From a virus (Duplodnaviria; Caudoviricetes), in IMG/VR virus record IMGVR_UViG_3300012940_000024, positions 1 through 64,000 of that record: a stretch of DNA of 64,000 nucleotides. One strand, 5' to 3'. The position numbers and the translations under genes are program-made. The notes beneath the pieces were generated by a model. That model had not been told where the DNA came from. It worked only from the letters and a program-made list of their open reading frames with translations, and made no database searches. This document shows, in pieces, positions 1 through 64,000 of the stretch (positions are counted from its first letter, which is position 1; each line of letters begins with the position of its first letter).

Positions 1-330
1 TAGAGCATTTGGAATTAACTTTTTACCATCATTGTAATTTTTCCAATTTGGAACATTTTGCCATAGTCGTTTTCCATTTTCTCTATATCTTAAAGGAATT
101 TTGTAAGCCGACTGTGCTTTATCTGTAATTATTTCAACAATTTCAGCATTTGGAAGATTGTAATTAATCCATTTCATGATTTCAAATTCTTGTGTTTCAA
201 TTCCTCTACCATATTTTTCTTGCATTTTAGACGAAATACGGTCATATACAACAACTTTTTGAACCTTTAATTTTTTAACATCATTTAATGTTAAATTCAT
301 TTGTCTTTTTCTTTTACGTTTCACGACCAT
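1..330 (-). CDS. Serine recombinase (resolvase/integrase), N-terminal part, runs off the window; not in the ORF track
   Basis: Hand translation MVVKRKRKRQMNLTLNDVKKLKVQKVVVYDRISSKMQEKYGRGIETQ...IITDKAQSAYKIPLRYRENGKRL contains the Y-x-R-x-S catalytic motif and a D-x-x-x-S...R motif; start may be at 300. Confidence 0.75.
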   Translation of the reverse strand, partial: MVVKRKRKRQMNLTLNDVKKLKVQKVVVYDRISSKMQEKYGRGIETQEFEIMKWINYNLPNAEIVEIITDKAQSAYKIPLRYRENGKRLWQNVPNWKNYNDGKKLIPNAL

Positions 331-407
331 GTGCGTTAAACCCCCAACATTTTTGATGTATAAATTATATTTAATTTGAACAACCTTGTCAAATAGAGGT
401 GAAAAAA

Positions 408-524
408 ATGAATGAAAATATAAGTGAGGAAGTAAAACAAAAGTTATATAAAATTATTGCAAAAATAATATATAATGAAATAAAAAATAATCAACTGTCT
501 CAACAAAGGGATGAAAGAAATTAA
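408..524 (+). CDS. 38-aa protein divergent from the serine recombinase
   Basis: RBS AGAGGTG, ATG at 408, MNENISEEVKQKLYKIIAKIIYNEIKNNQLSQQRDERN*; below the ORF-track cutoff. Confidence 0.45.
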   Translation: MNENISEEVKQKLYKIIAKIIYNEIKNNQLSQQRDERN

Positions 525-706
525 CTTGGCACATAAACGCTATAGTGTGTTAATATTATGACACAACAAAAAATATTACATAAGGAGAGATAAGCTAATT
601 GTAATATTATTATGAATTATTAAAACTTAAAGAAAAAATAATATAGCACCTATAGCTGAATTTACAAAAGATCAACTGAAAATTCTGATAAATGAACAAG
701 TATTAA

Positions 707-1000
707 ATGAAAGGTGAATTTGTAAATATTGATAGTGTATTACAAGTATATAATTTATTCTTAATTGAGGATGAAAATGGAAAAGAATATATTGACAATG
801 GTAAAAAATATACAAACTGCTTAAAAATTAGAAAAACACCATTTAAAGATAATGAAAAGCAAAAGACAAGAATAATTATCGATCAGATGTGTAGCAATAG
901 AGATCTTAAATATTCAGAAGTTGAAAAAAAAGTTAATGCTCAACATGGAGAGTTAAAAAGAAAAGCCAAAAAATTAAAAAGTGAAAAATCTTTCATTTAA
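707..1000 (+). CDS. Hypothetical protein
   Basis: 97-aa ORF followed by a terminator. Confidence 0.5.
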   Translation: MKGEFVNIDSVLQVYNLFLIEDENGKEYIDNGKKYTNCLKIRKTPFKDNEKQKTRIIIDQMCSNRDLKYSEVEKKVNAQHGELKRKAKKLKSEKSFI

Positions 1001-1011
1001 TAAAACAAATT

Positions 1012-1039
1012 AAAAGCTAGTTAATCACTAGCTTTTTTT
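1012..1039 (+). terminator. Rho-independent terminator
   Basis: AAAAGCTAG-ttaatca-CTAGCTTTT then T-run. Confidence 0.75.
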
Positions 1040-1080
1040 GTTACAATTTAATACATAAAGACTTAAAAGAAGGTGAAATA

Positions 1081-1497
1081 ATGACTAACCAATATAAAAA
1101 AATTACCATGTTGGACATAGAGGAAGCAATTAAAAAATATGGCTCATGTTTGCAATGGATAATCAAATATAATGAAAATGATGAAAAATTATTCTGGGAA
1201 CTAATTGATGAAAATGCTAGATGGTGGCTTACAGGTGTAGAAGATGTACCACCAAGCATGTTAAGAAGAGTTTTTGGAGTATCCCCGAAAGTGTTAAGAA
1301 GTTATAAGAAGGAAAATAATCTTTCTTATGATTTACATGATAAATTTCAAACATGGTGCATATTTAAAGACATAAAGATATTTGATAATGTAAATGATAC
1401 ATTAGAGGAATTTAAGCGTTATAAAGAAAATGAATACATTATCGCTCAAACAAATGAAGAGGAATATAATTCCAAATATTTAAAATATAAACTGTAG
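1081..1497 (+). CDS. Hypothetical protein
   Basis: 138 aa, RBS GAAGGTG. Confidence 0.7.
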   Translation: MTNQYKKITMLDIEEAIKKYGSCLQWIIKYNENDEKLFWELIDENARWWLTGVEDVPPSMLRRVFGVSPKVLRSYKKENNLSYDLHDKFQTWCIFKDIKIFDNVNDTLEEFKRYKENEYIIAQTNEEEYNSKYLKYKL

Positions 1498-1583
1498 AAA
1501 TAAATATCTAGTCACCGGAATAACTATAAGGTATAATTGTAATATAAAGTTAGTTATAAAAACTTTTTTAAAAGGAGTTATAC

Positions 1584-1862
1584 ATGGAAGAAATATTAAT
1601 TAAAATTCTAAATAAGTTAGACAATTTGGAATTAGGACAAAAGGAATTAAAAGCTGATTTAAAAAAACTAGAAGAAAAAGTAGAAAATAATCAAATTGAA
1701 ATGAAATTAGAACTTAATAAAATAGATAAGAAATTATCAAAAATTCCATTGACCTATGAAAATTTAGAAAATTATATCGGCAATCAAGATAAAAAATATG
1801 AAGATTTAAAAAATAAATTTACAAAGGAAATTGAAGAAATAAATAAAAAGTTACTTAATTAA
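1584..1862 (+). CDS. Coiled-coil hypothetical protein
   Basis: 92 aa heptad-rich, RBS AAGGAG, terminator after. Confidence 0.7.
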   Translation: MEEILIKILNKLDNLELGQKELKADLKKLEEKVENNQIEMKLELNKIDKKLSKIPLTYENLENYIGNQDKKYEDLKNKFTKEIEEINKKLLN

Positions 1863-1949
1863 ATAATGAAAATTTACGATAAGCTAATTGTTAGCTTATT
1901 TTTTCTTGTTTTCAATGAATAAAATTAGGAAAAATTACCAAAAATATCT

Positions 1950-2222
1950 TTGCAAAGATATAATTATTATAAGGTATTGGAGAGATTAAATATGAAAAAA
2001 GAATTTACAATAAATGTAACAATGGAAGAAAGATGGATACCGCACTTTATGTCTTTTTTAAAATATATGGAATATCTAGGTAAGATAGGATCAACTCGCC
2101 AAGTAGCTTTAATTGCTGATGGTGATGGTGATTTCCGACCGGAATTTAATTCAAGTATTGAATTTGAAATACAAGAACCTATCATTGATCATGATGGAGA
2201 TAGAATATATGATGCTGGTTAG
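1950..2222 (+). CDS. Conserved-looking phage hypothetical protein (true start probably 1992)
   Basis: GGAGAG RBS before ATG 1992 (MKKEFTINV...ADGDGDFRPEF); terminator after. Confidence 0.7.
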   Translation: MQRYNYYKVLERLNMKKEFTINVTMEERWIPHFMSFLKYMEYLGKIGSTRQVALIADGDGDFRPEFNSSIEFEIQEPIIDHDGDRIYDAG

Positions 2223-2316
2223 AAAAGTTATAAAAGCTAGTCTAATTAGATTAGCTTATTTTTTATCTTAACTTTATTTTCCATTTTTATTATAATTAAA
2301 AAAAGGGGGTTGAAAG

Positions 2317-2982
2317 ATGTTTTATAATTCTGACGGTGTTGAAGTGTTTAAAAAGAGTGATATTTCTGAATTGGAAAATTTACTCTTAAAAGACAATAAA
2401 TTACAAATTGTATCATATAAGGATTTACAAGGATTTACTAAAGAACAAATTTCTCAATTCTGTGTACAAAATGGATTTTACACAATACCTACTCTAGAAC
2501 TTATCTCGTTTCTACAAGAAGAGATTAAGGATGTAGAACTTAACCAAGTGTTAGAAATTGGTGCTGGTCATGGTGCTATTAGCAAAGCGTTAAATATAAG
2601 AGCAGTAGACAGCTTTATGCAAGATAAAGAAGAGATTAAAGAAGTTTACAATTTACTAAGACAAACTCCTGTACCTTATGGTGAACATGTTGAAAAATAT
2701 GATGGTAATGATGCTATTCGGAGATTTAAACCTAAGATAGTCATTGGAGCATATTGCACTCATAAGTATAATCCTAAAGAACATTGGAGAGGTGGAAATG
2801 CTTTTGGTTTCAATGAAAAGCTAATCTTAGAAAGAGTGGAAAAATATATACATGTAGGAAATAGACACGTACATAATAAAAAACCAATATTGAAATACAA
2901 ACATAGAGAGATTAAGGAAGATTGGATAGTAACTAGATCTTTCTATCCTAAAGACAATATTATTTGGATATGGGAAAAATAA
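2317..2982 (+). CDS. SAM-dependent methyltransferase-fold protein
   Basis: Motif I-like VLEIGAGHGAIS followed by acidic AVD; RBS AAGGGGG; terminator after. Confidence 0.6.
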   Translation: MFYNSDGVEVFKKSDISELENLLLKDNKLQIVSYKDLQGFTKEQISQFCVQNGFYTIPTLELISFLQEEIKDVELNQVLEIGAGHGAISKALNIRAVDSFMQDKEEIKEVYNLLRQTPVPYGEHVEKYDGNDAIRRFKPKIVIGAYCTHKYNPKEHWRGGNAFGFNEKLILERVEKYIHVGNRHVHNKKPILKYKHREIKEDWIVTRSFYPKDNIIWIWEK

Positions 2983-3167
2983 CTAAATATAGCTATATAA
3001 AAGCCAACTTATTAAGTAAGTATGGCTTTTTTTATTACAGTTTAATAAAAATTATTACAGTGCAATAAAAAAGATATAACAAATAGATATTTTATTGTTT
3101 AAAAATTTATAAATATGGAAATTCCTAATAAAGAATTATTATAAAAAAATATAGGAGTGAGAAAAAA

Positions 3168-4328
3168 ATGTTTTACAATGAGTTGGTTTCAGAAGAAAAC
3201 GATTTTATGAAGTTGAAACCTCTAGAATTAGAAATTAAAAACAAGCTACAAATCAAGAAGGATGGCACAGTAGTTATTGAAGATGTTTACTTGCATAGAG
3301 CAAGTAAGAATATCTCGTATTTTATTGTTAATTTAACTTTTGAGGATATAGCTAAGTCGTTGAAAATTTTAACGTATGATGCAGAAGCACAAAGAAGATT
3401 AAAGGATGGAGAGCCTTTTTTAAAAGAAAGTCAAGTAAAAGAATTTATTAAGGTATTAAGAAATGGTGAGGATATAATTGGTAATTTAGTTTGGAATTTA
3501 AGGTCTGATAGGATAAGTAGTGATAATTTTATATATAATCCACTAAATAAATCACTGACTATTTTTCCTAAACAAAAGATCTACATAACTGATGGTTATC
3601 ACAGAACTAAATCTTGCAATATTGTCTACAATGAAGGTAATTATGAGGTAGCAAAATATTCAAATTTTATAGTCCATATACATTTTTTAGACGAAAGAAA
3701 GGAGAAAGACCGTTTCGGGAAAATTAATCATAATACGAACCAGCTTTCTCATTCTAAACGGAAGAGAGTCCTTGATGATGTTCGTAGTGAGTTTACTCGT
3801 CAACTAATAGATAAGACTTTCTTAAAAGGAAAGGTAGAGGAAAATATAGACAATATTAGTTTGAATAAACTTTATACTTTCAATCAAGTCTGTAATAGTT
3901 TATTTGGTCAAAAAGGTGTATTCCGGAAATATGATCTAGAGGATCAAAAGAACTTCAATGATTTACTCAATTTTCTTGTTAACTTCTTCAATTATCTACC
4001 AAAGGTTAGAAAGGAATTTTTGTTTGAAAACGAAGAAGAGAAGAGAAGATATTTACAAAAAAATCTAATACTAGAACCTATTATGTTATATGCTTACATG
4101 ACAGTCGCAAGGGAAATGTTAAAGCGTGGAACAACAGACACTTATATTATTGATGAATTTTTCAAACTCAAATTGTACTGTAGTGGGAAAGAAGTATGGT
4201 TTTTCGCGAAGAATACCTCTTTATGGGTAGGAAAAATTCTATATAATAATGGTAACTCTATATCTGGCTATCCACCACAAACAAGCCTTATTGATGCAAC
4301 CGTAAATGCTCTTAAAATGATTCCTTGA
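3168..4328 (+). CDS. DGQHR/DndB-like (ParB-superfamily) protein, SPbeta YopQ-like
   Basis: AQR motif (AEAQRRL), ITDGYHR variant of DGQHR, F..IN (RFGKINH) motif; RBS AGGAG. Confidence 0.6.
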   Translation: MFYNELVSEENDFMKLKPLELEIKNKLQIKKDGTVVIEDVYLHRASKNISYFIVNLTFEDIAKSLKILTYDAEAQRRLKDGEPFLKESQVKEFIKVLRNGEDIIGNLVWNLRSDRISSDNFIYNPLNKSLTIFPKQKIYITDGYHRTKSCNIVYNEGNYEVAKYSNFIVHIHFLDERKEKDRFGKINHNTNQLSHSKRKRVLDDVRSEFTRQLIDKTFLKGKVEENIDNISLNKLYTFNQVCNSLFGQKGVFRKYDLEDQKNFNDLLNFLVNFFNYLPKVRKEFLFENEEEKRRYLQKNLILEPIMLYAYMTVAREMLKRGTTDTYIIDEFFKLKLYCSGKEVWFFAKNTSLWVGKILYNNGNSISGYPPQTSLIDATVNALKMIP

Positions 4329-4338
4329 TAGTCCTTCA

Positions 4339-4367
4339 TATCTAGGCGAAAGCCTAGATATTTTTTT
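4339..4367 (+). terminator. Rho-independent terminator
   Basis: TATCTAGGC-GAAA-GCCTAGATA then T7. Confidence 0.85.
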
Positions 4368-4701
4368 CTTTCCGGAATAACCCCTTATTTAAATTTTTAA
4401 AATAGTCTGTATTTTTTTAAAGCGTGTTAAAAAAATAAAAAAAACTCAGCCTATTGATTGTTTCACACAAAAAATTATTTCCAATATTTAACATCTTATA
4501 CACGCTAAAATCAAAAAAAATCATCATAAAACATACATTTTTTTTACATGTTTTATACTAGTTATTCATTCACAATTGATGAATATTATTTACTTATAGT
4601 ATCTAATGTTTATTTAAAAATATTCATGTTAAATTGAAAAAAATAAAAGGATCTTTATCCTTTTTAAGCATATATTGTTTATTCTTTTTCACTATGCTTT
4701 A

Positions 4702-4890
4702 TTAATTAGAAATGGAATGATTCTTATTTATTACATCCGTATCAAAACATCTTATTTCAAGAAATATTTCATTTTCTCTACACATCTCAATCGCATATAG
4801 ATATAGTTCCTCATAATATTTCTTTTCATTCGGAAAAACAGCCATCAATTTTCCAGCTAAAAATGCCCCAATTGCATCCATTGAAATCAT
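4702..4890 (-). CDS. Small hypothetical protein
   Basis: 62 aa; AAAGGATG RBS suits the Met at 4881. Confidence 0.5.
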   Translation of the reverse strand: MISMDAIGAFLAGKLMAVFPNEKKYYEELYLYAIEMCRENEIFLEIRCFDTDVINKNHSISN

Positions 4891-5021
4891 CCTTTCAGAT
4901 TTATTTCAATCACTTCATTATATGAGAATTAGAAAATTTTAGAAATTGTCCGGAATGTTTTGTTATTAAATTCCATTTTTTTGGTAATAACTGAAATATC
5001 AAATTGAAAAGGAGTAATTAA

Positions 5022-6149
5022 ATGATAAACAATAATTTTTCTCAAAGAAATGCAGAAAAAAATAATGACAACAGAGAAGTTGTTGAAAGAAATGATGTAA
5101 GGATTAGCAATAAGAAAAAGAAGATGTATGATGAAGCTATGAAAGAATTAAATAAGCTTGATGGAATGGAAACGGTTAAGAATAAAATTCTTGAAGCATT
5201 AGCTTTATCTAAGGTCTTTAGGGCAAGAGAAAAATACAATCTAAATAATGAGCAACATGCTTTGCATATGATCTTTACAGGTAATGCCGGAACAGGCAAA
5301 ACAACCGTTGCAAGACTTGTGGGAAAATTATTTGTTGGTGCTGGATTATTACAAAAAGGAAATTATAAACAAACAAGATCTGATCTAAGTCATAGGAATC
5401 CATTCCATTCTGATGATGATAATAATACAACAAGTGACGTACCATTTGTCGAATGTACAAATGCGGATATTGCTTCTGCCTTTTGGGGAGAAGATGAAAA
5501 AAATATGAAAAAGAAATTCGATCAAGCCAATGGTGGAGTGCTATTCATTGATGAAGCCTATTCTATGATTTCCCGAAGTGGACATAGATCCGGTGAAAAA
5601 GTTAGTGCTGTCATGGTTGCTGAAATGGAAAATAGAAGGAATAGCGTTTGTGTCATTGGTGCTGGTTATCCTTCCGAAATGGAAGAGTTCATTCAATATA
5701 ATACTGGACTTGCATCACGATTTTCAACAGTGATTCATTTTCCTAATTATACTGTACCGCAGTTATTACAAATTGCTCGTAACATGTGCCTAGAAAGAGA
5801 TTATAAAATGACCGAAGGGTATATAAAAGCATTGGCTGAAAGATTAGAAAAAGAACGATTACTGTACACCTTTGGTAATGCTCGAACAGTAAGAAATATA
5901 TTGGAAGAATCCATCCGCAAACATGCTAAACGTGTGTATGATCAATTTGGTTCTGATCCTAGTAGAGAGGATCTAATTACATTAAAAGAGGAAGATGTGG
6001 AAGCATTTAATCCGGTCTTTAAAGGAGAAGAAATTGTAGATCCTTTTAAAGATTATTATGCAAAGGCTGTTGCAAGTGGTTTAATCAGTGGAGGAAAAGC
6101 CATGTTGCCTAAACGGTTAAAATTTTCCAATAGAGGATCACATCAATAA
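5022..6149 (+). CDS. AAA+ ATPase of the SpoVK/CbbX family
   Basis: LHMIFTGNAGTGKTTVAR Walker A, GGVLFIDEAYS Walker B, GLASRF, FGNARTVRN sensor; RBS AAGGAG. Confidence 0.85.
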   Translation: MINNNFSQRNAEKNNDNREVVERNDVRISNKKKKMYDEAMKELNKLDGMETVKNKILEALALSKVFRAREKYNLNNEQHALHMIFTGNAGTGKTTVARLVGKLFVGAGLLQKGNYKQTRSDLSHRNPFHSDDDNNTTSDVPFVECTNADIASAFWGEDEKNMKKKFDQANGGVLFIDEAYSMISRSGHRSGEKVSAVMVAEMENRRNSVCVIGAGYPSEMEEFIQYNTGLASRFSTVIHFPNYTVPQLLQIARNMCLERDYKMTEGYIKALAERLEKERLLYTFGNARTVRNILEESIRKHAKRVYDQFGSDPSREDLITLKEEDVEAFNPVFKGEEIVDPFKDYYAKAVASGLISGGKAMLPKRLKFSNRGSHQ

Positions 6150-6215
6150 GCACATAAAAGATTTCCTTTTAGAACATAATGAAAAGGTAAATATAACATT
6201 GAAAGGAAGTTTTTT

Positions 6216-6554
6216 ATGGCAACCGAATTAAGTAGAGAAATGAAAAAAATTAAAATTATTGTTGGTGAAAACGAAAAGGAATATCAGTTTAAACATGCTA
6301 TCATTCATGGATTAGAACAAGGAGAAGAAGGTCGCTTAGTCTCTTTAATTTGTGGGTATAAAAACATTGAAGATTTCTCAATGGTATATGCTAACTGCAT
6401 TGTTGAATGTTATCGTTTCCTACAAGAAAATTATGATGGTGAAGATACTGATGTTTTTACATCATTGAAAGAATTTACTGAAAATATTTTTGAAGGAATA
6501 AAAAAAGGTGACTTCAACGAAGCTGTTCAAGATGTAATTTACGAAAATTTATAA
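6216..6554 (+). CDS. Acidic hypothetical protein
   Basis: 112 aa, RBS AAAGGA, terminator after. Confidence 0.7.
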   Translation: MATELSREMKKIKIIVGENEKEYQFKHAIIHGLEQGEEGRLVSLICGYKNIEDFSMVYANCIVECYRFLQENYDGEDTDVFTSLKEFTENIFEGIKKGDFNEAVQDVIYENL

Positions 6555-6656
6555 GTTATACATAAAAGTCAATGGAAACATTGGCTTTTATTTTTTTGTT
6601 TTCACAGAAATAAATTTCCTCTTTATGCTACAATAATCATAGCATTTTTAATTGAG

Positions 6657-7004
6657 GTGGTGAACGGAATGAAAAATATAACTGCCCCTTTAGGATGGTT
6701 CTATAGCGAAAAATTTAACTACTGGCAGAAAACAAAGGGTAAGGTAGTAGTATATGTTTCACGTTTAATATTCGGCTATCAGGCTCAATTATATTATCGT
6801 GGACAGCTAGGCTTTTGTGAATTAGAAGTAAGAACAAACAGTAAGGGTGAAGCTGGCTATTTAAAAATGTTTGTTCTTGCTGAAATATGGCTGGAAAAAT
6901 ATCAAGATGGAGATAGTGAAAAAATCAGTAAAGACATATATCATATTTCTAATCCCAATGGTGTTTGGTTAGAAAACCATAACGATAAAAAATATCTTAT
7001 ATAG
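6657..7004 (+). CDS. Hypothetical protein
   Basis: 115 aa, RBS GAGGTG. Confidence 0.7.
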   Translation: MVNGMKNITAPLGWFYSEKFNYWQKTKGKVVVYVSRLIFGYQAQLYYRGQLGFCELEVRTNSKGEAGYLKMFVLAEIWLEKYQDGDSEKISKDIYHISNPNGVWLENHNDKKYLI

Positions 7005-7033
7005 TATAAAAATTTCCATATTTGTTCATATTA
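7004..7033 (+). promoter_or_regulatory. Sigma-G-type (forespore) promoter
   Basis: GTATA (7004-7008)-N18-CATATTA (7027-7033) matches the Bacillus sigma-G consensus GHATR-N17/18-CATNHTA, 48 nt before the ATG at 7082. Confidence 0.6.
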
Positions 7034-7081
7034 GTAAAGTAAGCAATTACATACAAAATTTACTAATAGGAGGTCAAAGAT

Positions 7082-7477
7082 ATGGAAGATATTATATCAA
7101 AGTTTATCAATCGAAAATTAAGAGAAGAGGTTTGTGTAGCAAAAAATTGTGTTGGTGAAGTACCTTCTCACCTTAATGTTCAATTAAGAAATTTGAAAAT
7201 TGAACATGAAAATTTAGAAGAAGAAATGGAAATCAGAAGAAATCAATATGCCCTTGAAGCTAAAAAGAAAATGTTTGAGGAATTTGATACAAAGCTTTCT
7301 CAATTCAGTGAAAGGCACAAAAAAGTATGGGATGAAATCTATCGCACTTTAGGCATAGATCCACATGGGAGTTACCTTCATCAAAACGGAAAAATTTATC
7401 AGCATCCTCATTCTGATACATCTGGTTCACTAAACAGAAAGAATGATATTAATTTCACAAAACCTTTTCCATATTAA
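7082..7477 (+). CDS. Hypothetical protein (helical)
   Basis: 131 aa, RBS AGGAGG, terminator after. Confidence 0.75.
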   Translation: MEDIISKFINRKLREEVCVAKNCVGEVPSHLNVQLRNLKIEHENLEEEMEIRRNQYALEAKKKMFEEFDTKLSQFSERHKKVWDEIYRTLGIDPHGSYLHQNGKIYQHPHSDTSGSLNRKNDINFTKPFPY

Positions 7478-7524
7478 GTAGAAAGATACCCAAAAGGGTA
7501 TCTTTTTTTATTTTAAATAAAAAA

Positions 7525-7556
7525 AAGGGATAAATGCTGTAATAGCATTTATCCAA
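7525..7556. terminator. Hairpin, oriented as a minus-strand terminator
   Basis: GGATAAATGCT-gtaat-AGCATTTATCC preceded by an A-run on +. Confidence 0.6.
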
Positions 7557-7818
7557 AAGAGAAACAGAGAGAATATGACCATGCACCGAACTATAGAAGC
7601 ATTGCATTACATATATAAAAGGAGTAATGAAGTGTAAGAAGTGTCCAAGAACAGTCTCATGGCATTTCGCTTCTATAGTTCTAATTACATTATGGGTAAT
7701 ACTCTAAGAATATATACCTAAAAAACGATAATTTTAAACAAAAATGTAATTTAAAGATGGGAATATTTTCATGTTAGATAACAAATAATACATTTATAAA
7801 CGTATGTGAGGTGTTAGA

Positions 7819-8172
7819 ATGTACGAAATATCGGATATGATGTTGGAATATATAAGCGATAAAAAACTTGACAAAACGTATTTAGAAAAGATAAAAATAC
7901 CACATGAAGTATTATATGAAAAGCCAATAAAAGATAAAGAAAATTTTCAATTAATAATTAAGTTAGAAGATTACTTAGAAGAATTAGCAGAAAAGATCCA
8001 TCAGTTTTTATGGGAAGAATTACATTATAAAGATGAATGGAAGAATATAAAGGAAATTCAATTATCAACAATCATAAAAAAATTCGATTTATGTATATGT
8101 CCGTTTTGGTTAACTTTTTGCGAAATTGTTAAAACATCATTTGATGAAAGTGTATATACTTTAAAATTCTAG
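7819..8172 (+). CDS. Hypothetical protein
   Basis: 117 aa, RBS GAGGTG, hairpin after stop. Confidence 0.7.
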   Translation: MYEISDMMLEYISDKKLDKTYLEKIKIPHEVLYEKPIKDKENFQLIIKLEDYLEELAEKIHQFLWEELHYKDEWKNIKEIQLSTIIKKFDLCICPFWLTFCEIVKTSFDESVYTLKF

Positions 8173-8215
8173 TTTAGGCTAGAATTTTTTTGTATAATTT
8201 AAAAGAGGTGATAAC

Positions 8216-8527
8216 GTGAACATTAGCCGATATAGTGGAAAAATTGTATGTAAAAAATGTAACAAAAATTTTAAAACAAAAAAAGAAAGAAATAAAATTA
8301 AATATCTTTGTTCCGGATATGATCGCTTTGGAAAAGAATTTTGTGAAAGAGAGATCATAGCAGAAACATTTCTAGACGATTTAATTTCATTTCATTATAA
8401 AAAGGAATTAACAAATGATGAGGTAGAAGCACTTATAAAAGTTATTGAGGTTCATAAAGACAAATGGATCATTAAATATAATGACGATTCTGAGACAATT
8501 ATCTCAAAATCTTTTTACAAAATTTAA
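8216..8527 (+). CDS. Stand-alone recombinase-type zinc-ribbon protein
   Basis: YSGKIVCKKC...YLCSGY...C pattern like the Zn ribbon of large serine recombinases; RBS GAGGTG, GTG start. Confidence 0.6.
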   Translation: MNISRYSGKIVCKKCNKNFKTKKERNKIKYLCSGYDRFGKEFCEREIIAETFLDDLISFHYKKELTNDEVEALIKVIEVHKDKWIIKYNDDSETIISKSFYKI

Positions 8528-8844
8528 TTTTCAGAATATTATATACGATAGGGTGACAATATAAAATTTGAGGATTTAATGGGAGGGAGGGCAATCCATT
8601 GTCTTATATGGATTTTTTAGAGTTTTGTCAGGGTGACACTTTTCCCACTAAATCCTCGGATAGAAAGGATGGTATTGCAATAAGATTGTTGTGAATAACT
8701 CAACCCCAATTAACTCTACGAGTAATATATAGTATGGCGAAATATTAAAACGGTTACAAAATTTGGTAATTAAATGTATTTTTTTTCTTTGTAATATTGG
8801 AAAAAGCCATAAAGGATCAACAATCCAATAATTATTTTCATGTA

Positions 8845-9378
8845 CTATGAAGTCCAAGTAATTGAATCAATTTCCTCAATGGAGGTTGCACTTTCAACTT
8901 CTGCTTTTAACATCCAATATTTTGCAATATTACCACGTTTAACTTGTTCTGCTTTTTTACAAACACCAAAAAATTCTTCTCTAGATAAAGTTACAATACC
9001 ATTATTTAATGTTTTCCATGTAAGGCTTTGTGTTTCTGTGTCAAAAGATAGTAAGGCTAATGCTTGTGTAAAATTATCTTGATCATGAGGTTCAAATTCA
9101 TAATAATTTCCATTGTACTCAAAACCTTTTTCAATTTCTTCTTTGCATTGTCTGTTTAAATCTTCAATTTTCTGTTCTTTATATCTATTTAAAAGATCGT
9201 TGGATGTATTTTTTTCTTCCCATTGTCGAGTATGAAAATTATAAATAGGATCGAAAAATCCTTGCCCCCAACCTTCTACAAAATTGTATGGAATAGTATC
9301 TAATTGATCATCTAAAACATGTACTTCAATAATTTCTCCTGTTGATTCATCTACTTCATAAAACTCTTTTAATGCCAT
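8845..9378 (-). CDS. Tail fibre assembly protein (DUF4376-like C-terminus)
   Basis: KIEDLNRQCKEEIEKGFEY...TWKTLNNGIVTL...KAEVESATSIEEIDSITW; follows the tail fibre gene. Confidence 0.7.
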   Translation of the reverse strand: MALKEFYEVDESTGEIIEVHVLDDQLDTIPYNFVEGWGQGFFDPIYNFHTRQWEEKNTSNDLLNRYKEQKIEDLNRQCKEEIEKGFEYNGNYYEFEPHDQDNFTQALALLSFDTETQSLTWKTLNNGIVTLSREEFFGVCKKAEQVKRGNIAKYWMLKAEVESATSIEEIDSITWTS

Positions 9379-9402
9379 ATTTTATACTCCTTATATATTT
9401 TT

Positions 9403-10425
9403 TTATACTGCTTTGAAAGTAATTCCAGCAAATGATAACCATGTTGGATTTGCATTATAAATAATAACGTCACCTGATATGGAAACATCCACACGACAAA
9501 CATTTTGTGGTGAAGTATGAGTTGCAAAAACTAAATTCGCAGGAGGTCTATATCCTGCTGGTAGTGTAAATACAACTGTACCATTTGTTGTTGTACCTGA
9601 TTGAACTAATCCTTCAATATGAACAACACCATATTTATCTTTCCAATAGCATGTAGGAACAAATCCAGCAAAATTTAACCAACTATTTTTTAATGATGCA
9701 TTTATTCGATCTTCAGTTCCTATACTACCACCAATAGTTAATGATCCTGTTACATTTAAATTTGTAAAGGCAGGTGAATTGATTGTATTAACAAAACCAT
9801 TTTCATCAATTGTTAAATTTCCTGTTGTTTTCACACTTAAATATTCATTATTAATTTGTAACCCATCACCTACACGAACAATACCAGTAGTAGTTGTGCT
9901 TGCTACAGGAGGGGAAGAAGCATTTGCTATTTGATCTAAAATGGCATCTGTTAATTTGATTTCATTTGTTCCTGTATTTACTTCTAATCCTGTACCTGTT
10001 TTAACAAACAAATAATCTCCACTCATACCTAATCCATAGCCAACTTGTACAATTCCAGCTTGTGAAGCACTTGCAACTTTAGCAGAAAGAGTACCATTTC
10101 CATCAATAGTTAATCCTGCTCCTACTTTAATTGCTCCAAGTTCAGAAGTAGTTGCAATTGGCAAAGTTGAAATTTTACTATCTAAAGCTGTTTGTAATCC
10201 TTCAATTTCTGCTATAGAATGTTCATGGGAAGATGGAGGAAAAGATGTAGGTATATTTGTAATTTCTGTCCAATCTACACTTCCACCTGTTCCTGTGCCG
10301 ATTTTATTATCTAAAGCAATTAAAGCTGATTCTATGAGATCCATGTTATCCCCGACAAATAATCGAAAATCGGCAGGATCAGTATCTTCCGGCTTGTGTA
10401 ATCCATATACATCTGTATCAATCAT
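9403..10425 (-). CDS. Tail fibre / receptor-binding protein
   Basis: Three A(T/S)xxxxG(I/A)(V/I)xVGxGL fibre repeats; C-terminal GVVHIEGLV...VFTLPAGYRP head domain typical of Bacillota phage RBPs. Confidence 0.75.
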   Translation of the reverse strand: MIDTDVYGLHKPEDTDPADFRLFVGDNMDLIESALIALDNKIGTGTGGSVDWTEITNIPTSFPPSSHEHSIAEIEGLQTALDSKISTLPIATTSELGAIKVGAGLTIDGNGTLSAKVASASQAGIVQVGYGLGMSGDYLFVKTGTGLEVNTGTNEIKLTDAILDQIANASSPPVASTTTTGIVRVGDGLQINNEYLSVKTTGNLTIDENGFVNTINSPAFTNLNVTGSLTIGGSIGTEDRINASLKNSWLNFAGFVPTCYWKDKYGVVHIEGLVQSGTTTNGTVVFTLPAGYRPPANLVFATHTSPQNVCRVDVSISGDVIIYNANPTWLSFAGITFKAV

Positions 10426-10437
10426 TTTACGTCACCT

Positions 10438-10809
10438 CTAATCTTGATTATAACTTGACCATGTTCCTTCTTCATTTTGACCATATACATTTATTGTATT
10501 TATTCCTTCTTGATATAACTCTGTATAATCAAGTTCAGCACTTATGATAGTTGTTGCTGGAATCGCTCTAAAATCCTTTACCGAAAGATCCTTTGCTTGA
10601 AGTACCGTATATCTATCTGATTGTGTTGCAACATATTTATCATAATCCTCAACATATTTACCAGTATTATGACTAGTTCCCATACATCTTACACTATAAG
10701 CAATAACATCTTGATCGAAAGTAAAACGAACATAAGTTCTATCAAAACCTTCTTCATCAGATAATACCGATTGATCTACTGAAAGTGCTGTTACAATTGG
10801 TTCAGCCAA
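10438..10809 (-). CDS. Beta-rich tail/baseplate-associated protein
   Basis: 123 aa; C-terminus INVYGQNEEGTWS resembles the end of 11642-12322 (VFVQSESGLWS). Confidence 0.55.
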   Translation of the reverse strand: MAEPIVTALSVDQSVLSDEEGFDRTYVRFTFDQDVIAYSVRCMGTSHNTGKYVEDYDKYVATQSDRYTVLQAKDLSVKDFRAIPATTIISAELDYTELYQEGINTINVYGQNEEGTWSSYNQD

Positions 10810-10823
10810 TAATTTTACCTCCT

Positions 10824-11162
10824 TTAAATAAAGACTGTTCTAAATGAACTTCTTTTCAATGAAGGTAATCCATTTAATTCTCCATACCATTCATAGACAT
10901 ATCTTTTTTCTTCCTCATTATCTGTCACGAAATGGTAAAAATATACACCTACATCAGTTTGATTAGAAGTACCTAGAATAACTTCATCTAATTTATTGTA
11001 TTTAGAATCATAAAACGATATTTTTACTACATCCGGATCAACTCTTATTCCGTCAAAATCTTCAAATATACACTGTAATCTTACTGTGTTTCCGGCATGA
11101 TACACTTTAGATAAATCATGCATATTATCACCTTCTTTATATTTCATTTTAGATATTGTCAA
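10824..11162 (-). CDS. BppU-like/Ig-like baseplate protein
   Basis: YHAGNTVRLQCIFEDFDG...GVYFYHF pattern. Confidence 0.5.
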   Translation of the reverse strand: MTISKMKYKEGDNMHDLSKVYHAGNTVRLQCIFEDFDGIRVDPDVVKISFYDSKYNKLDEVILGTSNQTDVGVYFYHFVTDNEEEKRYVYEWYGELNGLPSLKRSSFRTVFI

Positions 11163-11590
11163 ATTCCTTCTCTTTCCGTTGTAATCAATTTTCTTGTTGA
11201 TAGGCTTATTTGTAAATTTCTTTCAAATTCATTCAAAGTTAATAACAAGCTTTGTGTTGTTGGACTTGATATTAAAAATGTTTCTTGATAAGTGGATGTG
11301 GGATTATTAACTTCATCATATAACCGCACATTTATAGTAGTAATACCTAAAGGATAATTTGCAAAAGAAACCGTACCGGAATAAGAACGTTTATCTGCTG
11401 ATAAAGTAAATGTATAATGATGTTCATTATTTTGAGAATCAATTATTATGATTTCTTGATTTGATGATAAATTTTCATCAGCATGAATAGAAATTAATTC
11501 AGTGCTTTCTTGGGTAGTTTTATGTGGAAAATATAATGTTAGTTGCGGTGGAGTCGTATCAAGATAGACTTGAATATATGATTGCCCCAT
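11159..11590 (-). CDS. Ig-like tail-associated protein
   Basis: VYLDTTPP start, VRLYDEVNNP; paralogous N-terminus with 11642-12322. Confidence 0.55.
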   Translation of the reverse strand: MGQSYIQVYLDTTPPQLTLYFPHKTTQESTELISIHADENLSSNQEIIIIDSQNNEHHYTFTLSADKRSYSGTVSFANYPLGITTINVRLYDEVNNPTSTYQETFLISSPTTQSLLLTLNEFERNLQISLSTRKLITTEREGI

Positions 11591-11641
11591 ATTTACACCT
11601 CTTTACTGTTGAAATGAATAGGCTACATTTAGTAGCCTATT

Positions 11642-12322
11642 TTAACTTGACCATAATCCTGATTCGGATTGAACAAATACTTTGATAATTTTTTCTCCAT
11701 CTCCACTACTAGCTGTTTGTAAATCTAATCCATATATGGTAACATTTATTGGTGATATAGTTGTATCAAATGTTCCTGTTCCACTAGTGTTTACACTTCC
11801 ATTAGTCGTAGGAATTTGAACACCAGCAACTTCTTCTGCCCCAACACTATTAACAACTTTGACTCGATATTCGATAAATGTTGTATCAGCTTGGAATGTG
11901 AAGTTGACAACATTTTTATCAGTGGTTGTAGAAATTCTATCTACATCCGGTGCTGAAACAGTTACAACAGGTTTTGTTGAATCATAAGTAATTGTATCCG
12001 AAGCAATATCACTTGCATTATTTACTGAGTCTCGTATCCTTACATAAACCGTTTTAACACCGTCTGTTCCAGTAATTTTTATTTGTTTGGTTTCAGTGTA
12101 TGCGATCCATGAACTTGCTTCTTCTGTAGCTTGAATATTTGTATCATAGGTTGGATCAACATCTCCCCAAATTTTCATTGTATAATTTGTTGTATCTTCA
12201 TCACCTGTGCTAATAGTACAGTCAACTAACACATTTGTAGCAAATGCACTTCCATTATCTAATAATATGGAAGGAGTAGATGGTGCTGTAGTATCAAGAT
12301 AGACAGTAATATAATTAGCCAA
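11642..12322 (-). CDS. Ig-like tail-associated protein
   Basis: VYLDTTAP...DGVKTVYVRIRDSVNN...YDSTKP two-domain Ig-like pattern. Confidence 0.6.
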   Translation of the reverse strand: MANYITVYLDTTAPSTPSILLDNGSAFATNVLVDCTISTGDEDTTNYTMKIWGDVDPTYDTNIQATEEASSWIAYTETKQIKITGTDGVKTVYVRIRDSVNNASDIASDTITYDSTKPVVTVSAPDVDRISTTTDKNVVNFTFQADTTFIEYRVKVVNSVGAEEVAGVQIPTTNGSVNTSGTGTFDTTISPINVTIYGLDLQTASSGDGEKIIKVFVQSESGLWSS

Positions 12323-12335
12323 TCAAATCACATCC

Positions 12336-13487
12336 TTAAATTAATTGTTTTAACATATGCTCTCTTGTAGCACTTCCAAAAACACCGTCAACAGTTAAAC
12401 CATAATACATAGATTGATAACGAATTAATGCATTTTTTGTATTAATGCCGAATATACCATCTGCATAGCCAACGTTAAATTTTAATTTATTTAAAGCGTT
12501 TTGTAATTTTTTTACATCTTCACCAGTATCACCCATTTTTAATACTTTGTTAGGAAGAATATCTTCATGATTTTTTGGTGGTGTCCACGTATTATTTATC
12601 GGAATATTCAAAATATTTCCAATCTGCAATAAGGAGTCAACATTTGGATTTAACTTTTTAATCTCTTCAATCGAAACGTCAAATTTTCTAGAAATTCCCC
12701 AAAGAGTATCACCTTGTTGAATTTGATATGGAGTAATATTCGATTCTTTAATTTTTAACACTGTTCCTATATGCAAGACATTTAAATTCTTGTCCATATT
12801 TAATTTCTTTAATTCATCAACCGTCATATTGAATTGATTAGCAATGCCCCAAAGTGTATCTCCACTCTTCACTGTATAAAATGCTCCATTTTCTAGAGAA
12901 TTATTAGTATTATTATTTACAGTTTTTTCTTGCATATAATTTGCCACATCATTTTTAAATCGTTTATATTCATTTGGATTTTCTACAAAATATCTATGAC
13001 AATCTTTCCAACCTACTACTTCTTGATGTAACCAAATATCATTTGTGGATAAATTATATTTTTTCAATAGATAGGCTACTAATTTTGCTCCTTCTCTCCA
13101 AGTTGCTTCATTCATTCTTCCACGATCATCTATAATACAAAATTCAATTCCTAGAGTACAATTATTCGGATAACTACCTAGCCTTTTTTTAGCATCAGTT
13201 GTATAAGTGGAACTCCCCACATGATAAGCCAATTCATTATCAGGAATACAATTCCAAATTGTTCCATCAAGATCAACAATATAATGAGCAGATCCATATC
13301 CAGTTTTTCCACTCTTTCTATTCTCAAAATAATTCCAAACTCCTTGATTTCTTCCTTTTGGTGAAGCTGTCCAATGAACAATAATTCCTTTTACTTTTAC
13401 AATCTTTTCCTGTGGTCTTGAATAAGGGTTTGGAGTCAACAATTTTTTTACAATATTTACATTTACCATGAATTTCCTCCTAAGCAA
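12336..13487 (-). CDS. Endolysin: N-acetylmuramoyl-L-alanine amidase (Amidase_2) + 2 LysM + PG_binding_1 (true start probably 13469)
   Basis: IIVHWTA, SAHYIVD, AYHVG, LGIEFC, WLHQEVVGWKDCH; two YTV/YQI..GDTLWGI LysM; GDTGEDVKKLQNAL...DGIFG..T; RBS AGGAGG before ATG 13469. Confidence 0.9.
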   Translation of the reverse strand: MLRRKFMVNVNIVKKLLTPNPYSRPQEKIVKVKGIIVHWTASPKGRNQGVWNYFENRKSGKTGYGSAHYIVDLDGTIWNCIPDNELAYHVGSSTYTTDAKKRLGSYPNNCTLGIEFCIIDDRGRMNEATWREGAKLVAYLLKKYNLSTNDIWLHQEVVGWKDCHRYFVENPNEYKRFKNDVANYMQEKTVNNNTNNSLENGAFYTVKSGDTLWGIANQFNMTVDELKKLNMDKNLNVLHIGTVLKIKESNITPYQIQQGDTLWGISRKFDVSIEEIKKLNPNVDSLLQIGNILNIPINNTWTPPKNHEDILPNKVLKMGDTGEDVKKLQNALNKLKFNVGYADGIFGINTKNALIRYQSMYYGLTVDGVFGSATREHMLKQLI

Positions 13488-13501
13488 TATTTAGTTATTT
13501 G
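13482..13501 (-). promoter_or_regulatory. Late-gene junction motif copy 1
   Basis: CAAATAACTAAATATTGCTT directly before the endolysin RBS. Confidence 0.65.
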
Positions 13502-14006
13502 ATTTTAAATTATAATTATCAGTATGACATTTACCTCTAGTTTCACAAAGATTATTTAAGAAGTTGTATAATTGATTCGGTGTAAGATCCTGTACTTTTT
13601 CATGGGGAGATATAAAACCAATTGCTAATAAAATTTGACTAATCAATTCACTACAAATTAAGTTGTTTGGATTATTTAAAAAGTTCCTACCTTTTAATCG
13701 AAAGATTTTTTTCAACACATAATAGAACAATTGAAGATAGTCATACCAAATTCCAGTTAAGGAAAGTCCGACTTGAATAGTTTTTCTTTTCTGTTCTTCA
13801 TCCAATCCTAAATCAATCACTTCAATCTCTTTTCTACCGTAATAAAATGGTTTAATGGCTACTCGTCTAAAATATTGTGCTTCTAATATATGAGTATCCG
13901 ATATGGCAATACAAACATGTGAAAATTTTCCGGCATCAAAAAAGCGAATAATTTTTGAGATAATGGATGTTCCTCTTACAAAAATAATATCTCCGGCTTT
14001 AATCAT
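13491..14006 (-). CDS. Permuted papain-like amidase (YiiX/YebB-like NlpC/P60)
   Basis: GDIIF...FSHVCIAI His precedes YDY...LICSELI Cys (permuted order). Confidence 0.8.
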   Translation of the reverse strand: MIKAGDIIFVRGTSIISKIIRFFDAGKFSHVCIAISDTHILEAQYFRRVAIKPFYYGRKEIEVIDLGLDEEQKRKTIQVGLSLTGIWYDYLQLFYYVLKKIFRLKGRNFLNNPNNLICSELISQILLAIGFISPHEKVQDLTPNQLYNFLNNLCETRGKCHTDNYNLKSNN

Positions 14007-14025
14007 CTATTCACCTACTTTAAAC

Positions 14026-14068
14026 AAAAAGGGTTACAAGAATAGTTTTTCCTTGCAACCCTTTTTTT
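14026..14068. terminator. Probable bidirectional terminator
   Basis: AAAAAGGGTTACAAG...CTTGCAACCCTTTTTTT hairpin. Confidence 0.6.
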
Positions 14069-14073
14069 ATGAT

Positions 14074-14487
14074 TTAAAATTCAATTCTTGCAATATCGGC
14101 TCTTGTTGGATTTTCTTCTTTTGTCTTGTTCCATCTTTCTAAATATTCAATCTTTTCTTGATTGTAAGCCGTTCGATCCATATTTTTTAGATCTGCTCTT
14201 TTATTCCAAAGAAGATCTCTCATAATTTTTCTATCATTGATTTCATTAAATCTCATGACCGTTTCTTCATATTCAATTTCTTCATATTCACTTACCGGAA
14301 TATTTGTATTTAATCCAATAATTAAATTACAATTTGAACATTGAAACATTAAATTTTCATATTCGTTAAAATGTTCATGGATTTTTATTTCTTCTATAGA
14401 AGATAAATCTTCTTCTAAAATATTTCCACAAGTACATTCGATTGTCAAAATATCATTTTCTGAATCATATTTGACCAATCTTCTCAT
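14074..14487 (-). CDS. Zn-binding hypothetical protein after the giant tail gene
   Basis: CTCG and CSNC pairs; RBS AAGGAG. Confidence 0.7.
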   Translation of the reverse strand: MRRLVKYDSENDILTIECTCGNILEEDLSSIEEIKIHEHFNEYENLMFQCSNCNLIIGLNTNIPVSEYEEIEYEETVMRFNEINDRKIMRDLLWNKRADLKNMDRTAYNQEKIEYLERWNKTKEENPTRADIARIEF

Positions 14488-14500
14488 ATTTATTCTCCTT

Positions 14501-17500
14501 TTAGCAATTGTAATAACCTCTCCAATATCTATAACCTACATCTGTCCAAGATTCTTGAATGTAGATCCAAAATCCATATTGTGAAATTTCTGCAAATTTG
14601 ATATTTGTATTACTGCTTGTAACACTAAAATTAGGATTCAGTGGTGTATAACCATATTTTTTCATATTAAAATTCACATATGTTCCAGCAACTAGCCCTG
14701 TTGTAAGGGAATTAACTCCACCTATACCACAAACACCTTTTTCTTTTTTGGATGTATACCATCCACTTTCTCCATCATCAGGAGTAGAACCTGCATTATA
14801 ATGTGTGCCTGAATCATATCCTAAATATAATCTTGAACTCATTTCAATACTAACATTAATTTGAGAAGCAATTTTTAATGAATCAGTATTGTTGCTTTTT
14901 TCAATATAATGTGAAGGATATGCTCCTTGAACTTCATCCCAATAATCAAAGAAGTTCAACCTTGCTGTAGTTTTTCCTTCCACGTTATAACGTAATGAAA
15001 GTTCAGCACCTACTTTAACATCTTTTTCAACATCAATAGAAATACCTTCTAATGTACCTGTTTTAATAGCACTTGCATCTAAATTAGTTACATATATTTG
15101 ACTAGCATCAAGTGTACCAGTAGTCATTAAAGAAGCATTTAATTCACCTGTTTTGATATATGTGGCATTGATATATAAATCACCATATTGATCAGCATAG
15201 AAACCGTTAATTTTTGGATTAGTAACTAATTCGTTGAAAGTATTATTTGCATCTGTAGGAGGTTTTTCACCCAAAAGTTCTAAATAAGTTGGTGTCCATG
15301 TACTAGGTCTTGCTCCCACTTCCGAAGCTGTAGGAAACCAGTCATTCGGTCTTGCTCCAACTTCTTCTGCTGTATATGTTGGCTTATCTACATTTTCCCA
15401 TAAGATAGATCCTCCATACATTTGAACATTTCCTCTTATAGTTACGTTGCCTTGTAAATCTACTGAGAAAGTAATAGTTCCATCATCATCAATTACTTCT
15501 AATCCTCTAATATCAATGTTATCTGCGTGAATATTACCAGTTACAACATCAAAATTATCAAAATTAATCTGTCCAGTATGAGCATTAATTAATTCTCTAC
15601 CACTACCATCATTGACAACTAAACGATTGGCAATTAAATCCTCTGCAAATAATGTACCTTCTTCATCTGCATAAAGAATATCTTCATATCGATCCTCAAT
15701 TTTCTTTTGTAGTCTAAATCCTTCCTCATTCAGAACTACACGCTGAGTTTGATAATTGTTTTCAGAAATGATACCATTTAAAGGATCAATAGTTACATTA
15801 CTATAGGATTGTCCTTGACGAATAGCAGTAATTACATCCCCACTAATTTTTGCAGTATTGTTATAGTTTACTGTACCCATGATACTACCATCATAAGGAG
15901 TGTTGTCTTTTGGATTATAAGGTGTTGAAACTGCAACAATTGGTGAAGTAAAGACAGATTCAATATTTACATCAATGTTTACATAGCGATAGGCTTCAAT
16001 ACCAAAATTGTAGAATAAATCTTTCGGTAAATTATTTAGCACTATCGAACGTTTATTCGGTCTTACATAAAAAGATATTTCAGATTTTTTCTTAGTTCCA
16101 AAGACATATGGTGTAGAAGTTTTGGAAGTATAGAGATATATCATAAAACCATCAATTTGATTTTCGGGTTCATCTTCTTCTGGATAATCCCAATTAAAAG
16201 AAATATCTACTAAATCTACCGCAACTTCTGTATGCCGAATATGATTTCCATCTTCAACAATAATTGGACTATTTGGAATCGTGTCATTCTCATTATTTTC
16301 TTCATAGGTGTCAATATAATGTGAAGTCAATCCACTTATATCAGCATCCAAAATAACGTCATCAGACAAATGTTCATTCGTGATACCGCCAATGATTCTT
16401 AATCCTTGACCTTCAATTGTTACACCTTCACTATCCACTCTAAAGTTTCCGGCAGTATTTTCAATGATCAAATTTTCTCCGGCAATAATTTGTCCAATTA
16501 ATCTCTCAGCAATTACACCCTCTGTTGTTATAGCGTTTTTATAGGTTTTACCACCATCATTAGTAATTGCTAATACAGATGAATTTGCTACAAGATAATT
16601 CATAGGATCTACGTCACTCTTGATTAGCAATCCTCTACGAGATATTTCAATAGACTCATTTGTTCCTGCAATAATTTTTTGTTTTGTGGCATCAAAAGCT
16701 TGATTAACAAAGGAATCAAAATCTTCTTTTACCTCAATCGCTTTTGACCATGCATGTTTCTCTAATGATACGGTAGTAGAAGTGCTAACCGCACCATATA
16801 AAGCTTGAATAAATTTTTCTTCATTAGTTTTTATATCATTTACATTAGATATAGTTAATGTAATTGTTTTTTCATTAAAGTTATAATCAATTTGGATTAT
16901 TTTAGCTTCAATTTCAATATCGAATTTATCATATAGAACATATACTAATGTTCCTATATCCAACTTATCCCAATTGTAATGTTCCTCAACTAATTCAAGG
17001 AAATTGACTATATCTATTTCAATGGTGACAGTTGGCTTTTTCATTTCTTTAAATTTTTCTAAAGCACGATTTTTTAAATCTTCCGGATTATTAATTGTTT
17101 CATCAATATATTCTTTAGTTATGACAAATAAATCTCTTTCTTTTCTTAACTCAGGTGTAAAGTTGTTGTAAATAGATAGTTGACTTCTTAGATTTTCTAT
17201 TTCAATATCTATGTTAGCTATTTCATTCTTTTTTGCTTCAACTAAAGCAGTTTGTTCGTCAAAAGCAATTTGATGAATTTCTTCAATAAATTTTTGAATA
17301 AGTGTTTCTTCATTTCCAGTTTCATCAAATTCTGATTTCAATATTCTTGTTACTTGAAGTTCAATATCTGCGTATTCACCACCGACCAATAATACGCTAT
17401 AATCGTAAAGATCAATAGATGATTCTACAGTATCTTCACCTTCACGATCATAATCAATTTTTTCTATTAATTCCCATTCGTTTTCTTTTGTAAATTCTTT

Positions 17501-20500
17501 TACTCCACTATTTGTAGCAATGGAAATAGTCATATCAGATGTTTTTGCGAATAAAGCATAAGTGTAATCTTTTTTGAGTTTATACACTTCATGTCTAGGC
17601 TGTCCAACATAAGGAATCATTGTATAAAATACTGATCCTTCTGCTCTCAAAGCATCAAGTAAATCTTGTACCACAATTAAATTTATTTCGCGTTCGGTTA
17701 ATTCATATTCTAAATCAACTAATTCCTCATTTAATTGTGATCTTGTTAAAATTAATTCTTGATACTCTCCATCATGCTCTTCTAATAATCGGTTATAATT
17801 TAGAATTGCTTTACACAATTCATCAGACATATATGGCGAATGACTTATTACACTCAGCGTTGTAATATTTGATAATGGAGAAATAATGTAACTCAATGTT
17901 TCACTAGTAATAGATGAAAGAAGTTCTTCGATATTTGAAATAAAGCCATAATTTAAATTAGGATTTTCTGATTCAATTTGATAGTTATAAATCGTTTGTT
18001 TTAAATTATCTATATAATCTTCATTTTCTAATGCGTTTTCTAATTCAAATAGCAATCCTGTATTCAATAATGGCTTAGAATTGTCTCCATCAACACCGCC
18101 AATACCTTCAAAACTGTACCGATTATAAAATACGATTTCATTATTGGAAGTAAAATGAGATTCAGACATTAAGGTTAATATGTTATTTCTAAAATCTCTA
18201 GCTGGTTCATTTAATCCAATTGCAGTATAACCCAAAGTGGTTTTTAAAATGTTTTCTGTTTTAAACCAATGATCACCATAGTCATCTAAAATGTTGTCAT
18301 AATTTCTAGGCACTGGTACTAAAGGATAACCGATCCCTTGCTGAATATCTTCTAATGGAAGTAATTCTCCACCAAATTCAGCTAAATAATCTGCATTATG
18401 AATGAATTTATCGTCACTTTTCAATGCAGATGTGTATTTTTGAGTATCAATATAAAATTCTTCTGCAAATTCAGTTTCTAAATCGGTAAATTGTGGAGGG
18501 ATATTATCTGCAAATGCTGGCTCTAATCCCATGTCATATTTACCTTCTGTATCCATTACAAGACCATTAACAACACCATAACCTTGTGCTATCGTTACTT
18601 TTCTTAATCGGTAATTATCTTGCCATGATGGATCAATATAATCTGATCTTCTATTGGCAATTCTTTCTAATTTCATCACTTCTAATTCTTTGATAGTTTT
18701 TCCAGTTTTATTTACGTTTGTCCACCATGTATTAATTTCACCGATTAGATCATAAGTAACTCCATCCACTTTGGGATTCATAGATCCACTCTGAACAGCA
18801 ATATCGAAACACAAAGCATAACCTTGTCTTGACCATAATCCCAATTGATTAAACCATTGTTTTACTATTGTGTGATACCAACTAGCATATTCTTGTTGCA
18901 TGGCAATAGATTCATTTGTAGTACCTAAATTCATGAAATAGGTATTCCAAGGTTCTATCAAGGCATGTTTTCCTTTGCTGGTATCAGATCTTGCATCAGC
19001 CCATTCTAAGATCTCTTGAAAATCTCCCCGAAGCATCATAGCTTTCCAATTGTTGTGATTCGCTACATTAGATTCATATGTTCTATTTGGATTATCTGTA
19101 AAGGCTTTTAATGTTACATCAGGATAAAAATTAATCATGTTTTGCCATTGCTCGATTAATGAGGATGTTTTTGCGTTAAATTGGATTACCCCAAAACTAA
19201 TTCCAGCACCATCATGATTACCCGAAGTTGTACCAAAATTGTATGGATATTCTCTTGATGTTTCATACTGTGAAGTGAGCATTAACGCTTGCCATTTTAA
19301 TTCTGATTCAGTTAAAAGATGATAGCTATATGTTTCCGAAGGTGAAGAAATTTTTGGAACAACAAGCACTTGTCCAATATAAATCATATCAATATTAATT
19401 TGTGGGTTTAATTCCGAAATTTTAGCAATAGTCGTGTTATGAGCAGTTGCAATTGCTCCTACGGTATCACCACTTTTAACCGTATATAATTCTGTTGGTT
19501 CACTTGTTGGATGGCTAGGAACTTTAATTTTTTGACCAATTGTTAAAGCAACACTAGGATCTAATGTTGGATTAGCATTGTCTAAAAATGTGATAGTTGT
19601 TGTAAAAGTTACAGCAACAGATGAAATGGTATCTCCACTTTTTACTGTGTATACTTCTAAAGGTACTGGTATCAATATCTGTAATCCCACATATAAATTT
19701 TCTGGACTAACAGATGGGTTAACAGCCTGTATTCTTGCAGATGTTGTACCAAATTGTGTAGCTAGTTTTGAAAAAGTATCACCTGAGACAATAGTATAAG
19801 TCATGTTATATTCGATTAATGGTACAGTAATTACAAGACCTTCATAGACATTCAAAGGATTGATTGTAGGATTTAACTCTTGTATATGAGTTGATGTTGT
19901 ATCGAATTTAATAGCAATAGATGAAAAAGTTTCTCCACTTTTTACTGTGTAATTTCTTGTTAATTCAGTAGGTTCTTCCACTCTAGGTACATAAATTTGT
20001 TGACCACCATAAATGTTATATTCTTCAATCATTGGATTCAAAGCTAATAAAGTGGCAGATGTTGTATTAAATTTAATAGCAATTGATGATAACGTTTCAC
20101 CTTCAATTACTGTATATACATCTGTATTTTCCGGCTGTGGTACTTGATAAATAAAATTATGTGTTACTACTGATGATTCGAGTGTTCCATCACTAGCCTT
20201 CAATCTTAAATACACCATTGTATTAATTGTGTTAAAATCTAAAGAATCTAATCGAACTGTTGCCAAACTACCGGAATTTACAAATTCTGATTCTTTTTGC
20301 TCTACAAAACCTGAGAAGTTAGAAGATAAGCTTGCTTCAACAATTAATTTGACGGTACTTGAATCAGGATCATATACTTTTGCAGAAATTAATAAATCAT
20401 TGGCATATGTTCCTAAAGTTGGAGTGATTTCATCAGGTTCATAAGGTGCTTGTGCTTCAATAGTTGGTACATAAATTTGTTGACCGACATATAGATTTTC

Positions 20501-23500
20501 GGCTTCAACAAATGGATTTAAAGATAATAAATTTAATGAGGTTGTACCAAACCTATATGCAATATCTCCTAATGTATCTCCGGCTACAATCGTATAAATA
20601 GATGTATTTGGAGGTTGTGGATATTGATATACAAAACTAACATTTACAGGTGACGAAACTAAAGATCCATCACTGGCTGTTACTTTCATATAAATGGTAG
20701 TTTTTACCGTATTAATATCATGTCCACTTAAAGTAATACTTGCTGTTGTTTCATCATCTACCATATCAGACTCTTGAATGATACTATTAGTGAACATAGA
20801 AGAAAGGCTTGATTCAACGATTAATTTAACCTTTCTAGAATCGGGATCACTAACTGTTGCACTTACTTCAAAATTGTTAACAGTTGTTCCCTGTAAAGGA
20901 AGAATATTTGTTGGTGCGTTTGGTGGTTTTGGAATAGGAACATATATTTGTTGTCCTATATAAATGTTTGAAGGATCTAATATATCTACATTCAAAGCTT
21001 GCAATGCTTCAATAGTCATTTTTCTATCATAAGCAATTTTCCCAAATGTATCTCCACTTTGAACAATATAAATGACTGTATTTTCCGGCTGTGGATCAAC
21101 GACACTTGTAATATTGATTGTTACTGTTGCAATTTCTGAATCATCTTCACCATCATTCGCTTTATATTTAAATGTATCTGTACCATAATAGTTTGGGTTA
21201 GGAATATAAACGAATGATCCATCTTCATTAAGTGTTAATGTTCCATGCTGAGTAGTTTCCACTAAAATAGCTGTTAATGGAGAATTTTCAATATCAGTGT
21301 CATTTTTTAATACACCATTTGCAGAATCAACATTCAACGTTGTATCTTCATTTGTTGTATAGGTGTCATTTGAAGAAAACGGTGCATCATTTACACTGTT
21401 GATAGTAATAGTTACGGTTGCTACATTTGAATCTAAATAGCCATCACTAATTTTATATGTGAATGAATCTTCTCCAAAATAGTTTTCTGTTGGTGTATAG
21501 GTAAATGTACCATCACTATTGAATAAAAGTTCTCCATGTTGAGTAGTAGTTAATAATATAGCTGTCAATTCTGTACTATCTACATCATAATCATTCTTGA
21601 TAACACCATTCGTTTCATCTGTAGTTAATACAGTATCTTCATTTATAATATAGATATTATCTACTGCAACAGGGGGATCGTTGATTGGATTAACAGTGAT
21701 AGTAACTGTGCCAATATTAGAATCTAATCTGCCATCATTTACTTTATAGGTAAAAGTATCAACACCAAAAAAATCATGATCTGGTGTATAAGTAAATGAT
21801 CCATCTTCATTTAAAGTTAGTTCTCCATTTGCAGGGTTTGTTACAACGATTGCTGTTAAATCTTCACTGTCAACATCATGGTCATTTGCTATTAATCCGG
21901 TTATTACATCAATGGTTAAAGTATTATCTTCATCCACGCTATATTCATCATCTTCTACAAAAGGAGGGGAGTAATAATGATAATACTGATAAGGTAATCC
22001 AGTTGGTGACATAACAATTCTGCCACTTAAATATTCTTGATTATAAAAATTCAATGTTACATCTAAAATATTAGTAGGGTTATAAATGTTACCCATTAAA
22101 TCTGTTCGATCAATGTCCGAAAAAACAGATATAAATTTCTGCCATGCTTTAGCAAAATACCATAATGTAGCATTATTAAATAAATTCCATGATAAGTAAT
22201 ATTGATTTGCTCCATCTTGGGCAGTACCAATTTTTACAATATGATCATAAATTAGTCCTTCATAACCTTCTTCAATGTTGTTATCTTCAATTCTTTGTTT
22301 AACATTGTTATGAGCAAAGGCTAAGAAACTCATTATGCTTGTTACAAGATCTGTATATCGTGTTTGACTGTCATGTTCGCTATATTCTAATAAAGCATAG
22401 GCTACGAGATATAATGTTTGTAAATTGATTTTATCAATTTGAGGTTTCCAAATATCTTCTTCACGATCATATGTTAATGTATGAGGAAGAACATAGAATT
22501 TTTGTCCGGAATAATCCGCATGGATTTTATTTGTTTCAAGAAAATTCGCAAACATACCACAATCATCAATATAATCTGTATTTTGAGTTGTTTTATATAA
22601 CAGCAAATAATTTATGATTGCTCTTGAAACAGATTCAATACTTATTTCATCAGATACTTTACCTGTTAATTGATCGATAGATGTAAATATTCCACCTTGC
22701 GGAACAGAGATAAATCCCATTGTTTCAGTATAATAAATATCCGTTGGATCTTTCACTATCGCTTTGCTGTTTTGATAAAAATCGGAAAACTCTTCACTTT
22801 CCATTTTGAAGCCTTGCATAAAATAAGAAAAATCTTCCAAATAATCCGCACCGTTAATTGTAGCTTTTTCAATGGTTAAATTATTTTCTCCAATTGGTTT
22901 TAAATGTGTAACCATTTCTTCAATATTTGATGTTTTAGAAAGACTTTTTAAATATTTACCATATTTAATTTTTAATCCTTTATTTACATCATCAATCATA
23001 GGATTTTCAAAATCGACAATTCGATTCACTGTATCCCATTTTAATATAGCGTTAAAAGATGTTGCTACTTGAATTATAAAATCTAAAACAGTCATGTTAG
23101 ATACATCAAATATCCTTCTTTCTTTGTTCCAATAGAAATCAGGATTTTTAATGTTTGCTCCAATTCGCCAATTCAATTGTCCATCTAAAGCAAAAAGTAA
23201 TGCACTATGAGCCGACCAAATTTCTTCTCTATAATTGGATATTAATTTATCTTTTAATTCATAGGCCAATGACCATGCATGTATATATTTGGAATTATTT
23301 TCACCATAATTGGATATTTCATTAATTATGAAATATTCTGTTTTATCTCTATATACAAGCTTAATCAAAAATCTTTCTTTGATCATTTTGAAATGATCAT
23401 TTTCCACTAATTCATTTCTTGTCGATTCTATTTCAAAAGGAATAGAAAATGTTAATTCATTAAGATCAGCGTATCTTTCAGTGAATGTTACATTATAAGC

Positions 23501-26500
23501 TTCACTTAAATGTGCAATTACTTGTTTGTTTGGCTTGCATAAATAAATTTTAGGTTTTGATACAGGCATATTTTTGTCAACTTTGCCTAAAGTTGTTGAT
23601 AATGGTTCAAGAATTTTAGCATAGACAGTTACACGATAACTTTCTGAAAATCCACTACGATCCCCTTGATAATCAAATGCTTCAACTTGAAATGTATGTG
23701 TTACATTTGATTCTAGATGATCAATCATATATTTATTTTCGGTTATATTTGATGCAATTAACCAGCCATCTTTATAGACATTGTAATGACTGTGACCGTA
23801 CTTTTTCTCATGTTCCCAATTTAATTCAATTCCTCCTGTTCCTAGTTCTTTATGATAAGTAATTTTTGGAACATTCGGAAAATCAAAAACAGGAGTTGAG
23901 AATATTGAATCACTAATTTGAGAAGTGAATCCTTTATTTGAAATTGCTTGTATTTTAAAATCATACATTACATCATTTAATAATCCGGCTACCATCAATT
24001 CATTTTGAGGATGATTGACTACCGCATATATTTCACCATCAAGATATATGTTATAAGATTCAACAAAAGATTCTTCATTCAGTTGCCATGTTAATAAAAC
24101 TTCACGATCATATGGAACAGCACTTAAACCAGTCGGAACGCTTGGAATATCAATTCTTTGAGTAATCGTTCCACTAGTGACTGAATCATTTTCATTATCA
24201 TATGTGATAATTTCTAGTGTATAATCATAATTTGGTTTTGCTTCAACATATTTAATAGTATTTTCTGTTACATCACTTGACGTTAATATAATCTTTCCGT
24301 TTAAATAAACTTCAAAATGTGAGAAATTTGGACTTTCTTCTAATTGCCATCTAAATAAAATTGTTTTATGATCTAAAATTTCAGCCTGTAAGTCTGTAGC
24401 TTTATTAGGATAATCAGTTATAGGAGTAACAGAAATTGTTGCTGAATCCGGTGAAACTAATCCTTGTGTTGAAACAGCTTTAATATGGAAATCATATGTC
24501 ACACCATTTTCTAATCCACTTACGAGATAAGAATTTTGTTCTGATTCTAATACAGCTACTAAATGATCTCCTTGATATAACAAGAAATTATCAATTTCAA
24601 CAGGTGGTTCGAGTTCAACTTCTTTTTCAACAAATACTTCACCTATTGGAATTGGTTGTGTTGCTACAATATATGGTACAGATACCTCATATTCAATTTC
24701 TTCCTCAACGATTCTTTCTACGGTAATGGTTTCATAAGTAGTTAATGGTTGAGCAAAAATTCCTTCATTCTCGGGAAAAGCAGGATCTAAAGTTAAACCA
24801 TAATCTTCTGTATTTACTGCAATTCCATGTACTACACCACTACCTGTAGCAATCGCTAACTTTCTTCTTCTTACATCTTCAATATAAGTGGGATTTGAAG
24901 CATTTGCTCTACGATTAGCAATTGCTACCATTTTTTGAGTTTCAATTATACCATGAGGTAAGGATGTATCAATGGTAGTAAAATCATTAAAAATTAATGC
25001 TTTAGTAGAAGAAGAGATTGACCAGTTTTGAATAGCAATATCGAAACATAATGCAAACGCTCTACGAGTAGTTAAGCCGAAAGTATTAAAGTGAACTTTT
25101 GCTTGATTAAAGAAGGTTTCTGCATGTTGCACTTGTACAGCAATACACTCCGGAGTTACACCTAGATTACGAAAATATGTTCTGTATGGTTCAACAATAT
25201 TTTTTCCTCCCGAAGTAGAAATGCTTGCACCCCAACTTACTTGCTGTGATCTAGTCATGTTATAAACAACATTTTTCAACGTATTGTAATAAGAAGGATT
25301 GGCATTATAATTAAAAGCATTTTTGACTACATTAGGATAATTATCAAACATGGCTCTTAATACAGGTTGCAAAGTACCGGATTTAAAGTTATATTGAAGT
25401 GCCCCAAAACTCATACCAGCCTGATCTGAATTTCCTGCTGTTGCTCCATATGCATCAGGATAACCAGCAGATGTTTCAAATAGTCCAGTTAAAGCCAAGC
25501 ATTTTGCTTTCAATTCCTCATACGTAGTAATTTGAGGTGTAACTAGTGTAGTTGTGGGCACTTGCTTTGTTTCTTGAATGACTTTTTGTACTTTTCTAGT
25601 TCTTGTTTCTGTTCTAAATTCAATGGTTGTTGGCACTACAGGTTGAGTAGGGTTTCTTACGATTAACTTTGATCCAATGATTAAATTGTCAGGATCTACA
25701 TCAGGATTAAACGCTTGCAATTCATAACTAGGCATATTGTATAATTCTTCAATATAGGCAAAGGTATCATGTTGTTGAACAATATGATATTTTGTTCCTT
25801 GTGGTAAATCGACAAATAAATATAAAATTTCACCAGCTACTAAAGGTTCATCCATTAAATGATAATTCCAAGCGACCACTAAACTGAATTGTGTTCCATG
25901 CATTTCTGCAATAGAATCAATTGTATCTTCCGGCTGGACAACATAAAATATTGATCCTTCCGGTTGTTCATCAGGTGTTCGTGGAACATCAGGCAATGGT
26001 GGAAGATGAAAAAAGTCAGGTTTATCCCATGATATTAATGCTTTTCTATCAAATGGTGTAGCTTTTAATCCTTTTACTTGTGGAGGTTTATGCAAGGTTC
26101 TATGCGTTACATTAGATGATTCAATATCACCTTGCTTGTCAACTGCTACAACATAAATATCATGAGGAATATCTACTCTAGCGTTTTTAATAACAAATCT
26201 TTCTTCTTGTAAATAATCAGCAAGAATAACTCTATCCATCACAATATAGAAATAATCAAAATCTTCATCTTTATGATATGACCATGTTACTTCAATATCC
26301 CCATTTTCATACACTTTAGTGCGTAACATAGAAGGGGGCATAGGTCTTTTAAGAATTGGTGCTATTTGTAACGGATCAGATAAAGGACTAGGATCAGTAT
26401 GTTCATTGTGTGCTTGAACTTGTAAACTGTAAATTCTTCCATTTTCTAATCCACGAAAGGTATAAGTAGTTTCTTCTGTATAACCTACTTTTTGACCATC

Positions 26501-27628
26501 AAGGTAAACAGAATAACCCTTTACTTTTTCACCCTCAGAATTTTTTTCCCAAGATAATCTAATTTCTCGGTCAAATGCTTCACCAAACAATCCCGAAGGT
26601 TTACTAGATCTTCCGGTACGAGTGAAAACAGTATTACTTGATTGAGATCTAGAAAATTGACCATTTTTTGAAACTACAGCTATTTGATAACTATAACTTT
26701 TTCCATCTTCAACCGTTGTATCATTCCAATAATTTGTAGTAGGAGGTAATTGTCCTAATCGGATTCCATTCCTCCAAACATCCAATCTTTCAATTCCAGC
26801 AATAGGAGCAATAACCCAACGAACTTCAATTGTATTTGCAGTTGTCAAGCTTGCAACAGGTTTTGTAGTAGCCATTGCTTCTTGCATATCTACAGTATAA
26901 AAGGAAGAAATATGATCCAACGATTCAACATAGTTCATATCTAATCCAGTAGAAGATACTCCAACAGATTGTCCATTTTGGAAAGGCTGTGCATCACTTG
27001 TATATTGCCACATTGCCCAATCTGTCCATCCACCAATATCAGGGATAGAAGTTGTTCTCCATTTTGCGATCCATAATGGCATATCAATTAATATATTTCC
27101 ACCAGTAGCATAATTAAAATTATTATGTTGTTGAATAAATGCCCAATTTGTATAAAGTCCTAGTTTTACATTATTATTAAATTTAGCTTCAAATGTTCTT
27201 CTAAATTCGTCTACCCATTTAAGCATTTGAGTAGTATTTAATTGACTATGCCTACCACCAACATTTTGATTATCTTCCAAATCAATGAAAGGTAGTAAAT
27301 CGCCCCATTTTCCAACACCAAAAACTTCTTCCAATTTATTAGCGTATCTATTCGCTTGTTCTCTTGCTGAATCTAAATCATATTCATTGGAGATTGTACA
27401 GAAAAAATATGATCCGCATGGAATACCAACACTTTTAAATCCTTGTGCATATTCAACTATTCTTGAATCGGGTGAATTAGCTGATCCATATGCTCTTAGA
27501 ATAGCGAATTTAATTCCGTTGGCTCTTACTTTTGCATAATCAATATTTCCTTGATAGGCACTAACATCAATTCCACGCAGATAACCTCCACCTGTTCGCC
27601 AATCTCGGATCTTCAAATTCTTCACCAT
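14501..27628 (-). CDS. Giant (4375 aa) tail tip/central fibre protein: GH25 muramidase, ~7 FN3, 9 LysM, 2 lysozyme-like hydrolases, prophage tail-endopeptidase-like core, helical toroid-like domain, 3 cadherin-like repeats
   Basis: RGIDVS...PFIDLE...LDMN (GH25); FN3 W/Y patterns; Y.V..GDT..IA LysM repeats; KPKIYLCKPNK...LNELTFSIP and ITNDGGKTYKNAIT core motifs of SPbeta YomG-like proteins; position after Dit and TMP. Confidence 0.85.
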   Translation of the reverse strand: MVKNLKIRDWRTGGGYLRGIDVSAYQGNIDYAKVRANGIKFAILRAYGSANSPDSRIVEYAQGFKSVGIPCGSYFFCTISNEYDLDSAREQANRYANKLEEVFGVGKWGDLLPFIDLEDNQNVGGRHSQLNTTQMLKWVDEFRRTFEAKFNNNVKLGLYTNWAFIQQHNNFNYATGGNILIDMPLWIAKWRTTSIPDIGGWTDWAMWQYTSDAQPFQNGQSVGVSSTGLDMNYVESLDHISSFYTVDMQEAMATTKPVASLTTANTIEVRWVIAPIAGIERLDVWRNGIRLGQLPPTTNYWNDTTVEDGKSYSYQIAVVSKNGQFSRSQSSNTVFTRTGRSSKPSGLFGEAFDREIRLSWEKNSEGEKVKGYSVYLDGQKVGYTEETTYTFRGLENGRIYSLQVQAHNEHTDPSPLSDPLQIAPILKRPMPPSMLRTKVYENGDIEVTWSYHKDEDFDYFYIVMDRVILADYLQEERFVIKNARVDIPHDIYVVAVDKQGDIESSNVTHRTLHKPPQVKGLKATPFDRKALISWDKPDFFHLPPLPDVPRTPDEQPEGSIFYVVQPEDTIDSIAEMHGTQFSLVVAWNYHLMDEPLVAGEILYLFVDLPQGTKYHIVQQHDTFAYIEELYNMPSYELQAFNPDVDPDNLIIGSKLIVRNPTQPVVPTTIEFRTETRTRKVQKVIQETKQVPTTTLVTPQITTYEELKAKCLALTGLFETSAGYPDAYGATAGNSDQAGMSFGALQYNFKSGTLQPVLRAMFDNYPNVVKNAFNYNANPSYYNTLKNVVYNMTRSQQVSWGASISTSGGKNIVEPYRTYFRNLGVTPECIAVQVQHAETFFNQAKVHFNTFGLTTRRAFALCFDIAIQNWSISSSTKALIFNDFTTIDTSLPHGIIETQKMVAIANRRANASNPTYIEDVRRRKLAIATGSGVVHGIAVNTEDYGLTLDPAFPENEGIFAQPLTTYETITVERIVEEEIEYEVSVPYIVATQPIPIGEVFVEKEVELEPPVEIDNFLLYQGDHLVAVLESEQNSYLVSGLENGVTYDFHIKAVSTQGLVSPDSATISVTPITDYPNKATDLQAEILDHKTILFRWQLEESPNFSHFEVYLNGKIILTSSDVTENTIKYVEAKPNYDYTLEIITYDNENDSVTSGTITQRIDIPSVPTGLSAVPYDREVLLTWQLNEESFVESYNIYLDGEIYAVVNHPQNELMVAGLLNDVMYDFKIQAISNKGFTSQISDSIFSTPVFDFPNVPKITYHKELGTGGIELNWEHEKKYGHSHYNVYKDGWLIASNITENKYMIDHLESNVTHTFQVEAFDYQGDRSGFSESYRVTVYAKILEPLSTTLGKVDKNMPVSKPKIYLCKPNKQVIAHLSEAYNVTFTERYADLNELTFSIPFEIESTRNELVENDHFKMIKERFLIKLVYRDKTEYFIINEISNYGENNSKYIHAWSLAYELKDKLISNYREEIWSAHSALLFALDGQLNWRIGANIKNPDFYWNKERRIFDVSNMTVLDFIIQVATSFNAILKWDTVNRIVDFENPMIDDVNKGLKIKYGKYLKSLSKTSNIEEMVTHLKPIGENNLTIEKATINGADYLEDFSYFMQGFKMESEEFSDFYQNSKAIVKDPTDIYYTETMGFISVPQGGIFTSIDQLTGKVSDEISIESVSRAIINYLLLYKTTQNTDYIDDCGMFANFLETNKIHADYSGQKFYVLPHTLTYDREEDIWKPQIDKINLQTLYLVAYALLEYSEHDSQTRYTDLVTSIMSFLAFAHNNVKQRIEDNNIEEGYEGLIYDHIVKIGTAQDGANQYYLSWNLFNNATLWYFAKAWQKFISVFSDIDRTDLMGNIYNPTNILDVTLNFYNQEYLSGRIVMSPTGLPYQYYHYYSPPFVEDDEYSVDEDNTLTIDVITGLIANDHDVDSEDLTAIVVTNPANGELTLNEDGSFTYTPDHDFFGVDTFTYKVNDGRLDSNIGTVTITVNPINDPPVAVDNIYIINEDTVLTTDETNGVIKNDYDVDSTELTAILLTTTQHGELLFNSDGTFTYTPTENYFGEDSFTYKISDGYLDSNVATVTITINSVNDAPFSSNDTYTTNEDTTLNVDSANGVLKNDTDIENSPLTAILVETTQHGTLTLNEDGSFVYIPNPNYYGTDTFKYKANDGEDDSEIATVTINITSVVDPQPENTVIYIVQSGDTFGKIAYDRKMTIEALQALNVDILDPSNIYIGQQIYVPIPKPPNAPTNILPLQGTTVNNFEVSATVSDPDSRKVKLIVESSLSSMFTNSIIQESDMVDDETTASITLSGHDINTVKTTIYMKVTASDGSLVSSPVNVSFVYQYPQPPNTSIYTIVAGDTLGDIAYRFGTTSLNLLSLNPFVEAENLYVGQQIYVPTIEAQAPYEPDEITPTLGTYANDLLISAKVYDPDSSTVKLIVEASLSSNFSGFVEQKESEFVNSGSLATVRLDSLDFNTINTMVYLRLKASDGTLESSVVTHNFIYQVPQPENTDVYTVIEGETLSSIAIKFNTTSATLLALNPMIEEYNIYGGQQIYVPRVEEPTELTRNYTVKSGETFSSIAIKFDTTSTHIQELNPTINPLNVYEGLVITVPLIEYNMTYTIVSGDTFSKLATQFGTTSARIQAVNPSVSPENLYVGLQILIPVPLEVYTVKSGDTISSVAVTFTTTITFLDNANPTLDPSVALTIGQKIKVPSHPTSEPTELYTVKSGDTVGAIATAHNTTIAKISELNPQINIDMIYIGQVLVVPKISSPSETYSYHLLTESELKWQALMLTSQYETSREYPYNFGTTSGNHDGAGISFGVIQFNAKTSSLIEQWQNMINFYPDVTLKAFTDNPNRTYESNVANHNNWKAMMLRGDFQEILEWADARSDTSKGKHALIEPWNTYFMNLGTTNESIAMQQEYASWYHTIVKQWFNQLGLWSRQGYALCFDIAVQSGSMNPKVDGVTYDLIGEINTWWTNVNKTGKTIKELEVMKLERIANRRSDYIDPSWQDNYRLRKVTIAQGYGVVNGLVMDTEGKYDMGLEPAFADNIPPQFTDLETEFAEEFYIDTQKYTSALKSDDKFIHNADYLAEFGGELLPLEDIQQGIGYPLVPVPRNYDNILDDYGDHWFKTENILKTTLGYTAIGLNEPARDFRNNILTLMSESHFTSNNEIVFYNRYSFEGIGGVDGDNSKPLLNTGLLFELENALENEDYIDNLKQTIYNYQIESENPNLNYGFISNIEELLSSITSETLSYIISPLSNITTLSVISHSPYMSDELCKAILNYNRLLEEHDGEYQELILTRSQLNEELVDLEYELTEREINLIVVQDLLDALRAEGSVFYTMIPYVGQPRHEVYKLKKDYTYALFAKTSDMTISIATNSGVKEFTKENEWELIEKIDYDREGEDTVESSIDLYDYSVLLVGGEYADIELQVTRILKSEFDETGNEETLIQKFIEEIHQIAFDEQTALVEAKKNEIANIDIEIENLRSQLSIYNNFTPELRKERDLFVITKEYIDETINNPEDLKNRALEKFKEMKKPTVTIEIDIVNFLELVEEHYNWDKLDIGTLVYVLYDKFDIEIEAKIIQIDYNFNEKTITLTISNVNDIKTNEEKFIQALYGAVSTSTTVSLEKHAWSKAIEVKEDFDSFVNQAFDATKQKIIAGTNESIEISRRGLLIKSDVDPMNYLVANSSVLAITNDGGKTYKNAITTEGVIAERLIGQIIAGENLIIENTAGNFRVDSEGVTIEGQGLRIIGGITNEHLSDDVILDADISGLTSHYIDTYEENNENDTIPNSPIIVEDGNHIRHTEVAVDLVDISFNWDYPEEDEPENQIDGFMIYLYTSKTSTPYVFGTKKKSEISFYVRPNKRSIVLNNLPKDLFYNFGIEAYRYVNIDVNIESVFTSPIVAVSTPYNPKDNTPYDGSIMGTVNYNNTAKISGDVITAIRQGQSYSNVTIDPLNGIISENNYQTQRVVLNEEGFRLQKKIEDRYEDILYADEEGTLFAEDLIANRLVVNDGSGRELINAHTGQINFDNFDVVTGNIHADNIDIRGLEVIDDDGTITFSVDLQGNVTIRGNVQMYGGSILWENVDKPTYTAEEVGARPNDWFPTASEVGARPSTWTPTYLELLGEKPPTDANNTFNELVTNPKINGFYADQYGDLYINATYIKTGELNASLMTTGTLDASQIYVTNLDASAIKTGTLEGISIDVEKDVKVGAELSLRYNVEGKTTARLNFFDYWDEVQGAYPSHYIEKSNNTDSLKIASQINVSIEMSSRLYLGYDSGTHYNAGSTPDDGESGWYTSKKEKGVCGIGGVNSLTTGLVAGTYVNFNMKKYGYTPLNPNFSVTSSNTNIKFAEISQYGFWIYIQESWTDVGYRYWRGYYNC

Positions 27629-27638
27629 CCTTACTAAT

Positions 27639-27658
27639 AAGCAATATTTGGTTATTTG
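27639..27658 (-). promoter_or_regulatory. Late-gene junction motif copy 2
   Basis: CAAATAACCAAATATTGCTT between the upstream stop and the giant gene start. Confidence 0.65.
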
Positions 27659-27928
27659 TCAAAACCATAAAATTTCCTCAATATCTTTATATGAATTTCC
27701 ATAGGTAAAACCAGCAATTCTAATTCCTTCTACATTTTTGTGATATAAATTTTCATCAAATGTTTTCTGATAATAATTTAATTTGGCATCTACATTTTCA
27801 ATTGGATTGATAATCATTTCATCTAAAGGTAAATCACCAATATTCATCCTTATGGCAATAAATTTTTGTTTTAATTCAATGGCTCGATAAAATGTTCGTT
27901 TTAAATTTTCTAAAGTTAATTCATTCAT
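27659..27928 (-). CDS. Conserved Bacillota phage hypothetical protein
   Basis: EMIINPIENVDAKLNYY...GIRIAGFTYGN; RBS AAGGAG. Confidence 0.7.
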   Translation of the reverse strand: MNELTLENLKRTFYRAIELKQKFIAIRMNIGDLPLDEMIINPIENVDAKLNYYQKTFDENLYHKNVEGIRIAGFTYGNSYKDIEEILWF

Positions 27929-28001
27929 TATTTTCTACTCCTTTATTCGTTCATCTTACGTTTTAAGTCTTACCTATAATCATTTACAATATGCATGTAT
28001 T

Positions 28002-28139
28002 TTATTTATCATTTTTTGTCAAAAAACTTATGATAAACGAAATTAACATCATAAAAGCATATACACCAATAATTTCCCCAATGACAATAAAGTGACCAAC
28101 CTGATTATCATCAAGTGTAATTAAATCTCGAAAAAACAT
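28002..28139 (-). CDS. 45-aa single-pass membrane protein (not in the ORF track)
   Basis: MFFRDLITLDDNQVGHFIVIGEIIGVYAFMMLISFIISFLTKNDK*, starts 6 nt after the Dit stop. Confidence 0.45.
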   Translation of the reverse strand: MFFRDLITLDDNQVGHFIVIGEIIGVYAFMMLISFIISFLTKNDK

Positions 28140-28144
28140 AATTT

Positions 28145-28921
28145 TTACAGTCCTAATAAATATTTATATCTATATCTAAATTGAATAGTGCATTTTCCGT
28201 ATATTTTTAGTTGGTTTTCTCCCATTGGTAATTTCATGTAATCTGTTAATACATCTTCAAAATGATATAGGTTTGGCACATTAGATTTAATATCTTCTTT
28301 TTCATGATTTAAATATAAATGCTCTCCATCTTTAAGGTTTACTACTCGAAATTCTCTATTTTCATCAGAAAGATTAATGATTGTAATTTCTCCATCCTCA
28401 ACTTTTTTTATCCACATTTCAATTTCTAAAGGAACATCACCATCATTATTGATTGGAATGATTGTTCCCTCCACTGGATTGTCTGATAAGTCATAATCTT
28501 CTGACAAATATTCCTGTGAATAAGCAAAAGCATCATTAGTTCTCATTGTTAATTCTAAATATCCTTGATTTAATCCATTATGAGTTAAAAAATTGTCTGA
28601 AATAGGCATAACAAAAAAACGATATTGAGGAAGATCGATAAAGTAAAATTCTTTATAATAGTCCACATTTAACCATCTATTCAATCTTCTTAAATAATCA
28701 TAATCATATTGCTGAGTAAGAGCAAAAGCCAATGTAAATTCCATTGGCTTTAACCCTACTTCTTGAAAATATGGTTTTGTTCTTCCTCTAATGATTTCCT
28801 CTAATAATTCTCTAGTTCCAAACAATCTTTCTTTGTATAACCCACCTTCTAAATTAATGTTAATTAAACCCATATCGGAAGAAAGTTCATTATTATAAAA
28901 AAAATCTAAACTTTCTCTCAT
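28145..28921 (-). CDS. Distal tail protein (Dit, YomH-like)
   Basis: Immediately after TMP; SSDMGLIN...PMEFTLAF...INNDGD...LPMGENQLKIYG siphophage Dit pattern. Confidence 0.8.
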   Translation of the reverse strand: MRESLDFFYNNELSSDMGLININLEGGLYKERLFGTRELLEEIIRGRTKPYFQEVGLKPMEFTLAFALTQQYDYDYLRRLNRWLNVDYYKEFYFIDLPQYRFFVMPISDNFLTHNGLNQGYLELTMRTNDAFAYSQEYLSEDYDLSDNPVEGTIIPINNDGDVPLEIEMWIKKVEDGEITIINLSDENREFRVVNLKDGEHLYLNHEKEDIKSNVPNLYHFEDVLTDYMKLPMGENQLKIYGKCTIQFRYRYKYLLGL

Positions 28922-31900
28922 TAAATTTTCACTCCTTTTCTCTCTAGCCCTTTGATAATTTCATTGACAAAATTTTCAGCTTCTTTTGCTTGTCCTTCCA
29001 TTTTTTCAATATTAAAATTGATATTAATTTGTTGATTTGTATTCGTATTATTGTAAGTGTTAGCTGGAATATTATTTGGATTAAAACCAATTAAAGGATT
29101 GGCTATAGGCATATTGTTAATTGTTTCTCCTGTAATTCTTCCGGCAATCGAACTATAATCACGATTAAATGCTATATCTTGGTCAGTAAGTGAAGTAGCT
29201 ATACCATATAATCCTGTTTGTAATTGTTCAAATTTATCAATAATGTTTTGGGAAATAGCTTCTCCTATTAATTCAGAATTAAGTGCCACATTTTCTTGGA
29301 ATTGATCAATGGTTGCCATCATTGTTGCAGTATTTCCAGCTAATAAATCTTCTCTGATTTTTGCGAATGTTCTTTCATTTTCAATTAGATTTTCCCATTT
29401 TCTTTCAACCTGTTTAGAATGTTCTTCAAGAGAATCCATCATTTTATCATAGCGTTCTTCTTCTGATTCAGTAATTTGTTTTGTTTCTTCTTGCCTAGCT
29501 TTTAATTCATCTTCTAATGTTTTTTTTCTTTCCTCTAATTGTTTTTGTCTTTGAGTTTCAGCAATTTCTTCTGTAATATCTTGTAATTCTTTTTCAATTT
29601 GTCGTTTTCTTTGTTGACCTTGTTGAGAAGTATCTAATGAAAGTAATCCAATTTGTTCGATTAATTCCTGTCTTGTTCTTTGCTTTTCAGCTAGTTCTTT
29701 TTCATATTGTCTTTTATCTTCTAATTCATCTAGTTTATCTAATTGTTCATCAATATTTTTTTCAAAAGCTTCTAAATCTTTTTCATACATTTCTATACGT
29801 TTATCATATGCATCTTCCAATGCATCCATTTGTTTTTCAATGGCTTCTAATTCAAGATCTTCCATTTCTTCATAATAATCTTTCATTGCATCTATAAGTT
29901 CATCTATTGCTTCTTCATGTCTCTCTAATTGTTCTCTTTGGGAATCTTCTATTGCTTCATTAAGTTCTTTTTGCTTTTCAGTCAATTCTGCAATTGAATC
30001 TTTCCATGCTTCGTATAATTCCGGAAAATTTCTAACTGCATTTTCTTCTGCTTTTAATTGTTTTAAATAAACTTCATTGGCACGAATTTGTTTTTCATAT
30101 TCTCTTCTAATTTGCTGTTGAGCGATAGTGAATTTTTGTAAATCATTATCAGAAAAATCATTCATTTTTCGTTCTATATCAGCGATTCTTCTATCAGATT
30201 CTTCCATGCCTGTTTCATAAAGATTTAAAATTTGATCTACTCTTGATTGAGCAATTGACTTTTGTAATTCATATATTTCTTTTTGTTGTTCAATATATTT
30301 TTTTTGTTGCTCGTCAATCATATCGTAAATTTCATCAGTTAATTTTTCGTTTAAAGCTAATTCAGCGTTGGTTAATTCTTGATTTAAATAAGCTATACTT
30401 TGAGCATTGGCATCTGCTTGTGATTGAAGTAGCTTTAATCTTGCTTCTCGGTTATATCTAAATTCTTTGGATTGCTGATCTAGTTTTGAAGCGAGAAATT
30501 CATTTTCAACCAAATCAACTTCCATCTTTTTTGATTCACGTTCTAATCGTGCAACTTCACTAGATATTAGTTCCTGTAATGTTTTAAAATAATTTTCACG
30601 AACTGAGACTCTTTCTTGTAATAATTGTGCCCTTTCATCTTTTGCTTGATCAATGGCTTGCTGTCCTTTAGCATCTAAAGTATTAGCAATATTAATTCCT
30701 AATTTTGACCATGTTTGTCTACCGACAATACCATCTACAGCAATACCAACTTTTTTCTGAAATTCTCTTACAGCACGTTCTGTTTCTTTGCCAAAAATAC
30801 CATCAGCAGAAATACCCAAAGCTTTTTGTAATTCTTTTACTTCATTTCCTCTACTACCTACTCTTAAAGTTTTTGCAGTAACTCCTGTTCCTAAAATCTC
30901 CGATCCTTTTTCTACTAATCCTGTTTGTTGGATTCTTCCACTAGCAATTTGAGCATCTAAGCTGGCAGTTTCTTTATCAATAGCTTTTATTTTTTCATTT
31001 ATAAGTCTTGCTTCTTCTTTTAATCCTTTTTGATATTCTTTAGAATATTCTGGGTAATCTAACATCAAATTTTGATTTTTGGCAATTTCTTCATTTAATC
31101 TTCTCATGGTTTCTTTATATTCATCAGTTATCCAAACCATTTCTTTTGTTTCTTTTTGACTTTTATTTCCACCAGCATCTTTTTTTAATGGTGCTTCGGT
31201 TTTTTGAATATTGGCAGATAAATCTATATTTTTTAGTGCTTGAATGTTTGCTAATTCTCTTTCCAGTTCTTGTTTTGCTGACTTCGCTTGTCCTCTTGCG
31301 ATAACTGTATAACTTTTTACACGTTGAGCAATATAAGTACCCCAATCTAAAGATTTGACACTCTTTTCACTGATACCCTGTGCTATTAAATTTTGTTGAT
31401 AGGCAAGTGCATCCGCCGCCGCCATTTGGTGTCCAATGATTTCAGCACTTGTTTTTGAAGCATTAATATAAGCTGAATCAAGAAATTGTAATGTTTTCAC
31501 TTGAACTTCTGCACCTTTAAGAAATGCATTTACTGTTTCAAGTTGTGCTTTTATTTTGGCTTCTTCTGCTGACAATTTAACTTTTGCACTTTCTTCTTCT
31601 TTATCTGCTACTCTTTGTAATGCTTCTTCTTCAATGGTTAATACATTATTACGTGTACTAATAGCATCCGATAATTCCGGATACATAGATGTTAATTGTG
31701 AAACTTGACTTATTGTTAAGCTTTCACCAGCATTTACCGTTTGAATTGCTTGTGCAAGAATAATTGCATTTTTTTCATATTCAGCCATAATATTATTACG
31801 TTCCATAGCAACCATGTTCGCTAAAGATTGTTCTTGTGTTTGAGTTGCTGTTTTAGCCCCTACATCAGCAAGTAAGGTACTTTGATTCGCTAAAAAATAA

Positions 31901-34900
31901 TTAAATAATTGTGCTATATCTTTATTTAAACCTGTTTGATTAGCCAAGCTTTGTAAAGCTGATGTAGCAAGATTAGATCCATTTACAAGATCATCAAATT
32001 TTATTCCTTCACCTGCTATTGAAGATAATGCTTCTTTTACATTGTCTTTATAATTTTCTAAAAAACTTACATCTATCTGTTTTTTTGAAATGGCTTCAAA
32101 TAATGCTTCATTTAATATTTCAGCAAATTGACCAGCACTACTTTCAACATCTATATTTCTTTCACTTAAAGCATCACTAAATTGTTGTTCAAAATCAATA
32201 CCTAGTTCTTCAATTCTAGTTTGAATTTCTTCATCAAATGATTCAATAGTCCTACCTAAATCATCTCTGCCTTTATTTATATTTGCGACTAAACGATCTA
32301 CTGCTTCATTAATTCCTTCCCGTTCCGGAGTCCAAACATCTAATGCAGTTGTAGCTTGTGTATATAAATTTTCTGATATTTGACCACGATCATACATTGA
32401 TTTGATTGATTTTTTTACATTGTCTATTTCAGCTTTTAATGCTGAATTTTTTTCTTTAAATTTAGCTATATCAGTATCCTTAATAATGTCTCTAATTATA
32501 TTTACACCTTGAACATCTTTTTCTATAGCCTTCAAACGCTCTTTCGCTTTTTCAGCTTCGTTAACAACACCTTGTAATTTTTGAGCCGGAGTTCCAATAT
32601 TAAAGCCTTCTAATATTTCTTCACCATAATCAGACTGACCAATCCAACTAAAAGCTTTTCCTATTCCTGCTTTTCCAAAAGCTTTGTCAGTTTGCTCTTG
32701 TGCAATTTTTTCGGAAGTTAATCTCAATTCTTCCCTTTTTTGTTCATTTAACTCTTTTAAAGTTTCTGCTGATTTTAAATGAGCATTTCCTTGTTCATCG
32801 TAATAAGCTACAAATTCATTTCCAAAACTTAACAATTCTTTTTGTAATTCTGTATATTCTTCTAATTCTTTACTTCCTTGTGTTAAATATCCAGCTTGAT
32901 CTAAATTTTCTAATTGTGAATATCTTTCAATATCAAATTCGTCTAATTGATTTAATACTTTAGACTGTGCATCATATTCTTCTTTTAATTTTTCAATACG
33001 CTCATCACTAGTTTCAATTAATTCATCTAATGCATAGACAACACCATTTATAGCTGTTCCAACAAGAAAACCAACTACACTCATTTTTAACATTGTTCCA
33101 ATGGCTAGTCCTGCGGATTTAGCCATACTTCCTACTCTTTTTAAACCAGTTCCCATTGATACAACTTGTGCATTAAATCTTCCTGCTTCGGTAGTATTAG
33201 ATCTAAAGGCATTAAATAAATCTTTTTTAAAAATTCCGGCAATAGGTAATAAAAGACCAGCAAGAGTTCCTACTGATCCAAAAGTATCTATAAACTTTGT
33301 TAGTGCTTGAACAGCAGATGTTATCGCACTAATAAAGCCTTTCATTGTATCATTATCCCAAAAAGTGAGCCAAAATTCTTCAAGTGAAGCCTTTAATTCA
33401 TCAACTCTATATACTAAAGATTCTTGATATTTTGAAAATTCTCGATCCATACTACCCATACTTGTTTCTGCGGTTTTAAGGGCATTTTGGGCATCTTCCC
33501 AATTTCCTAACATAGCACTAACTACTGTACCTTGATGTTTACCACCAATAGCTTCAACTAATCCTGCTCGTTGAATATCAGTTAGGCTATCCCAAACTCC
33601 TGCTAATTCTTCAAAAATTTGATAGGTAGATTTAAATGTAGTTGCATCTTTCATTAATTCTAAGCCAATATCATTAAACGCTTTTTTTAGTTCCGGTACT
33701 GCTCCTGTAAGTTTACCTGTTTCTTCATCTACACCTCTTAATCTCATTGAAATGGTTTTCATTGCAGTACCAACACGTTTTTCATCTTGAATTACTTTGT
33801 TGGCAGAAGCGATCATAGCTACTGATTGTTCTACATTATTTCCGGCTTCGGCTAAAACTGCTGATGATCTTTTTAATGCTTCACCAATTCCACTAGAAGT
33901 TACAGCAAAATTGTTTCCAACTTCGTTGAAAATATCAGCATATCTTCTTGATTCTTCTACTGCATTTTTTTCATCAACACCAAAACCAGCTAATGCAGAT
34001 GTTAAGAAATTTGAAGCATCTTCAACATTCATATCACCAACATTGGCATATTTTAAAGCAGTTTCACCTAATGCTCTTGATTCTTGGAATGTGTAGCCTA
34101 ATTTTTGCATCTCTGTTACTGCTCGAATAACTTCGGCTGTTGTAACACCTAATTCTTGCCCCATTTGAGAAGCTTCGATCCTAAAATTTTCAACTGCTTC
34201 TGTAGTCGCATCTGTTACTTTTGCTAAATCTGTTAATGCTTCATCAATTTCATAAATACTTCTAAATCCTTCACTAGCTAATTCTAATATTTCATAGGTC
34301 ATTCCGAACGTTGCTAGATAAGTGGGCACTCTTCGCATTGAAGCTGACATTTGTTCCCAAATAGTTTGTTGTTGGACTAATCGAGTTTGTTGAACACCCA
34401 TGTCATACATTGATCTTGTAGCCTGATCCAATGCAACTGCATAACGAGTAATTTCACCTCTAGCATCTCTATGATCATATGTTAGACGGGTAGTTGTTCC
34501 ATGTACTGAATCATAAGTATGATTCAATCTAATTAATTCATCATTAACATTCTCAATTCCACGCTGTTGTTCAAGATAAGCCTTTGCCAATGCTCTCATT
34601 TCATCTTCACGTTCTAAATGAGATCGAGAAGAGTCAAATACTCTATCTATTCTTTCCGGTTCTAAGGGAACATCTCTTATGCTTTCAACTCTATCCCCAC
34701 GTATCCTAACATCTTCTTTTCTTCTTTGTGCTTCAATATCATTATTAATTTTTCTTTGCTGTGCTTCACGTTTCAATTCATTAATTAAGGCTTGAACGTT
34801 TTGAATTTCCTTTCGACTTTCTTCATTTCCTTGTCTTTTTAATTGATTTATTTTTGTCTGTAAATTTTCTAATTCTTTGGTGAAATGATTCAAATCATCA

Positions 34901-36069
34901 CTTGCATTTAAATTTTTAAAAGTCTTTTGAAAGCTAAGACCTAAATTTTTAGCCTTATCATCTAAGCTTTGTAATTTTTTATCAAACTGTCCGACTTGAT
35001 TTAATTCTTTTTCAATCTCTTTAAGTGAAGCAGTAACTTGTTTATTCGTATCTGTATATTTTAAATTTTCATCAATCATTTTCCTAATATGTTTGGTATC
35101 AAAACCCATACCAGCAAGTTCAGCTTCACGTTTTCTTAATTCCGGTAATTTTTCAACAATTTTCTGATAATTTTTTTCATGTTGAATAGCTTCTTTGATT
35201 TTTTTATTTGCACTATCTAATTGTTGATTATATCTTTTAAGTGTATCTTCACTTTTATCACTTGCAACAATAACATTACTTTTATTTAAATCTTTTCTTG
35301 CTTCTTCGTATTCCCTAATAATGCCTTTATCTACTTTGTTTGCTTTTAATTCTTGAATTTTTTTATCTATTTCGGCTTGTTTTTCTAAGGCTTGAAGTCT
35401 AATTTTTTCTTTTGTTAATAAAGTATCTGTTAGATCGTTTAATTCTTTTCTTTGTTTGGTAGTTAGTCCTTCTTCTGTATTAGCTTTTGCTAACAATTTC
35501 ATAAATTGAGTTTTTTGAGCAGATCTTTTAATTTCAAGTTGAGAAATAAGGTCTTGCACTTCTTTGTATCTTTCAGCTTCTTGTCTTATTTTTTTTGTAT
35601 TTTCTAGATCTTTTCTACCAATTACTTCTCCTTCTGAGCCAAAAGACATTTTTGTTTGGTACTTGTCATCACCATAAACTCTTGTTTGACCAACTACATT
35701 ACCACCAGCATCATATTTGGTTTCTTTTTTTAATAAATCATCTGCTTCCATTTTTTTTAATTTTTCGTTATTTTTTATAGCATCTTCATATTGTTTTGCT
35801 TGCAGTTTCGCAATTTCTTCTCTTTTCTTCTGTTCTTTTTCTAACCTTTTTAATGTATCCTTATTGAGATCTTCCATTTTTTTGTTGAGCATATCTATGT
35901 TTTGTGCCAACTTACTTAACTGTTCAACAAAATTTCCTTCATCAATAATCTTAATTTTTATTTCTTTGACAGAATTTTTAATTTTTTCAATTTTTTCTGT
36001 AATATTTTTATAACTACTATCATCTAAATCAGCAGTTAAAATAATCTTTAAAGCATCATCCATTGCCAA
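28921..36069 (-). CDS. Tape measure protein (2382 aa) with an internal peptidoglycan-binding domain
   Basis: Long coiled coils; TMP core EIDEALTDLAKV...GNNFAVTSSGIGEALKRS...GTAMKTISMRL; PG_binding_1 LRVGSRGNEVKELQKALG...DGIVGRQTW at ~30700-30870. Confidence 0.9.
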   Translation of the reverse strand: MAMDDALKIILTADLDDSSYKNITEKIEKIKNSVKEIKIKIIDEGNFVEQLSKLAQNIDMLNKKMEDLNKDTLKRLEKEQKKREEIAKLQAKQYEDAIKNNEKLKKMEADDLLKKETKYDAGGNVVGQTRVYGDDKYQTKMSFGSEGEVIGRKDLENTKKIRQEAERYKEVQDLISQLEIKRSAQKTQFMKLLAKANTEEGLTTKQRKELNDLTDTLLTKEKIRLQALEKQAEIDKKIQELKANKVDKGIIREYEEARKDLNKSNVIVASDKSEDTLKRYNQQLDSANKKIKEAIQHEKNYQKIVEKLPELRKREAELAGMGFDTKHIRKMIDENLKYTDTNKQVTASLKEIEKELNQVGQFDKKLQSLDDKAKNLGLSFQKTFKNLNASDDLNHFTKELENLQTKINQLKRQGNEESRKEIQNVQALINELKREAQQRKINNDIEAQRRKEDVRIRGDRVESIRDVPLEPERIDRVFDSSRSHLEREDEMRALAKAYLEQQRGIENVNDELIRLNHTYDSVHGTTTRLTYDHRDARGEITRYAVALDQATRSMYDMGVQQTRLVQQQTIWEQMSASMRRVPTYLATFGMTYEILELASEGFRSIYEIDEALTDLAKVTDATTEAVENFRIEASQMGQELGVTTAEVIRAVTEMQKLGYTFQESRALGETALKYANVGDMNVEDASNFLTSALAGFGVDEKNAVEESRRYADIFNEVGNNFAVTSSGIGEALKRSSAVLAEAGNNVEQSVAMIASANKVIQDEKRVGTAMKTISMRLRGVDEETGKLTGAVPELKKAFNDIGLELMKDATTFKSTYQIFEELAGVWDSLTDIQRAGLVEAIGGKHQGTVVSAMLGNWEDAQNALKTAETSMGSMDREFSKYQESLVYRVDELKASLEEFWLTFWDNDTMKGFISAITSAVQALTKFIDTFGSVGTLAGLLLPIAGIFKKDLFNAFRSNTTEAGRFNAQVVSMGTGLKRVGSMAKSAGLAIGTMLKMSVVGFLVGTAINGVVYALDELIETSDERIEKLKEEYDAQSKVLNQLDEFDIERYSQLENLDQAGYLTQGSKELEEYTELQKELLSFGNEFVAYYDEQGNAHLKSAETLKELNEQKREELRLTSEKIAQEQTDKAFGKAGIGKAFSWIGQSDYGEEILEGFNIGTPAQKLQGVVNEAEKAKERLKAIEKDVQGVNIIRDIIKDTDIAKFKEKNSALKAEIDNVKKSIKSMYDRGQISENLYTQATTALDVWTPEREGINEAVDRLVANINKGRDDLGRTIESFDEEIQTRIEELGIDFEQQFSDALSERNIDVESSAGQFAEILNEALFEAISKKQIDVSFLENYKDNVKEALSSIAGEGIKFDDLVNGSNLATSALQSLANQTGLNKDIAQLFNYFLANQSTLLADVGAKTATQTQEQSLANMVAMERNNIMAEYEKNAIILAQAIQTVNAGESLTISQVSQLTSMYPELSDAISTRNNVLTIEEEALQRVADKEEESAKVKLSAEEAKIKAQLETVNAFLKGAEVQVKTLQFLDSAYINASKTSAEIIGHQMAAADALAYQQNLIAQGISEKSVKSLDWGTYIAQRVKSYTVIARGQAKSAKQELERELANIQALKNIDLSANIQKTEAPLKKDAGGNKSQKETKEMVWITDEYKETMRRLNEEIAKNQNLMLDYPEYSKEYQKGLKEEARLINEKIKAIDKETASLDAQIASGRIQQTGLVEKGSEILGTGVTAKTLRVGSRGNEVKELQKALGISADGIFGKETERAVREFQKKVGIAVDGIVGRQTWSKLGINIANTLDAKGQQAIDQAKDERAQLLQERVSVRENYFKTLQELISSEVARLERESKKMEVDLVENEFLASKLDQQSKEFRYNREARLKLLQSQADANAQSIAYLNQELTNAELALNEKLTDEIYDMIDEQQKKYIEQQKEIYELQKSIAQSRVDQILNLYETGMEESDRRIADIERKMNDFSDNDLQKFTIAQQQIRREYEKQIRANEVYLKQLKAEENAVRNFPELYEAWKDSIAELTEKQKELNEAIEDSQREQLERHEEAIDELIDAMKDYYEEMEDLELEAIEKQMDALEDAYDKRIEMYEKDLEAFEKNIDEQLDKLDELEDKRQYEKELAEKQRTRQELIEQIGLLSLDTSQQGQQRKRQIEKELQDITEEIAETQRQKQLEERKKTLEDELKARQEETKQITESEEERYDKMMDSLEEHSKQVERKWENLIENERTFAKIREDLLAGNTATMMATIDQFQENVALNSELIGEAISQNIIDKFEQLQTGLYGIATSLTDQDIAFNRDYSSIAGRITGETINNMPIANPLIGFNPNNIPANTYNNTNTNQQININFNIEKMEGQAKEAENFVNEIIKGLERKGVKI

Positions 36070-36088
36070 TGAAATTCACTCCTTTACT

Positions 36089-36117
36089 AAAAAAGGCTAG
36101 TGAATTTTCACTAGCCT
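36089..36117 (-). terminator. Rho-independent terminator
   Basis: AGGCTAGTGAA/TTCACTAGCCT hairpin with T-run on minus. Confidence 0.7.
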
Positions 36118-36547
36118 AAAGAATAGTTGTTTCATTTACTTCTTCCAAAATTTCACAATAACGCTCAAATATTAATGCTTCCTTTCCACTAAATTCTTTA
36201 TCACAATTTAGAACAAAATTAGTAACAGCAGAAAACATAGGCTCATTAGCTTCATCATTTGATATAATAAATTCTTCACTCATTAATTTTTCATATTCAC
36301 TTTGAAAAGTGGAAACATCATCAATGTCATAATACTTTTTACCATTTCTTTCTACTGTCCGGAAATTACCATCTCCATCTTTTTTGCAAAATTCATTTAA
36401 TAAATCAGTGTGTTCTTGTTGAACTAGTTTTAAATGATCTTGTAATTTCCTTACTAACCTGTTTCTCATTCGATTTTCCGTACCTTTTAATTTAAAAGAG
36501 AGTAGAAATGTGGCAAATTCTTCAATTTCTCCATTTTTGATTTTCAT
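36116..36547 (-). CDS. DUF1617-like phage protein
   Basis: LKGTENRMRNRL...KKDGDG...F..EYEKLM.E pattern; RBS AGGAGG. Confidence 0.55.
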   Translation of the reverse strand: MKIKNGEIEEFATFLLSFKLKGTENRMRNRLVRKLQDHLKLVQQEHTDLLNEFCKKDGDGNFRTVERNGKKYYDIDDVSTFQSEYEKLMSEEFIISNDEANEPMFSAVTNFVLNCDKEFSGKEALIFERYCEILEEVNETTIL

Positions 36548-36622
36548 GTTTACTACCTCCTTTTTGTCCTTTATATTGTTAACAGCAAACTTATTTTTAT
36601 GTAATAAGATTGCGAAAATCTT

Positions 36623-37617
36623 TTATATTTCAAAATTTCTTTTCTGTTTTTGTAATTTTTTAACATCTTATCGAACATAGTAAATAAGGGTAGTATCAGG
36701 TGATTGGTGATTGAGAAGTTTTTGTACATCTTCAAGGGGCATACCTTTATTAAATAAGATGGAACTGGCAGAATGTCTTAAATCGTGAGCGTGTAAATTT
36801 TTACCAATAATTTTTCCGATTTTTTTAATCCAGCTAGTTTGAATCGTTGTTTTGGAAACTTTTTTCCACCTATTACCATAGCGAGTAATAAAAAGATATT
36901 CTGACTCAATCTTTTCTTGTTTTCTTTTTTTGAGAAGTTCTTTTATTAAGGATAAGGCTAATTCGGAGGGAAATAAATCAACTAAATATCCTTCTTTTTC
37001 TAATACTTCTGAAATAATCTCTTTTTCAAAATCAATTTGATCAATCCGGATATTTGATATAGCATTTACTCTTGCCATAGTTGATATTGATACTTCAAAA
37101 TAAACTTGTAATTGCAGATCATTTTGTTTTTTTAACTGTTTACGAATTTCATGTAGTTCTTCCTCAGTTAAAAAATTCTGTACAATTTGTTGCTTTTCAC
37201 CAGCACGAATTGTAGGTCTTTCTAAATAATCCAATGGATTCTCTTTAATCTTTCTTTTTTTCCGTAAATAAAGAAAAAAAGATGAAATTGAAGATAATCT
37301 TCTTTGGATTCTTCTTTCATTGTTCCCTAAGAAGGTGGAACAGAAAGCAATAAAATCCTCCAAAAGATCAACCATTTCTTCAATTCCATCTTTTGAATTT
37401 AAAAGCTTGATTATATTTTCTTCATTTATAATTCCATTTTGATATTGCTCATAAATAAAATAAAGCCATTGTTTAAAATCATTACTATAAGATTTTTTGT
37501 ACTTTCAGATAAATTCATATTTTTAAAATTGAAATACTTTTTAATCAATTGTTTATTTTCATCTGACACTAATTGATACTTTTCTTCTGTTACATATCTA
37601 ATGTATTTTCTAGCCAA
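36623..37617 (-). pseudogene. XerC/D-like tyrosine recombinase (YomM-like) with a frameshift and a late premature stop
   Basis: ORFs 37426-37617 and 36668-37375 join if the T6 run at 37493-37498 gains one base (TKKSYSNDFKQWL...); R (MARVN), HDLRH, LNH...Y motifs; after TAA at 36668 the frame continues DVKKLQKQKRNFEI* to 36623. Confidence 0.7.
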
Positions 37618-37644
37618 TTATTATTCACATCCTACAACATTCCT

Positions 37645-38148
37645 TTACATTTCAGTATTGATTCCTAAACGTCTTAAACTGTGCTGTAATGCTTTTACAT
37701 GTGATTTATTCTTTCGTAAGCTTTCTCTTGTGTTAGCAATAAAAGGTCTTTTGTGATAATATTTATATCTTGGGTGAGGGAAGGTGTAACCTCTATAACC
37801 TAATTCTTTTGCTTTTTCATGTCCATATTCAATAACAGGTGTTAAATATTGATTAGTGTACATTAAATTTCTTTTTGCAATATTATATACTTCAATTGTA
37901 TTATTCCGTTTAAATTGTACTTTTATGTTATCTTCATCCATTAATCCATCATTATGATACCTACGAACATATTTTTTAGGCTTTTCATATGCCATATAAA
38001 CATCACGTAAAATATGTTTTTTTAGTACATTTTTAATTGCTTTCGGTGGTTCATCTTGTATAGCTTTTTTTACTGCTTGTTTTAAAAAATCTTGCAACTT
38101 TTTAAAGGAGTTAAATTCTTCCATAGAATCACATTCCTTTTTCTTCAA
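37645..38148 (-). CDS. Tail completion/neck protein (YomN/HK97 gp10-like)
   Basis: VYMAY...YVRR...L...NI...PVIEYG...RPFIANTRESL. Confidence 0.55.
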   Translation of the reverse strand: MKKKECDSMEEFNSFKKLQDFLKQAVKKAIQDEPPKAIKNVLKKHILRDVYMAYEKPKKYVRRYHNDGLMDEDNIKVQFKRNNTIEVYNIAKRNLMYTNQYLTPVIEYGHEKAKELGYRGYTFPHPRYKYYHKRPFIANTRESLRKNKSHVKALQHSLRRLGINTEM

Positions 38149-38656
38149 TAATTTGCTTGATTTTTTCTTTGCTTAATTTATCTGCTTCATTTAATTTTTC
38201 AATTTCCTTTGAATTTTTTTCAATGTTCAGTAATATATTTTGAGTTGCATGATTTAAATGCAGCATTGCTTTCTCAACTTCTTTCGGTTCAAAATGAGAA
38301 AATATTTGAAACAGGATAGTTGTATCGATCATTTTTTCTAAGATAGCAATTTGCTTTTTAAAATCATTTGGAATATCCAATGAGGAAAAATATTTTATTA
38401 ACAGCATCATATACCATGATTGAATTAACTCTTCAATATCATTAAAATCTTTAGTGTATTTTTTTAACATATCTAATTTAGACATAAATTCTCGGACACA
38501 GGATTTTATTTTATAAGGACTGAATTGCTTGTTAATCATCACGTTAGCTTCTTCTATACCATTTTTCGTATAAATATTTATGGTTATTTCTTCTTCTTGA
38601 TCATATTGATCCGCAACTTCTTCAATAAAATCAACCGTAAGTTTTTTTTCTTCCAT
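38129..38656 (-). CDS. Probable tail assembly chaperone
   Basis: 175 aa between the major tail and TMP genes; LLIKYFSSLDIP motif. Confidence 0.5.
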   Translation of the reverse strand: MEEKKLTVDFIEEVADQYDQEEEITINIYTKNGIEEANVMINKQFSPYKIKSCVREFMSKLDMLKKYTKDFNDIEELIQSWYMMLLIKYFSSLDIPNDFKKQIAILEKMIDTTILFQIFSHFEPKEVEKAMLHLNHATQNILLNIEKNSKEIEKLNEADKLSKEKIKQIIEEKGM

Positions 38657-38683
38657 TATTATTCTCCTTTTACTCGATTATTT

Positions 38684-39082
38684 TTAAGGCTTGATGATAG
38701 GGGATTGTTCTTGCTGAATAGCTTGTTGCATTGCTTGTTGTTCTTGTTGCTTTTGTTTAATTTCTATAATTTCTTCTTTAGTTAATTTACTAATATCAGC
38801 TTTTTCAAGTGGAACTTCCCCACTTTTAACATCACTAATTTTTTGAGTTGATTTTACACCGGAATATAAACCACTAGCAGATAATCCATAAATAACACCA
38901 CTTAATAAAATGTGTTGTAAAGTATGATCTTCACTAATAAGAAAAGATACACCTACACCGATTGCCAATGATATAAGAGGACTCCATTTTGCTGAAACAC
39001 CTACAATTTTAAAACATTGAACAATGGCAACAACTAAAGGTACAACCCAAAAACTATTTTCTAGTGCAACGGAAAAATCCAT
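38684..39082 (-). CDS. Holin
   Basis: Hydrophobic helices with PLISLAIGV...GVIYGLSASGLYSGVK holin signature; Q-rich tail. Confidence 0.75.
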   Translation of the reverse strand: MDFSVALENSFWVVPLVVAIVQCFKIVGVSAKWSPLISLAIGVGVSFLISEDHTLQHILLSGVIYGLSASGLYSGVKSTQKISDVKSGEVPLEKADISKLTKEEIIEIKQKQQEQQAMQQAIQQEQSPIIKP

Positions 39083-39084
39083 AT

Positions 39085-39591
39085 TTATTCATGCTCCTTT
39101 TTAGTAATATTTACTGATTCATCTACTGGAATGTTTTCTTTTAGAACATCATCAAATAATACGTCATCTTCTACAACTTTTTTTGTGACTTCTTTTTCAT
39201 ACAATCCATCAGATCTTTTTACAAAATTTTCTTCTTTTTCGACTTTTAATTCTTCAAAATTATCTTCCTCAAAATCATGAGAAGGTGGAATAGCGTTCGG
39301 TGGGAGGGGTTCTTCTTCTCTTATTGGATTTATATCAGATTGTTTTTCGGCTTCATCTCCATTAAAGCCATCCCAAAAACTTTCATCATGTAATAATTGA
39401 TTGTTATACAACATGTTATTCATTGGAGGATAAATATTTGGAACATCTTCTTTATTTTCAACGTCTACTTTATCTATAAAAAATTTATATATCAGCCAAA
39501 TCAATAGAAGGATCGCTAAAATAGTTATAATACCTTCAATTGAAAACACCCAATCAAAAAAGCTTTCATATTTTGTTGAAGCGATATACAT
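39085..39591 (-). CDS. Membrane-anchored acidic protein
   Basis: N-terminal TM IITILAILLLIWLIYKFF, acidic tail. Confidence 0.6.
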   Translation of the reverse strand: MYIASTKYESFFDWVFSIEGIITILAILLLIWLIYKFFIDKVDVENKEDVPNIYPPMNNMLYNNQLLHDESFWDGFNGDEAEKQSDINPIREEEPLPPNAIPPSHDFEEDNFEELKVEKEENFVKRSDGLYEKEVTKKVVEDDVLFDDVLKENIPVDESVNITKKEHE

Positions 39592-39650
39592 TTTTTCACC
39601 TTCCTTTAAAATGTGAATAAAAGCAAAATTTCATTTAGATACCAAAAAAT

Positions 39651-39678
39651 AAAAAAGGGTAGAAAAATCTACCCTTTT
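39651..39678 (-). terminator. Rho-independent terminator after the major tail gene
   Basis: AAAAGGGTAGA-aaaa-TCTACCCTTTT with T-run on minus. Confidence 0.75.
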
Positions 39679-39685
39679 AATAATA

Positions 39686-39704
39686 AAGCATATTTTGTTA
39701 TTTG
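39686..39704 (-). promoter_or_regulatory. Late-gene junction motif copy 3
   Basis: CAAATAACAAAATATGCTT directly after the major tail stop. Confidence 0.5.
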
Positions 39705-40427
39705 TTAATATTTAATGAAGTGGATCATTTCAGTGCCCACATCAGGTTTGAAAATATCTAAAGTCATATCGAAAACGGAAGCATCACCTTCGGCTTCCAT
39801 TGTGATCTCGAAAGCAGAGTTGATTTTAGCTTGTGGAATAACAATTTGCCAAGCTTCTTCTTCTTTTGTCTCATAGTTAATAATAGTTGTATCACCAACA
39901 ACTTTATAGAATCCACTGAAACGGTCAGAACGAATAGTAAATTTTTCAATTTTTTCTGCCTTTTCATAAGTGTAATATGCAATAACTTTAGAAGAAGTTA
40001 AAGTAGTTTCAACTTCCGTTCCGGCAGGTTCATTAATTGTTTCTGAATCTTCAATATCAAAGTTGTATCCATCTTCTGTAGCATATAAACGTACATCAGA
40101 ATTTGGTTGTTGTGATAAAGTAACAGTTCCAGCTTCAATATCTAGCACTTCACGCATATGAATAGATTGAGCAGATGTTTCAACTTCAACACCAGCTTGC
40201 AATGCAATTGACTTAGGATTCATTAAAGCATCTTGAATTTCAAAAGTTGCTGTTCTATTGTAGTCAAATGCTAACAAACGTGGATTCCCACGACCTCCTG
40301 TGATATAAGTACGTTCAGCATCATTTGACATATTACTTAATTTTAATGTATCAAGGAATAATACTGGATTACCTTGTTGATCGTAGAAAGTCACATCACA
40401 AACTTCACGACTACCAAATCTTGCCAT
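39705..40427 (-). CDS. Major tail tube protein (YomU-like)
   Basis: RFGSREVCDVTFYD...LDTLKLS...GGRGNPRLLAFD...GDASVFDMTLD. Confidence 0.8.
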   Translation of the reverse strand: MARFGSREVCDVTFYDQQGNPVLFLDTLKLSNMSNDAERTYITGGRGNPRLLAFDYNRTATFEIQDALMNPKSIALQAGVEVETSAQSIHMREVLDIEAGTVTLSQQPNSDVRLYATEDGYNFDIEDSETINEPAGTEVETTLTSSKVIAYYTYEKAEKIEKFTIRSDRFSGFYKVVGDTTIINYETKEEEAWQIVIPQAKINSAFEITMEAEGDASVFDMTLDIFKPDVGTEMIHFIKY

Positions 40428-40439
40428 AAATAATTCCTC

Positions 40440-41171
40440 CTAAGAATTTATTTTGGTTGACCAATGCTTCAACTTAACATTTTTTGCACCTTGCATCATT
40501 GCAGAAATGCCAGTTTCATATTGATCAATGTGAATTAATCTTTTGTATTTATCATAAATTTCAAATATTGTGTAATTTAATAATTCATCTTTACTGATAT
40601 TTCCTTTAACTGAAATAGCAGAAATAATATCAAACAAATCTGTACTATCATCATTTTCACGACTTTTGATTCGTTTTACTTCTTCTCTAGTTCGCTTTAA
40701 TTTTTCTTGTATTTCTTTAGCTTTACTATTACTCACTGAAATTTCTGTATTATTTTCTACAGATTTAAAATAATTTTGAAGTTGAATGACATGGCACAAA
40801 TCATCATAATTTAATCGGGTAATAAATCGAAGATCTTCACTAGTTGAACCAACAGCAATGATCATTTTTTCTTTGACAATTGTAATTTGCTCCTGCAATA
40901 TTACCTCTAAAGCTTCTTTCATCATTTTTTCAACAAGTGGATCTTCTGCCATCATGAGAAAATCAAACACTGTTAATTCTTCCGGTGGATTCTCCATAAA
41001 CTGTTCTTTTTTAAAAGTGAAAATTTTAACATAATGTAAGTAATTGATATAACCAATATCAATTATCTGACTCAATGTTAAGGGTTTTACTTCTCCGAAA
41101 TTATCTATGATGATTGGCTTACCAGTTAACAATCTTAATTTGTTATCAATAGTCAACTGCATGAATATCAT
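40440..41171 (-). CDS. Tail-associated protein (YomV-like)
   Basis: Position; DIISAIS...TIFEIYD...RL...D...SAMMQGA...HW ending. Confidence 0.55.
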   Translation of the reverse strand: MIFMQLTIDNKLRLLTGKPIIIDNFGEVKPLTLSQIIDIGYINYLHYVKIFTFKKEQFMENPPEELTVFDFLMMAEDPLVEKMMKEALEVILQEQITIVKEKMIIAVGSTSEDLRFITRLNYDDLCHVIQLQNYFKSVENNTEISVSNSKAKEIQEKLKRTREEVKRIKSRENDDSTDLFDIISAISVKGNISKDELLNYTIFEIYDKYKRLIHIDQYETGISAMMQGAKNVKLKHWSTKINS

Positions 41172-41640
41172 TCCATCTGATTATTTGACCTTGTATTCGC
41201 ATACACTGAAACTGATCATTAACTGCTAAATGTGTCATTTCTTCAAAACTACATACATCTTTCAGTGCATAAACAATATGTCTTGCTATTTCATATGGTC
41301 TAATCTTTTTCTTTTTATTTGAGTCAATAATTGTCCAAATTGAGGAATGGACAACTATATCAATAAATACCATGCAATTTTCTAGAATTTGATTATTTTC
41401 AAATTCTAAAATTGGAAAATAAATATGAATTTGTGACCTAATATCAGCGGTGTAATCTATGTCAAATGGGTGAGGGAGTATTCTTTCTTTTTTCCCAAAT
41501 GGTGCTATTTCTACTGGATTGAAATTCGGTTGATCTAAAGGATTGGATTGTGTGTAATAAACCAATTTTGCTAATTCCATATTGGTTAGGAGTGAACCCA
41601 TTAGTTTAACTAGATCATCTGAAAGAGTTAAAAGCTTCAT
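41146..41640 (-). CDS. Tail terminator-like protein (YomW-like)
   Basis: Position upstream of the major tail gene; IDIVVH..IW...RPYEI. Confidence 0.5.
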   Translation of the reverse strand: MKLLTLSDDLVKLMGSLLTNMELAKLVYYTQSNPLDQPNFNPVEIAPFGKKERILPHPFDIDYTADIRSQIHIYFPILEFENNQILENCMVFIDIVVHSSIWTIIDSNKKKKIRPYEIARHIVYALKDVCSFEEMTHLAVNDQFQCMRIQGQIIRWNDIHAVDY

Positions 41641-42300
41641 TTACCATTCACCCCAATTACTTCCAATATTATCAGCAACATCAGTTTCTAAGTCATCATT
41701 GGCACTCAACAGACTTTGTTCTGCTCTAAATTCAATGAAACCTTTACCGAAATTTACATTAGAAATAGCATCAATCCCACGAATTTCATATGGAATATCA
41801 TTGATAATAAATCTTTGTAAATGGTTAATTTTTTTTGTATCATTGTTATATGGAACACGAATAGTCACAGCATTATCAGCTATGATTATTTGTTCTTCTT
41901 GATCTAAGTCAAATTTTTTATTTTCAACAACTGCTGGATAGAGTTTCATCATGCCTTCTTCATCATTCCATCTTAACCATTCATTACACAGCTTTACATA
42001 AGCAGTAGGGTAGACAGTGTTATCTTTGGTGTTTTCAACTAACCAATGAGTTTCATCAAAATTAATAATATCTCCCTTAAAAATTTCTGTGTCCGGTCTA
42101 AAGAGAATAGATAGCTGATTGTTACTTTTTTCACGATCTATCCTAGCATCAACTTTATAGCCATTTAAAAACACCTTTTTATAATTTGGAGCATCTTTGA
42201 AAGTATGATCGACAAAATACTTTGTATTTTCTTCCATTTCTTCCATAGGATTATGTGAACTCATTCTTCTGCGATAATTATAAAGATCCATTGTTTTCAC
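41641..42300 (-). CDS. Head closure/stopper-like protein (YomX-like)
   Basis: GDII.F...HWLV...LCNEWLRW pattern; neck gene position. Confidence 0.55.
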   Translation of the reverse strand: MKTMDLYNYRRRMSSHNPMEEMEENTKYFVDHTFKDAPNYKKVFLNGYKVDARIDREKSNNQLSILFRPDTEIFKGDIINFDETHWLVENTKDNTVYPTAYVKLCNEWLRWNDEEGMMKLYPAVVENKKFDLDQEEQIIIADNAVTIRVPYNNDTKKINHLQRFIINDIPYEIRGIDAISNVNFGKGFIEFRAEQSLLSANDDLETDVADNIGSNWGEW

Positions 42301-42610
42301 CTAAATTCTTTTTCATTTTTTTAACAATGGATATGGATTTAAATACATCTGATCGAAATTCCTCAAATTTTATATCATTACTTATCAAATTCTCCAAAGT
42401 TCCAGCTAAACTTAAAAATTCTTTTTCATAAAGTAAACCTTCCATTAATGTTGAATTTCCTATAAGTTCTCGAATTAAACTTTGGATATACATAGGAAGG
42501 GTAGGACATTGTTCTTCTTTCATTGGCAAAATTTTGAAAATTTTGTCAATGTATCCTTCTAATCCTACTTCTACAGTGACATTAGAAAGTTTTCCATATT
42601 TAGTATCCAT
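42278..42610 (-). CDS. Hypothetical neck-region protein
   Basis: 110 aa, coupled to neighbours. Confidence 0.6.
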   Translation of the reverse strand: MDTKYGKLSNVTVEVGLEGYIDKIFKILPMKEEQCPTLPMYIQSLIRELIGNSTLMEGLLYEKEFLSLAGTLENLISNDIKFEEFRSDVFKSISIVKKMKKNLGENNGSL

Positions 42611-43032
42611 CAGTTTAATCCACCTATACCGTCTTTATAGGAATATTGGCTCATTAAATGATTTACTTCACTTTTAATTTGATTTTTAAGTTCTAGCATT
42701 TTAGAAAGATGATTCGCTTGGCTATATATTTTGTATTCTTTTGTACCTAAAAATTGCTTCATATTTTCAGTAGCAATGATTTTAGGGTTTAAGTATTCAA
42801 TAACCATTAACAAAGCTAGGATCTCAATTTCAAGATCTGTCAAATCACGCTCAAATTCTTTAAATGTCAGATCCTTATCTAAACGATTTCCGGCAGAAAA
42901 GAATTTTGCACAAGCACTTCTTAGATATTTTTCAAATTCTTCTTCTAATTCTTCATCAGTAAATTTTACAAATGAATAATCAGAAACTTTTGAAAGGAAA
43001 AAGCTATATACATCTTCAAAAGGGGTTGCCAT
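42610..43032 (-). CDS. Head-tail adaptor (YomZ-like)
   Basis: MATPFEDVYSFFLSKVSDY...EIEILA.LM..E...SQANHL. Confidence 0.6.
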   Translation of the reverse strand: MATPFEDVYSFFLSKVSDYSFVKFTDEELEEEFEKYLRSACAKFFSAGNRLDKDLTFKEFERDLTDLEIEILALLMVIEYLNPKIIATENMKQFLGTKEYKIYSQANHLSKMLELKNQIKSEVNHLMSQYSYKDGIGGLN

Positions 43033-43043
43033 TGAAATACCCC

Positions 43044-43697
43044 CTAACTACTTAATTTGACATTAAATACATCTTCAATTGCTTTTACTTTTTGAACACT
43101 ATCTAATTCCTTAGACTTTATTTTTTCTTTAGCCTTTGACACAACTACATGTGCTAATCCTTTAGGTATGGATTCAATTACTTCAATAAATTGATTTATA
43201 GGCATACTAAAAATGCCATCAATTTTTGTGGCATAAGTTAATTTTTTATACATTTTTGTCAATCCTAAATAATCAACAATTTCATCATCTAAAATAATCA
43301 AGAAAGGTTCGTCAAGAAAGACTCTTTGACTTGTCCTCATTGTCAGTAATTCGTATAATTCGATATATTCAATGTCACCATAATTTTCAAATCGGTATTC
43401 ACAGCCAGTTTTCCGGCTAATATAAATAAGTTTTCCATTAGTTACATTCATAATTGGAACTAAAATATTATTGTCAAGAACTTCTTTTCTTTTTATAATG
43501 CTTTTATATTGAGGTGTATCGTCTACTTTTTCCTTTGCTTTTTCTTCCATTTCAGCTTTTACTTTTGCTAATGCTTCTTCATATAACTGCTTTTTTAATG
43601 CTTCAATATCTATAGTAGGGGATTCTTTTGTAACAGTAGCTTTAGACTCTACTTTTGATTTAGACTCTACTTTTGATTTAGACTCTTTTTTTGCCAT
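43044..43697 (-). CDS. Head-associated protein (YonA-like)
   Basis: Follows the capsid gene; basic repeated N-terminus. Confidence 0.6.
   Translation of the reverse strand: MAKKESKSKVESKSKVESKATVTKESPTIDIEALKKQLYEEALAKVKAEMEEKAKEKVDDTPQYKSIIKRKEVLDNNILVPIMNVTNGKLIYISRKTGCEYRFENYGDIEYIELYELLTMRTSQRVFLDEPFLIILDDEIVDYLGLTKMYKKLTYATKIDGIFSMPINQFIEVIESIPKGLAHVVVSKAKEKIKSKELDSVQKVKAIEDVFNVKLSS
43641..43686. repeat. 18-bp tandem repeat, ~2.6 copies, in-frame (ESKSKV)
   Basis: tttagactctacttttga x2 plus tttagactct. Confidence 0.9.
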
Positions 43698-43743
43698 AAA
43701 AAAAACTCCTTTTACTCTTTTCTTTTAACAATCATTAAATAGT

Positions 43744-44721
43744 CTATTCCATGCGATAAATAGCATAATTTTCAGAAGCTAAGACCGCAAAACCAGCTTT
43801 TTTGATGAAACGGTATTCTCTTTGCATGTCTTTTCTACCTTCTGTCACTTCTTCAATTAAGCTATCGCCTTCAAGAATTAGTTTTACAAATGGTTCTAAT
43901 CCATTTGGAGCAATGATTAAGAAATTGTTATTAATAGCAAAATCATCTGTTCCGGCTTTATGAGTTTGACGAATTTCAACTAATGGAGATCCATTAAATA
44001 CTCCGATATAACCCATACGATTACGTTCATCAAGCATGTCATCAGTAAGAGTAGAACGAACAACTTTAGACAATGCAGATTTTGTACCTAAGATCATAGC
44101 TTGGCTGTTAGTGCTTGCTTCTACATGAGCAATTAGATCAATTAATGTGTTTTCTGAAAACGCACCAGTAGCACGATAAGTTGCATTTAATTGATCGAAA
44201 GAATTGTAAATAGCATTGTAAATTTCTTCTTGAATTTTTGCATTGTAAGAACGTGCAACAACATCAATCATACGGTCAAAAGAAACTCTACCAGCAAGGA
44301 TGCGGTGTAATTCTTCATAAATTGCTACAGCGTAAGTTTTAGTACGGACAGTTACTTCCGAACTGTCTAGTCTATCCCTACGAATATCACCATTACCGTC
44401 TGCAACAATACTTACATCAAACAAACGATTTTCCGGCAAAGTAAATACTTGGGTATCGCCCCAATCCAGTTGAACAGTTTCAACAAAGTCTTGGAATTGA
44501 TCTGTGATACCTTCTGAAATTGCAATATCTAAAACCTGTTCAATGATTTCAAACATTTCCGGATGTTTGCGGAAAGACTTAGGATTTAATTTGTCACTTC
44601 CACCGTTTAATTCAATTAATTCTTGTCTAAGAACTTCATTAGCTTCATCTTTTGAATAATTGGTAATTTTGCCCTTTCTAAGATCAAGGGCTAATTTTAC
44701 TAATTCTTTGCTCATTATCAT
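43744..44721 (-). CDS. Major capsid protein (YonB-like)
   Basis: 325 aa after protease and decoration genes; strong RBS AAGGAGG; IYEELHRILAGRV...GVFNGSPLVEI. Confidence 0.8.
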   Translation of the reverse strand: MIMSKELVKLALDLRKGKITNYSKDEANEVLRQELIELNGGSDKLNPKSFRKHPEMFEIIEQVLDIAISEGITDQFQDFVETVQLDWGDTQVFTLPENRLFDVSIVADGNGDIRRDRLDSSEVTVRTKTYAVAIYEELHRILAGRVSFDRMIDVVARSYNAKIQEEIYNAIYNSFDQLNATYRATGAFSENTLIDLIAHVEASTNSQAMILGTKSALSKVVRSTLTDDMLDERNRMGYIGVFNGSPLVEIRQTHKAGTDDFAINNNFLIIAPNGLEPFVKLILEGDSLIEEVTEGRKDMQREYRFIKKAGFAVLASENYAIYRME

Positions 44722-44731
44722 TTCCTCCTTA

Positions 44732-44750
44732 AAGAATATTTGGTTATTTG
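44732..44750 (-). promoter_or_regulatory. Late-gene junction motif copy 4
   Basis: CAAATAACCAAATATTCTT then TAAGGAGGAAATGAT. Confidence 0.65.
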
Positions 44751-44752
44751 TA

Positions 44753-45220
44753 CTAAGCTGAAATAACTCGTAGAGCGTAAGCTGGTTGATTATTGTAACC
44801 TAGAGTAGTTGCTTCAATTACTTCAAATTGCAATCTTGCACCTTCAACAACAGCACCTAATTTGTATTCATCAACTTGTGGTGAAACAATATCACCAACA
44901 TCAGGTGCTTCAAGGAATAAATCTTCTGTTAAAGTGATTACGTCACCAACAGTAAGATGATATAAACGACATTCTTCACCTATTTCAACATAAAAATCTT
45001 CTAGTGCTGATTGTCGTGGATCATACATAACCTCTGGACTAGCATGTAATAGTACCTCAGTAGCTAGTACATCAGCAGGAGCAGTAATAGCGTAAGTCTC
45101 ACGCTGACCTGCAATTAAACCTCTTAATGCAACAAAATAACCATTTAACATAACATCTTCTTCATTACGACCATTAGAAAGGTGATTTCCAGTAATTTTA
45201 TCTAATCTAACAATAGCCAT
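44753..45220 (-). CDS. Head decoration/capsid cement protein (YonC-like)
   Basis: 155 aa between scaffold/protease and capsid genes. Confidence 0.6.
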   Translation of the reverse strand: MAIVRLDKITGNHLSNGRNEEDVMLNGYFVALRGLIAGQRETYAITAPADVLATEVLLHASPEVMYDPRQSALEDFYVEIGEECRLYHLTVGDVITLTEDLFLEAPDVGDIVSPQVDEYKLGAVVEGARLQFEVIEATTLGYNNQPAYALRVISA

Positions 45221-45235
45221 ATCATTTCCTCCTTA

Positions 45236-45254
45236 AAGAATATTTAGGTATTTG
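45236..45254 (-). promoter_or_regulatory. Late-gene junction motif copy 5
   Basis: CAAATACCTAAATATTCTT then TAAGGAGGAAATGAT. Confidence 0.65.
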
Positions 45255-45256
45255 AT

Positions 45257-46699
45257 TTATTTTTTTAAATGCTTTTCAAATAAATGATGGTAAGATGGTT
45301 TGCTTTCATCATTTGAATCATTTGGCGTTACATAGAATTTTGCAAATTGAGTAGATTTTTTAGTTTTTTCACTAACCTGTTTTTTACCTAAAATGGCATA
45401 TAATTTTTCTTCAATTTCATCAATTGTATAGTGATAAATTTTTTCACGTATTTCTTTTACATCAGAATCATTTAATTTTTCAAAAGAAGATATAAGTGCT
45501 TCTACTTTTGCTTTATGATCTTCTTTTTCACGATTCTTTTTATACTTAGCTAATTCATCACGTTCTTTAACTACTTTTTCAAATTCTTTTTGAAGTTCTT
45601 CATATTTTTCTTTCAATTCATTTTCATCTTTTTCATCAGAATCATTAGTAAATTCTTTGTCATCACCGGATTGTTTTGAATCGAGTTCATCATCTTTAGA
45701 AGTCTTTTCATCATCTTTTGGATCTTCTTTTTGACCTTTAGGCTCATTTTCATCAACCTCTGATTTCTTTTCATCTTTTTCATATTCAGAATTGTCATTA
45801 TCACCTTTTGTATCTTTATCACTGTTTTGATTGTCTACTTTACTTTCTTTGTTGGATTGATCATCTTTTTGTTCAGCTTCTTTTTTGATTCTTTCTAATT
45901 CAGCTTTAAATTCATCAATGTTACTATCAGAATAGGCATGAATATCGACACCAGCTTCGATAACTTGTTCTCTAGTCAGATCATAGGATTTAAGCAATTC
46001 CTCAATATTCACTTGTTGAACCTCCTTTGAATATTTATTTGCATACTCCTTCATCATTTTTGCAATTTCCATTTTCAATTTATCCATTGAAAATTTCATT
46101 TCAACTTTTGCGGAGTTCATGGCTGGCTCAACATCATTTCCTAAAATAGCACAGCCATCAAATTTAAAATTCTCGAATACAAACAATCCATCTTCATTGA
46201 AATATCCACTATATTTTTCGGATAATTCCATTGATTGACCTTTAACTAAATCTCTTGAAATGATTTCAACTGCATCATCAAATTTTTTCCATACAATTGC
46301 ATCAACAACTAAGTATTCTCTTTCAACACCATCATCACCCACCATAAATTCCCATCTAGCATTATTCTGTTCGGGAATTACACCGTAGGCTTGACCAATA
46401 TACTTCCATTTAAATTCTCCATCTTCAATAACAAGATCAATTTCATGTCCGGCAAAATCTTTACCATTTTCATCTCTTTTTACAAAAGCAAGAAGGGGAG
46501 TATTGGCTAAAGTAGGGATAGCACTATTCACAGCTTCTTTTGTAAAAATCGATCCATTGTAATTTTCACCAGTATGAAGAACATAAATTTTTACTTCTAA
46601 AAATCTTTCATCAATCTCTCTGCTTTGCTGATATTGAATTGGAATATGTGTGAATTTATATTTCCTCTGAATTTCATTCATCTTTTTCACCCCCTTCAA
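45257..46699 (-). CDS. Prohead protease/scaffold fusion (YonD-like)
   Basis: HTGENYNGS, GHE, GQSMEL, GCAILG..VEPA protease domain plus D/E/K-rich scaffold tail. Confidence 0.75.
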   Translation of the reverse strand: MKGVKKMNEIQRKYKFTHIPIQYQQSREIDERFLEVKIYVLHTGENYNGSIFTKEAVNSAIPTLANTPLLAFVKRDENGKDFAGHEIDLVIEDGEFKWKYIGQAYGVIPEQNNARWEFMVGDDGVEREYLVVDAIVWKKFDDAVEIISRDLVKGQSMELSEKYSGYFNEDGLFVFENFKFDGCAILGNDVEPAMNSAKVEMKFSMDKLKMEIAKMMKEYANKYSKEVQQVNIEELLKSYDLTREQVIEAGVDIHAYSDSNIDEFKAELERIKKEAEQKDDQSNKESKVDNQNSDKDTKGDNDNSEYEKDEKKSEVDENEPKGQKEDPKDDEKTSKDDELDSKQSGDDKEFTNDSDEKDENELKEKYEELQKEFEKVVKERDELAKYKKNREKEDHKAKVEALISSFEKLNDSDVKEIREKIYHYTIDEIEEKLYAILGKKQVSEKTKKSTQFAKFYVTPNDSNDESKPSYHHLFEKHLKK

Positions 46700-46705
46700 A
46701 TGGAA

Positions 46706-48229
46706 TTATTCACGATTCGCATTGTCATCTCGATTCTGTTGTCCTTCACCTTTTTCAGTTAATTCATCCTCATTCTTTTGCGGTCTGCCAGCTTCATTAC
46801 CAGCTTCTTTAACATCTTTGTTAGATTGAGTATGAGAAGATTGTAAAGGAATAAATTCATCAATTAGATTCAAGAATGTATTTTCTAGATAAGCCATATT
46901 TTTAACACTAGATGGAGAAACACCTAAAACGGATGCCAACATTAATTTCACTGGAAATCCGTACTGACCAACTTTGATTAACTGATCTATCGTTTCTTCA
47001 CGATTAAATACAGTTACATCTAGCATTTTAATTTTAAATTTCACATTACCTTTAATAGCAATTTTTAATTTTCGGTTAATCCATCTTTCAATTTGTCTTA
47101 AAACCGCAAATACTTCCTGTTCATCCACTTTGATGCTTTTTGCTAAATTGGCTTGGGATGCATTACTTCCATTAAAAAGTAAAGAGGAAGTACCAGCAGA
47201 TGAATAAAATTCCCTTTCAGCTTCTTCAATCTTATCTGTATCTGATTTATCTCTTGTGAAATCAATTGTTTCTACATCAAAAGGAACAGTTAACAATCCA
47301 ATTTCTTCCGGAGTTGTTTCTGATACACGATTATGAAACATAGTGACATTTGGCAAGTCGATAAGAAAATCATTATTCACACCACTATCTTTTCTTATCG
47401 GAATTTTCTGAACAATGAATTTATAGTTATCAACTGTGGTAGCTGTTTTCTTTAATGCTTTGTAATCTTCAATATCAAAAATTGAAGCAAAAACATTAGA
47501 GAAGGGAGGAAGATCATAATCAAGATGATCATTAATTTTTATACAAACAGTTTTAGTAGAATCTAATTCAATCCATTGACCTTCTGTACCATTTTTATAT
47601 TTGTTATATAATTTTTTAAATTCTTTTGGATAAAGTTCTAATTGTAATTGATTCCGGTCAAAATACTGAAAGTTAAATGAGAAATTATATACTCCATCTT
47701 CTATACTACTTATTTGACAATATTCATTCGGTAAAATCTGAATAAAGTAGCTGTCTGTTCCTTCATGTTCATAGCCATAAAAAGTATCATTTACCCATGC
47801 AACTTTTAAGGCTTTTGAAAATTCATGTTTGATATTCATTAGATCTAGTAATTGATTGGTTCTTTCATAAGCAGTTTTAAATGATTTATCATTAACTTTT
47901 TCTAAATTCAAATTAAAAGGCTCAATAATATAATCCAATGTAGGCATGTTAGCAAAATAATTAATTAATCGCCTATAGTGAGGGGATGCACGATATAAAC
48001 CTTGTGAAAGATCTCCTAATTCTTTTGAATAACGAATAGGGTTATCCAAATATGTTTTTACATCATCTTTTGTGTATTTCTTAACTATCGGATTATTTCT
48101 TTCATTTAAATCTTTTAATATCATTCCCGACATTGTAGCAAAATTTAAATCAACACTTTGTCTTTTAAATTCTTGCTCTTTATCAGTATCTTTTTTCTTT
48201 TTGTTAGAGATTTTTGTTTCAACCATCAT
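46706..48229 (-). CDS. Portal protein (YonE-like)
   Basis: 507 aa after the terminase; YRRLINYFA, PLQSSHTQS, AGRP C-terminal motifs. Confidence 0.8.
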   Translation of the reverse strand: MMVETKISNKKKKDTDKEQEFKRQSVDLNFATMSGMILKDLNERNNPIVKKYTKDDVKTYLDNPIRYSKELGDLSQGLYRASPHYRRLINYFANMPTLDYIIEPFNLNLEKVNDKSFKTAYERTNQLLDLMNIKHEFSKALKVAWVNDTFYGYEHEGTDSYFIQILPNEYCQISSIEDGVYNFSFNFQYFDRNQLQLELYPKEFKKLYNKYKNGTEGQWIELDSTKTVCIKINDHLDYDLPPFSNVFASIFDIEDYKALKKTATTVDNYKFIVQKIPIRKDSGVNNDFLIDLPNVTMFHNRVSETTPEEIGLLTVPFDVETIDFTRDKSDTDKIEEAEREFYSSAGTSSLLFNGSNASQANLAKSIKVDEQEVFAVLRQIERWINRKLKIAIKGNVKFKIKMLDVTVFNREETIDQLIKVGQYGFPVKLMLASVLGVSPSSVKNMAYLENTFLNLIDEFIPLQSSHTQSNKDVKEAGNEAGRPQKNEDELTEKGEGQQNRDDNANRE

Positions 48230-48238
48230 TCCACCTCC

Positions 48239-49957
48239 TTACCTCCGGCTTTTTGCTTTTCTACCTAAGAAGAAACTTGAAATATCTACAACATTTTCTC
48301 GTCTAGCTTTATTCTGTCTCTCTTTATTAACGATCCAAAATAGACCGTATTCAACAGCACTGAAACGGTCTTTTCCGATACTTTTACTTATTTGCTTTAC
48401 TTTTGTATTTGTACCACTTTGATAATACTCTAAATTCATAAGTTCCTCTTGAAGAAAATCCGTTTCAACATACGGTCTTAAAATTCGAGTCATTTCATCT
48501 GGCTCTTTTTTCTTCATTTTATTCTTCATATGATGTTCAGTTTGTAAAAATTTCACTTGATGTTGTGATATAGCACTAATGAAAATATTATGAATATCAC
48601 TAGCATTTGTTTCTTTTGTTTGTGATTTAATACAGTAGACCATTGGAACTGAATTTTGCAATTTGTATTTATCATATCTTGAATCATTTACGACTGAATA
48701 AGCCGGATTACTGTCACATTCTGTTATGAGATAATCAATAACACCAGCACCTATACCGTTGGCATCACAAATTAATATTTCCGCATTAAAATCATTGACT
48801 TTCTGTTTTAAAAAGATCGCTTGATTTCTAAAGTGAGTACCTTCCATTGAATATAAATTCACAAGAAACTTTTGATAACTTCCATCACCACGATCTATAC
48901 ATTTAAATACAGCAAGAGAAGAAAGGGCATTTTGACTTCCTTCTGCTCTACTCACATCATAAGATAAAACATACATTGCATTTTTATCTGTGGCTTTATC
49001 TTCTGCTTTTTCAATAGTCCGGCATCTTCTAAAGTCCTCTAAACTCACCAGTGAGTTTTCACTAGTTCCTGACCAAATAGAAGCATATTCACGTTCCCAT
49101 GATAATAAATTAAAGGTAGAATCTTCTCTCAAATCTTGGATATATTGAGCAGATAATAGGTTATGCATAACTGGAAGTTCAAAACTAGCACCCAAACAAA
49201 ATGCTGATTTTCCTTCAACCATATCTCTCATGACTTCCATATGCTTTTCAAAAGCGTATGTTTGTTTAGCACCAGCAGTTGTTACATATGTAACAGGCTT
49301 GCTAATTTCATGAGGATCTTCTCCACCACACATAGCTATCCTATTATTTGCTAAAATCGGCATAATTACACTGTTAAGAACATCTTTATCAAAACGTTCA
49401 TGAATAATTTCTTCTACTGACAATCCATGTCTCCTTAAACCACGACTTGATTCAGCTAAAGCAACACAGTCAAATCTTGCTCCATTCCAAAACGTCAAAC
49501 GAGTATAGTCTTTTTCAAATCGTATCTCTTTGACTTCTCTTTTGAGGATAGGAAAGAAATCCCAAATTGCTTCAATATTTGCTTGGCTGATACCACTTGC
49601 CATTTGTTTCTGTGGAGCAGTAATTGTCAATTTAATTTTTGGATAGAATATACAGCGTAAATATAAAGCTAAAATTTGCAAGAAAGACTTTGAACTACCC
49701 CTCGCCAGTACAAAAAATGTAACCCGATACCTAAACATGATTCTAAGTATTAAACGCTGATAAAAAAATAAAACAAATGGAGAATTAGAATCTAAAATCA
49801 TATCCAAAAATAAATCCGGTTTAGAACGGAAAAGGGCTAAGTATTTTCTCCAATCTTTTTCCATTTCTTTAAAGCTTTTAACGGATGTGATTTTTTTACT
49901 AAAATCATGATCCTCATTTGTTTCAATTTTTTTTGCAAAATTATCATAAGTAGCCAT
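48239..49957 (-). CDS. Terminase large subunit (YonF-like)
   Basis: LARGSSKS Walker A, RGLRRHGLSVEE Walker B, YVLSYDVSR and KDRFSA nuclease motifs. Confidence 0.9.
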   Translation of the reverse strand: MATYDNFAKKIETNEDHDFSKKITSVKSFKEMEKDWRKYLALFRSKPDLFLDMILDSNSPFVLFFYQRLILRIMFRYRVTFFVLARGSSKSFLQILALYLRCIFYPKIKLTITAPQKQMASGISQANIEAIWDFFPILKREVKEIRFEKDYTRLTFWNGARFDCVALAESSRGLRRHGLSVEEIIHERFDKDVLNSVIMPILANNRIAMCGGEDPHEISKPVTYVTTAGAKQTYAFEKHMEVMRDMVEGKSAFCLGASFELPVMHNLLSAQYIQDLREDSTFNLLSWEREYASIWSGTSENSLVSLEDFRRCRTIEKAEDKATDKNAMYVLSYDVSRAEGSQNALSSLAVFKCIDRGDGSYQKFLVNLYSMEGTHFRNQAIFLKQKVNDFNAEILICDANGIGAGVIDYLITECDSNPAYSVVNDSRYDKYKLQNSVPMVYCIKSQTKETNASDIHNIFISAISQHQVKFLQTEHHMKNKMKKKEPDEMTRILRPYVETDFLQEELMNLEYYQSGTNTKVKQISKSIGKDRFSAVEYGLFWIVNKERQNKARRENVVDISSFFLGRKAKSRR

Positions 49958-50865
49958 TATTGCTCAACTCTTTCAATTTTAGGTGTATCACTAGGGGGTT
50001 TAGTAAGTTTTTCCATACCTAAAACTTTTCGAGTGTAATTTACAATATACATAATGGTGCGATCTACAATATCTTGATTTTCTTTTAAGTCAACATTTAA
50101 AGGCTCTACATAACCGTTTGCTTCAACTTCTGCGAAAATTTGACTAAAAGATTTAATTCCACTTGCTTCATCACTTGATTTCCTATCAATGGGGCGAAAA
50201 CCACTAGACTTTTGCAATTCAGCGAATTGTCTAGATAATTTTTCATATCCAGTATAATCCCCTTCTGTTAATGCTCTATCCATTAATACGCTTAATTTAC
50301 AGTAAAAATATAATTGTCTCTCATGCTGTGGAGTTTCAATACTATTTGCATACAACATTTTTCTATATAATCTTTCCATTTCAAGGATCTCACGATTAGA
50401 ATAACTACCCCATTTAGAGATTAGTTCTTTTGTAATCGTAATATTTCCTTGCTCAGTGTCAATGTTATTGATTGTTTCTAATTCTTTTTCTATATCAGAC
50501 ATAAAAGTTTTTTCAATTTTTTCCGGTGACGAACTATTCTTATAGGTGAGATTTTTGTATTGGTGTAAGCTACAAATCATTCTCATATATTCGCCAAAAG
50601 TATCATTTTTGCTTTCTAATGCTTTCTTCCAAATTTCTGCTAAAAAGGGTTTATCAATTGCTTGTAAAACTTCATGAACTGAATTTAAATCATCAATATT
50701 GATCATTTCTTTTAAACAGTCTTTACAATATGGCACTTTTCTATCTTTACGGAATAGAGGGGAATTAGAAGTATAAAAATTATTCTTAATGGATTTTTCT
50801 CTTGTACACATGGAACAGACTTTTAAATTATGCTTTTGCTTACCCAAAAATCTCACCTCCTTCAT
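49957..50865 (-). CDS. Terminase small subunit-like Zn-finger protein (YonG-like)
   Basis: CSMC...PYCKDC; overlaps the terL start. Confidence 0.55.
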   Translation of the reverse strand: MKEVRFLGKQKHNLKVCSMCTREKSIKNNFYTSNSPLFRKDRKVPYCKDCLKEMINIDDLNSVHEVLQAIDKPFLAEIWKKALESKNDTFGEYMRMICSLHQYKNLTYKNSSSPEKIEKTFMSDIEKELETINNIDTEQGNITITKELISKWGSYSNREILEMERLYRKMLYANSIETPQHERQLYFYCKLSVLMDRALTEGDYTGYEKLSRQFAELQKSSGFRPIDRKSSDEASGIKSFSQIFAEVEANGYVEPLNVDLKENQDIVDRTIMYIVNYTRKVLGMEKLTKPPSDTPKIERVEQ

Positions 50866-51708
50866 TTACTGAATAATATTTCCTCCACCGATAAAACGAT
50901 ATTCTAAATGAGAACCTTTGATTGTATCAAAGCGTACTCCACCAGTTTTTTGAGAAGCTGTGTGAAGTAAAATACCATTTCCCACATAGATACCGTTGTG
51001 TGCAACAGGTTGTGCTTTCACATTAATTCCTTTATAATCTTCCGGTTTCCAGCCTTTATAAGACATAAAAAATAAAACATCACCACGTTTAGCTTGATTT
51101 AAATCAGTGTAATGACGTTTTGAGAATTTTTTCACATATTCATATTGGCTTGCAGAAGTTTTAGGTAAATCCATACCTACTGTCCATAAATGTACCCAAC
51201 GAACAAAATCAGAACAATCAAAAGTAACATCTGTATTCCGGTCTGATCCATATTCATAAGGAGTGCCATAGTAATCCCAAGCTTTTCCGACAACATTATT
51301 GACATAATCGCCATTAATCGGTTTTACTTTCGGATTCACAAATACTTGATGTATTTCTGGAGATTGCCAAGTATGATGAACATTCATTGGTTTGTAATCC
51401 TTATTTACATTTCCAACTTTCTTCATCATTTTTAAATCAAAATTACTAGGAGGGTTTTGTACTTCTTTAATCATCTTATCTAAACCAGTATCACCAACTC
51501 TTAGCAATTCATCATTTTCTATTAATGCTGGATCATTCAATTTATTATCTTTCATAGCATTTAATTCTTTTTCAGTGGGAAAAGCATATCCATCTATATG
51601 CTTATTCATTTCTGATTGCGTTTGCTCATTTACAATATTACCGTTTTTTGAAAAGCAACCAGCCAAAAAAAAACTTGCTATCAAAAGAGATACAATCACT
51701 TTCTTCAC
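50866..51708 (-). CDS. NlpC/P60 (C40) peptidase lipoprotein
   Basis: Lipobox LAGC; GTPYEYG, FDCSDFV (Cys), HNGIY and LLHTAS (His). Confidence 0.85.
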   Translation of the reverse strand: MKKVIVSLLIASFFLAGCFSKNGNIVNEQTQSEMNKHIDGYAFPTEKELNAMKDNKLNDPALIENDELLRVGDTGLDKMIKEVQNPPSNFDLKMMKKVGNVNKDYKPMNVHHTWQSPEIHQVFVNPKVKPINGDYVNNVVGKAWDYYGTPYEYGSDRNTDVTFDCSDFVRWVHLWTVGMDLPKTSASQYEYVKKFSKRHYTDLNQAKRGDVLFFMSYKGWKPEDYKGINVKAQPVAHNGIYVGNGILLHTASQKTGGVRFDTIKGSHLEYRFIGGGNIIQ

Positions 51709-51712
51709 ATTC

Positions 51713-52996
51713 TCACCTCACAATATGTTGCAAAGATAGTCGTATTGGTTGTATTTCTCCTTTTTCATCTACAATAAGCAAGCATTGAGAAGCATCCGTA
51801 TTCGTTTTTAATCTTTTACTGAAAGAATTTCTTCCCATTAATGATCCAACGTAAATCTCTAGTGTACCAAAGTCTCTTTCAATGACTTCATGATGATGAT
51901 AATGCCCCATAATCAAAGCTTTATATAATTTCTTATCAGCCTGACTATATCTTTGGATTTTATTTTTATCCTTCCGGTTTTCATTATCACCATGAACAAA
52001 TTTGAGTAATGAATTATTTACTTCTAATTCATAAGATAGATTGGACTGATCCGTTGAATCATAAGTCAAACGTGGTATTTTTGATAATGAAATAAATAAT
52101 TGGATTATATAATTAACCACGTTCATAGCAGTATCATCTAAAATATTATCTGCTTTTTGTCCATTCATGCGGTCATGATTTCCACCAATACCAGCAACCG
52201 TAACATTTAAATATTGTGCTAAAGATGTGTATAAATGAATTAATAATTCACTAGCTTTTACTATTTGTTCGGAAAAATTAAATTCACATTCAAAAGCTTG
52301 ATTGACATTTCTCATAAATACTTGTTCACAAATATCTCCTAAACAAACAACTCTTAGATCTGTAATTTCATAAATATTACAGTAATCCAATGTTTGTACG
52401 ATCAATTCATCTATTCTCTTTTTTGCAATGGAGTAATTGTAATTATTTCCAGCAACTTCTTTGACCGTTGCCCCGATATGAAAATCAGTTACAACTAATA
52501 TCCCAACTTTTTTACTAGGTGCGAATTTAGGCTGATACATGAATTTAGGAATATCAATAGTAAAATAATCAAGAAAAGTATCCCTGATCTGTTCAGTGAT
52601 AATTCCATATTTAGAAATTTCACGTTTCAATTTATTTAACTCTAAAATTTTTTGGTGAACTTCTTCTTTTTGCTGATACAATTCACCAATTTCTTTTTGA
52701 ATGACAGGAAGATCAATTTGGGAATGAATATCTGATTTTTTGCTATATCTAGTCAATTTACCGATTTTCTTTTGGTAATATTTAACTAAACAACGGTAGC
52801 TTTCATTTGAATCAGAATCATGAAAACCCATTTCCTCCATCAGATTTTTATGTTTTTTCCAATTGACTCTCCGAGAAGGAGATTCTTCTTGTAATTGTAT
52901 TTTCAATTCAACAGCAGTTAATAAATGTTCTTCCGTAACTTCCACAACTTCATTTTTACTATTGGTATAAGAGTGAAGATTTTCCATATTAATCAC
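51713..52996 (-). CDS. Metallophosphoesterase-domain protein (YonJ-like)
   Basis: TDFHIG, LGDI, GNHDR, HGD, GHYHH calcineurin-like motifs. Confidence 0.8.
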   Translation of the reverse strand: MINMENLHSYTNSKNEVVEVTEEHLLTAVELKIQLQEESPSRRVNWKKHKNLMEEMGFHDSDSNESYRCLVKYYQKKIGKLTRYSKKSDIHSQIDLPVIQKEIGELYQQKEEVHQKILELNKLKREISKYGIITEQIRDTFLDYFTIDIPKFMYQPKFAPSKKVGILVVTDFHIGATVKEVAGNNYNYSIAKKRIDELIVQTLDYCNIYEITDLRVVCLGDICEQVFMRNVNQAFECEFNFSEQIVKASELLIHLYTSLAQYLNVTVAGIGGNHDRMNGQKADNILDDTAMNVVNYIIQLFISLSKIPRLTYDSTDQSNLSYELEVNNSLLKFVHGDNENRKDKNKIQRYSQADKKLYKALIMGHYHHHEVIERDFGTLEIYVGSLMGRNSFSKRLKTNTDASQCLLIVDEKGEIQPIRLSLQHIVR

Positions 52997-53189
52997 TTGG
53001 TAATTCGGTAGTTTCTCTTATCGAAATTACAACATCTTTGCCATCGAATTGTTTTACAATAGAGTCAAATGGATATACATGTATCTCAGGATCTTTATTT
53101 TTTTTCTCAATAATTTCTGTTACTGTTCCTGCTTTTTGATCAAAATATCCATGTAAAATGACACTATTATTTTTCTTTGACTTTGCCAT
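52989..53189 (-). CDS. yonK: YonK-family protein
   Basis: MAKSKKNNSV..HG.FD..AGTVTE...F..IVKQFDGKDVVISIRE matches the YonK pattern; position next to YonJ-like. Confidence 0.7.
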   Translation of the reverse strand: MAKSKKNNSVILHGYFDQKAGTVTEIIEKKNKDPEIHVYPFDSIVKQFDGKDVVISIRETTELPSD

Positions 53190-53207
53190 TTTAAATTCTC
53201 CTTTTAC

Positions 53208-53225
53208 ACCATATTTAGCTATTTG
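53208..53225 (-). promoter_or_regulatory. Late-gene junction motif copy 6 (degenerate)
   Basis: CAAATAGCTAAATATGGT before the yonK RBS AAGGAG. Confidence 0.55.
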
Positions 53226-53309
53226 TATAAAATAAAAAACCGCCTTAGTTAATAAGACGATTTTTTATTATTTATCTTTCATTTGTGATGCTGGAATTAA
53301 AGCTTTTAC

Positions 53310-53672
53310 TTATTCATCTAATTCTCCATCTACTTCGTCATGATAATATTGTTGTGTAGTACCGAATGAAGCAGGATCGGCAGAAATAGAATTATTTACA
53401 TTATCATGATATTCAGCATTTGCATTGGCATTTGCATAAGATTGTGTATTTAATTCTGCGGTATTCATATAACTTTCAGAAGCAAATTCAGTATCTTGTG
53501 CTTGCTGATTTTCACGCTTAATAGAATCGCTTAAACTTTTTAAGTTAGCGGAAATATTTTTTTGAGTTTGAAGAAGAATTTGGTATTGAGATTTACGACT
53601 TGCATTGCTTTCTTTTTGGATTGCAGACTCAATTTCTTTTACCAATTCTTCTGATTTAGTGTACATGTGCAT
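53310..53672 (-). CDS. Hypothetical protein (N/A/S-rich tail)
   Basis: 120 aa, RBS AGGAGG, terminator after. Confidence 0.7.
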   Translation of the reverse strand: MHMYTKSEELVKEIESAIQKESNASRKSQYQILLQTQKNISANLKSLSDSIKRENQQAQDTEFASESYMNTAELNTQSYANANANAEYHDNVNNSISADPASFGTTQQYYHDEVDGELDE

Positions 53673-53722
53673 AACTAATTCCTCCTAATAATTGATTAAG
53701 TGAGTGAAACAATGAATTTACT

Positions 53723-53884
53723 TTAAGTATTTTGTTGCGGTTTTAACCGTTCGCTAATGTTTTGCTGTTCCTGTGCCAATTGTTCAAACTTTGTTCTTTC
53801 TTCACTTGGGGGAAGTTCATTAGCATGAGAACGCAAATAGTTTGTTAACATGGCACTAGTATTATACAGTTGAGTTAAATCCAT
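53723..53884 (-). CDS. 53-aa hypothetical protein (not in the ORF track)
   Basis: MDLTQLYNTSAMLTNYLRSHANELPPSEERTKFEQLAQEQQNISERLKPQQNT*, RBS AGGAGGTG. Confidence 0.65.
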   Translation of the reverse strand: MDLTQLYNTSAMLTNYLRSHANELPPSEERTKFEQLAQEQQNISERLKPQQNT

Positions 53885-53946
53885 TGTTTTCACCTCCTGT
53901 CTACTGGTTCAAAGGTAGTTTAACCAATAATTAGGAAATAATACCG

Positions 53947-54222
53947 TTATTTAACTGCTTCTTTTAATTTCTTACCAACAGACACACGTACTTGATTATG
54001 AGTAGGAATGACTACATTTTCACCAGTTTGAGGATTTCTACCCATACGCTCTTGAACTTCTTTGATTTTCACTTTTAAATATCCAGTAATATTTACATCT
54101 TCACCAGCAGTTACACAATCAGTTAAATGCTCTAATACATGCTTTAACTCATTTGTCGCTTGCTTTTTAGAAATTCCAAATTTTTCTGCCATTCCATCAA
54201 TAAATTCTTTACGATTTACCAT
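53947..54222 (-). CDS. hup: HU-family DNA-binding protein (YonN-like)
   Basis: MVNRKEFI...GEDVNITGYLK...RMGRNPQTGE..VIP....R.SVGKKLKEAVK. Confidence 0.92.
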   Translation of the reverse strand: MVNRKEFIDGMAEKFGISKKQATNELKHVLEHLTDCVTAGEDVNITGYLKVKIKEVQERMGRNPQTGENVVIPTHNQVRVSVGKKLKEAVK

Positions 54223-54353
54223 ATAAATTACGCTCCTTGTTATCTTTTCTATTTTTATTTAGGTTTTCACCTATGTAGCAATTTTGGTATAATTGCTCTC
54301 AATCCTTACTATCCTTATTTTTAGAATAATTTAGAATAATCGAAATATTAAAA

Positions 54354-55472
54354 TTACTTTTTCTTTCTTCTACATTCTTTACAGATAGGAAATAAGCCAT
54401 CTTTGCGAGTTGTATCTTTCGTAAAATATTTTTTTGTCGCTAACCTATTTTGAAAACAGCTAGAACACTGTTTGTAAGTTCCTTTTTTAAGAAAGGTAAA
54501 GATCCACTCTTCATAATCCTTTTTATATTGCTCTACGATAAGAGTAGGGATCACCTGTGTAGTTAATTGTGTTAATCGAACAGGTGAAATCTTTATTTTA
54601 AAATCCTCCGAAATCACATTGATAATTTCCCTTTGAGAATATCCATTGACTTTTAAATGAAAGATCTTATTTAAAATTGGTTCATTAATTGATTTATTTA
54701 CAAGTTCATCAAATACAAACAATAAAAATTTAAAATCATTTTCAGTTTGATTTAAGACGTTCTTTTTAATCATCTGATAATTGTCGAATAATGTTTTGAC
54801 ATGGGTAATGTTAGAAAAAGAAAAATGATTTAAATTATAAAAGGGAGGGGTAGGTTGGATGTTTTTGAAGGTTATATATTTTTTTAATTGTTCTTTTATA
54901 GCCACTTCATCTTTTCCAATTTCAATTAAATACCATTTTAATTTTCTTAAACGTTCATTTGAAATAGAATTTCCGTTGCAATCGACTTTTGAAATAATTT
55001 GTTTCTTTAAATGTTGAATTAAATTTCCGGTATCAGCCAGTTCTTTATATTGTTTACGATCTTCATCTGTCACTTTTATTGAGCCATAAATCTTAACATT
55101 TTTTACATACTCTCTTCTTTTTTCATCAACAAAAGTAAAATTATCGGTTAAGTATTCTTTTTTTTTACGATTATTCTTCATACGCTGGTTTAATACTTTT
55201 TCATGCTTTATCTTTTCACGCTGTTCTTTATTATCCATATATAGGAGATAATCAGCGACCTTTTCTAAATCCTTACAAACGTAATCAAATTCAGAAGTTT
55301 TATCCGATTGATTTAAATTGACTTTCTGATAATTCTCATAATAGTCAACTAAATCATTGTCATATTTTCTTAGCAATTCATTTACTTTTGCTTTTCTTTC
55401 TTCTAATGAAATTAAAGAATAATCTAATTCATTACTTAATGAAAAACCCATTACAACACCTACTATAAGCAA
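54354..55472 (-). CDS. Conserved phage protein with an HTH-like region and C-terminal Zn finger (true start probably 55451)
   Basis: IFHLKVNGYSQREII HTH-like segment; CSSC...PICKEC. Confidence 0.65.
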   Translation of the reverse strand: MLIVGVVMGFSLSNELDYSLISLEERKAKVNELLRKYDNDLVDYYENYQKVNLNQSDKTSEFDYVCKDLEKVADYLLYMDNKEQREKIKHEKVLNQRMKNNRKKKEYLTDNFTFVDEKRREYVKNVKIYGSIKVTDEDRKQYKELADTGNLIQHLKKQIISKVDCNGNSISNERLRKLKWYLIEIGKDEVAIKEQLKKYITFKNIQPTPPFYNLNHFSFSNITHVKTLFDNYQMIKKNVLNQTENDFKFLLFVFDELVNKSINEPILNKIFHLKVNGYSQREIINVISEDFKIKISPVRLTQLTTQVIPTLIVEQYKKDYEEWIFTFLKKGTYKQCSSCFQNRLATKKYFTKDTTRKDGLFPICKECRRKKK

Positions 55473-55486
55473 TATTTAGTTATTTG
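55467..55486 (-). promoter_or_regulatory. Late-gene junction motif copy 7
   Basis: CAAATAACTAAATATTGCTT before RBS AGGTG and ATG 55451; identical to copy 1. Confidence 0.65.
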
Positions 55487-55499
55487 TAGGGAACTTCAT

Positions 55500-57722
55500 T
55501 TATAAATGAAGTTCCGATAATAACTGTGGTAAAAATGTATTTCTAATAGAACTTTTATCCGTTTTAATGGCTTGAATTAAAGCCTTTAATTCACATACTA
55601 AAAAACAATGGTGGATGCTTCTTGTTAAAGCAGTATATATTAATTGTCTTGATAACATAATGTAAGAAGAATAATCTAAAGCGACAATACAATTTTCAAA
55701 TTGTGAGCCTTGTGTTCGGTGAACAGTTAAGGCATAACTTAATTCAATATCATTTAATTTAGAAAATGGAATTTCCACTTTCCCAACTGTCTCAAAATGG
55801 ATGGTCATTTTTTCATTGGCTTCATCAATTTTTTCAATGATGCCAATCGTTCCATTTAATACTCCTATATTATAGTTATTCCCATTATGAATAACTTTAT
55901 CCTTTTCTCGATATTCAAATTTCCCTTTTTTAATTTTCTTTTGAGTGGGGGATGAAGGATTAAATATTTCTTGTAATAATTGATTTAATTCATAAGTGCA
56001 AAGTTTTCCACGCTTTTTCATGGGGGTAATAACTTGAAATTTTAATATATCTTTGTTTTTCTCTTTATATATTTTCGCAATATTTAGAACTTTTTTCAAA
56101 ACATGATCGGGTTCAGAAAAAGGATAATAATGCAGATCCTTTATTTCACCTAAATCAAGCTTTTCATATCTGTTTGATTTAAAGCTAGATATTCCTTCTC
56201 TAATTTCATTCGCATAGCTTAATATCCCACTTTTCTTAGCTTGTCTATGAACAGCAGTCAATTCAACTCTTGTGACTTTGTTATTTTTGCACAGATCGTA
56301 AAAGACATTTCCCACTCCAATAGGTTCTAATTGACTGTAATCACCAGTAATCACCACTTTTGTTCCATTTTTTAATGCTTCTAAAATTTTAGCAAATAAG
56401 ATAGCATTTATCATACTTGCTTCATCTATAATGAGTAAATCAACATCAACAGGATTTTTTCTATTATGTATAAAGCGTTTAAAGTTTTTTGGATCTGTTC
56501 CAAGAAACTTATGAATAGTAGAAGAGTCCAGTCCGGTACTTTCTTTAATACGTTGACTTGCTTTCCCACTCAAAGCAATGGTTTGATAGGTGTAATTTTC
56601 ACCAGTGCTTTCTAATATCTTTACAATCCCTTTAATAATAGAAGTTTTTCCTGTTCCAGCTTTCCCGTTAATTAATAGAACGTTTGTTTCTAGTGCTAAA
56701 AAAATGGCTTCACGCTGTTCTCCTGTAAAATCGAATCCCTGTTCAATTTCAATTTTGATTAGCTTTTCTTCTAATTGATTGACCTTTAATTCATACGAAT
56801 GATCCATTAGCCTTTTAATATCTTTAGCTATTGCAACTTCATTTAAATAATATTGCTTCAATGCAAAACGAGTTTCTTCTATATAAATGTCGCTTATTTC
56901 TTTCTCTTTAATGGAAGTGAGAAATTTTTCTATAAGAAATGATTTTATTTTTAAATAATCCTTCATATATATTGTTACATCTTTTTCTTCCACATAAACA
57001 TGCCCATTATTCGCCTGTTCAGATAAAACATATTTTAAACAAGCCATTAACCGATAAGAAGAGTCTTTTTTTATTCCTTTTGTTAATGCTATGGTATCAG
57101 CTTGTCTAAATCCGATTCCTTCTACTTCATCAGCAAGAATATAAGGATTTTCTTTTATTTTATCTAATAACAATTGTGGAGAAGAATAATGCTCAGATAA
57201 TTTACGGATCTTATTATGGGTAAGTCCATATTCCTGTAAAGTTGCATAAACATTTTGGAGATCCTTGTTTTCCATAATTTTCTCTTTTATTCGCTGGTAT
57301 GTTGTATAGCCTATTCCCTTTATTTTTGAATAATCAAATTTGTCTTGCTCAATTAGTTCTATAATATTTTCTTTCGGATAAACTGTTAGAATAGAAGCTA
57401 ATTGTTTTTCAGTGATAAAGGCTTTTAAAAATTTTTGCTGTTCCTCATGAGTGGATAATTTTTCTTCATATATATTGACAACTTCATATCCTAGACCGTA
57501 CTTATCTTTTACTTCTTTTAATTTAGCAACATAGGTTTTAGTGTTTTCTAATTTTGGCATAATACCTTTTACCGTAAAGTTACCATAATTATTGTAAATC
57601 ACTTTTTTGCTATCCGGATTTTCTTTTGCAATTTCACAGGCAAAAACACCGTAATTAGAACTTGAATCATAGTACATATCTTTAACAGGCTTTAAATGAA
57701 TTTGCAACATATAAACCTCCAA
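55500..57722 (-). CDS. recD2: RecD2-like SF1B helicase
   Basis: GKAGTGKT, IIDEASM, GDYSQLEPIG, HRQ, YALTVHRTQGSQF, IYTALTR; N-terminal OB and HhH (GIGF) domains. Confidence 0.9.
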   Translation of the reverse strand: MEVYMLQIHLKPVKDMYYDSSSNYGVFACEIAKENPDSKKVIYNNYGNFTVKGIMPKLENTKTYVAKLKEVKDKYGLGYEVVNIYEEKLSTHEEQQKFLKAFITEKQLASILTVYPKENIIELIEQDKFDYSKIKGIGYTTYQRIKEKIMENKDLQNVYATLQEYGLTHNKIRKLSEHYSSPQLLLDKIKENPYILADEVEGIGFRQADTIALTKGIKKDSSYRLMACLKYVLSEQANNGHVYVEEKDVTIYMKDYLKIKSFLIEKFLTSIKEKEISDIYIEETRFALKQYYLNEVAIAKDIKRLMDHSYELKVNQLEEKLIKIEIEQGFDFTGEQREAIFLALETNVLLINGKAGTGKTSIIKGIVKILESTGENYTYQTIALSGKASQRIKESTGLDSSTIHKFLGTDPKNFKRFIHNRKNPVDVDLLIIDEASMINAILFAKILEALKNGTKVVITGDYSQLEPIGVGNVFYDLCKNNKVTRVELTAVHRQAKKSGILSYANEIREGISSFKSNRYEKLDLGEIKDLHYYPFSEPDHVLKKVLNIAKIYKEKNKDILKFQVITPMKKRGKLCTYELNQLLQEIFNPSSPTQKKIKKGKFEYREKDKVIHNGNNYNIGVLNGTIGIIEKIDEANEKMTIHFETVGKVEIPFSKLNDIELSYALTVHRTQGSQFENCIVALDYSSYIMLSRQLIYTALTRSIHHCFLVCELKALIQAIKTDKSSIRNTFLPQLLSELHL

Positions 57723-57741
57723 GAAATTCTTGCTTGTCTTA

Positions 57742-57807
57742 AAAAAGTATGATAAATTTAATACATAATAAAAAGTATGAAATTTTTAAACACATTTTAA
57801 TACTTTT
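57742..57807. repeat. Possible parC/operator repeats upstream of parM
   Basis: AAAAAGTATGA at 57742-57752 and 57770-57780; inverted ATACTTTT at 57800-57807. Confidence 0.35.
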
Positions 57808-57826
57808 AGTAAAGGAGATTATTTAC

Positions 57827-59034
57827 ATGAACAACTATGAGCCTAACATTTTTGCTATTGATGATGGATATGGAGATACAGTGCGCCCATAAGGGTGATA
57901 TAGAATTGCGTTTCTAGCAAAACGCTGGGTTCAACCCTAATTATAGCCCATTACCACCAAACTTATTCATGAGGGAAACCAAGTGAGGAGTGTAGCATGT
58001 TTGGAAAGCTATAAGTTGGCAAGTTACCATGCCACGACTGAATAGCAAGGTAAAATGTTGTAAACGAGGTTAAAGGCTAAACTGCTTGAAGGATAGACCG
58101 AAGGGGGCTACCGTAACCAATGGCGGAAGGTAACTATTAACGTCATTCAACTCATGGAGTTAATTATTTTGTGTCTAATTAACTCAAATAGATATGTAAT
58201 AAATGAAAAGTATTACATATGATAGGGTCAGAGTTGACTAAGCATAATCTATGTTAAAGGTCGAAAGTCCTAACCGACATTACAACAAGCTATTCTATAT
58301 CATCTAAATGGGGATTGCCTGTATTAGCAGATGAAGATCCGAAAAGACATAAATTGTTATATGATTTAATCGTTAAAACACATCATGTAAAAATTTCTGT
58401 CAACGGAAAAGAATTAGAAGAAAAAGAAATTACTGTAAAGAATTTGATTATTCGTAAACAACCATTCGGTTCTCTATGTGATGTTATTTTGGATAAGGAT
58501 GGAAAAATTATTCATCAAGACATTGCAAAAGGATATAATGTAATAGCTGATATTGGTGCAAGAACATTCAATTTATATACTTTAAATAAATTAAGACCAA
58601 TAGCTGATAAAAGTACCTCTACACAACATGGAATGTATTCAGCTTATCAAACAGTGAATAAATGGATAGAATCTAATTTAGGAAGTCCAATCCCTGACGG
58701 AAAAATTAAATCCTATATAGATGAAGGGAAGATTAAAGGATACTCACTTGCAAAAATTACTGAATTTGCATATCGTCAATTAGCTAATAGAATCAAAGGG
58801 GTTATTGAAAAAACATTTATTAATAATTGGGCAATGGTAGATCGTATTATTTTTACAGGTGGGGGAGCAACAGAAAAATTATTAAAACCGTATTTAGAAG
58901 AAGCATTTAAGGACAAGAAGGTGGAAATCATCTTTTTAGGAAGATATAATACGGTAAATGGATTAAGAAAATATGGGATGTTGGAATGGAGAAAAACAAA
59001 TAAAATAAATAAAAGTGATGTGGTGAATCAGTGA
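57827..59034 (+). pseudogene. parM: ParM/StbA-like actin ATPase interrupted by an intron fragment and missing part of exon 2
   Basis: Exon 1 57827-57880 MNNYEPNIFAIDDGYGDT (phosphate-1 loop, RBS AAAGGAG); remainder from GLP onward has QPFGS, IADIGARTFN, FTGGG, NTVNG actin-fold motifs. Confidence 0.8.
57881..58320 (+). mobile_element. Group II intron 5' fragment (domain I only; no IEP, DV or DVI)
   Basis: Starts GTGCGCCC at a codon boundary; TGATATAGAAT (57896-57906) pairs with ATTCTATATCA (58292-58302); EBS1 TGTGTC (58170-58175) in the loop of a 10-bp stem complements exon IBS1 GATACA; TGGAAAGC and ACGACTGA motifs as recalled for Ll.LtrB. Confidence 0.85.
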
Positions 59035-59411
59035 CAACAATAAGGAAAACAATTTCTATCTCTAGCAAAGATAAAAAATTACAAGAAATTATTCAAAGCG
59101 TACCGAATTATGAAGTCTCTCATGTTATCCGGCAGTTAATGTATGATGGCATTAAATACCGTAAATTAGTTGAAAATGGAGTAATAAATGATGAAACTGT
59201 GGCATTTTTACTCAAAAATAGCGAAAAATCAGTAAAAAATAGCGAAAATATCGCAAAAATTGAACAAAATAAGCAAAAAATCACAAAAAATGAAGAAAAA
59301 ATACAAGAAATTGAAGATTGTAGCGAAGAAATAGATATAAATGATATAAAATTAGAAGAAATTGATGAAAATGATGAAGATCTTGAAAATTTATTGCTAA
59401 ATAATGGCTAA
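59031..59411 (+). CDS. ParR-like adaptor/DNA-binding protein
   Basis: Overlaps the parM stop; RKTISIS...SHVIRQLM ribbon-helix-helix-like N-terminus, acidic C-tail. Confidence 0.6.
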   Translation: MTTIRKTISISSKDKKLQEIIQSVPNYEVSHVIRQLMYDGIKYRKLVENGVINDETVAFLLKNSEKSVKNSENIAKIEQNKQKITKNEEKIQEIEDCSEEIDINDIKLEEIDENDEDLENLLLNNG

Positions 59412-59433
59412 AATGCCATTATTTAGCAATTTT

Positions 59434-59835
59434 TTATCTTTTTATAGGTATCTGCAATAATGTTTTCTTTACTTTTTCATAATAATCAACTGATTCATCT
59501 TGAAATGATATTTTTTGTTTTATTTCTCCATTGGCATCTTTCACTACGAAAATCATACTGACTGTCACTTCATGTTTTTGATTCTGTTCCGGATGATTAA
59601 TATGATTATTATGAAGTAGCCAATCAAGATTGATGTTATGCTTTGCAACTAATTTAAAGAAGCCTTTTTCATTGTATATAGGCTTTTGTTTTCCTGTCTC
59701 ATATTTGGAATACTGCCTGTATTCAATGTCGCAATCTTTTATAAATTCCCTTTGCGTTTGATTTTTTGATTTTCTAACTAAAGCTAATTTTTCCCCGACT
59801 TTTTTCATATTTATTTCCTTCCAATTTACCAGCAT
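59434..59835 (-). CDS. Xre-family HTH regulator
   Basis: LALVRKSKNQTQREF...YSKYETGK...INLDWLL. Confidence 0.8.
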   Translation of the reverse strand: MLVNWKEINMKKVGEKLALVRKSKNQTQREFIKDCDIEYRQYSKYETGKQKPIYNEKGFFKLVAKHNINLDWLLHNNHINHPEQNQKHEVTVSMIFVVKDANGEIKQKISFQDESVDYYEKVKKTLLQIPIKR

Positions 59836-60008
59836 CTATTTTCACCTCTCCATTTTTATTCACCCAAAGTATAGATACTAAATTATTGTTTAATTTTCCA
59901 CTAAAAAATATCTCCTTTCCCTTTCATTATTTATTTTACAAGCATTGTAGCATTTTCCAATTCAAAAATCAAATACTCAAATAATTACTATTCGATAAAT
60001 AAACATGG

Positions 60009-60037
60009 TTGCATTTTTTATAAAAACAAGGTACAAT
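60009..60037 (+). promoter_or_regulatory. Sigma-A promoter
   Basis: TTGCAT-N17-TACAAT, 36 nt before ATG 60074. Confidence 0.65.
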
Positions 60038-60073
60038 ATACATATAATTAATTATATGTAAGGGGCAAACATC

Positions 60074-61102
60074 ATGAATAATACTGTGACAAAACAACCA
60101 TATAATAAAAAGAAAGTGTATGAATTAAAATTTATTAAAGAAAAGGTAATTAATTTTTTAAATGATAAAAGTGAAAATACCGCACTGAATTATAAAGTAG
60201 ATATTAATCAATTTACACAATACTTTTTTAAAAAGGATTGGGAATGTGTATTAGAAGAAGAATTAGAAAAAATTGAAGCAAACGATATTGTTACATATAA
60301 AAACTGGTTAAGGGAGCAATATTCTAACTCAACCGTTAATAGAAGAATCAATTCAATGAAAAGCATTTTCGGTTATTTAGAAGCAGACAATCCAAAAATA
60401 AGAAAAGCTATATTTAAGGTAACAAAAAGCTTAATGGAGAATCCCGACAGCTACGGTTCTCTTACATGGGAAGAAGTTTGTGAAATGATTGAAAGGGCAA
60501 AAAAATATCCTGATGGTGAAGAGTTTAGCATTTTAATTGAAGTAGCTGTAAAAACATGTATCCGGCTAAGTGCATTATTAAGCCTTACATGGGAACAAAT
60601 ATATGATAAAAATCAAAAAGGGGAAAACATTAAGGTTATAGAAGTAATAGATAAAGGGCAACCGCACATTAAACCCATTTCAGAAAAGCTATACCAACGG
60701 ATTGAGACATTAAAAGGAAATGAAGTTGTTTTCCGGCACTTCCATCCACATAAAGTAGGGAAGTATATTGAAAAGCTTTGCAAAGAAATGAATATCAGTG
60801 AAAAAAGAAATATCAAATTCCACTCATTTAAAAAAGCTGGTATCAACTATGTATTTGATACTACTGGTGACATTATGCTTGCACAACAACAAGGAAATCA
60901 TAAATCCAGTACCACAACAATGAAATCTTATCTCCAAAACAAAGAAGATTTAAGAGATATTCCTTCATATACAATGGGGGAAGATATTAATCTTGACGAT
61001 TTAAACAATTTAAGCAAGGAACAATTATTAGAAGCAATCAATAAATTAAGATCAAGTAGTAAATTAGAATTATTAAGAATTACAAAAGAAATTTTTCGAT
61101 AA
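60074..61102 (+). CDS. Tyrosine-recombinase-fold protein (SPbeta YopP-like)
   Basis: NSTVNRRINSMKS, TCIRLSALL, FHSFKKAG, GNH...TMKSYL, plus C-terminal extension. Confidence 0.75.
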   Translation: MNNTVTKQPYNKKKVYELKFIKEKVINFLNDKSENTALNYKVDINQFTQYFFKKDWECVLEEELEKIEANDIVTYKNWLREQYSNSTVNRRINSMKSIFGYLEADNPKIRKAIFKVTKSLMENPDSYGSLTWEEVCEMIERAKKYPDGEEFSILIEVAVKTCIRLSALLSLTWEQIYDKNQKGENIKVIEVIDKGQPHIKPISEKLYQRIETLKGNEVVFRHFHPHKVGKYIEKLCKEMNISEKRNIKFHSFKKAGINYVFDTTGDIMLAQQQGNHKSSTTTMKSYLQNKEDLRDIPSYTMGEDINLDDLNNLSKEQLLEAINKLRSSSKLELLRITKEIFR

Positions 61103-61106
61103 AAAT

Positions 61107-61142
61107 AAAAAAGATCCTGCCGTAATTGATGGGATCTTTTTT
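61107..61142. terminator. Bidirectional terminator
   Basis: AAAAAAGATCC...GGATCTTTTTT between convergent genes. Confidence 0.75.
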
Positions 61143-61153
61143 ATATGTAATTA

Positions 61154-61465
61154 TCATCTTAATTGAAGGAAGGTAATAACATCTTGAATTTTTAAATCAT
61201 CAACAAACATTTTTGCATTAACCAAATAAATCCATTTTAATTTCTTAATATGAGTAATATTAAATTCATAACAGATTTTCGTTTCAATAGCCTTTCTTAT
61301 TTTAAGATTCATTCTTTTTTTAACTTTAGATGGAGTTTTCTCTAAATTTTCTCCATAAAAATCTTTTGTTAATCTAAATGCATTAATTTCAATAATTTTT
61401 AATAATTCATTTATATCTTTTTGTGACAATCTATTTTCTCTAGAATTTTCTAATAAATGAGTCAT
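61154..61465 (-). CDS. Basic hypothetical protein (weakly ORF6C-like)
   Basis: 103 aa, RBS GGGG; lies downstream of the CRISPR array. Confidence 0.55.
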   Translation of the reverse strand: MTHLLENSRENRLSQKDINELLKIIEINAFRLTKDFYGENLEKTPSKVKKRMNLKIRKAIETKICYEFNITHIKKLKWIYLVNAKMFVDDLKIQDVITFLQLR

Positions 61466-61599
61466 TTCATAACCCCCATTAATTTAATTTGATGAAAGAA
61501 TATTTTGAGAATTTAATCTCTTTCTTTTTTTATCTTAATCCATACATTAGAATATAATGTGATTTTTAAGAAAATATAATTTTCCTGCTTATGTTGACG

Positions 61600-61899
61600 A
61601 TTTCAATCCACACATCTATGTATGATGTGACATATGCATATACAGACATTGTAATGCAATTCACTAACTTCAATCCACACATCTATGTATGATGTGACCT
61701 GTTTTGACTTGTATTTGTTCAGAAGGGATTCAACTTCAATCCACACATCTATGTATGATGTGACACGAGCGATAGCAAGCGATCTTATTCTTTTGAAATT
61801 AACTTCAATCCACACATCTATGTATGATGTGACAACAAACAGGACACACAAGGCGTTATGGAAGCCGACTTCAATCCACACATCTATGTATGATGTGAC
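61600..61899 (-). CRISPR. CRISPR array: 5 x 32-bp repeats GTCACATCATACATAGATGTGTGGATTGAAGT, 4 spacers
   Basis: Repeats at 61868-61899, 61802-61833, 61733-61764, 61667-61698, 61600-61631 (last ends GAAAT); unique spacers of 34, 37, 34 and 35 bp; internal hairpin CACATC/GATGTG. Confidence 0.97.
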
Positions 61900-62009
61900 A
61901 GCGAATTAAATATTATTAGTAATTTTTTTACCCATTTTTGAATTAACATTGAGAAATATTACTTATAAATATTCAAATCAATGTTTAAAACAACTTATTT
62001 TTAATAAAA

Positions 62010-62060
62010 TTTAGTGCGAATCATCTTGTAAATTTATGTTTGCTTTATATTCGCACTAAA
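62010..62060. repeat. 12-bp inverted repeat in the leader/tracr boundary
   Basis: TTTAGTGCGAAT-N27-ATTCGCACTAAA. Confidence 0.8.
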
Positions 62061-62190
62061 ATAACAAGATGTGTGAACTGCCTATACGGTAACACAATGT
62101 ATAGGATTAACCCTTAGGTGAGAGTTTAAAATCAAATTTAACCTCACCAGTCGGACATAGTAAGCTTGCCCGCCTATCATTAAAAATATA
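62060..62190 (-). ncRNA. Putative tracrRNA
   Basis: Minus-strand CAGUUCACACAUCU (62080-62067) pairs over 14 nt with repeat AGAUGUGUGGAUUG (two G-U); upstream hairpins CCTATAC/GTATAGG and GGTGAG/CTCACC; ends approximate. Confidence 0.7.
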
Positions 62191-62192
62191 GT

Positions 62193-63687
62193 TTATTTTG
62201 ATGTTATGGTATCATCCGTTTCTTTTATAAATTTTTCATTTAGATCAGATTCTTCAATTGGTTTAGCGTTTGCAATATTTTGACTGGCATTATAATCTGC
62301 GTTTGCTTCAAAACCACATTTTTTACATTTAAATAATTCCTGTCTTACACGTTGACCTTCTTCTAAATTTCCGCATTGGCTACAGGTTTGAGAAGTGTAG
62401 CTAGGATCAACAAAATAAACTTTAATTCCTTTTTTATGTGCTTTATAAACAATCATAATTTGAATTTGATAATATGACCATAAATCATTAAAGTTTTTTC
62501 TTTTCTTTTTTTTGTGATTAAATGATAATTTTTCTAAATGTATACTTTCAGCATTATGTTTTACTGCAAAATCAACTATTTTTTTACTTATAATATGACT
62601 ATGATTTTTGCGAAAGTTTTTTTCTTTTTTTTTCAATTTTTCTAATGATTTCATTTTTCGTTGGTATCCTTTTCCAGATCTATTACTATCAGAATCAATT
62701 TGAAGTCTCCTTCGCTGTGTTTGAATGGCAGTCCAAACTTTTAAACCCTTCTCTTTATAACTTATTTTTTCTTTTATATTTGGTTTATCATTTAATGATA
62801 CATAAGCAGAAATTTCTATTCCTAGATCTACACCAACAATTCTATTTGGAATTGATTTTTTTTCTTTTACGGGAATGTCTAAAGCCAAATTTAAAATTAA
62901 TTTTTTACCAACACTAATACTACTATCACATAATTTATATTCTTTATTGATAACTTTATCTAATAATGATATTAATTCATTTTTTTTTTGCTTTTTGTTT
63001 ACTTCCTTTTTTTAAAATAATTTTAAATAATACCCCTTTGCCCCATTCGCTATTTGCCCATTTATTTCTAATATTAAGAAAATAATCATCTCCTTCCTTA
63101 TAAATAACCATTGAACGATTTCTAATCATTAAATTATCAGTTTTTTTATATATTTGTATGGTTCGTTCTCCTTTTAATATCTCATCAATGTTATTTTCAA
63201 AATCTGCTTTTACTTTACTTATAATACGATTTACAGTATCATAATGCAGTTTAAATTTTTTATGTATTAGATTATCTATTAATGTATCTTCATTTAAAAT
63301 GATAGCTTTTTGATAAATTTTTTCAGCCTGATTATTAAATTGTTTTTCTAATTCAGTAAGTTTATCTTTAGCATTATTTAGTTCAATTTGTGCTTTTTGA
63401 ACTCTTTTAAGTGCTTTTTCTTTATCCTTTGCTTTATTAGCTTTTTCTTTTACATTAATTAAATTATTTAATTTTTTTTCAATTTTTTCATTTTGTTCTT
63501 CAATTTTTTCATTATATATTTCATTAATTTGTTTAAATTCTTGTGTGGCAACATGTTTGAAATAATAATGATTAAGTGTAAAATTCAATGCTAGAAATTG
63601 CTTATGTAATTCCTCACGCATAAAAATATTAATTTCATCTTTGTTTTCAGAAACAATTTTAATTTCAAACTTTCTTGTTAGTTTCAT
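62193..63687 (-). pseudogene. cas12f: Cas12f (type V-F/TnpB-related) nuclease, 497 aa if one A is removed from the A10 tract at 62980-62989
   Basis: Rejoined frame ...KQKAKKNELISLLDKVINKEYKLCDSSISVGKKLILNLALDIP...; RuvC D (GVDLG), E (IHLEKL), D (NADYNA); CSQC/CKKC Zn finger; adjacent array and anti-repeat. Confidence 0.85.
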
Positions 63688-63826
63688 AAATGTTTTTTCC
63701 TTTCTTTGTTTGACGTTTGATGATTATAACATTTGCTGAATTTACAATTTTTATGAAATGTAAATTTTTCCAATTAGAATAAAAATCCAGTCATTACAAA
63801 AAATATAGAAGAAAGGAGGTGATAGT

Positions 63827-64000
63827 ATGAAAAAGATTTCCTCCATTTTTCTAGGAATTTTCATGATGTTATTCTTTGCTGGACAAACACATGCACAAGG
63901 CATGGACACTTACATTGTTCAGCGTGGAGATAGCATGTGGAAGATTGCGGTGAAATATCAAATTGGAGTAAGCGAAATTATTAACGCTAACAAACAAGTT
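63827..64000 (+). CDS. Secreted LysM protein (SafA/ExsA-like LysM, often fused to a CAP domain), partial
   Basis: RBS AAAGGAGGTG; MKKISSIFLGIFMMLFFAGQTHAQGMDTYIVQRGDSMWKIAVKYQIGVSEIINANKQV signal peptide plus LysM. Confidence 0.75.
   Translation, partial: MKKISSIFLGIFMMLFFAGQTHAQGMDTYIVQRGDSMWKIAVKYQIGVSEIINANKQV

Follow-up and report, generated by a model that had tools for sequence, protein, structure and literature searches.

A giant Tal-type tail-tip protein of an uncultured siphovirus carries nested in-frame domain insertions

The window, a 64,000-nucleotide stretch comprising positions 1 to 64,000 of virus record IMGVR_UViG_3300012940_000024, contains one open frame (P0001) of 4375 aa at 14501-27628 on the minus strand, as an earlier sequence-only reading of this DNA had proposed. 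The record carrying this frame is 84 kb long with a CheckV-estimated completeness of ~52%, and the phage is a large, low-GC, SPbeta/Tsamsa-like siphovirus that is uncultured. Genes are ordered tape measure protein, Dit, an 89-aa ORF and the giant ORF, and the order in Tsamsa is identical. The place of the ORF directly after those for the tape measure and Dit led to its assignment as the Tal (YomG/Prophage_tail-type) tail-tip protein, and as an Amidase_2 endolysin is encoded separately downstream the enzymes of the giant ORF are not the lysis enzyme. The features of the locus are as follows, with residue numbers referring to the giant protein.

28921..36069, minus strand: tape measure protein (TMP), 2382 aa, including an internal PG_binding_1 domain (context)
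28145..28921, minus strand: distal tail protein Dit, 258 aa (context)
14501..27628, minus strand: whole ORF, a giant Tal / YomG-type tail-tip protein in a single open frame
26879..27628, minus strand: GH25 muramidase domain, aa 1-250 (D21, D116-L-E118), by Pfam PF01183
26087..26866, minus strand: FN3 repeats 1-3, aa 255-514, by own-repeat HMM
26009..26086, minus strand: N piece of FN3-4, aa 515-540, strands A-B, ending in ISWDKPDFF, by HMM and model
24614..26008, minus strand: insert A, aa 541-1005, 465 aa, in the BC loop of FN3-4, by relatives and model
24764..25534, minus strand: GH46-like (chitosanase-fold) hydrolase 1, aa 699-955 (E718, D735, D863), by AF2, Foldseek and invariants
24410..24613, minus strand: C piece of FN3-4, aa 1006-1073, strands C-G, HMM positions 22-88
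23612..24409, minus strand: FN3 repeats 5-7, aa 1074-1339, by own-repeat HMM
22808..23611, minus strand: Tal core N part, aa 1340-1607 (YOMG_N 1363-1444; Prophage_tail positions 12-157; TIGR01665 positions 12-217)
17846..22807, minus strand: insert B, aa 1608-3261, 1654 aa, in a Tal core loop, by relatives without the insert
21971..22798, minus strand: (alpha/alpha)6 barrel N part, aa 1611-1886, family profile positions 9-275
18317..21970, minus strand: insert C, aa 1887-3104, 1218 aa, at barrel profile position 275, by family profile
21095..21967, minus strand: three cadherin-like / Big_9 repeats, aa 1888-2178, 50-56% identical to each other
19355..21070, minus strand: seven LysM, aa 2187-2758 (2187, 2345, 2505, 2560, 2611, 2660, 2715), by profile matches
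18494..19321, minus strand: GH46-like hydrolase 2, aa 2770-3045 (E2789, D2806), 36-43% identical to copy 1
17882..18316, minus strand: (alpha/alpha)6 barrel C part, aa 3105-3249, profile positions 275-423
16301..17845, minus strand: Tal core C part, aa 3262-3776 (helical hairpin and small beta domain 3262-3503; Prophage_tail 155-239 at 3509-3596)
15944..16300, minus strand: DUF7359, aa 3777-3895, by profile match
14504..15943, minus strand: C-terminal fibre-like region, aa 3896-4375, by comparison with relatives
12336..13487, minus strand: separate endolysin, Amidase_2 with two LysM and PG_binding_1 (context)

GC skew was weaker over the inserts. GC3 was 0.13-0.21 and alike in host domains and inserts, a uniformity that gives no sign of recent foreign origin. 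Viral contigs searched with the Tal core yielded no related locus, and a scan of genome contigs detected one, in a prophage of Chengkuizengella marina whose Tal has 1080 aa. This prophage does not identify the phage host. A literature search on YomG returned nothing relevant.

The N-terminal arm begins with a GH25 domain which, judged from its sequence, is a bona fide family member with predicted activity. PF01183 matched with 94.9 bits (cut-off 27), both D21 and the catalytic D116-x-E118 claimed earlier as an intact DxE motif are present, and the ortholog P0007 matched SleM 5jip with an E of 7.6e-31. The domain is followed by FN3 repeats, the fourth of which had been described as split around ~470 aa. 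An HMM built from the protein's own six intact FN3 repeats matched aa 1006-1072 only from profile position 22 on, whereas the N piece of 26 aa fell on positions 3-22. Joining the two pieces in silico produced one full-length match of 47-50 bits as compared to 40.0 +/- 2.6 with random 26-mers. The FN3-4 ortholog is unbroken in P0003, P0005 and P0007, and P0006 carries an insert of another size in the same loop. Single PDB FN3 domains superposed on residues 14..566 of the AF2 model (77-90 aligned residues, about 2 A), so that in the model the two pieces form one FN3, with the pLDDT of the N piece being low at 40-69. The own-repeat HMM, the joined-piece score, the unbroken orthologs and the model all bear out the proposed split. 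Insert A contains two LysM (~562-605 and 616-657), a two-stranded beta-ribbon stalk predicted in the AF2 model (667-696 / 960-989) and hydrolase 1. The 1340-aa extension before the Tal core is atypical, and it would need a way out of the baseplate.

The Tal core matched YOMG_N (PF24049) with 88-91 bits (88.5-91.2; cut-off 27), and two further profiles were each divided by insert B: PF06605 (Prophage_tail) scored 40.3 and 37.9 bits on the two halves (cut-off 31.3), and TIGR01665 scored 26.4 and 31.0 bits (cut-off 26.75), its break falling between positions 217 and 223 of the profile. F1607 (nt 22808) is the last residue of the first core motif, and the motif SHSPYMSD begins at S3262 (nt 17845). 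In P0007 and P0006, the closest relatives that are insert-free at this site, the two motifs are separated by 8-9 residues, and the cores of Tsamsa gp223 and KKP_3916 gp37 aligned contiguously and collinearly across it. The interruption of the core by ~1650 aa, also read earlier from the DNA, was confirmed by these relatives and by both split profiles. PDB sequence searches matched neither the Tal core to any solved structure or Tal nor the hydrolase domain to any entry. The last ~180 aa are without counterpart in relatives and are presumed to be the receptor-binding tip; an atlas search with this unique C-terminus returned 'tail fiber protein family' with a score of 0.91, which is a weak lead.

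Insert B holds a helical domain that is itself interrupted. A profile built from 18 uninterrupted relatives of this domain matched P0072 and P0074 in one piece and the giant protein in two, split at position 275, and in about 30 further relatives both halves abut. The interruption had been anticipated and holds; the resumption point given for it, 18470, does not, as the barrel restarts at residue 3105 (nt 18316), ~50 residues later. Structure was modeled on the stand-alone relative P0081, not on the split copy (pLDDT 91.6, pTM 0.92), and this model found 163 PDB matches with E<=0.001, including AGE epimerases, GH76, GH47, GH8 and GH88 at TM 0.5-0.66. On the strength of this model the helical domain was identified as a six-hairpin barrel of the (alpha/alpha)6 type, which adds a fourth module of carbohydrate-active type to the protein. 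In the interrupted barrels family invariants are replaced (D299E, W303K and R131Q, with D351N too in the giant protein), suggesting that the barrel in this form may serve only as a scaffold.

Within insert C profile matches confirmed the three cadherin/Big_9 repeats, and LysM PF01476 scored 289 bits over nine stretches of the whole protein, in agreement with the nine LysM counted earlier. Each of the first two LysM of insert C is followed by a ~105-aa beta-rich unit (2232-2340 and 2392-2496). These units, previously called Ig-like, are a genuine repeat pair, but the Ig-like assignment was not supported as they matched no family. The hydrolase and the barrel, both of uncharacterized families, likewise matched nothing in Pfam or NCBIfam above cut-off. 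The second hydrolase reported inside this insert is present and, like the first, GH46-like.

The AF2 model of hydrolase 1 had a pLDDT >90, and its top 11 structural matches belonged without exception to GH46, with Z of 11.0-13.6 and an rmsd of 3.8-5.2 A over ~200/240 residues. Foldseek matched it to GH46 chitosanases with E down to 1.9e-4. By sequence the Pfam GH46 family PF01374 reached 15.8 bits, below its cut-off of 27 (E 0.011), and covered only the N-terminal 66 residues. All 15 family-invariant residues, including E718 and D735, are kept in 22/22 full hydrolase copies, inserted or stand-alone, at an overall identity among copies of only 30-45%. The two copies in the giant protein belong to separate lineages. 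These data describe two paralogous hydrolase-like domains with a modeled GH46/chitosanase (lysozyme-superfamily) fold and an intact Glu...Asp pair, a likeness that does not imply a shared substrate. Stand-alone homologs occur as fusions with PG_binding_1 or LysM, and such partner domains suggest that the substrate is peptidoglycan rather than chitosan.

Relatives of the giant protein supplied natural intermediates. P0007 (2521 aa) has none of inserts A, B and C, P0006 has insert A only, with one LysM, P0003 and P0005 have B and C only, and all three occur in P0004, P0107 and P0111. The last of these, with 5187 aa and three hydrolase copies, was found on at least 5 contigs, and P0072 carries an unbroken barrel at site B. 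Every intermediate state is represented among these proteins: none of the inserts, A by itself, B together with C, and site B occupied by a barrel in one piece. Two further core insertion sites are present in relatives, and P0003 and P0006 have additional inserts of ~170 aa for which Pfam and NCBIfam gave no match. M1353 was weighed as an internal start and discarded, as this residue is not conserved in relatives. At all three sites the split halves were contiguous in shorter relatives. From these alignments there are three in-frame domain insertions, each mapped to the residue by relatives without the insert. The combinations of inserts among relatives together with the separate hydrolase lineages fit the proposal that the protein was built up by repeated in-frame insertion. 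The statement that YomG-type proteins are far shorter also held: Tsamsa gp223 has 887 aa, and the 31 relatives taken from the range of 470-2000 aa measured 617-1935 aa as compared to 4375.

The best overall explanation, to which we give a probability of roughly three in four, is that this Tal with nested cassettes is a virion-borne device for binding and digesting the cell wall. Wall binding and digestion is the most likely function of the device, and its virion location, trimeric state, catalysis and role in entry are what we infer. The ground state would be a ~900-aa core with an N-terminal arm of GH25 and seven FN3 repeats, as exemplified by P0007. Three further cassettes would have been grafted into surface loops, with the LysM-LysM-stalk-hydrolase cassette A in the FN3-4 BC loop, the barrel B in the Prophage_tail loop and the cadherin-LysM-hydrolase cassette C in the barrel loop. 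The ends of each guest come together, so that each host domain can still fold; in insert A they are joined in the predicted structure by the long stalk. Should Tal form a trimer beneath Dit at the tip, the arrangement of other siphophages, a virion would carry 27 LysM, 9 cadherin-like repeats and 9 muramidase-type domains (up to 9 catalytic domains). Through these modules the virion would attach with high avidity to the thick Gram-positive wall and break it down locally, after which the membrane would be accessible to the tube and the tape measure.

A less probable reading is that the protein is a display platform for adhesion only, its hydrolase-like and barrel modules being lectin-like carbohydrate binders and not enzymes. 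The nine LysM and the three cadherin-like repeats serve binding, several family invariants are missing from the barrel of the giant proteins, and the CBMs inserted into 'evolved' Dit and Tal proteins are binding modules that set a precedent for display (PMC7533335, PMC7291167). S. thermophilus pac-group B Tals have two hydrolase-fold inserts in gp27-like loops, and the authors were undecided between hydrolase and CBM (PMC7533335). We consider adhesion alone unlikely, however, because every GH46-like copy keeps its full set of invariants with the Glu/Asp pair in spite of the low identity, GH25 keeps D-x-E, and the stand-alone hydrolase homologs have endolysin-like architectures.

The product could also be a polyprotein whose precursor is cleaved, leaving a mature tip with part of the modules or freeing modules as soluble lysins. 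Processing is plausible for a protein of this size with such an unusual N-terminal arm, and some lactococcal Tals (TP901-1 / Tuc2009) are proteolytically processed and so offer a precedent. This seems improbable given that no cleavage motif or protease domain was seen in the ORF, that it has no conserved internal start, and that cleavage inside nested inserts would split host domains. That the ORF is an assembly artefact or a chimera is conceivable since the contig is metagenome-derived and repeated modules (LysM, FN3 and two hydrolase copies) could mislead an assembler, but we regard it as very remote. A separate Logan assembly of the probable source run spanned the whole ORF with 0 differences, and this second assembler reproduced a 14.2-kb stretch exactly. 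The nested architecture recurs in 45-82% identical proteins from independent ENA, JGI, NCBI and Logan assemblies, the internal repeats share no more than 36-56% of their amino acids and are too diverged to collapse, and GC3 does not differ between hosts and inserts. Three runs from other studies (X2, X3 and X5) contained scattered short identical contigs only, so that the stretches they leave uncovered are uninformative. Of the listed pieces one (X5, 25876-26173) bridged an insert junction, the left one of insert A.

Beyond the wall-binding and wall-digesting device, we tentatively entertain, at somewhat less than even odds, that the tail-tip proteins of this clade form a natural 'plug-in' system of loops and very large portable cassettes. 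The loops may be the FN3 BC loop, Prophage_tail position ~156, barrel position 275 and the two further core sites. Cassettes may move between sites and between phages, with guests larger than hosts and a stalk joining the guest ends, and the interrupted barrel may degenerate to pure scaffold. The GH46-like domain may then be a new family of virion-borne peptidoglycan hydrolases, perhaps for N-deacetylated walls.

The hydrolases resemble GH46 chitosanases (4olt, 1chk) over the whole domain fold at a sequence identity of 10-17%, with an invariant Glu and Asp 17 residues apart; the corresponding pair in Streptomyces N174 chitosanase is Glu22/Asp40. The fold matches also included the C-terminal domain of Vibrio cholerae VgrG3 (PDB 4noo), a chitosanase/GH46-like fold borne by the spike or tip of a contractile or tail-like apparatus, which VgrG3 uses to degrade peptidoglycan. 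In contrast to the inserted hydrolases the VgrG3 domain is a terminal fusion, it has no detectable sequence similarity and its match was weaker than those of true GH46 chitosanases. The GH46-fold lysin domain and the tail-borne (alpha/alpha)6 barrel add two module families not covered by Pfam/NCBIfam.

Nested insertions of up to six levels are known, for example in Si3 of cyanobacterial RNA polymerase beta', in an A1-B1-C-B2-A2 pattern, and a survey found inserts to be consistently smaller than their hosts (PMC13114784). The giant Tal follows this pattern, yet its guests exceed their hosts (465 aa in a 94-aa FN3, 1218 aa in a ~420-aa barrel), and guests up to five times larger than hosts contradict the size rule of that survey (PMC13114784). 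With empty, singly occupied and nested versions of the sites all present within one family, across three host folds, these proteins amount to an unusually clean natural experiment in insertion.

Like the giant protein, the Tals SPbeta YomG and Tsamsa gp223 ('minor tail protein', 'tail endopeptidase') are encoded after TMP and Dit, and residues 5-258 and 246-640 of gp223 aligned collinearly to 1350-1610 and 3243-3743. Unlike gp223, the giant protein adds the GH25-FN3x7 arm and three nested inserts totalling ~2100 aa. In the S. thermophilus pac-group B Tal (PMC7533335) and the Lactobacillus phage J-1 Dit (PMC7291167) modules sit in baseplate loops and are displayed at the tip. As in an 'evolved' or 'decorated' Tal, the extra domains of the giant protein break the conserved core and are absent in classical relatives (PMC7533335). 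Evolved Tal/Dit inserts are single CBM-sized domains of ~200-250 aa, with a decorated domain of ~800 aa, whereas here one insert of 1654 aa is itself broken by 1218 aa, catalytic-type domains are inserted and the FN3 arm is also a host. This takes the evolved Tal concept beyond single binding modules, to complete cassettes that combine enzyme and anchor, and indicates for engineering that loops of virion proteins can tolerate the display of large folded enzymes. The architecture is an extreme variant of the known evolved/decorated Tal principle.

The 83.8-kb IMG/VR virus from which the window was taken is ~52% complete as estimated by CheckV, and GC content is ~30%. Positions 14501-27628 on the minus strand form a single open frame of 4375 codons encoding the giant Tal/YomG-type tail-tip protein P0001 (residue numbers below are its own), with these neighbours:

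28921-36069, minus strand: tape measure protein, upstream of the giant ORF, 2382 aa, with an embedded PG_binding_1 domain
28145-28921, minus strand: Dit, upstream, 258 aa
upstream of the giant ORF, minus strand: 89-aa ORF
downstream of the giant ORF: 137-aa ORF
13491-14006, minus strand: Peptidase_C92-like ORF, downstream, 171 aa
12336-13487: conventional endolysin, downstream, with Amidase_2, two LysM and PG_binding_1

This flanking order, with the tape measure, Dit and 89-aa ORFs upstream and the endolysin downstream, puts the giant ORF where Tal stands in the tail module of a siphovirus. Since a separate endolysin is encoded, the enzymatic domains of P0001 are candidates for a virion-associated role in entry, not for lysis. 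In the tape measure protein, PG_binding_1 lies at aa 1740-1790, a stretch also matched by PHROG endolysin families, and through this domain the protein may also contact the wall. The 171-aa ORF is labelled 'enoyl-CoA hydratase-like' in PHROGs, as is Tsamsa gp224, and is a Peptidase_C92 permuted papain-like amidase in Pfam; it may be one more tail-module accessory that acts on walls or lipids.

Pfam matches in P0001 were as follows:

aa 20-213: GH25
aa 1363-1444: YOMG_N
aa 1888-2178: three Big_9/cadherin-like repeats
aa 3777-3895: DUF7359
starting at aa 562, 616, 2187, 2345, 2505, 2560, 2611, 2660 and 2715: nine LysM stretches

FN3 was also matched by Pfam, and fragment self-comparison of P0001 detected seven FN3 repeats, a LysM-plus-beta unit present twice and a hydrolase-like pair (699-954 and 2770-3042, 36-43% identical). 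The PHROGs 'minor tail protein' family phrog_6211 matched in two stretches.

The assembly of the ORF was reproduced by one 61.6-kb Logan contig of the probable source run, which spans 14000-28200 with 0 differences, and the same nesting recurs in relatives of 45-82% identity from independent JGI, NCBI, ENA and Logan assemblies. Scattered identical pieces were found in three runs from other studies. GC3 is uniform along the giant ORF. Over the inserts, GC skew is much weaker (-0.003 to -0.06 at 18001-22000 and 24001-26000) than in flanking parts of the ORF (-0.10 to -0.21), probably owing to amino-acid composition. One contig of an invertebrate gut run (X3) joins ~20 nt at 24603, the start of the C-terminal piece of FN3 repeat 4, to ~20 nt at 19650 in the LysM region via TTTTA; these matches are too short to interpret and may be due to chance or to a related phage whose modules are ordered differently. 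Ordinary family members have 617-1935 aa and giants occur only in the clade with a GH25-FN3 arm, where larger versions reach 5083 aa (P0107) and 5187 aa (P0111, on several contigs of ~126-141 kb). P0111 has three GH46-like copies (696-944, 2373-2640 and 3187-3455). P0004, P0108 and P0109 lie on a single contig and look like a broken-up 5083-aa gene.

The sequence-only reading had proposed that FN3 repeat 4, the Tal core and a helical domain within the core insert are each split by inserted cassettes, and all three splits were borne out. For the core, alignment to shorter YomG-like homologs found the two halves contiguous: Tsamsa gp223 (887 aa) aligns through residues 5-258 to P0001 1350-1610 and through 246-640 to 3243-3743, and KKP_3916 gp37 through 223-509 to 1347-1612 and 512-1008 to 3260-3765. 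PF06605 is split in P0001 (positions 12-157 at aa 1465-1613, positions 155-239 at aa 3509-3596), and TIGR01665 is broken at the same point, between profile positions 217 and 223. Residue-level mapping of the insert rests on the closest relatives, P0007 and P0006, in which 8-9 residues separate the motif ending ...GF from the motif SHSPYMSD, vs 1654 in P0001 (1608-3261). In the small beta domain of the core, P0006 (aa 1663-1832) and P0003 (aa 2550-2717) show two more insertion hot-spots, corresponding to P0001 aa ~3366-3421 (window ~17365-17530), and each holds a ~170-aa module of no assigned family. Compared by eye, the P0006 module resembles a stretch within the C-terminal region of P0003, P0005 and P0006, which points to movement of modules from one site to another. 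A prophage in a Chengkuizengella marina contig (Paenibacillaceae isolate; L004 9179-12421) encodes a Tal of 1080 aa that shares 42% identity with the core; the next ORF has 2082 aa.

An FN3 HMM built from the six intact repeats of P0001 matched aa 1006-1072 from position 22 onward and, at positions 3-22, the 26-aa piece 515-540. When joined, the pieces gave a full-length match of 47-50 bits, vs 40.0 +/- 2.6 bits for random 26-mers with the same C-terminal piece. The orthologous repeat is uninterrupted in P0003, P0005 and P0007, carries a shorter cassette (one LysM and a hydrolase) in the same loop in P0006, and has the P0001 arrangement in P0004, P0107 and P0111. When residues 505-1085 were modelled with AF2 (mean pLDDT 79.6), solved FN3 domains superposed on model residues 14..566 (77-90 aligned residues, ~2 A), which is possible only if both pieces form one domain. 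The insert (541-1005) exits after strand B and re-enters before strand C, and therefore lies in the BC loop. Within the insert, two strands of 30 residues are predicted (667-696 and 960-989), which presumably pair as a beta-ribbon stalk bearing the hydrolase.

An exhaustive search with P0001 residues 1613-1890 returned 37 representative relatives, and in ~30 of these the counterpart of 3105-3249 directly adjoins the first segment (e.g. P0074, 539-803 then 808-939, and the 445-aa stand-alone P0081). When 18 uninterrupted members were used to build a profile, it matched P0072 and P0074 unbroken and was broken exactly at position 275 in P0001 (1611-1886 and 3105-3249), P0003, P0107 and P0111. P0072 is a YomG-type Tal with an uninterrupted barrel at the same core site and represents the intermediate state of nesting. 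P0081 was modelled by AF2 (pLDDT 91.6, pTM 0.92) as an (alpha/alpha)6 barrel matching AGE-family epimerases, GH76, GH47, GH8 and GH88, and the inner insertion falls in a beta-hairpin loop between two barrel helices. The family-invariant residues D299, W303, R131 and D351 are all kept in six uninterrupted members; the four interrupted barrels all have D299E and W303K, three have R131Q, and P0001 also has D351N. The interrupted barrel may have turned into a scaffold. The barrel family (P0072-P0106, 37 representative clusters) is without Pfam or NCBIfam coverage, has the invariant motifs N-w-D-w, D-R-Y and D-D-x-S, and occurs in phage tail proteins with Prophage_tail, a tail-collar fibre N-terminal domain or Laminin_G_3 and as stand-alone proteins of ~440 aa. 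P0072 itself is a partial phage tail spike protein labelled Nitrosarchaeum sp. at NCBI (MAG, 3.8-kb contig); since it is 60% identical to the Firmicute-type core of P0001, the contig is probably mis-binned phage.

The hydrolase-like domain matched no Pfam or NCBIfam family, GH46 appearing only below threshold. Its model (pLDDT >90) gave whole-domain matches to GH46 chitosanases (11/11 top matches, Z up to 13.6), with V. cholerae VgrG3 (4noo) also among the fold matches. Homologs are stand-alone proteins of 270-293 aa or are fused to PG_binding_1 or LysM in an endolysin-like architecture. Fifteen positions are invariant in 22/22 full copies, including E718/E2789, D735/D2806 (17 residues beyond the Glu) and D863. 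Site-A and site-C copies form separate lineages and stand-alone proteins fall with the site-C clade at 98/99 support, which argues for separate acquisitions and not internal duplication, although the root of the tree is uncertain.

By homology, the Tal core would form the tip complex below Dit, with the arm and inserts displayed around it. We infer that the LysM and cadherin-like repeats would provide multivalent wall binding, that GH25, together with the two GH46-fold domains, would cleave glycan locally, and that the C-terminal 480 aa, the end of which is unique to this phage, would confer receptor specificity. The main rivals to this account are a display that binds without cleaving, and proteolytic processing of P0001.

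CBMs are known to be inserted both in Dit and in loops of the Tal gp27-like domain; the Tal case, in pac-group B phages of S. thermophilus, was called 'to-date unique' and results in a domain of ~800 residues (PMC7533335). P0001 follows the same principle and takes it much further. Nested insertions are also known elsewhere, with guests reported to be smaller than their hosts (PMC13114784), whereas those of P0001 are larger. P0001 goes further in the two levels of nesting, the oversized and catalytic-type guests, and the complete series of natural intermediates.

Follow-up and report, generated by a model that had tools for sequence, protein, structure and literature searches.

A phage-borne type V-F1 Cas12f locus with a type I-C-style leader and array and a frameshifted nuclease gene

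How does a phage that carries a miniature CRISPR nuclease and no adaptation genes come by the spacers in its array? Adaptation genes are usually missing from type V-F1 systems, and the locus described here bears on how the arrays of such systems are filled. It lies at positions 61600-63687 of the window, by which we mean the whole stretch of 64,000 nucleotides analysed (positions 1 to 64,000 of IMG/VR record IMGVR_UViG_3300012940_000024); the full record, from a soil metagenome, is a phage contig of 83,837 bp that is about 52% complete, the whole genome being expected to measure about 160 kb. A preliminary description of the window had proposed a minimal type V-F system made up of cas12f, a structured RNA with an anti-repeat, an AT-rich leader and a five-repeat array, and all of these parts are indeed present on the minus strand (Table 1), with gene and array co-stranded and the first repeat of the array 293 nt downstream of the cas12f stop codon. 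The flanking genes had been taken as those of a phage, and phage-family genes do lie on both sides: terminase, portal, a ParM-like partition protein, a repressor and a recombinase on one flank and genes of PHROG phage families on the other. The carrier is a large Clostridium-like phage, probably a phage-plasmid. The best homologues of its portal protein show only 41-43% identity and occur in four of 381 Clostridiaceae genomes, and the five Clostridiaceae genomes that carry type I-C arrays have none. The lack of cas1, cas2 and cas4, first remarked on for the window, extends to the 83.8-kb record as a whole: the Cas1, Cas2, Cas4 and Cas5d families were searched for and had no member there, so that the record holds no complete type I-C gene set either, although it should be noted that at about 52% completeness cas genes could lie on the missing part.

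Table 1. Features of the Cas12f locus, with positions counted in the window
Feature	Position	Strand	Basis or remark
cas12f N-terminal part, 236 aa (WED and REC with long helical insert)	62977..63687	minus	ORF; ends at a TGA made by the frameshift
Frameshift site, A10 homopolymer (T10 on the plus strand), +1	62980..62989	minus	sequence; alignment with L052
cas12f C-terminal part, 261 aa (rest of WED, RuvC I-III, zinc-ribbon TNB domain)	62193..62978	minus	open frame; profile matches
cas12f stop codon (TAA)	62193-62195	minus
tracrRNA region	62003..62178	minus	alignment of 14 loci; RNAalifold; single-sequence fold
tracrRNA stem 1	62168-62174 with 62152-62156	minus	14-locus alignment
tracrRNA stem 2	62142-62148 with 62117-62124	minus	14-locus alignment
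tracrRNA conserved single-stranded segment	62107-62115	minus	14-locus alignment
tracrRNA stem 3	62099-62105 with 62081-62087	minus	encloses conserved loop 62088-62098
Anti-repeat, 14 nt	62067..62080	minus	pairs with repeat positions 15-28
12-bp inverted repeat, 27-nt loop	62010..62060	minus	I-C-style leader element; possible tracrRNA terminator
T-tract after the inverted repeat	62003-62009	minus	sequence
AT-rich leader, inverted repeat to first repeat	61900..62002	minus	sequence
CRISPR array, 5 repeats of 32 nt and 4 spacers	61600..61899	minus	I-C repeat architecture
Repeats, 32 nt each	61868-61899, 61802-61833, 61733-61764, 61667-61698, 61600-61631	minus
Spacers	61834-61867, 61765-61801, 61699-61732, 61632-61666	minus	34, 37, 34 and 35 nt

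The nuclease is encoded by two ORFs that together amount to about 497 aa. The C-terminal half matches CnCas12f1 (PDB 8HR5) with E 1.7e-68, the RuvC D/E/D triad and both CxxC pairs of the zinc ribbon being aligned, and it matches the Cas12f1-like_TNB profile of Pfam (4e-24) and the guided_TnpB profile of NCBIfam (3e-52). For the N-terminal half a word-based protein search found nothing, and an exhaustive search gave only 21 matches at E<=1e-3 among 1.8 billion representatives, with a best non-self identity of 36-39% for full-length matches and of 47% for one fragment of 106 aa. A scan of genome contigs for exact peptide patterns returned only distant TnpB-like genes, and a final scan of IMG/VR no relative closer than those already found. 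A profile built from the relatives of the N-terminal half matches 8HR5 end to end (residues 1-478, E 7.8e-162), and the AlphaFold model of this half (pLDDT 80) has 8HR5_A as its top Foldseek match (E 1.6e-7), followed by other Cas12f structures, so the WED/REC half has the Cas12f fold. In the tree the gene is sister to that of L052, a JGI metagenomic contig, inside the CnCas12f1 clade (support 81/97). On the strength of these sequence, profile and fold matches to 8HR5 and of the tree position the gene is a member of the CnCas12f1 (type V-F1) clade, the Clostridium novyi-type group to which it had been assigned from its motifs, and the acidic RuvC residues and zinc finger are intact as had been stated. 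It should be noted that the gene has diverged within this clade: it departs from 15 of 88 clade-conserved positions and so retains 83% of the conserved residues, against 99% in L052, its nearest relative, and its terminal branch is twice as long as that of its sister.

The effector is TnpB-derived, and the TnpB-family models of Pfam and NCBIfam match it as they match every Cas12f, so we considered whether the gene might be that of an IS200/IS605- or IS607-type TnpB transposon that happens to lie beside an unrelated array. This is extremely improbable. The record contains no Y1 transposase (Y1_Tnp) and only a single TnpB-family match; the best PDB matches are all experimentally characterised Cas12f proteins (CnCas12f1, RhCas12f, AsCas12f and Al3Cas12f), and ISDra2 TnpB is far weaker. 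Relatives, moreover, keep the order gene-tracrRNA-array, and among them anti-repeat and repeat covary.

In the assembled record cas12f is split by a +1 frameshift, a single extra A in the A10 run, and the uninterrupted frame expected of a V-F1 effector is missing. With nine A the junction aligns gap-free to the intact 506-aa relative (L052:3450-4970), and a linker insertion at the junction is common only to these two genes. The title of the preliminary description was silent on a broken gene, although its reference to a 'frame-repaired' protein implied the interruption that is confirmed here. Likewise, its statement that the phage carries its own interference system holds for the existence of a V-F1 locus with cognate tracrRNA and array, but it assumed a working nuclease, and the gene is out of frame and short of part of its conserved residues. 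The extra A might have come from sequencing or assembly, or might represent a minority variant, the real phage having nine A and an intact, active Cas12f. Such an origin would fit a one-base lesion that lies in the gene's longest homopolymer, the perfect junction obtained by deleting one A, and the apparent upkeep of the rest of the locus. None of the three other A/T runs of >=9 inside ORFs of the record, however, breaks its frame, and two very long ORFs (4375 and 2382 aa) are uninterrupted, which gives no hint of a systematic homopolymer error. Gene calls from three sources (JGI, ENA and Logan) likewise include the truncated product of 236 aa, one of the contigs being a separate one of 105.7 kb, though possibly all of them go back to one read set. 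We therefore consider an error or variant unlikely, though by no means negligible. If the extra A is genuine, full-length Cas12f could be made only through reversion or through slippage of polymerase or ribosome, and the locus would have been switched off very recently or else be expressed at a low level. The frameshift and the excess divergence at conserved positions both fit decay.

The RNA between gene and array had been described as structured and as containing an anti-repeat, and this is borne out. The tracrRNA region folds more stably than its shuffles (z -2.96 for the single-sequence fold), and RNAalifold on the alignment of 14 loci gave 17 pairs, 11 of them with compensatory changes; the scaffold is conserved across these loci. 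The anti-repeat forms 12 Watson-Crick and two G-U pairs with the repeat and leaves its final 4 nt, next to the spacer, free of pairing, a geometry that is identical in the four loci read (the window, pCB111, L052 and L051, the last being a further JGI metagenomic contig). RNAduplex energies for anti-repeat and repeat were -21.8 to -23.4 kcal/mol, compared with -15.8 +/- 2.8 for shuffled repeats. Relatives have their anti-repeat at the homologous position too, in each case complementary to the repeat of the same locus. As RNAduplex on whole intergenic regions proved too noisy for three loci, it was replaced by a test restricted to the homologous anti-repeat window; across loci the mean was -12.8 kcal/mol for cognate and -7.9 kcal/mol for non-cognate pairing, a difference equalled by one of 20,000 permutations. 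The locus therefore has what a V-F1 tracrRNA should offer, a conserved scaffold and an anti-repeat between gene and array. No Rfam family matched the tracrRNA or anything else in the record, and a scan for promoter consensus sequences gave no candidate above background and did no better than with shuffled sequence.

The array and its leader are type I-C in style. The repeat has a length of 32 nt, a 5' hairpin and a conserved 11-nt 3' handle, with spacers of about 33-37 nt; it is identical to that of L052 at 30 of 32 positions and to the canonical I-C repeat of locus L035 at 24 of 32, the hairpin being kept through compensatory changes and the 3' handle conserved. In blastn the repeat reaches I-C arrays that adjoin cas3-cas5c-cas8c-cas7c in B. 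thuringiensis, and it also matches I-C arrays in Clostridiaceae genomes. The inverted repeat of the leader recurs in L052, in L051 and at the canonical I-C array of L035, with the same arms, a loop of 28-29 nt and equal spacing from the first repeat, so that it is placed as it is upstream of bona fide I-C arrays; its pattern is fitted by 35 IMG/VR loci, those checked including loci with Cas8c/Cas7c and Cas1c, and a chromosomal I-C leader of Clostridiaceae (L090) has an inverted repeat with a similar loop sequence. The repeats of 13 relatives, found in Clostridiaceae genomes, on plasmids and on a phage contig, are I-B-like. The window anti-repeat distinguishes the two kinds, with -21.8 kcal/mol for I-C-type repeats and -10.4 kcal/mol or weaker for I-B-type ones. 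The preliminary description had treated the array as a self-contained part of a minimal system and had missed this I-C style; as repeat and leader are both of that style, the array is a module that has been borrowed or is shared. One base sets the leader-distal repeat apart from the other four, which are identical: the handle is canonical in the distal repeat and one base off in the others, and this derived base is absent from the distal repeat, from L052 and from the canonical I-C repeats seen, a pattern that would fit gain of spacers after the change arose. The repeat with up to three mismatches was found in none of 401 Clostridiaceae genomes, and an exact 26-mer of it nowhere in IMG/VR. On other large phages several unrelated TnpB-derived genes also adjoin I-C-style leader-repeat modules.

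Such an array raises the possibility that cas12f is a dead relic and that the phage instead uses a viral I-C mini-array, processed by host Cas5c and loaded into a host I-C Cascade, to exclude competitors. The frameshift, the excess substitutions at conserved positions and the long branch are what a relic would show, the repeat has retained the hairpin of I-C repeats and a 3' handle close to canonical, the leader is of I-C type, and I-C systems occur in Clostridiaceae. The use of mini-arrays whose repeats are of host type is well established among viruses (PMC11656645), and viral mini-arrays are known to function in this manner. The lesion, however, is a single reversible one in a mutable A-run, every catalytic and zinc-binding residue is intact, and the scaffold and 14-bp anti-repeat, which an array serving Cascade alone would not need, are preserved; L052 has the same gene-tracrRNA-array unit with an intact gene, and four of the five repeats carry the non-canonical base in the handle. 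We think it unlikely, on this balance, that the gene is only a relic. A second possibility is that the locus acts mainly against host immunity, its I-C-type repeats or its tracrRNA sequestering or disturbing host I-C crRNA biogenesis in the manner of RNA anti-CRISPRs. A segment conserved in the canonical I-C repeats seen is able to pair with the first 8 nt of the anti-repeat, the anti-repeat of L052 pairs with that segment only, and RNA anti-CRISPRs that mimic repeats are known in phages (PMC11656645). Real spacers of normal length and the signs of repeated acquisition point instead to a guide function, and a conserved scaffold of Cas12f type would be superfluous in a decoy, so that a role of this kind is very improbable.

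The spacers were compared with phage and plasmid databases, as the preliminary description had suggested, and no target was found for any of the four; competing phages or plasmids, which it had proposed as targets, are thus candidates only. When the whole array was run in blastn against INPHARED and PLSDB, the only matches were chance-level ones of 20-30 nt and I-C arrays reached through the repeats; exact 22-23-mers of all four spacers had no match in IMG/VR, and the 83.8-kb record contains no self-target. Spacer 2 had one match of 28/32 in an ORF of no PHROG family among the 385 scored of 401 sampled Clostridiaceae genomes, where about 0.2 such matches are expected by chance, and it was rejected. 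As no protospacer was found in INPHARED, PLSDB, IMG/VR or the 385 scored genomes, no PAM could be read from target flanks.

Taken together the data make it likely that this is a genuine V-F1 locus of the CnCas12f1 clade, carried by a large phage or phage-plasmid of temperate type whose host is a low-GC Firmicute; the locus has captured an I-C leader-repeat module, and its gene is out of frame in this record. From what is known of the family we infer expression and cleavage of the usual kind: the array would be transcribed from the minus strand, the 14-nt anti-repeat of the tracrRNA would base-pair with each repeat in its 3' half, and a Cas12f dimer would bind this duplex and cut PAM-flanked DNA matching the spacer. 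The anti-repeat has co-evolved with the new I-C-style repeat. As the record is without adaptation genes, spacers were most likely gained in trans, and host Cas1-Cas2-Cas4 of type I-C, recognising leader and repeat, would have inserted them; the locus thus probably depends on a host I-C system for spacer gain. Types I and V both read a 5' PAM beside the repeat-proximal end of the spacer, so that spacers acquired through I-C should be usable by Cas12f, and the predicted PAM is TTC or another T-rich motif.

A bolder reading is that Cas12f and its tracrRNA form a dual-use module that takes its guides from the host as well. Because the canonical I-C repeats seen share a conserved segment with which the anti-repeat pairs, Cas12f could load crRNAs from host I-C arrays besides those of the phage array, which in turn would be filled by host I-C adaptation and be readable by host Cascade, while the A-run in the linker would act as a slippage-prone ON/OFF switch that limits the cost of the nuclease or self-damage. 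We regard this as doubtful; were it true, the capture of class 1 arrays by miniature class 2 effectors would be a recurrent phage strategy.

The locus that we favour, a V-F1 system with a captured I-C module, resembles that of CnCas12f1 (8HR5, 497 aa) in protein length once the frame is restored, in domain order and the long helical REC insert, in its RuvC and zinc-ribbon residues, in a homologous tracrRNA scaffold downstream of the gene and in the short array that follows without adaptation genes. It differs in sequence, identity in the C-terminal half being about one half (52-55% with the two closest of the relatives measured) and the N-terminal half barely detectable by direct sequence search, and in its frameshift. 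Its repeat and leader are of I-C type, whereas at L037, a locus of C. novyi type, the repeat is I-B-like and 29 nt long. Su et al. are said to have found a C-rich PAM for CnCas12f1 in 2024. The nearest relatives, L052 and L051, share the I-C-type repeat (30/32), the leader inverted repeat, the tracrRNA scaffold and the linker insertion, and the window protein is 47% identical to that of L052 over its full length (55% in the C-terminal half). In these two loci, unlike the window, the gene is intact, the hairpin part of the repeat is variable, pairing of the anti-repeat is confined to the conserved 7 nt and the genomic context is not evidently that of a phage. Because the window gene is broken and divergent its practical value as a nuclease is limited, and L052 is the better candidate.

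Three further comparisons concern the source of the array. For the type IV-A3 systems of plasmids, acquisition in trans reportedly works through a compatible leader and repeat. The IV-A3 study describes gain of spacers through host type I-E machinery (bioRxiv 10.1101/2023.06.23.546257), and the likeness to the window lies in an interference module on a mobile element without adaptation genes that would use host type I adaptation, as we infer for the phage locus, and the difference in effector class and partner subtype. V-F1 has also been found to co-occur with type I-B, shared adaptation being proposed from this co-occurrence and from PAM similarity (PAMPHLET preprint, 10.1101/2024.04.09.587696). 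There too a V-F1 locus without Cas1-Cas2 has a type I-like array, but in the window the partner is type I-C, the leader is shared as well and the anti-repeat has changed to match; that preprint makes no argument from the anatomy of repeat, leader and anti-repeat. Viral mini-arrays and prophage arrays (PMC11656645) are likewise short phage arrays with host-type class 1 repeats and no adaptation genes, but they have no effector or tracrRNA of their own, whereas the array in the window is coupled physically and structurally to cas12f and tracrRNA. The window and L052 thus amount to a natural swap experiment in which, within one Cas12f clade, an array module of I-B style gave way to one of I-C style, leader included, and the anti-repeat changed along with it, as piggy-backing on class 1 adaptation machinery predicts. 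The locus in the window also documents a phage or phage-plasmid whose Cas12f system has just one lesion, a reversible one, and it provides a PAM prediction and the defined tracrRNA of a divergent compact nuclease. The kind of system is the known V-F1; what is new is the captured I-C leader-repeat module.

The cas12f gene is read in two pieces (see table), both of which could be placed in the same family. The C-terminal half matches Pfam Cas12f1-like_TNB and NCBIfam guided_TnpB, and its closest solved relative is CnCas12f1, the 497-aa type V-F1 effector of Clostridium novyi (8HR5, E 1.7e-68), to which it can be aligned at the RuvC D/E/D residues and at both CxxC pairs, bearing out the intact acidic residues and Zn finger of the preliminary description. 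The N-terminal half is strongly divergent, with no more than 21 matches when 1.8 billion representatives were searched exhaustively; of these, the top non-self full-length ones (36–39% identity) are the N-termini of Cas12f-like proteins of 414–515 aa. The profile from these relatives covers 8HR5 end to end (E 7.8e-162), and an AlphaFold model of this half (pLDDT 80) has 8HR5_A as its top Foldseek match, followed by other Cas12f structures only. Neither a Y1 transposase nor another TnpB-family copy was found anywhere in the record. Taken together, these results give good support to membership of the CnCas12f1-type V-F1 clade, so that the motif-based assignment was correct; the reading of the locus as a TnpB transposon was rejected on the missing transposase and second copy and on the best matches being Cas12f structures.

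Features of the locus and its left flank (window positions)
Feature	Position	Strand	Details
cas12f N-terminal piece	63687..62977	minus	236 aa ORF
cas12f C-terminal piece	62978..62193	minus	open frame, 261 aa
Anti-repeat, window	62067-62080	minus	14 nt; 12 Watson-Crick + 2 G-U pairs, -21.8 kcal/mol
Leader inverted repeat, 12 bp	62010-62060	minus	type I-C-style
ORF between array and recombinase gene	61154-61465	minus	103 aa
Xer-like tyrosine recombinase	60074-61102		left of locus
Interrupted part of the ParM-like partition gene	57827-58330	plus	

The source record is a linear IMG/VR virus of 83,837 bp (about 30% GC; CheckV completeness estimate 52%), of which the window covers bases 1–64000. Besides the recombinase, genes for terminase, portal, exonucleases, a sigma factor, a ParM-like partition protein and a CI-like repressor lie to the left of the locus, and LysM and sporulation-type proteins and regulators of PHROG phage families lie to the right. 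As phage-family genes occur on both sides, gene content places the locus within a phage and not in a host flank, as had been described, and the partition system, recombinase and repressor together suggest a temperate phage or phage-plasmid. Homologues of the portal (41–43% identity) occur in a few Clostridiaceae genomes. The 103-aa ORF, which may or may not be part of the locus, matched no Pfam, NCBIfam or PHROG family. After a ParM-type N-terminus near 57830, the ParM-like gene is interrupted by about 430 nt in which every frame contains stops; the ORF resumes at 58315, and the PHROG partition profile is matched from position 111 onward only. This insert, which folds far better than shuffles (z −4.87), is 72% similar to a part of Bacillus phage BUCT083 that carries no annotation and has no family in Rfam itself, is probably an intron or intron remnant.

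The gene, a structured RNA and the array were all found on the minus strand, as previously noted, the array having five 32-nt repeats (four identical, the leader-distal one with one base different) and four spacers of 34–37 nt. Relatives were found in 14 Clostridiaceae genomes (43–52% C-half identity), on C. botulinum, C. sporogenes and Bacillus arachidis plasmids, on two large IMG/VR phage contigs and on two metagenome contigs, and in most a short array lies 140–520 nt downstream of the gene. The 293-nt region between gene and array holds the predicted tracrRNA, with a scaffold common to the intergenic regions of the relatives (RNAalifold: 17 pairs, 11 with compensatory changes). In each locus the third stem is followed directly by a segment able to base-pair with the 3′ half of that locus's repeat, which upheld the anti-repeat proposed earlier; 4 nt are left unpaired before the spacer in all four loci where the geometry was read (the window, C. 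botulinum plasmid pCB111 and the metagenomic (JGI) relatives L052 and L051). The window anti-repeat pairs with I-B-type repeats at −10.4 kcal/mol or weaker, and over 10 loci the mean was −12.8 kcal/mol for cognate and −7.9 for non-cognate pairing; one of 20,000 permutations equalled the cognate pairing, although it should be noted that the loci are interrelated and this figure is indicative, not a true probability. Because the anti-repeat matches each locus's own repeat, the array appears to be functionally tied to the Cas12f gene.

Thirteen relatives with arrays have 29–31-nt repeats, mostly of the clostridial I-B kind, whereas the window, L052 and L051 share a 32-nt repeat that has a 5′ hairpin and whose 3′ handle is the one conserved in type I-C. 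In the window, this repeat agrees with the L052 repeat at 30/32 positions and with a canonical I-C repeat (L035) at 24/32, the stem being kept through compensatory changes, and in blastn the array matches I-C arrays beside cas3-cas5c-cas8c-cas7c in Bacillus thuringiensis and others in Clostridiaceae genomes. The leader inverted repeat recurs in L052, L051 and L035 with equal loop length and distance to the first repeat, and is also present, its loop similar in sequence, in an I-C leader on a Clostridiaceae chromosome. A pattern derived from this inverted repeat picked up 35 loci in IMG/VR, almost all of which have canonical I-C repeats, and some of those checked encode Cas8c/Cas7c and Cas1c. 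By sequence, the array module (repeat and leader) is type I-C in style. An unlikely rival reading is that the locus works as an RNA decoy directed at the I-C immunity of the host. The tree places the window Cas12f and that of L052 as sisters, so a single change of array module would be enough to explain the I-C pattern. A derived base is present in the four leader-proximal repeats and absent from the distal repeat, L052 and the canonical I-C repeats compared. Since repeat duplication takes place at the leader end, this distribution suggests spacer gain after the base had arisen. The six repeats of L052 (L052:5464-5827) vary among themselves in the hairpin part, the 3′ handle being identical in five (the last differs); this variation matches anti-repeat pairing with the conserved 7 nt only.

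The two cas12f pieces overlap within an A10 run (plus-strand T10, 62980-62989), the C-half frame opening just some 10 codons upstream. The nearest relative is the intact 506-aa gene of L052 (L052:3450-4970), and a linker insertion is common to these two proteins only. When the window is read with nine A the junction aligns to the L052 protein without a gap, so the lesion would be a single-base expansion of the poly-A run. The extra A could instead be an artefact. Against this, the truncated 236-aa product is likewise listed among the gene calls of JGI, ENA and Logan, one of them on a 105.7-kb contig, though all may stem from one sample. The record gave no sign of systematic homopolymer error: none of its three other A/T runs of at least nine inside ORFs breaks the frame, and two very long ORFs (4375 and 2382 aa) are intact. 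We consider it fairly likely that the frameshift is real in the DNA. Of the clade-conserved residues the window protein keeps 73 of 88 (83%) and that of L052 82 of 83, and the terminal branch of the window protein has twice the length. These values are consistent with a degree of relaxed constraint, though other members with intact genes have diverged to a similar extent. Long A-runs are known to cause slippage and, if the frameshift is real, recent inactivation and low-level expression via slippage or reversion at the run seem evenly balanced.

Cas12f is a dimer in all solved family members, and in the mechanism proposed here the dimer would bind the tracrRNA:crRNA duplex and the complex would cut PAM-flanked DNA (predicted PAM TTC or T-rich), while an I-C adaptation complex of the host, recognising the I-C leader and repeat, would provide the spacers in trans. 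The 83.8-kb record (52% complete) encodes no Cas1, Cas2, Cas4 or Cas5d, which extends the preliminary finding for the window. It is possible that the Cas12f is a relic, the array being a viral mini-array used by the I-C Cascade of the host, but this leaves the preserved scaffold and perfect anti-repeat unexplained. Searches with the four spacers, as had been recommended, gave no match elsewhere in the record and no target in INPHARED, PLSDB, IMG/VR or the Clostridiaceae genomes searched, so a role in inter-element competition is still conjecture.

Other miniature-effector loci were also seen. On three IMG/VR contigs of 149–214 kb (L084:1258-2900, L061 and L080), TnpB-family ORFs of about 440 aa (NCBIfam IS200_TnpB 215–225 bits, below cut-off), not close to the window Cas12f, end 50–90 nt before an I-C-style leader inverted repeat and a mini-array of two or three I-C-like repeats, and constitute a second lineage of miniature effector adjoining an I-C array module on large phages. 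On six IMG/VR contigs of up to 166 kb (L058:8054-10500, L053, L063, L064, L082 and L083; four at 112–166 kb) a 261-aa reverse-transcriptase-like ORF (weak matches to group II intron RT and Drt3a) overlaps the beginning of a 377-aa TnpB-like one. After the latter come a leader hairpin of I-C style and a set of three divergent I-C-like repeats. The last quarter of the TnpB profile finds no match in the 377-aa ORF, which therefore seems to be without the C-terminal zinc-ribbon part. The sole plasmid tblastn match to the window N-half (L033:3483-5742, Bacillus arachidis NZ_CP127374.1), a Cas12f relative annotated only as 'transposase', has a mini-array of three I-B-like repeats both upstream and downstream of the gene, in inverted orientation. 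Plasmid pCB111 (L001:3332-5494) carries a CnCas12f1-type gene, annotated merely as 'RNA-guided endonuclease TnpB family protein', a tracrRNA scaffold and a 6-repeat array over which PLSDB, whose feature table has no RNA or repeat entries, gives no annotation; five C. botulinum/C. sporogenes plasmids are similar.

The locus is real and had been correctly typed; it is a V-F1 locus with a captured I-C leader-repeat module, phage- or phage-plasmid-borne and out of frame in this record, and is of more interest for its anatomy than as a source of a nuclease. V-F systems are enriched on plasmids (PMC11656645), and type IV-A3 systems of plasmids are reported to gain spacers in trans (bioRxiv 10.1101/2023.06.23.546257). 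Co-occurrence and similar PAMs had already led to the proposal that V-F1 and I-B systems share adaptation (preprint 10.1101/2024.04.09.587696), whereas the partner here would be type I-C, with a co-evolved anti-repeat and shared leader, a V-F1 variant of which, to our knowledge, the literature searched holds no description.
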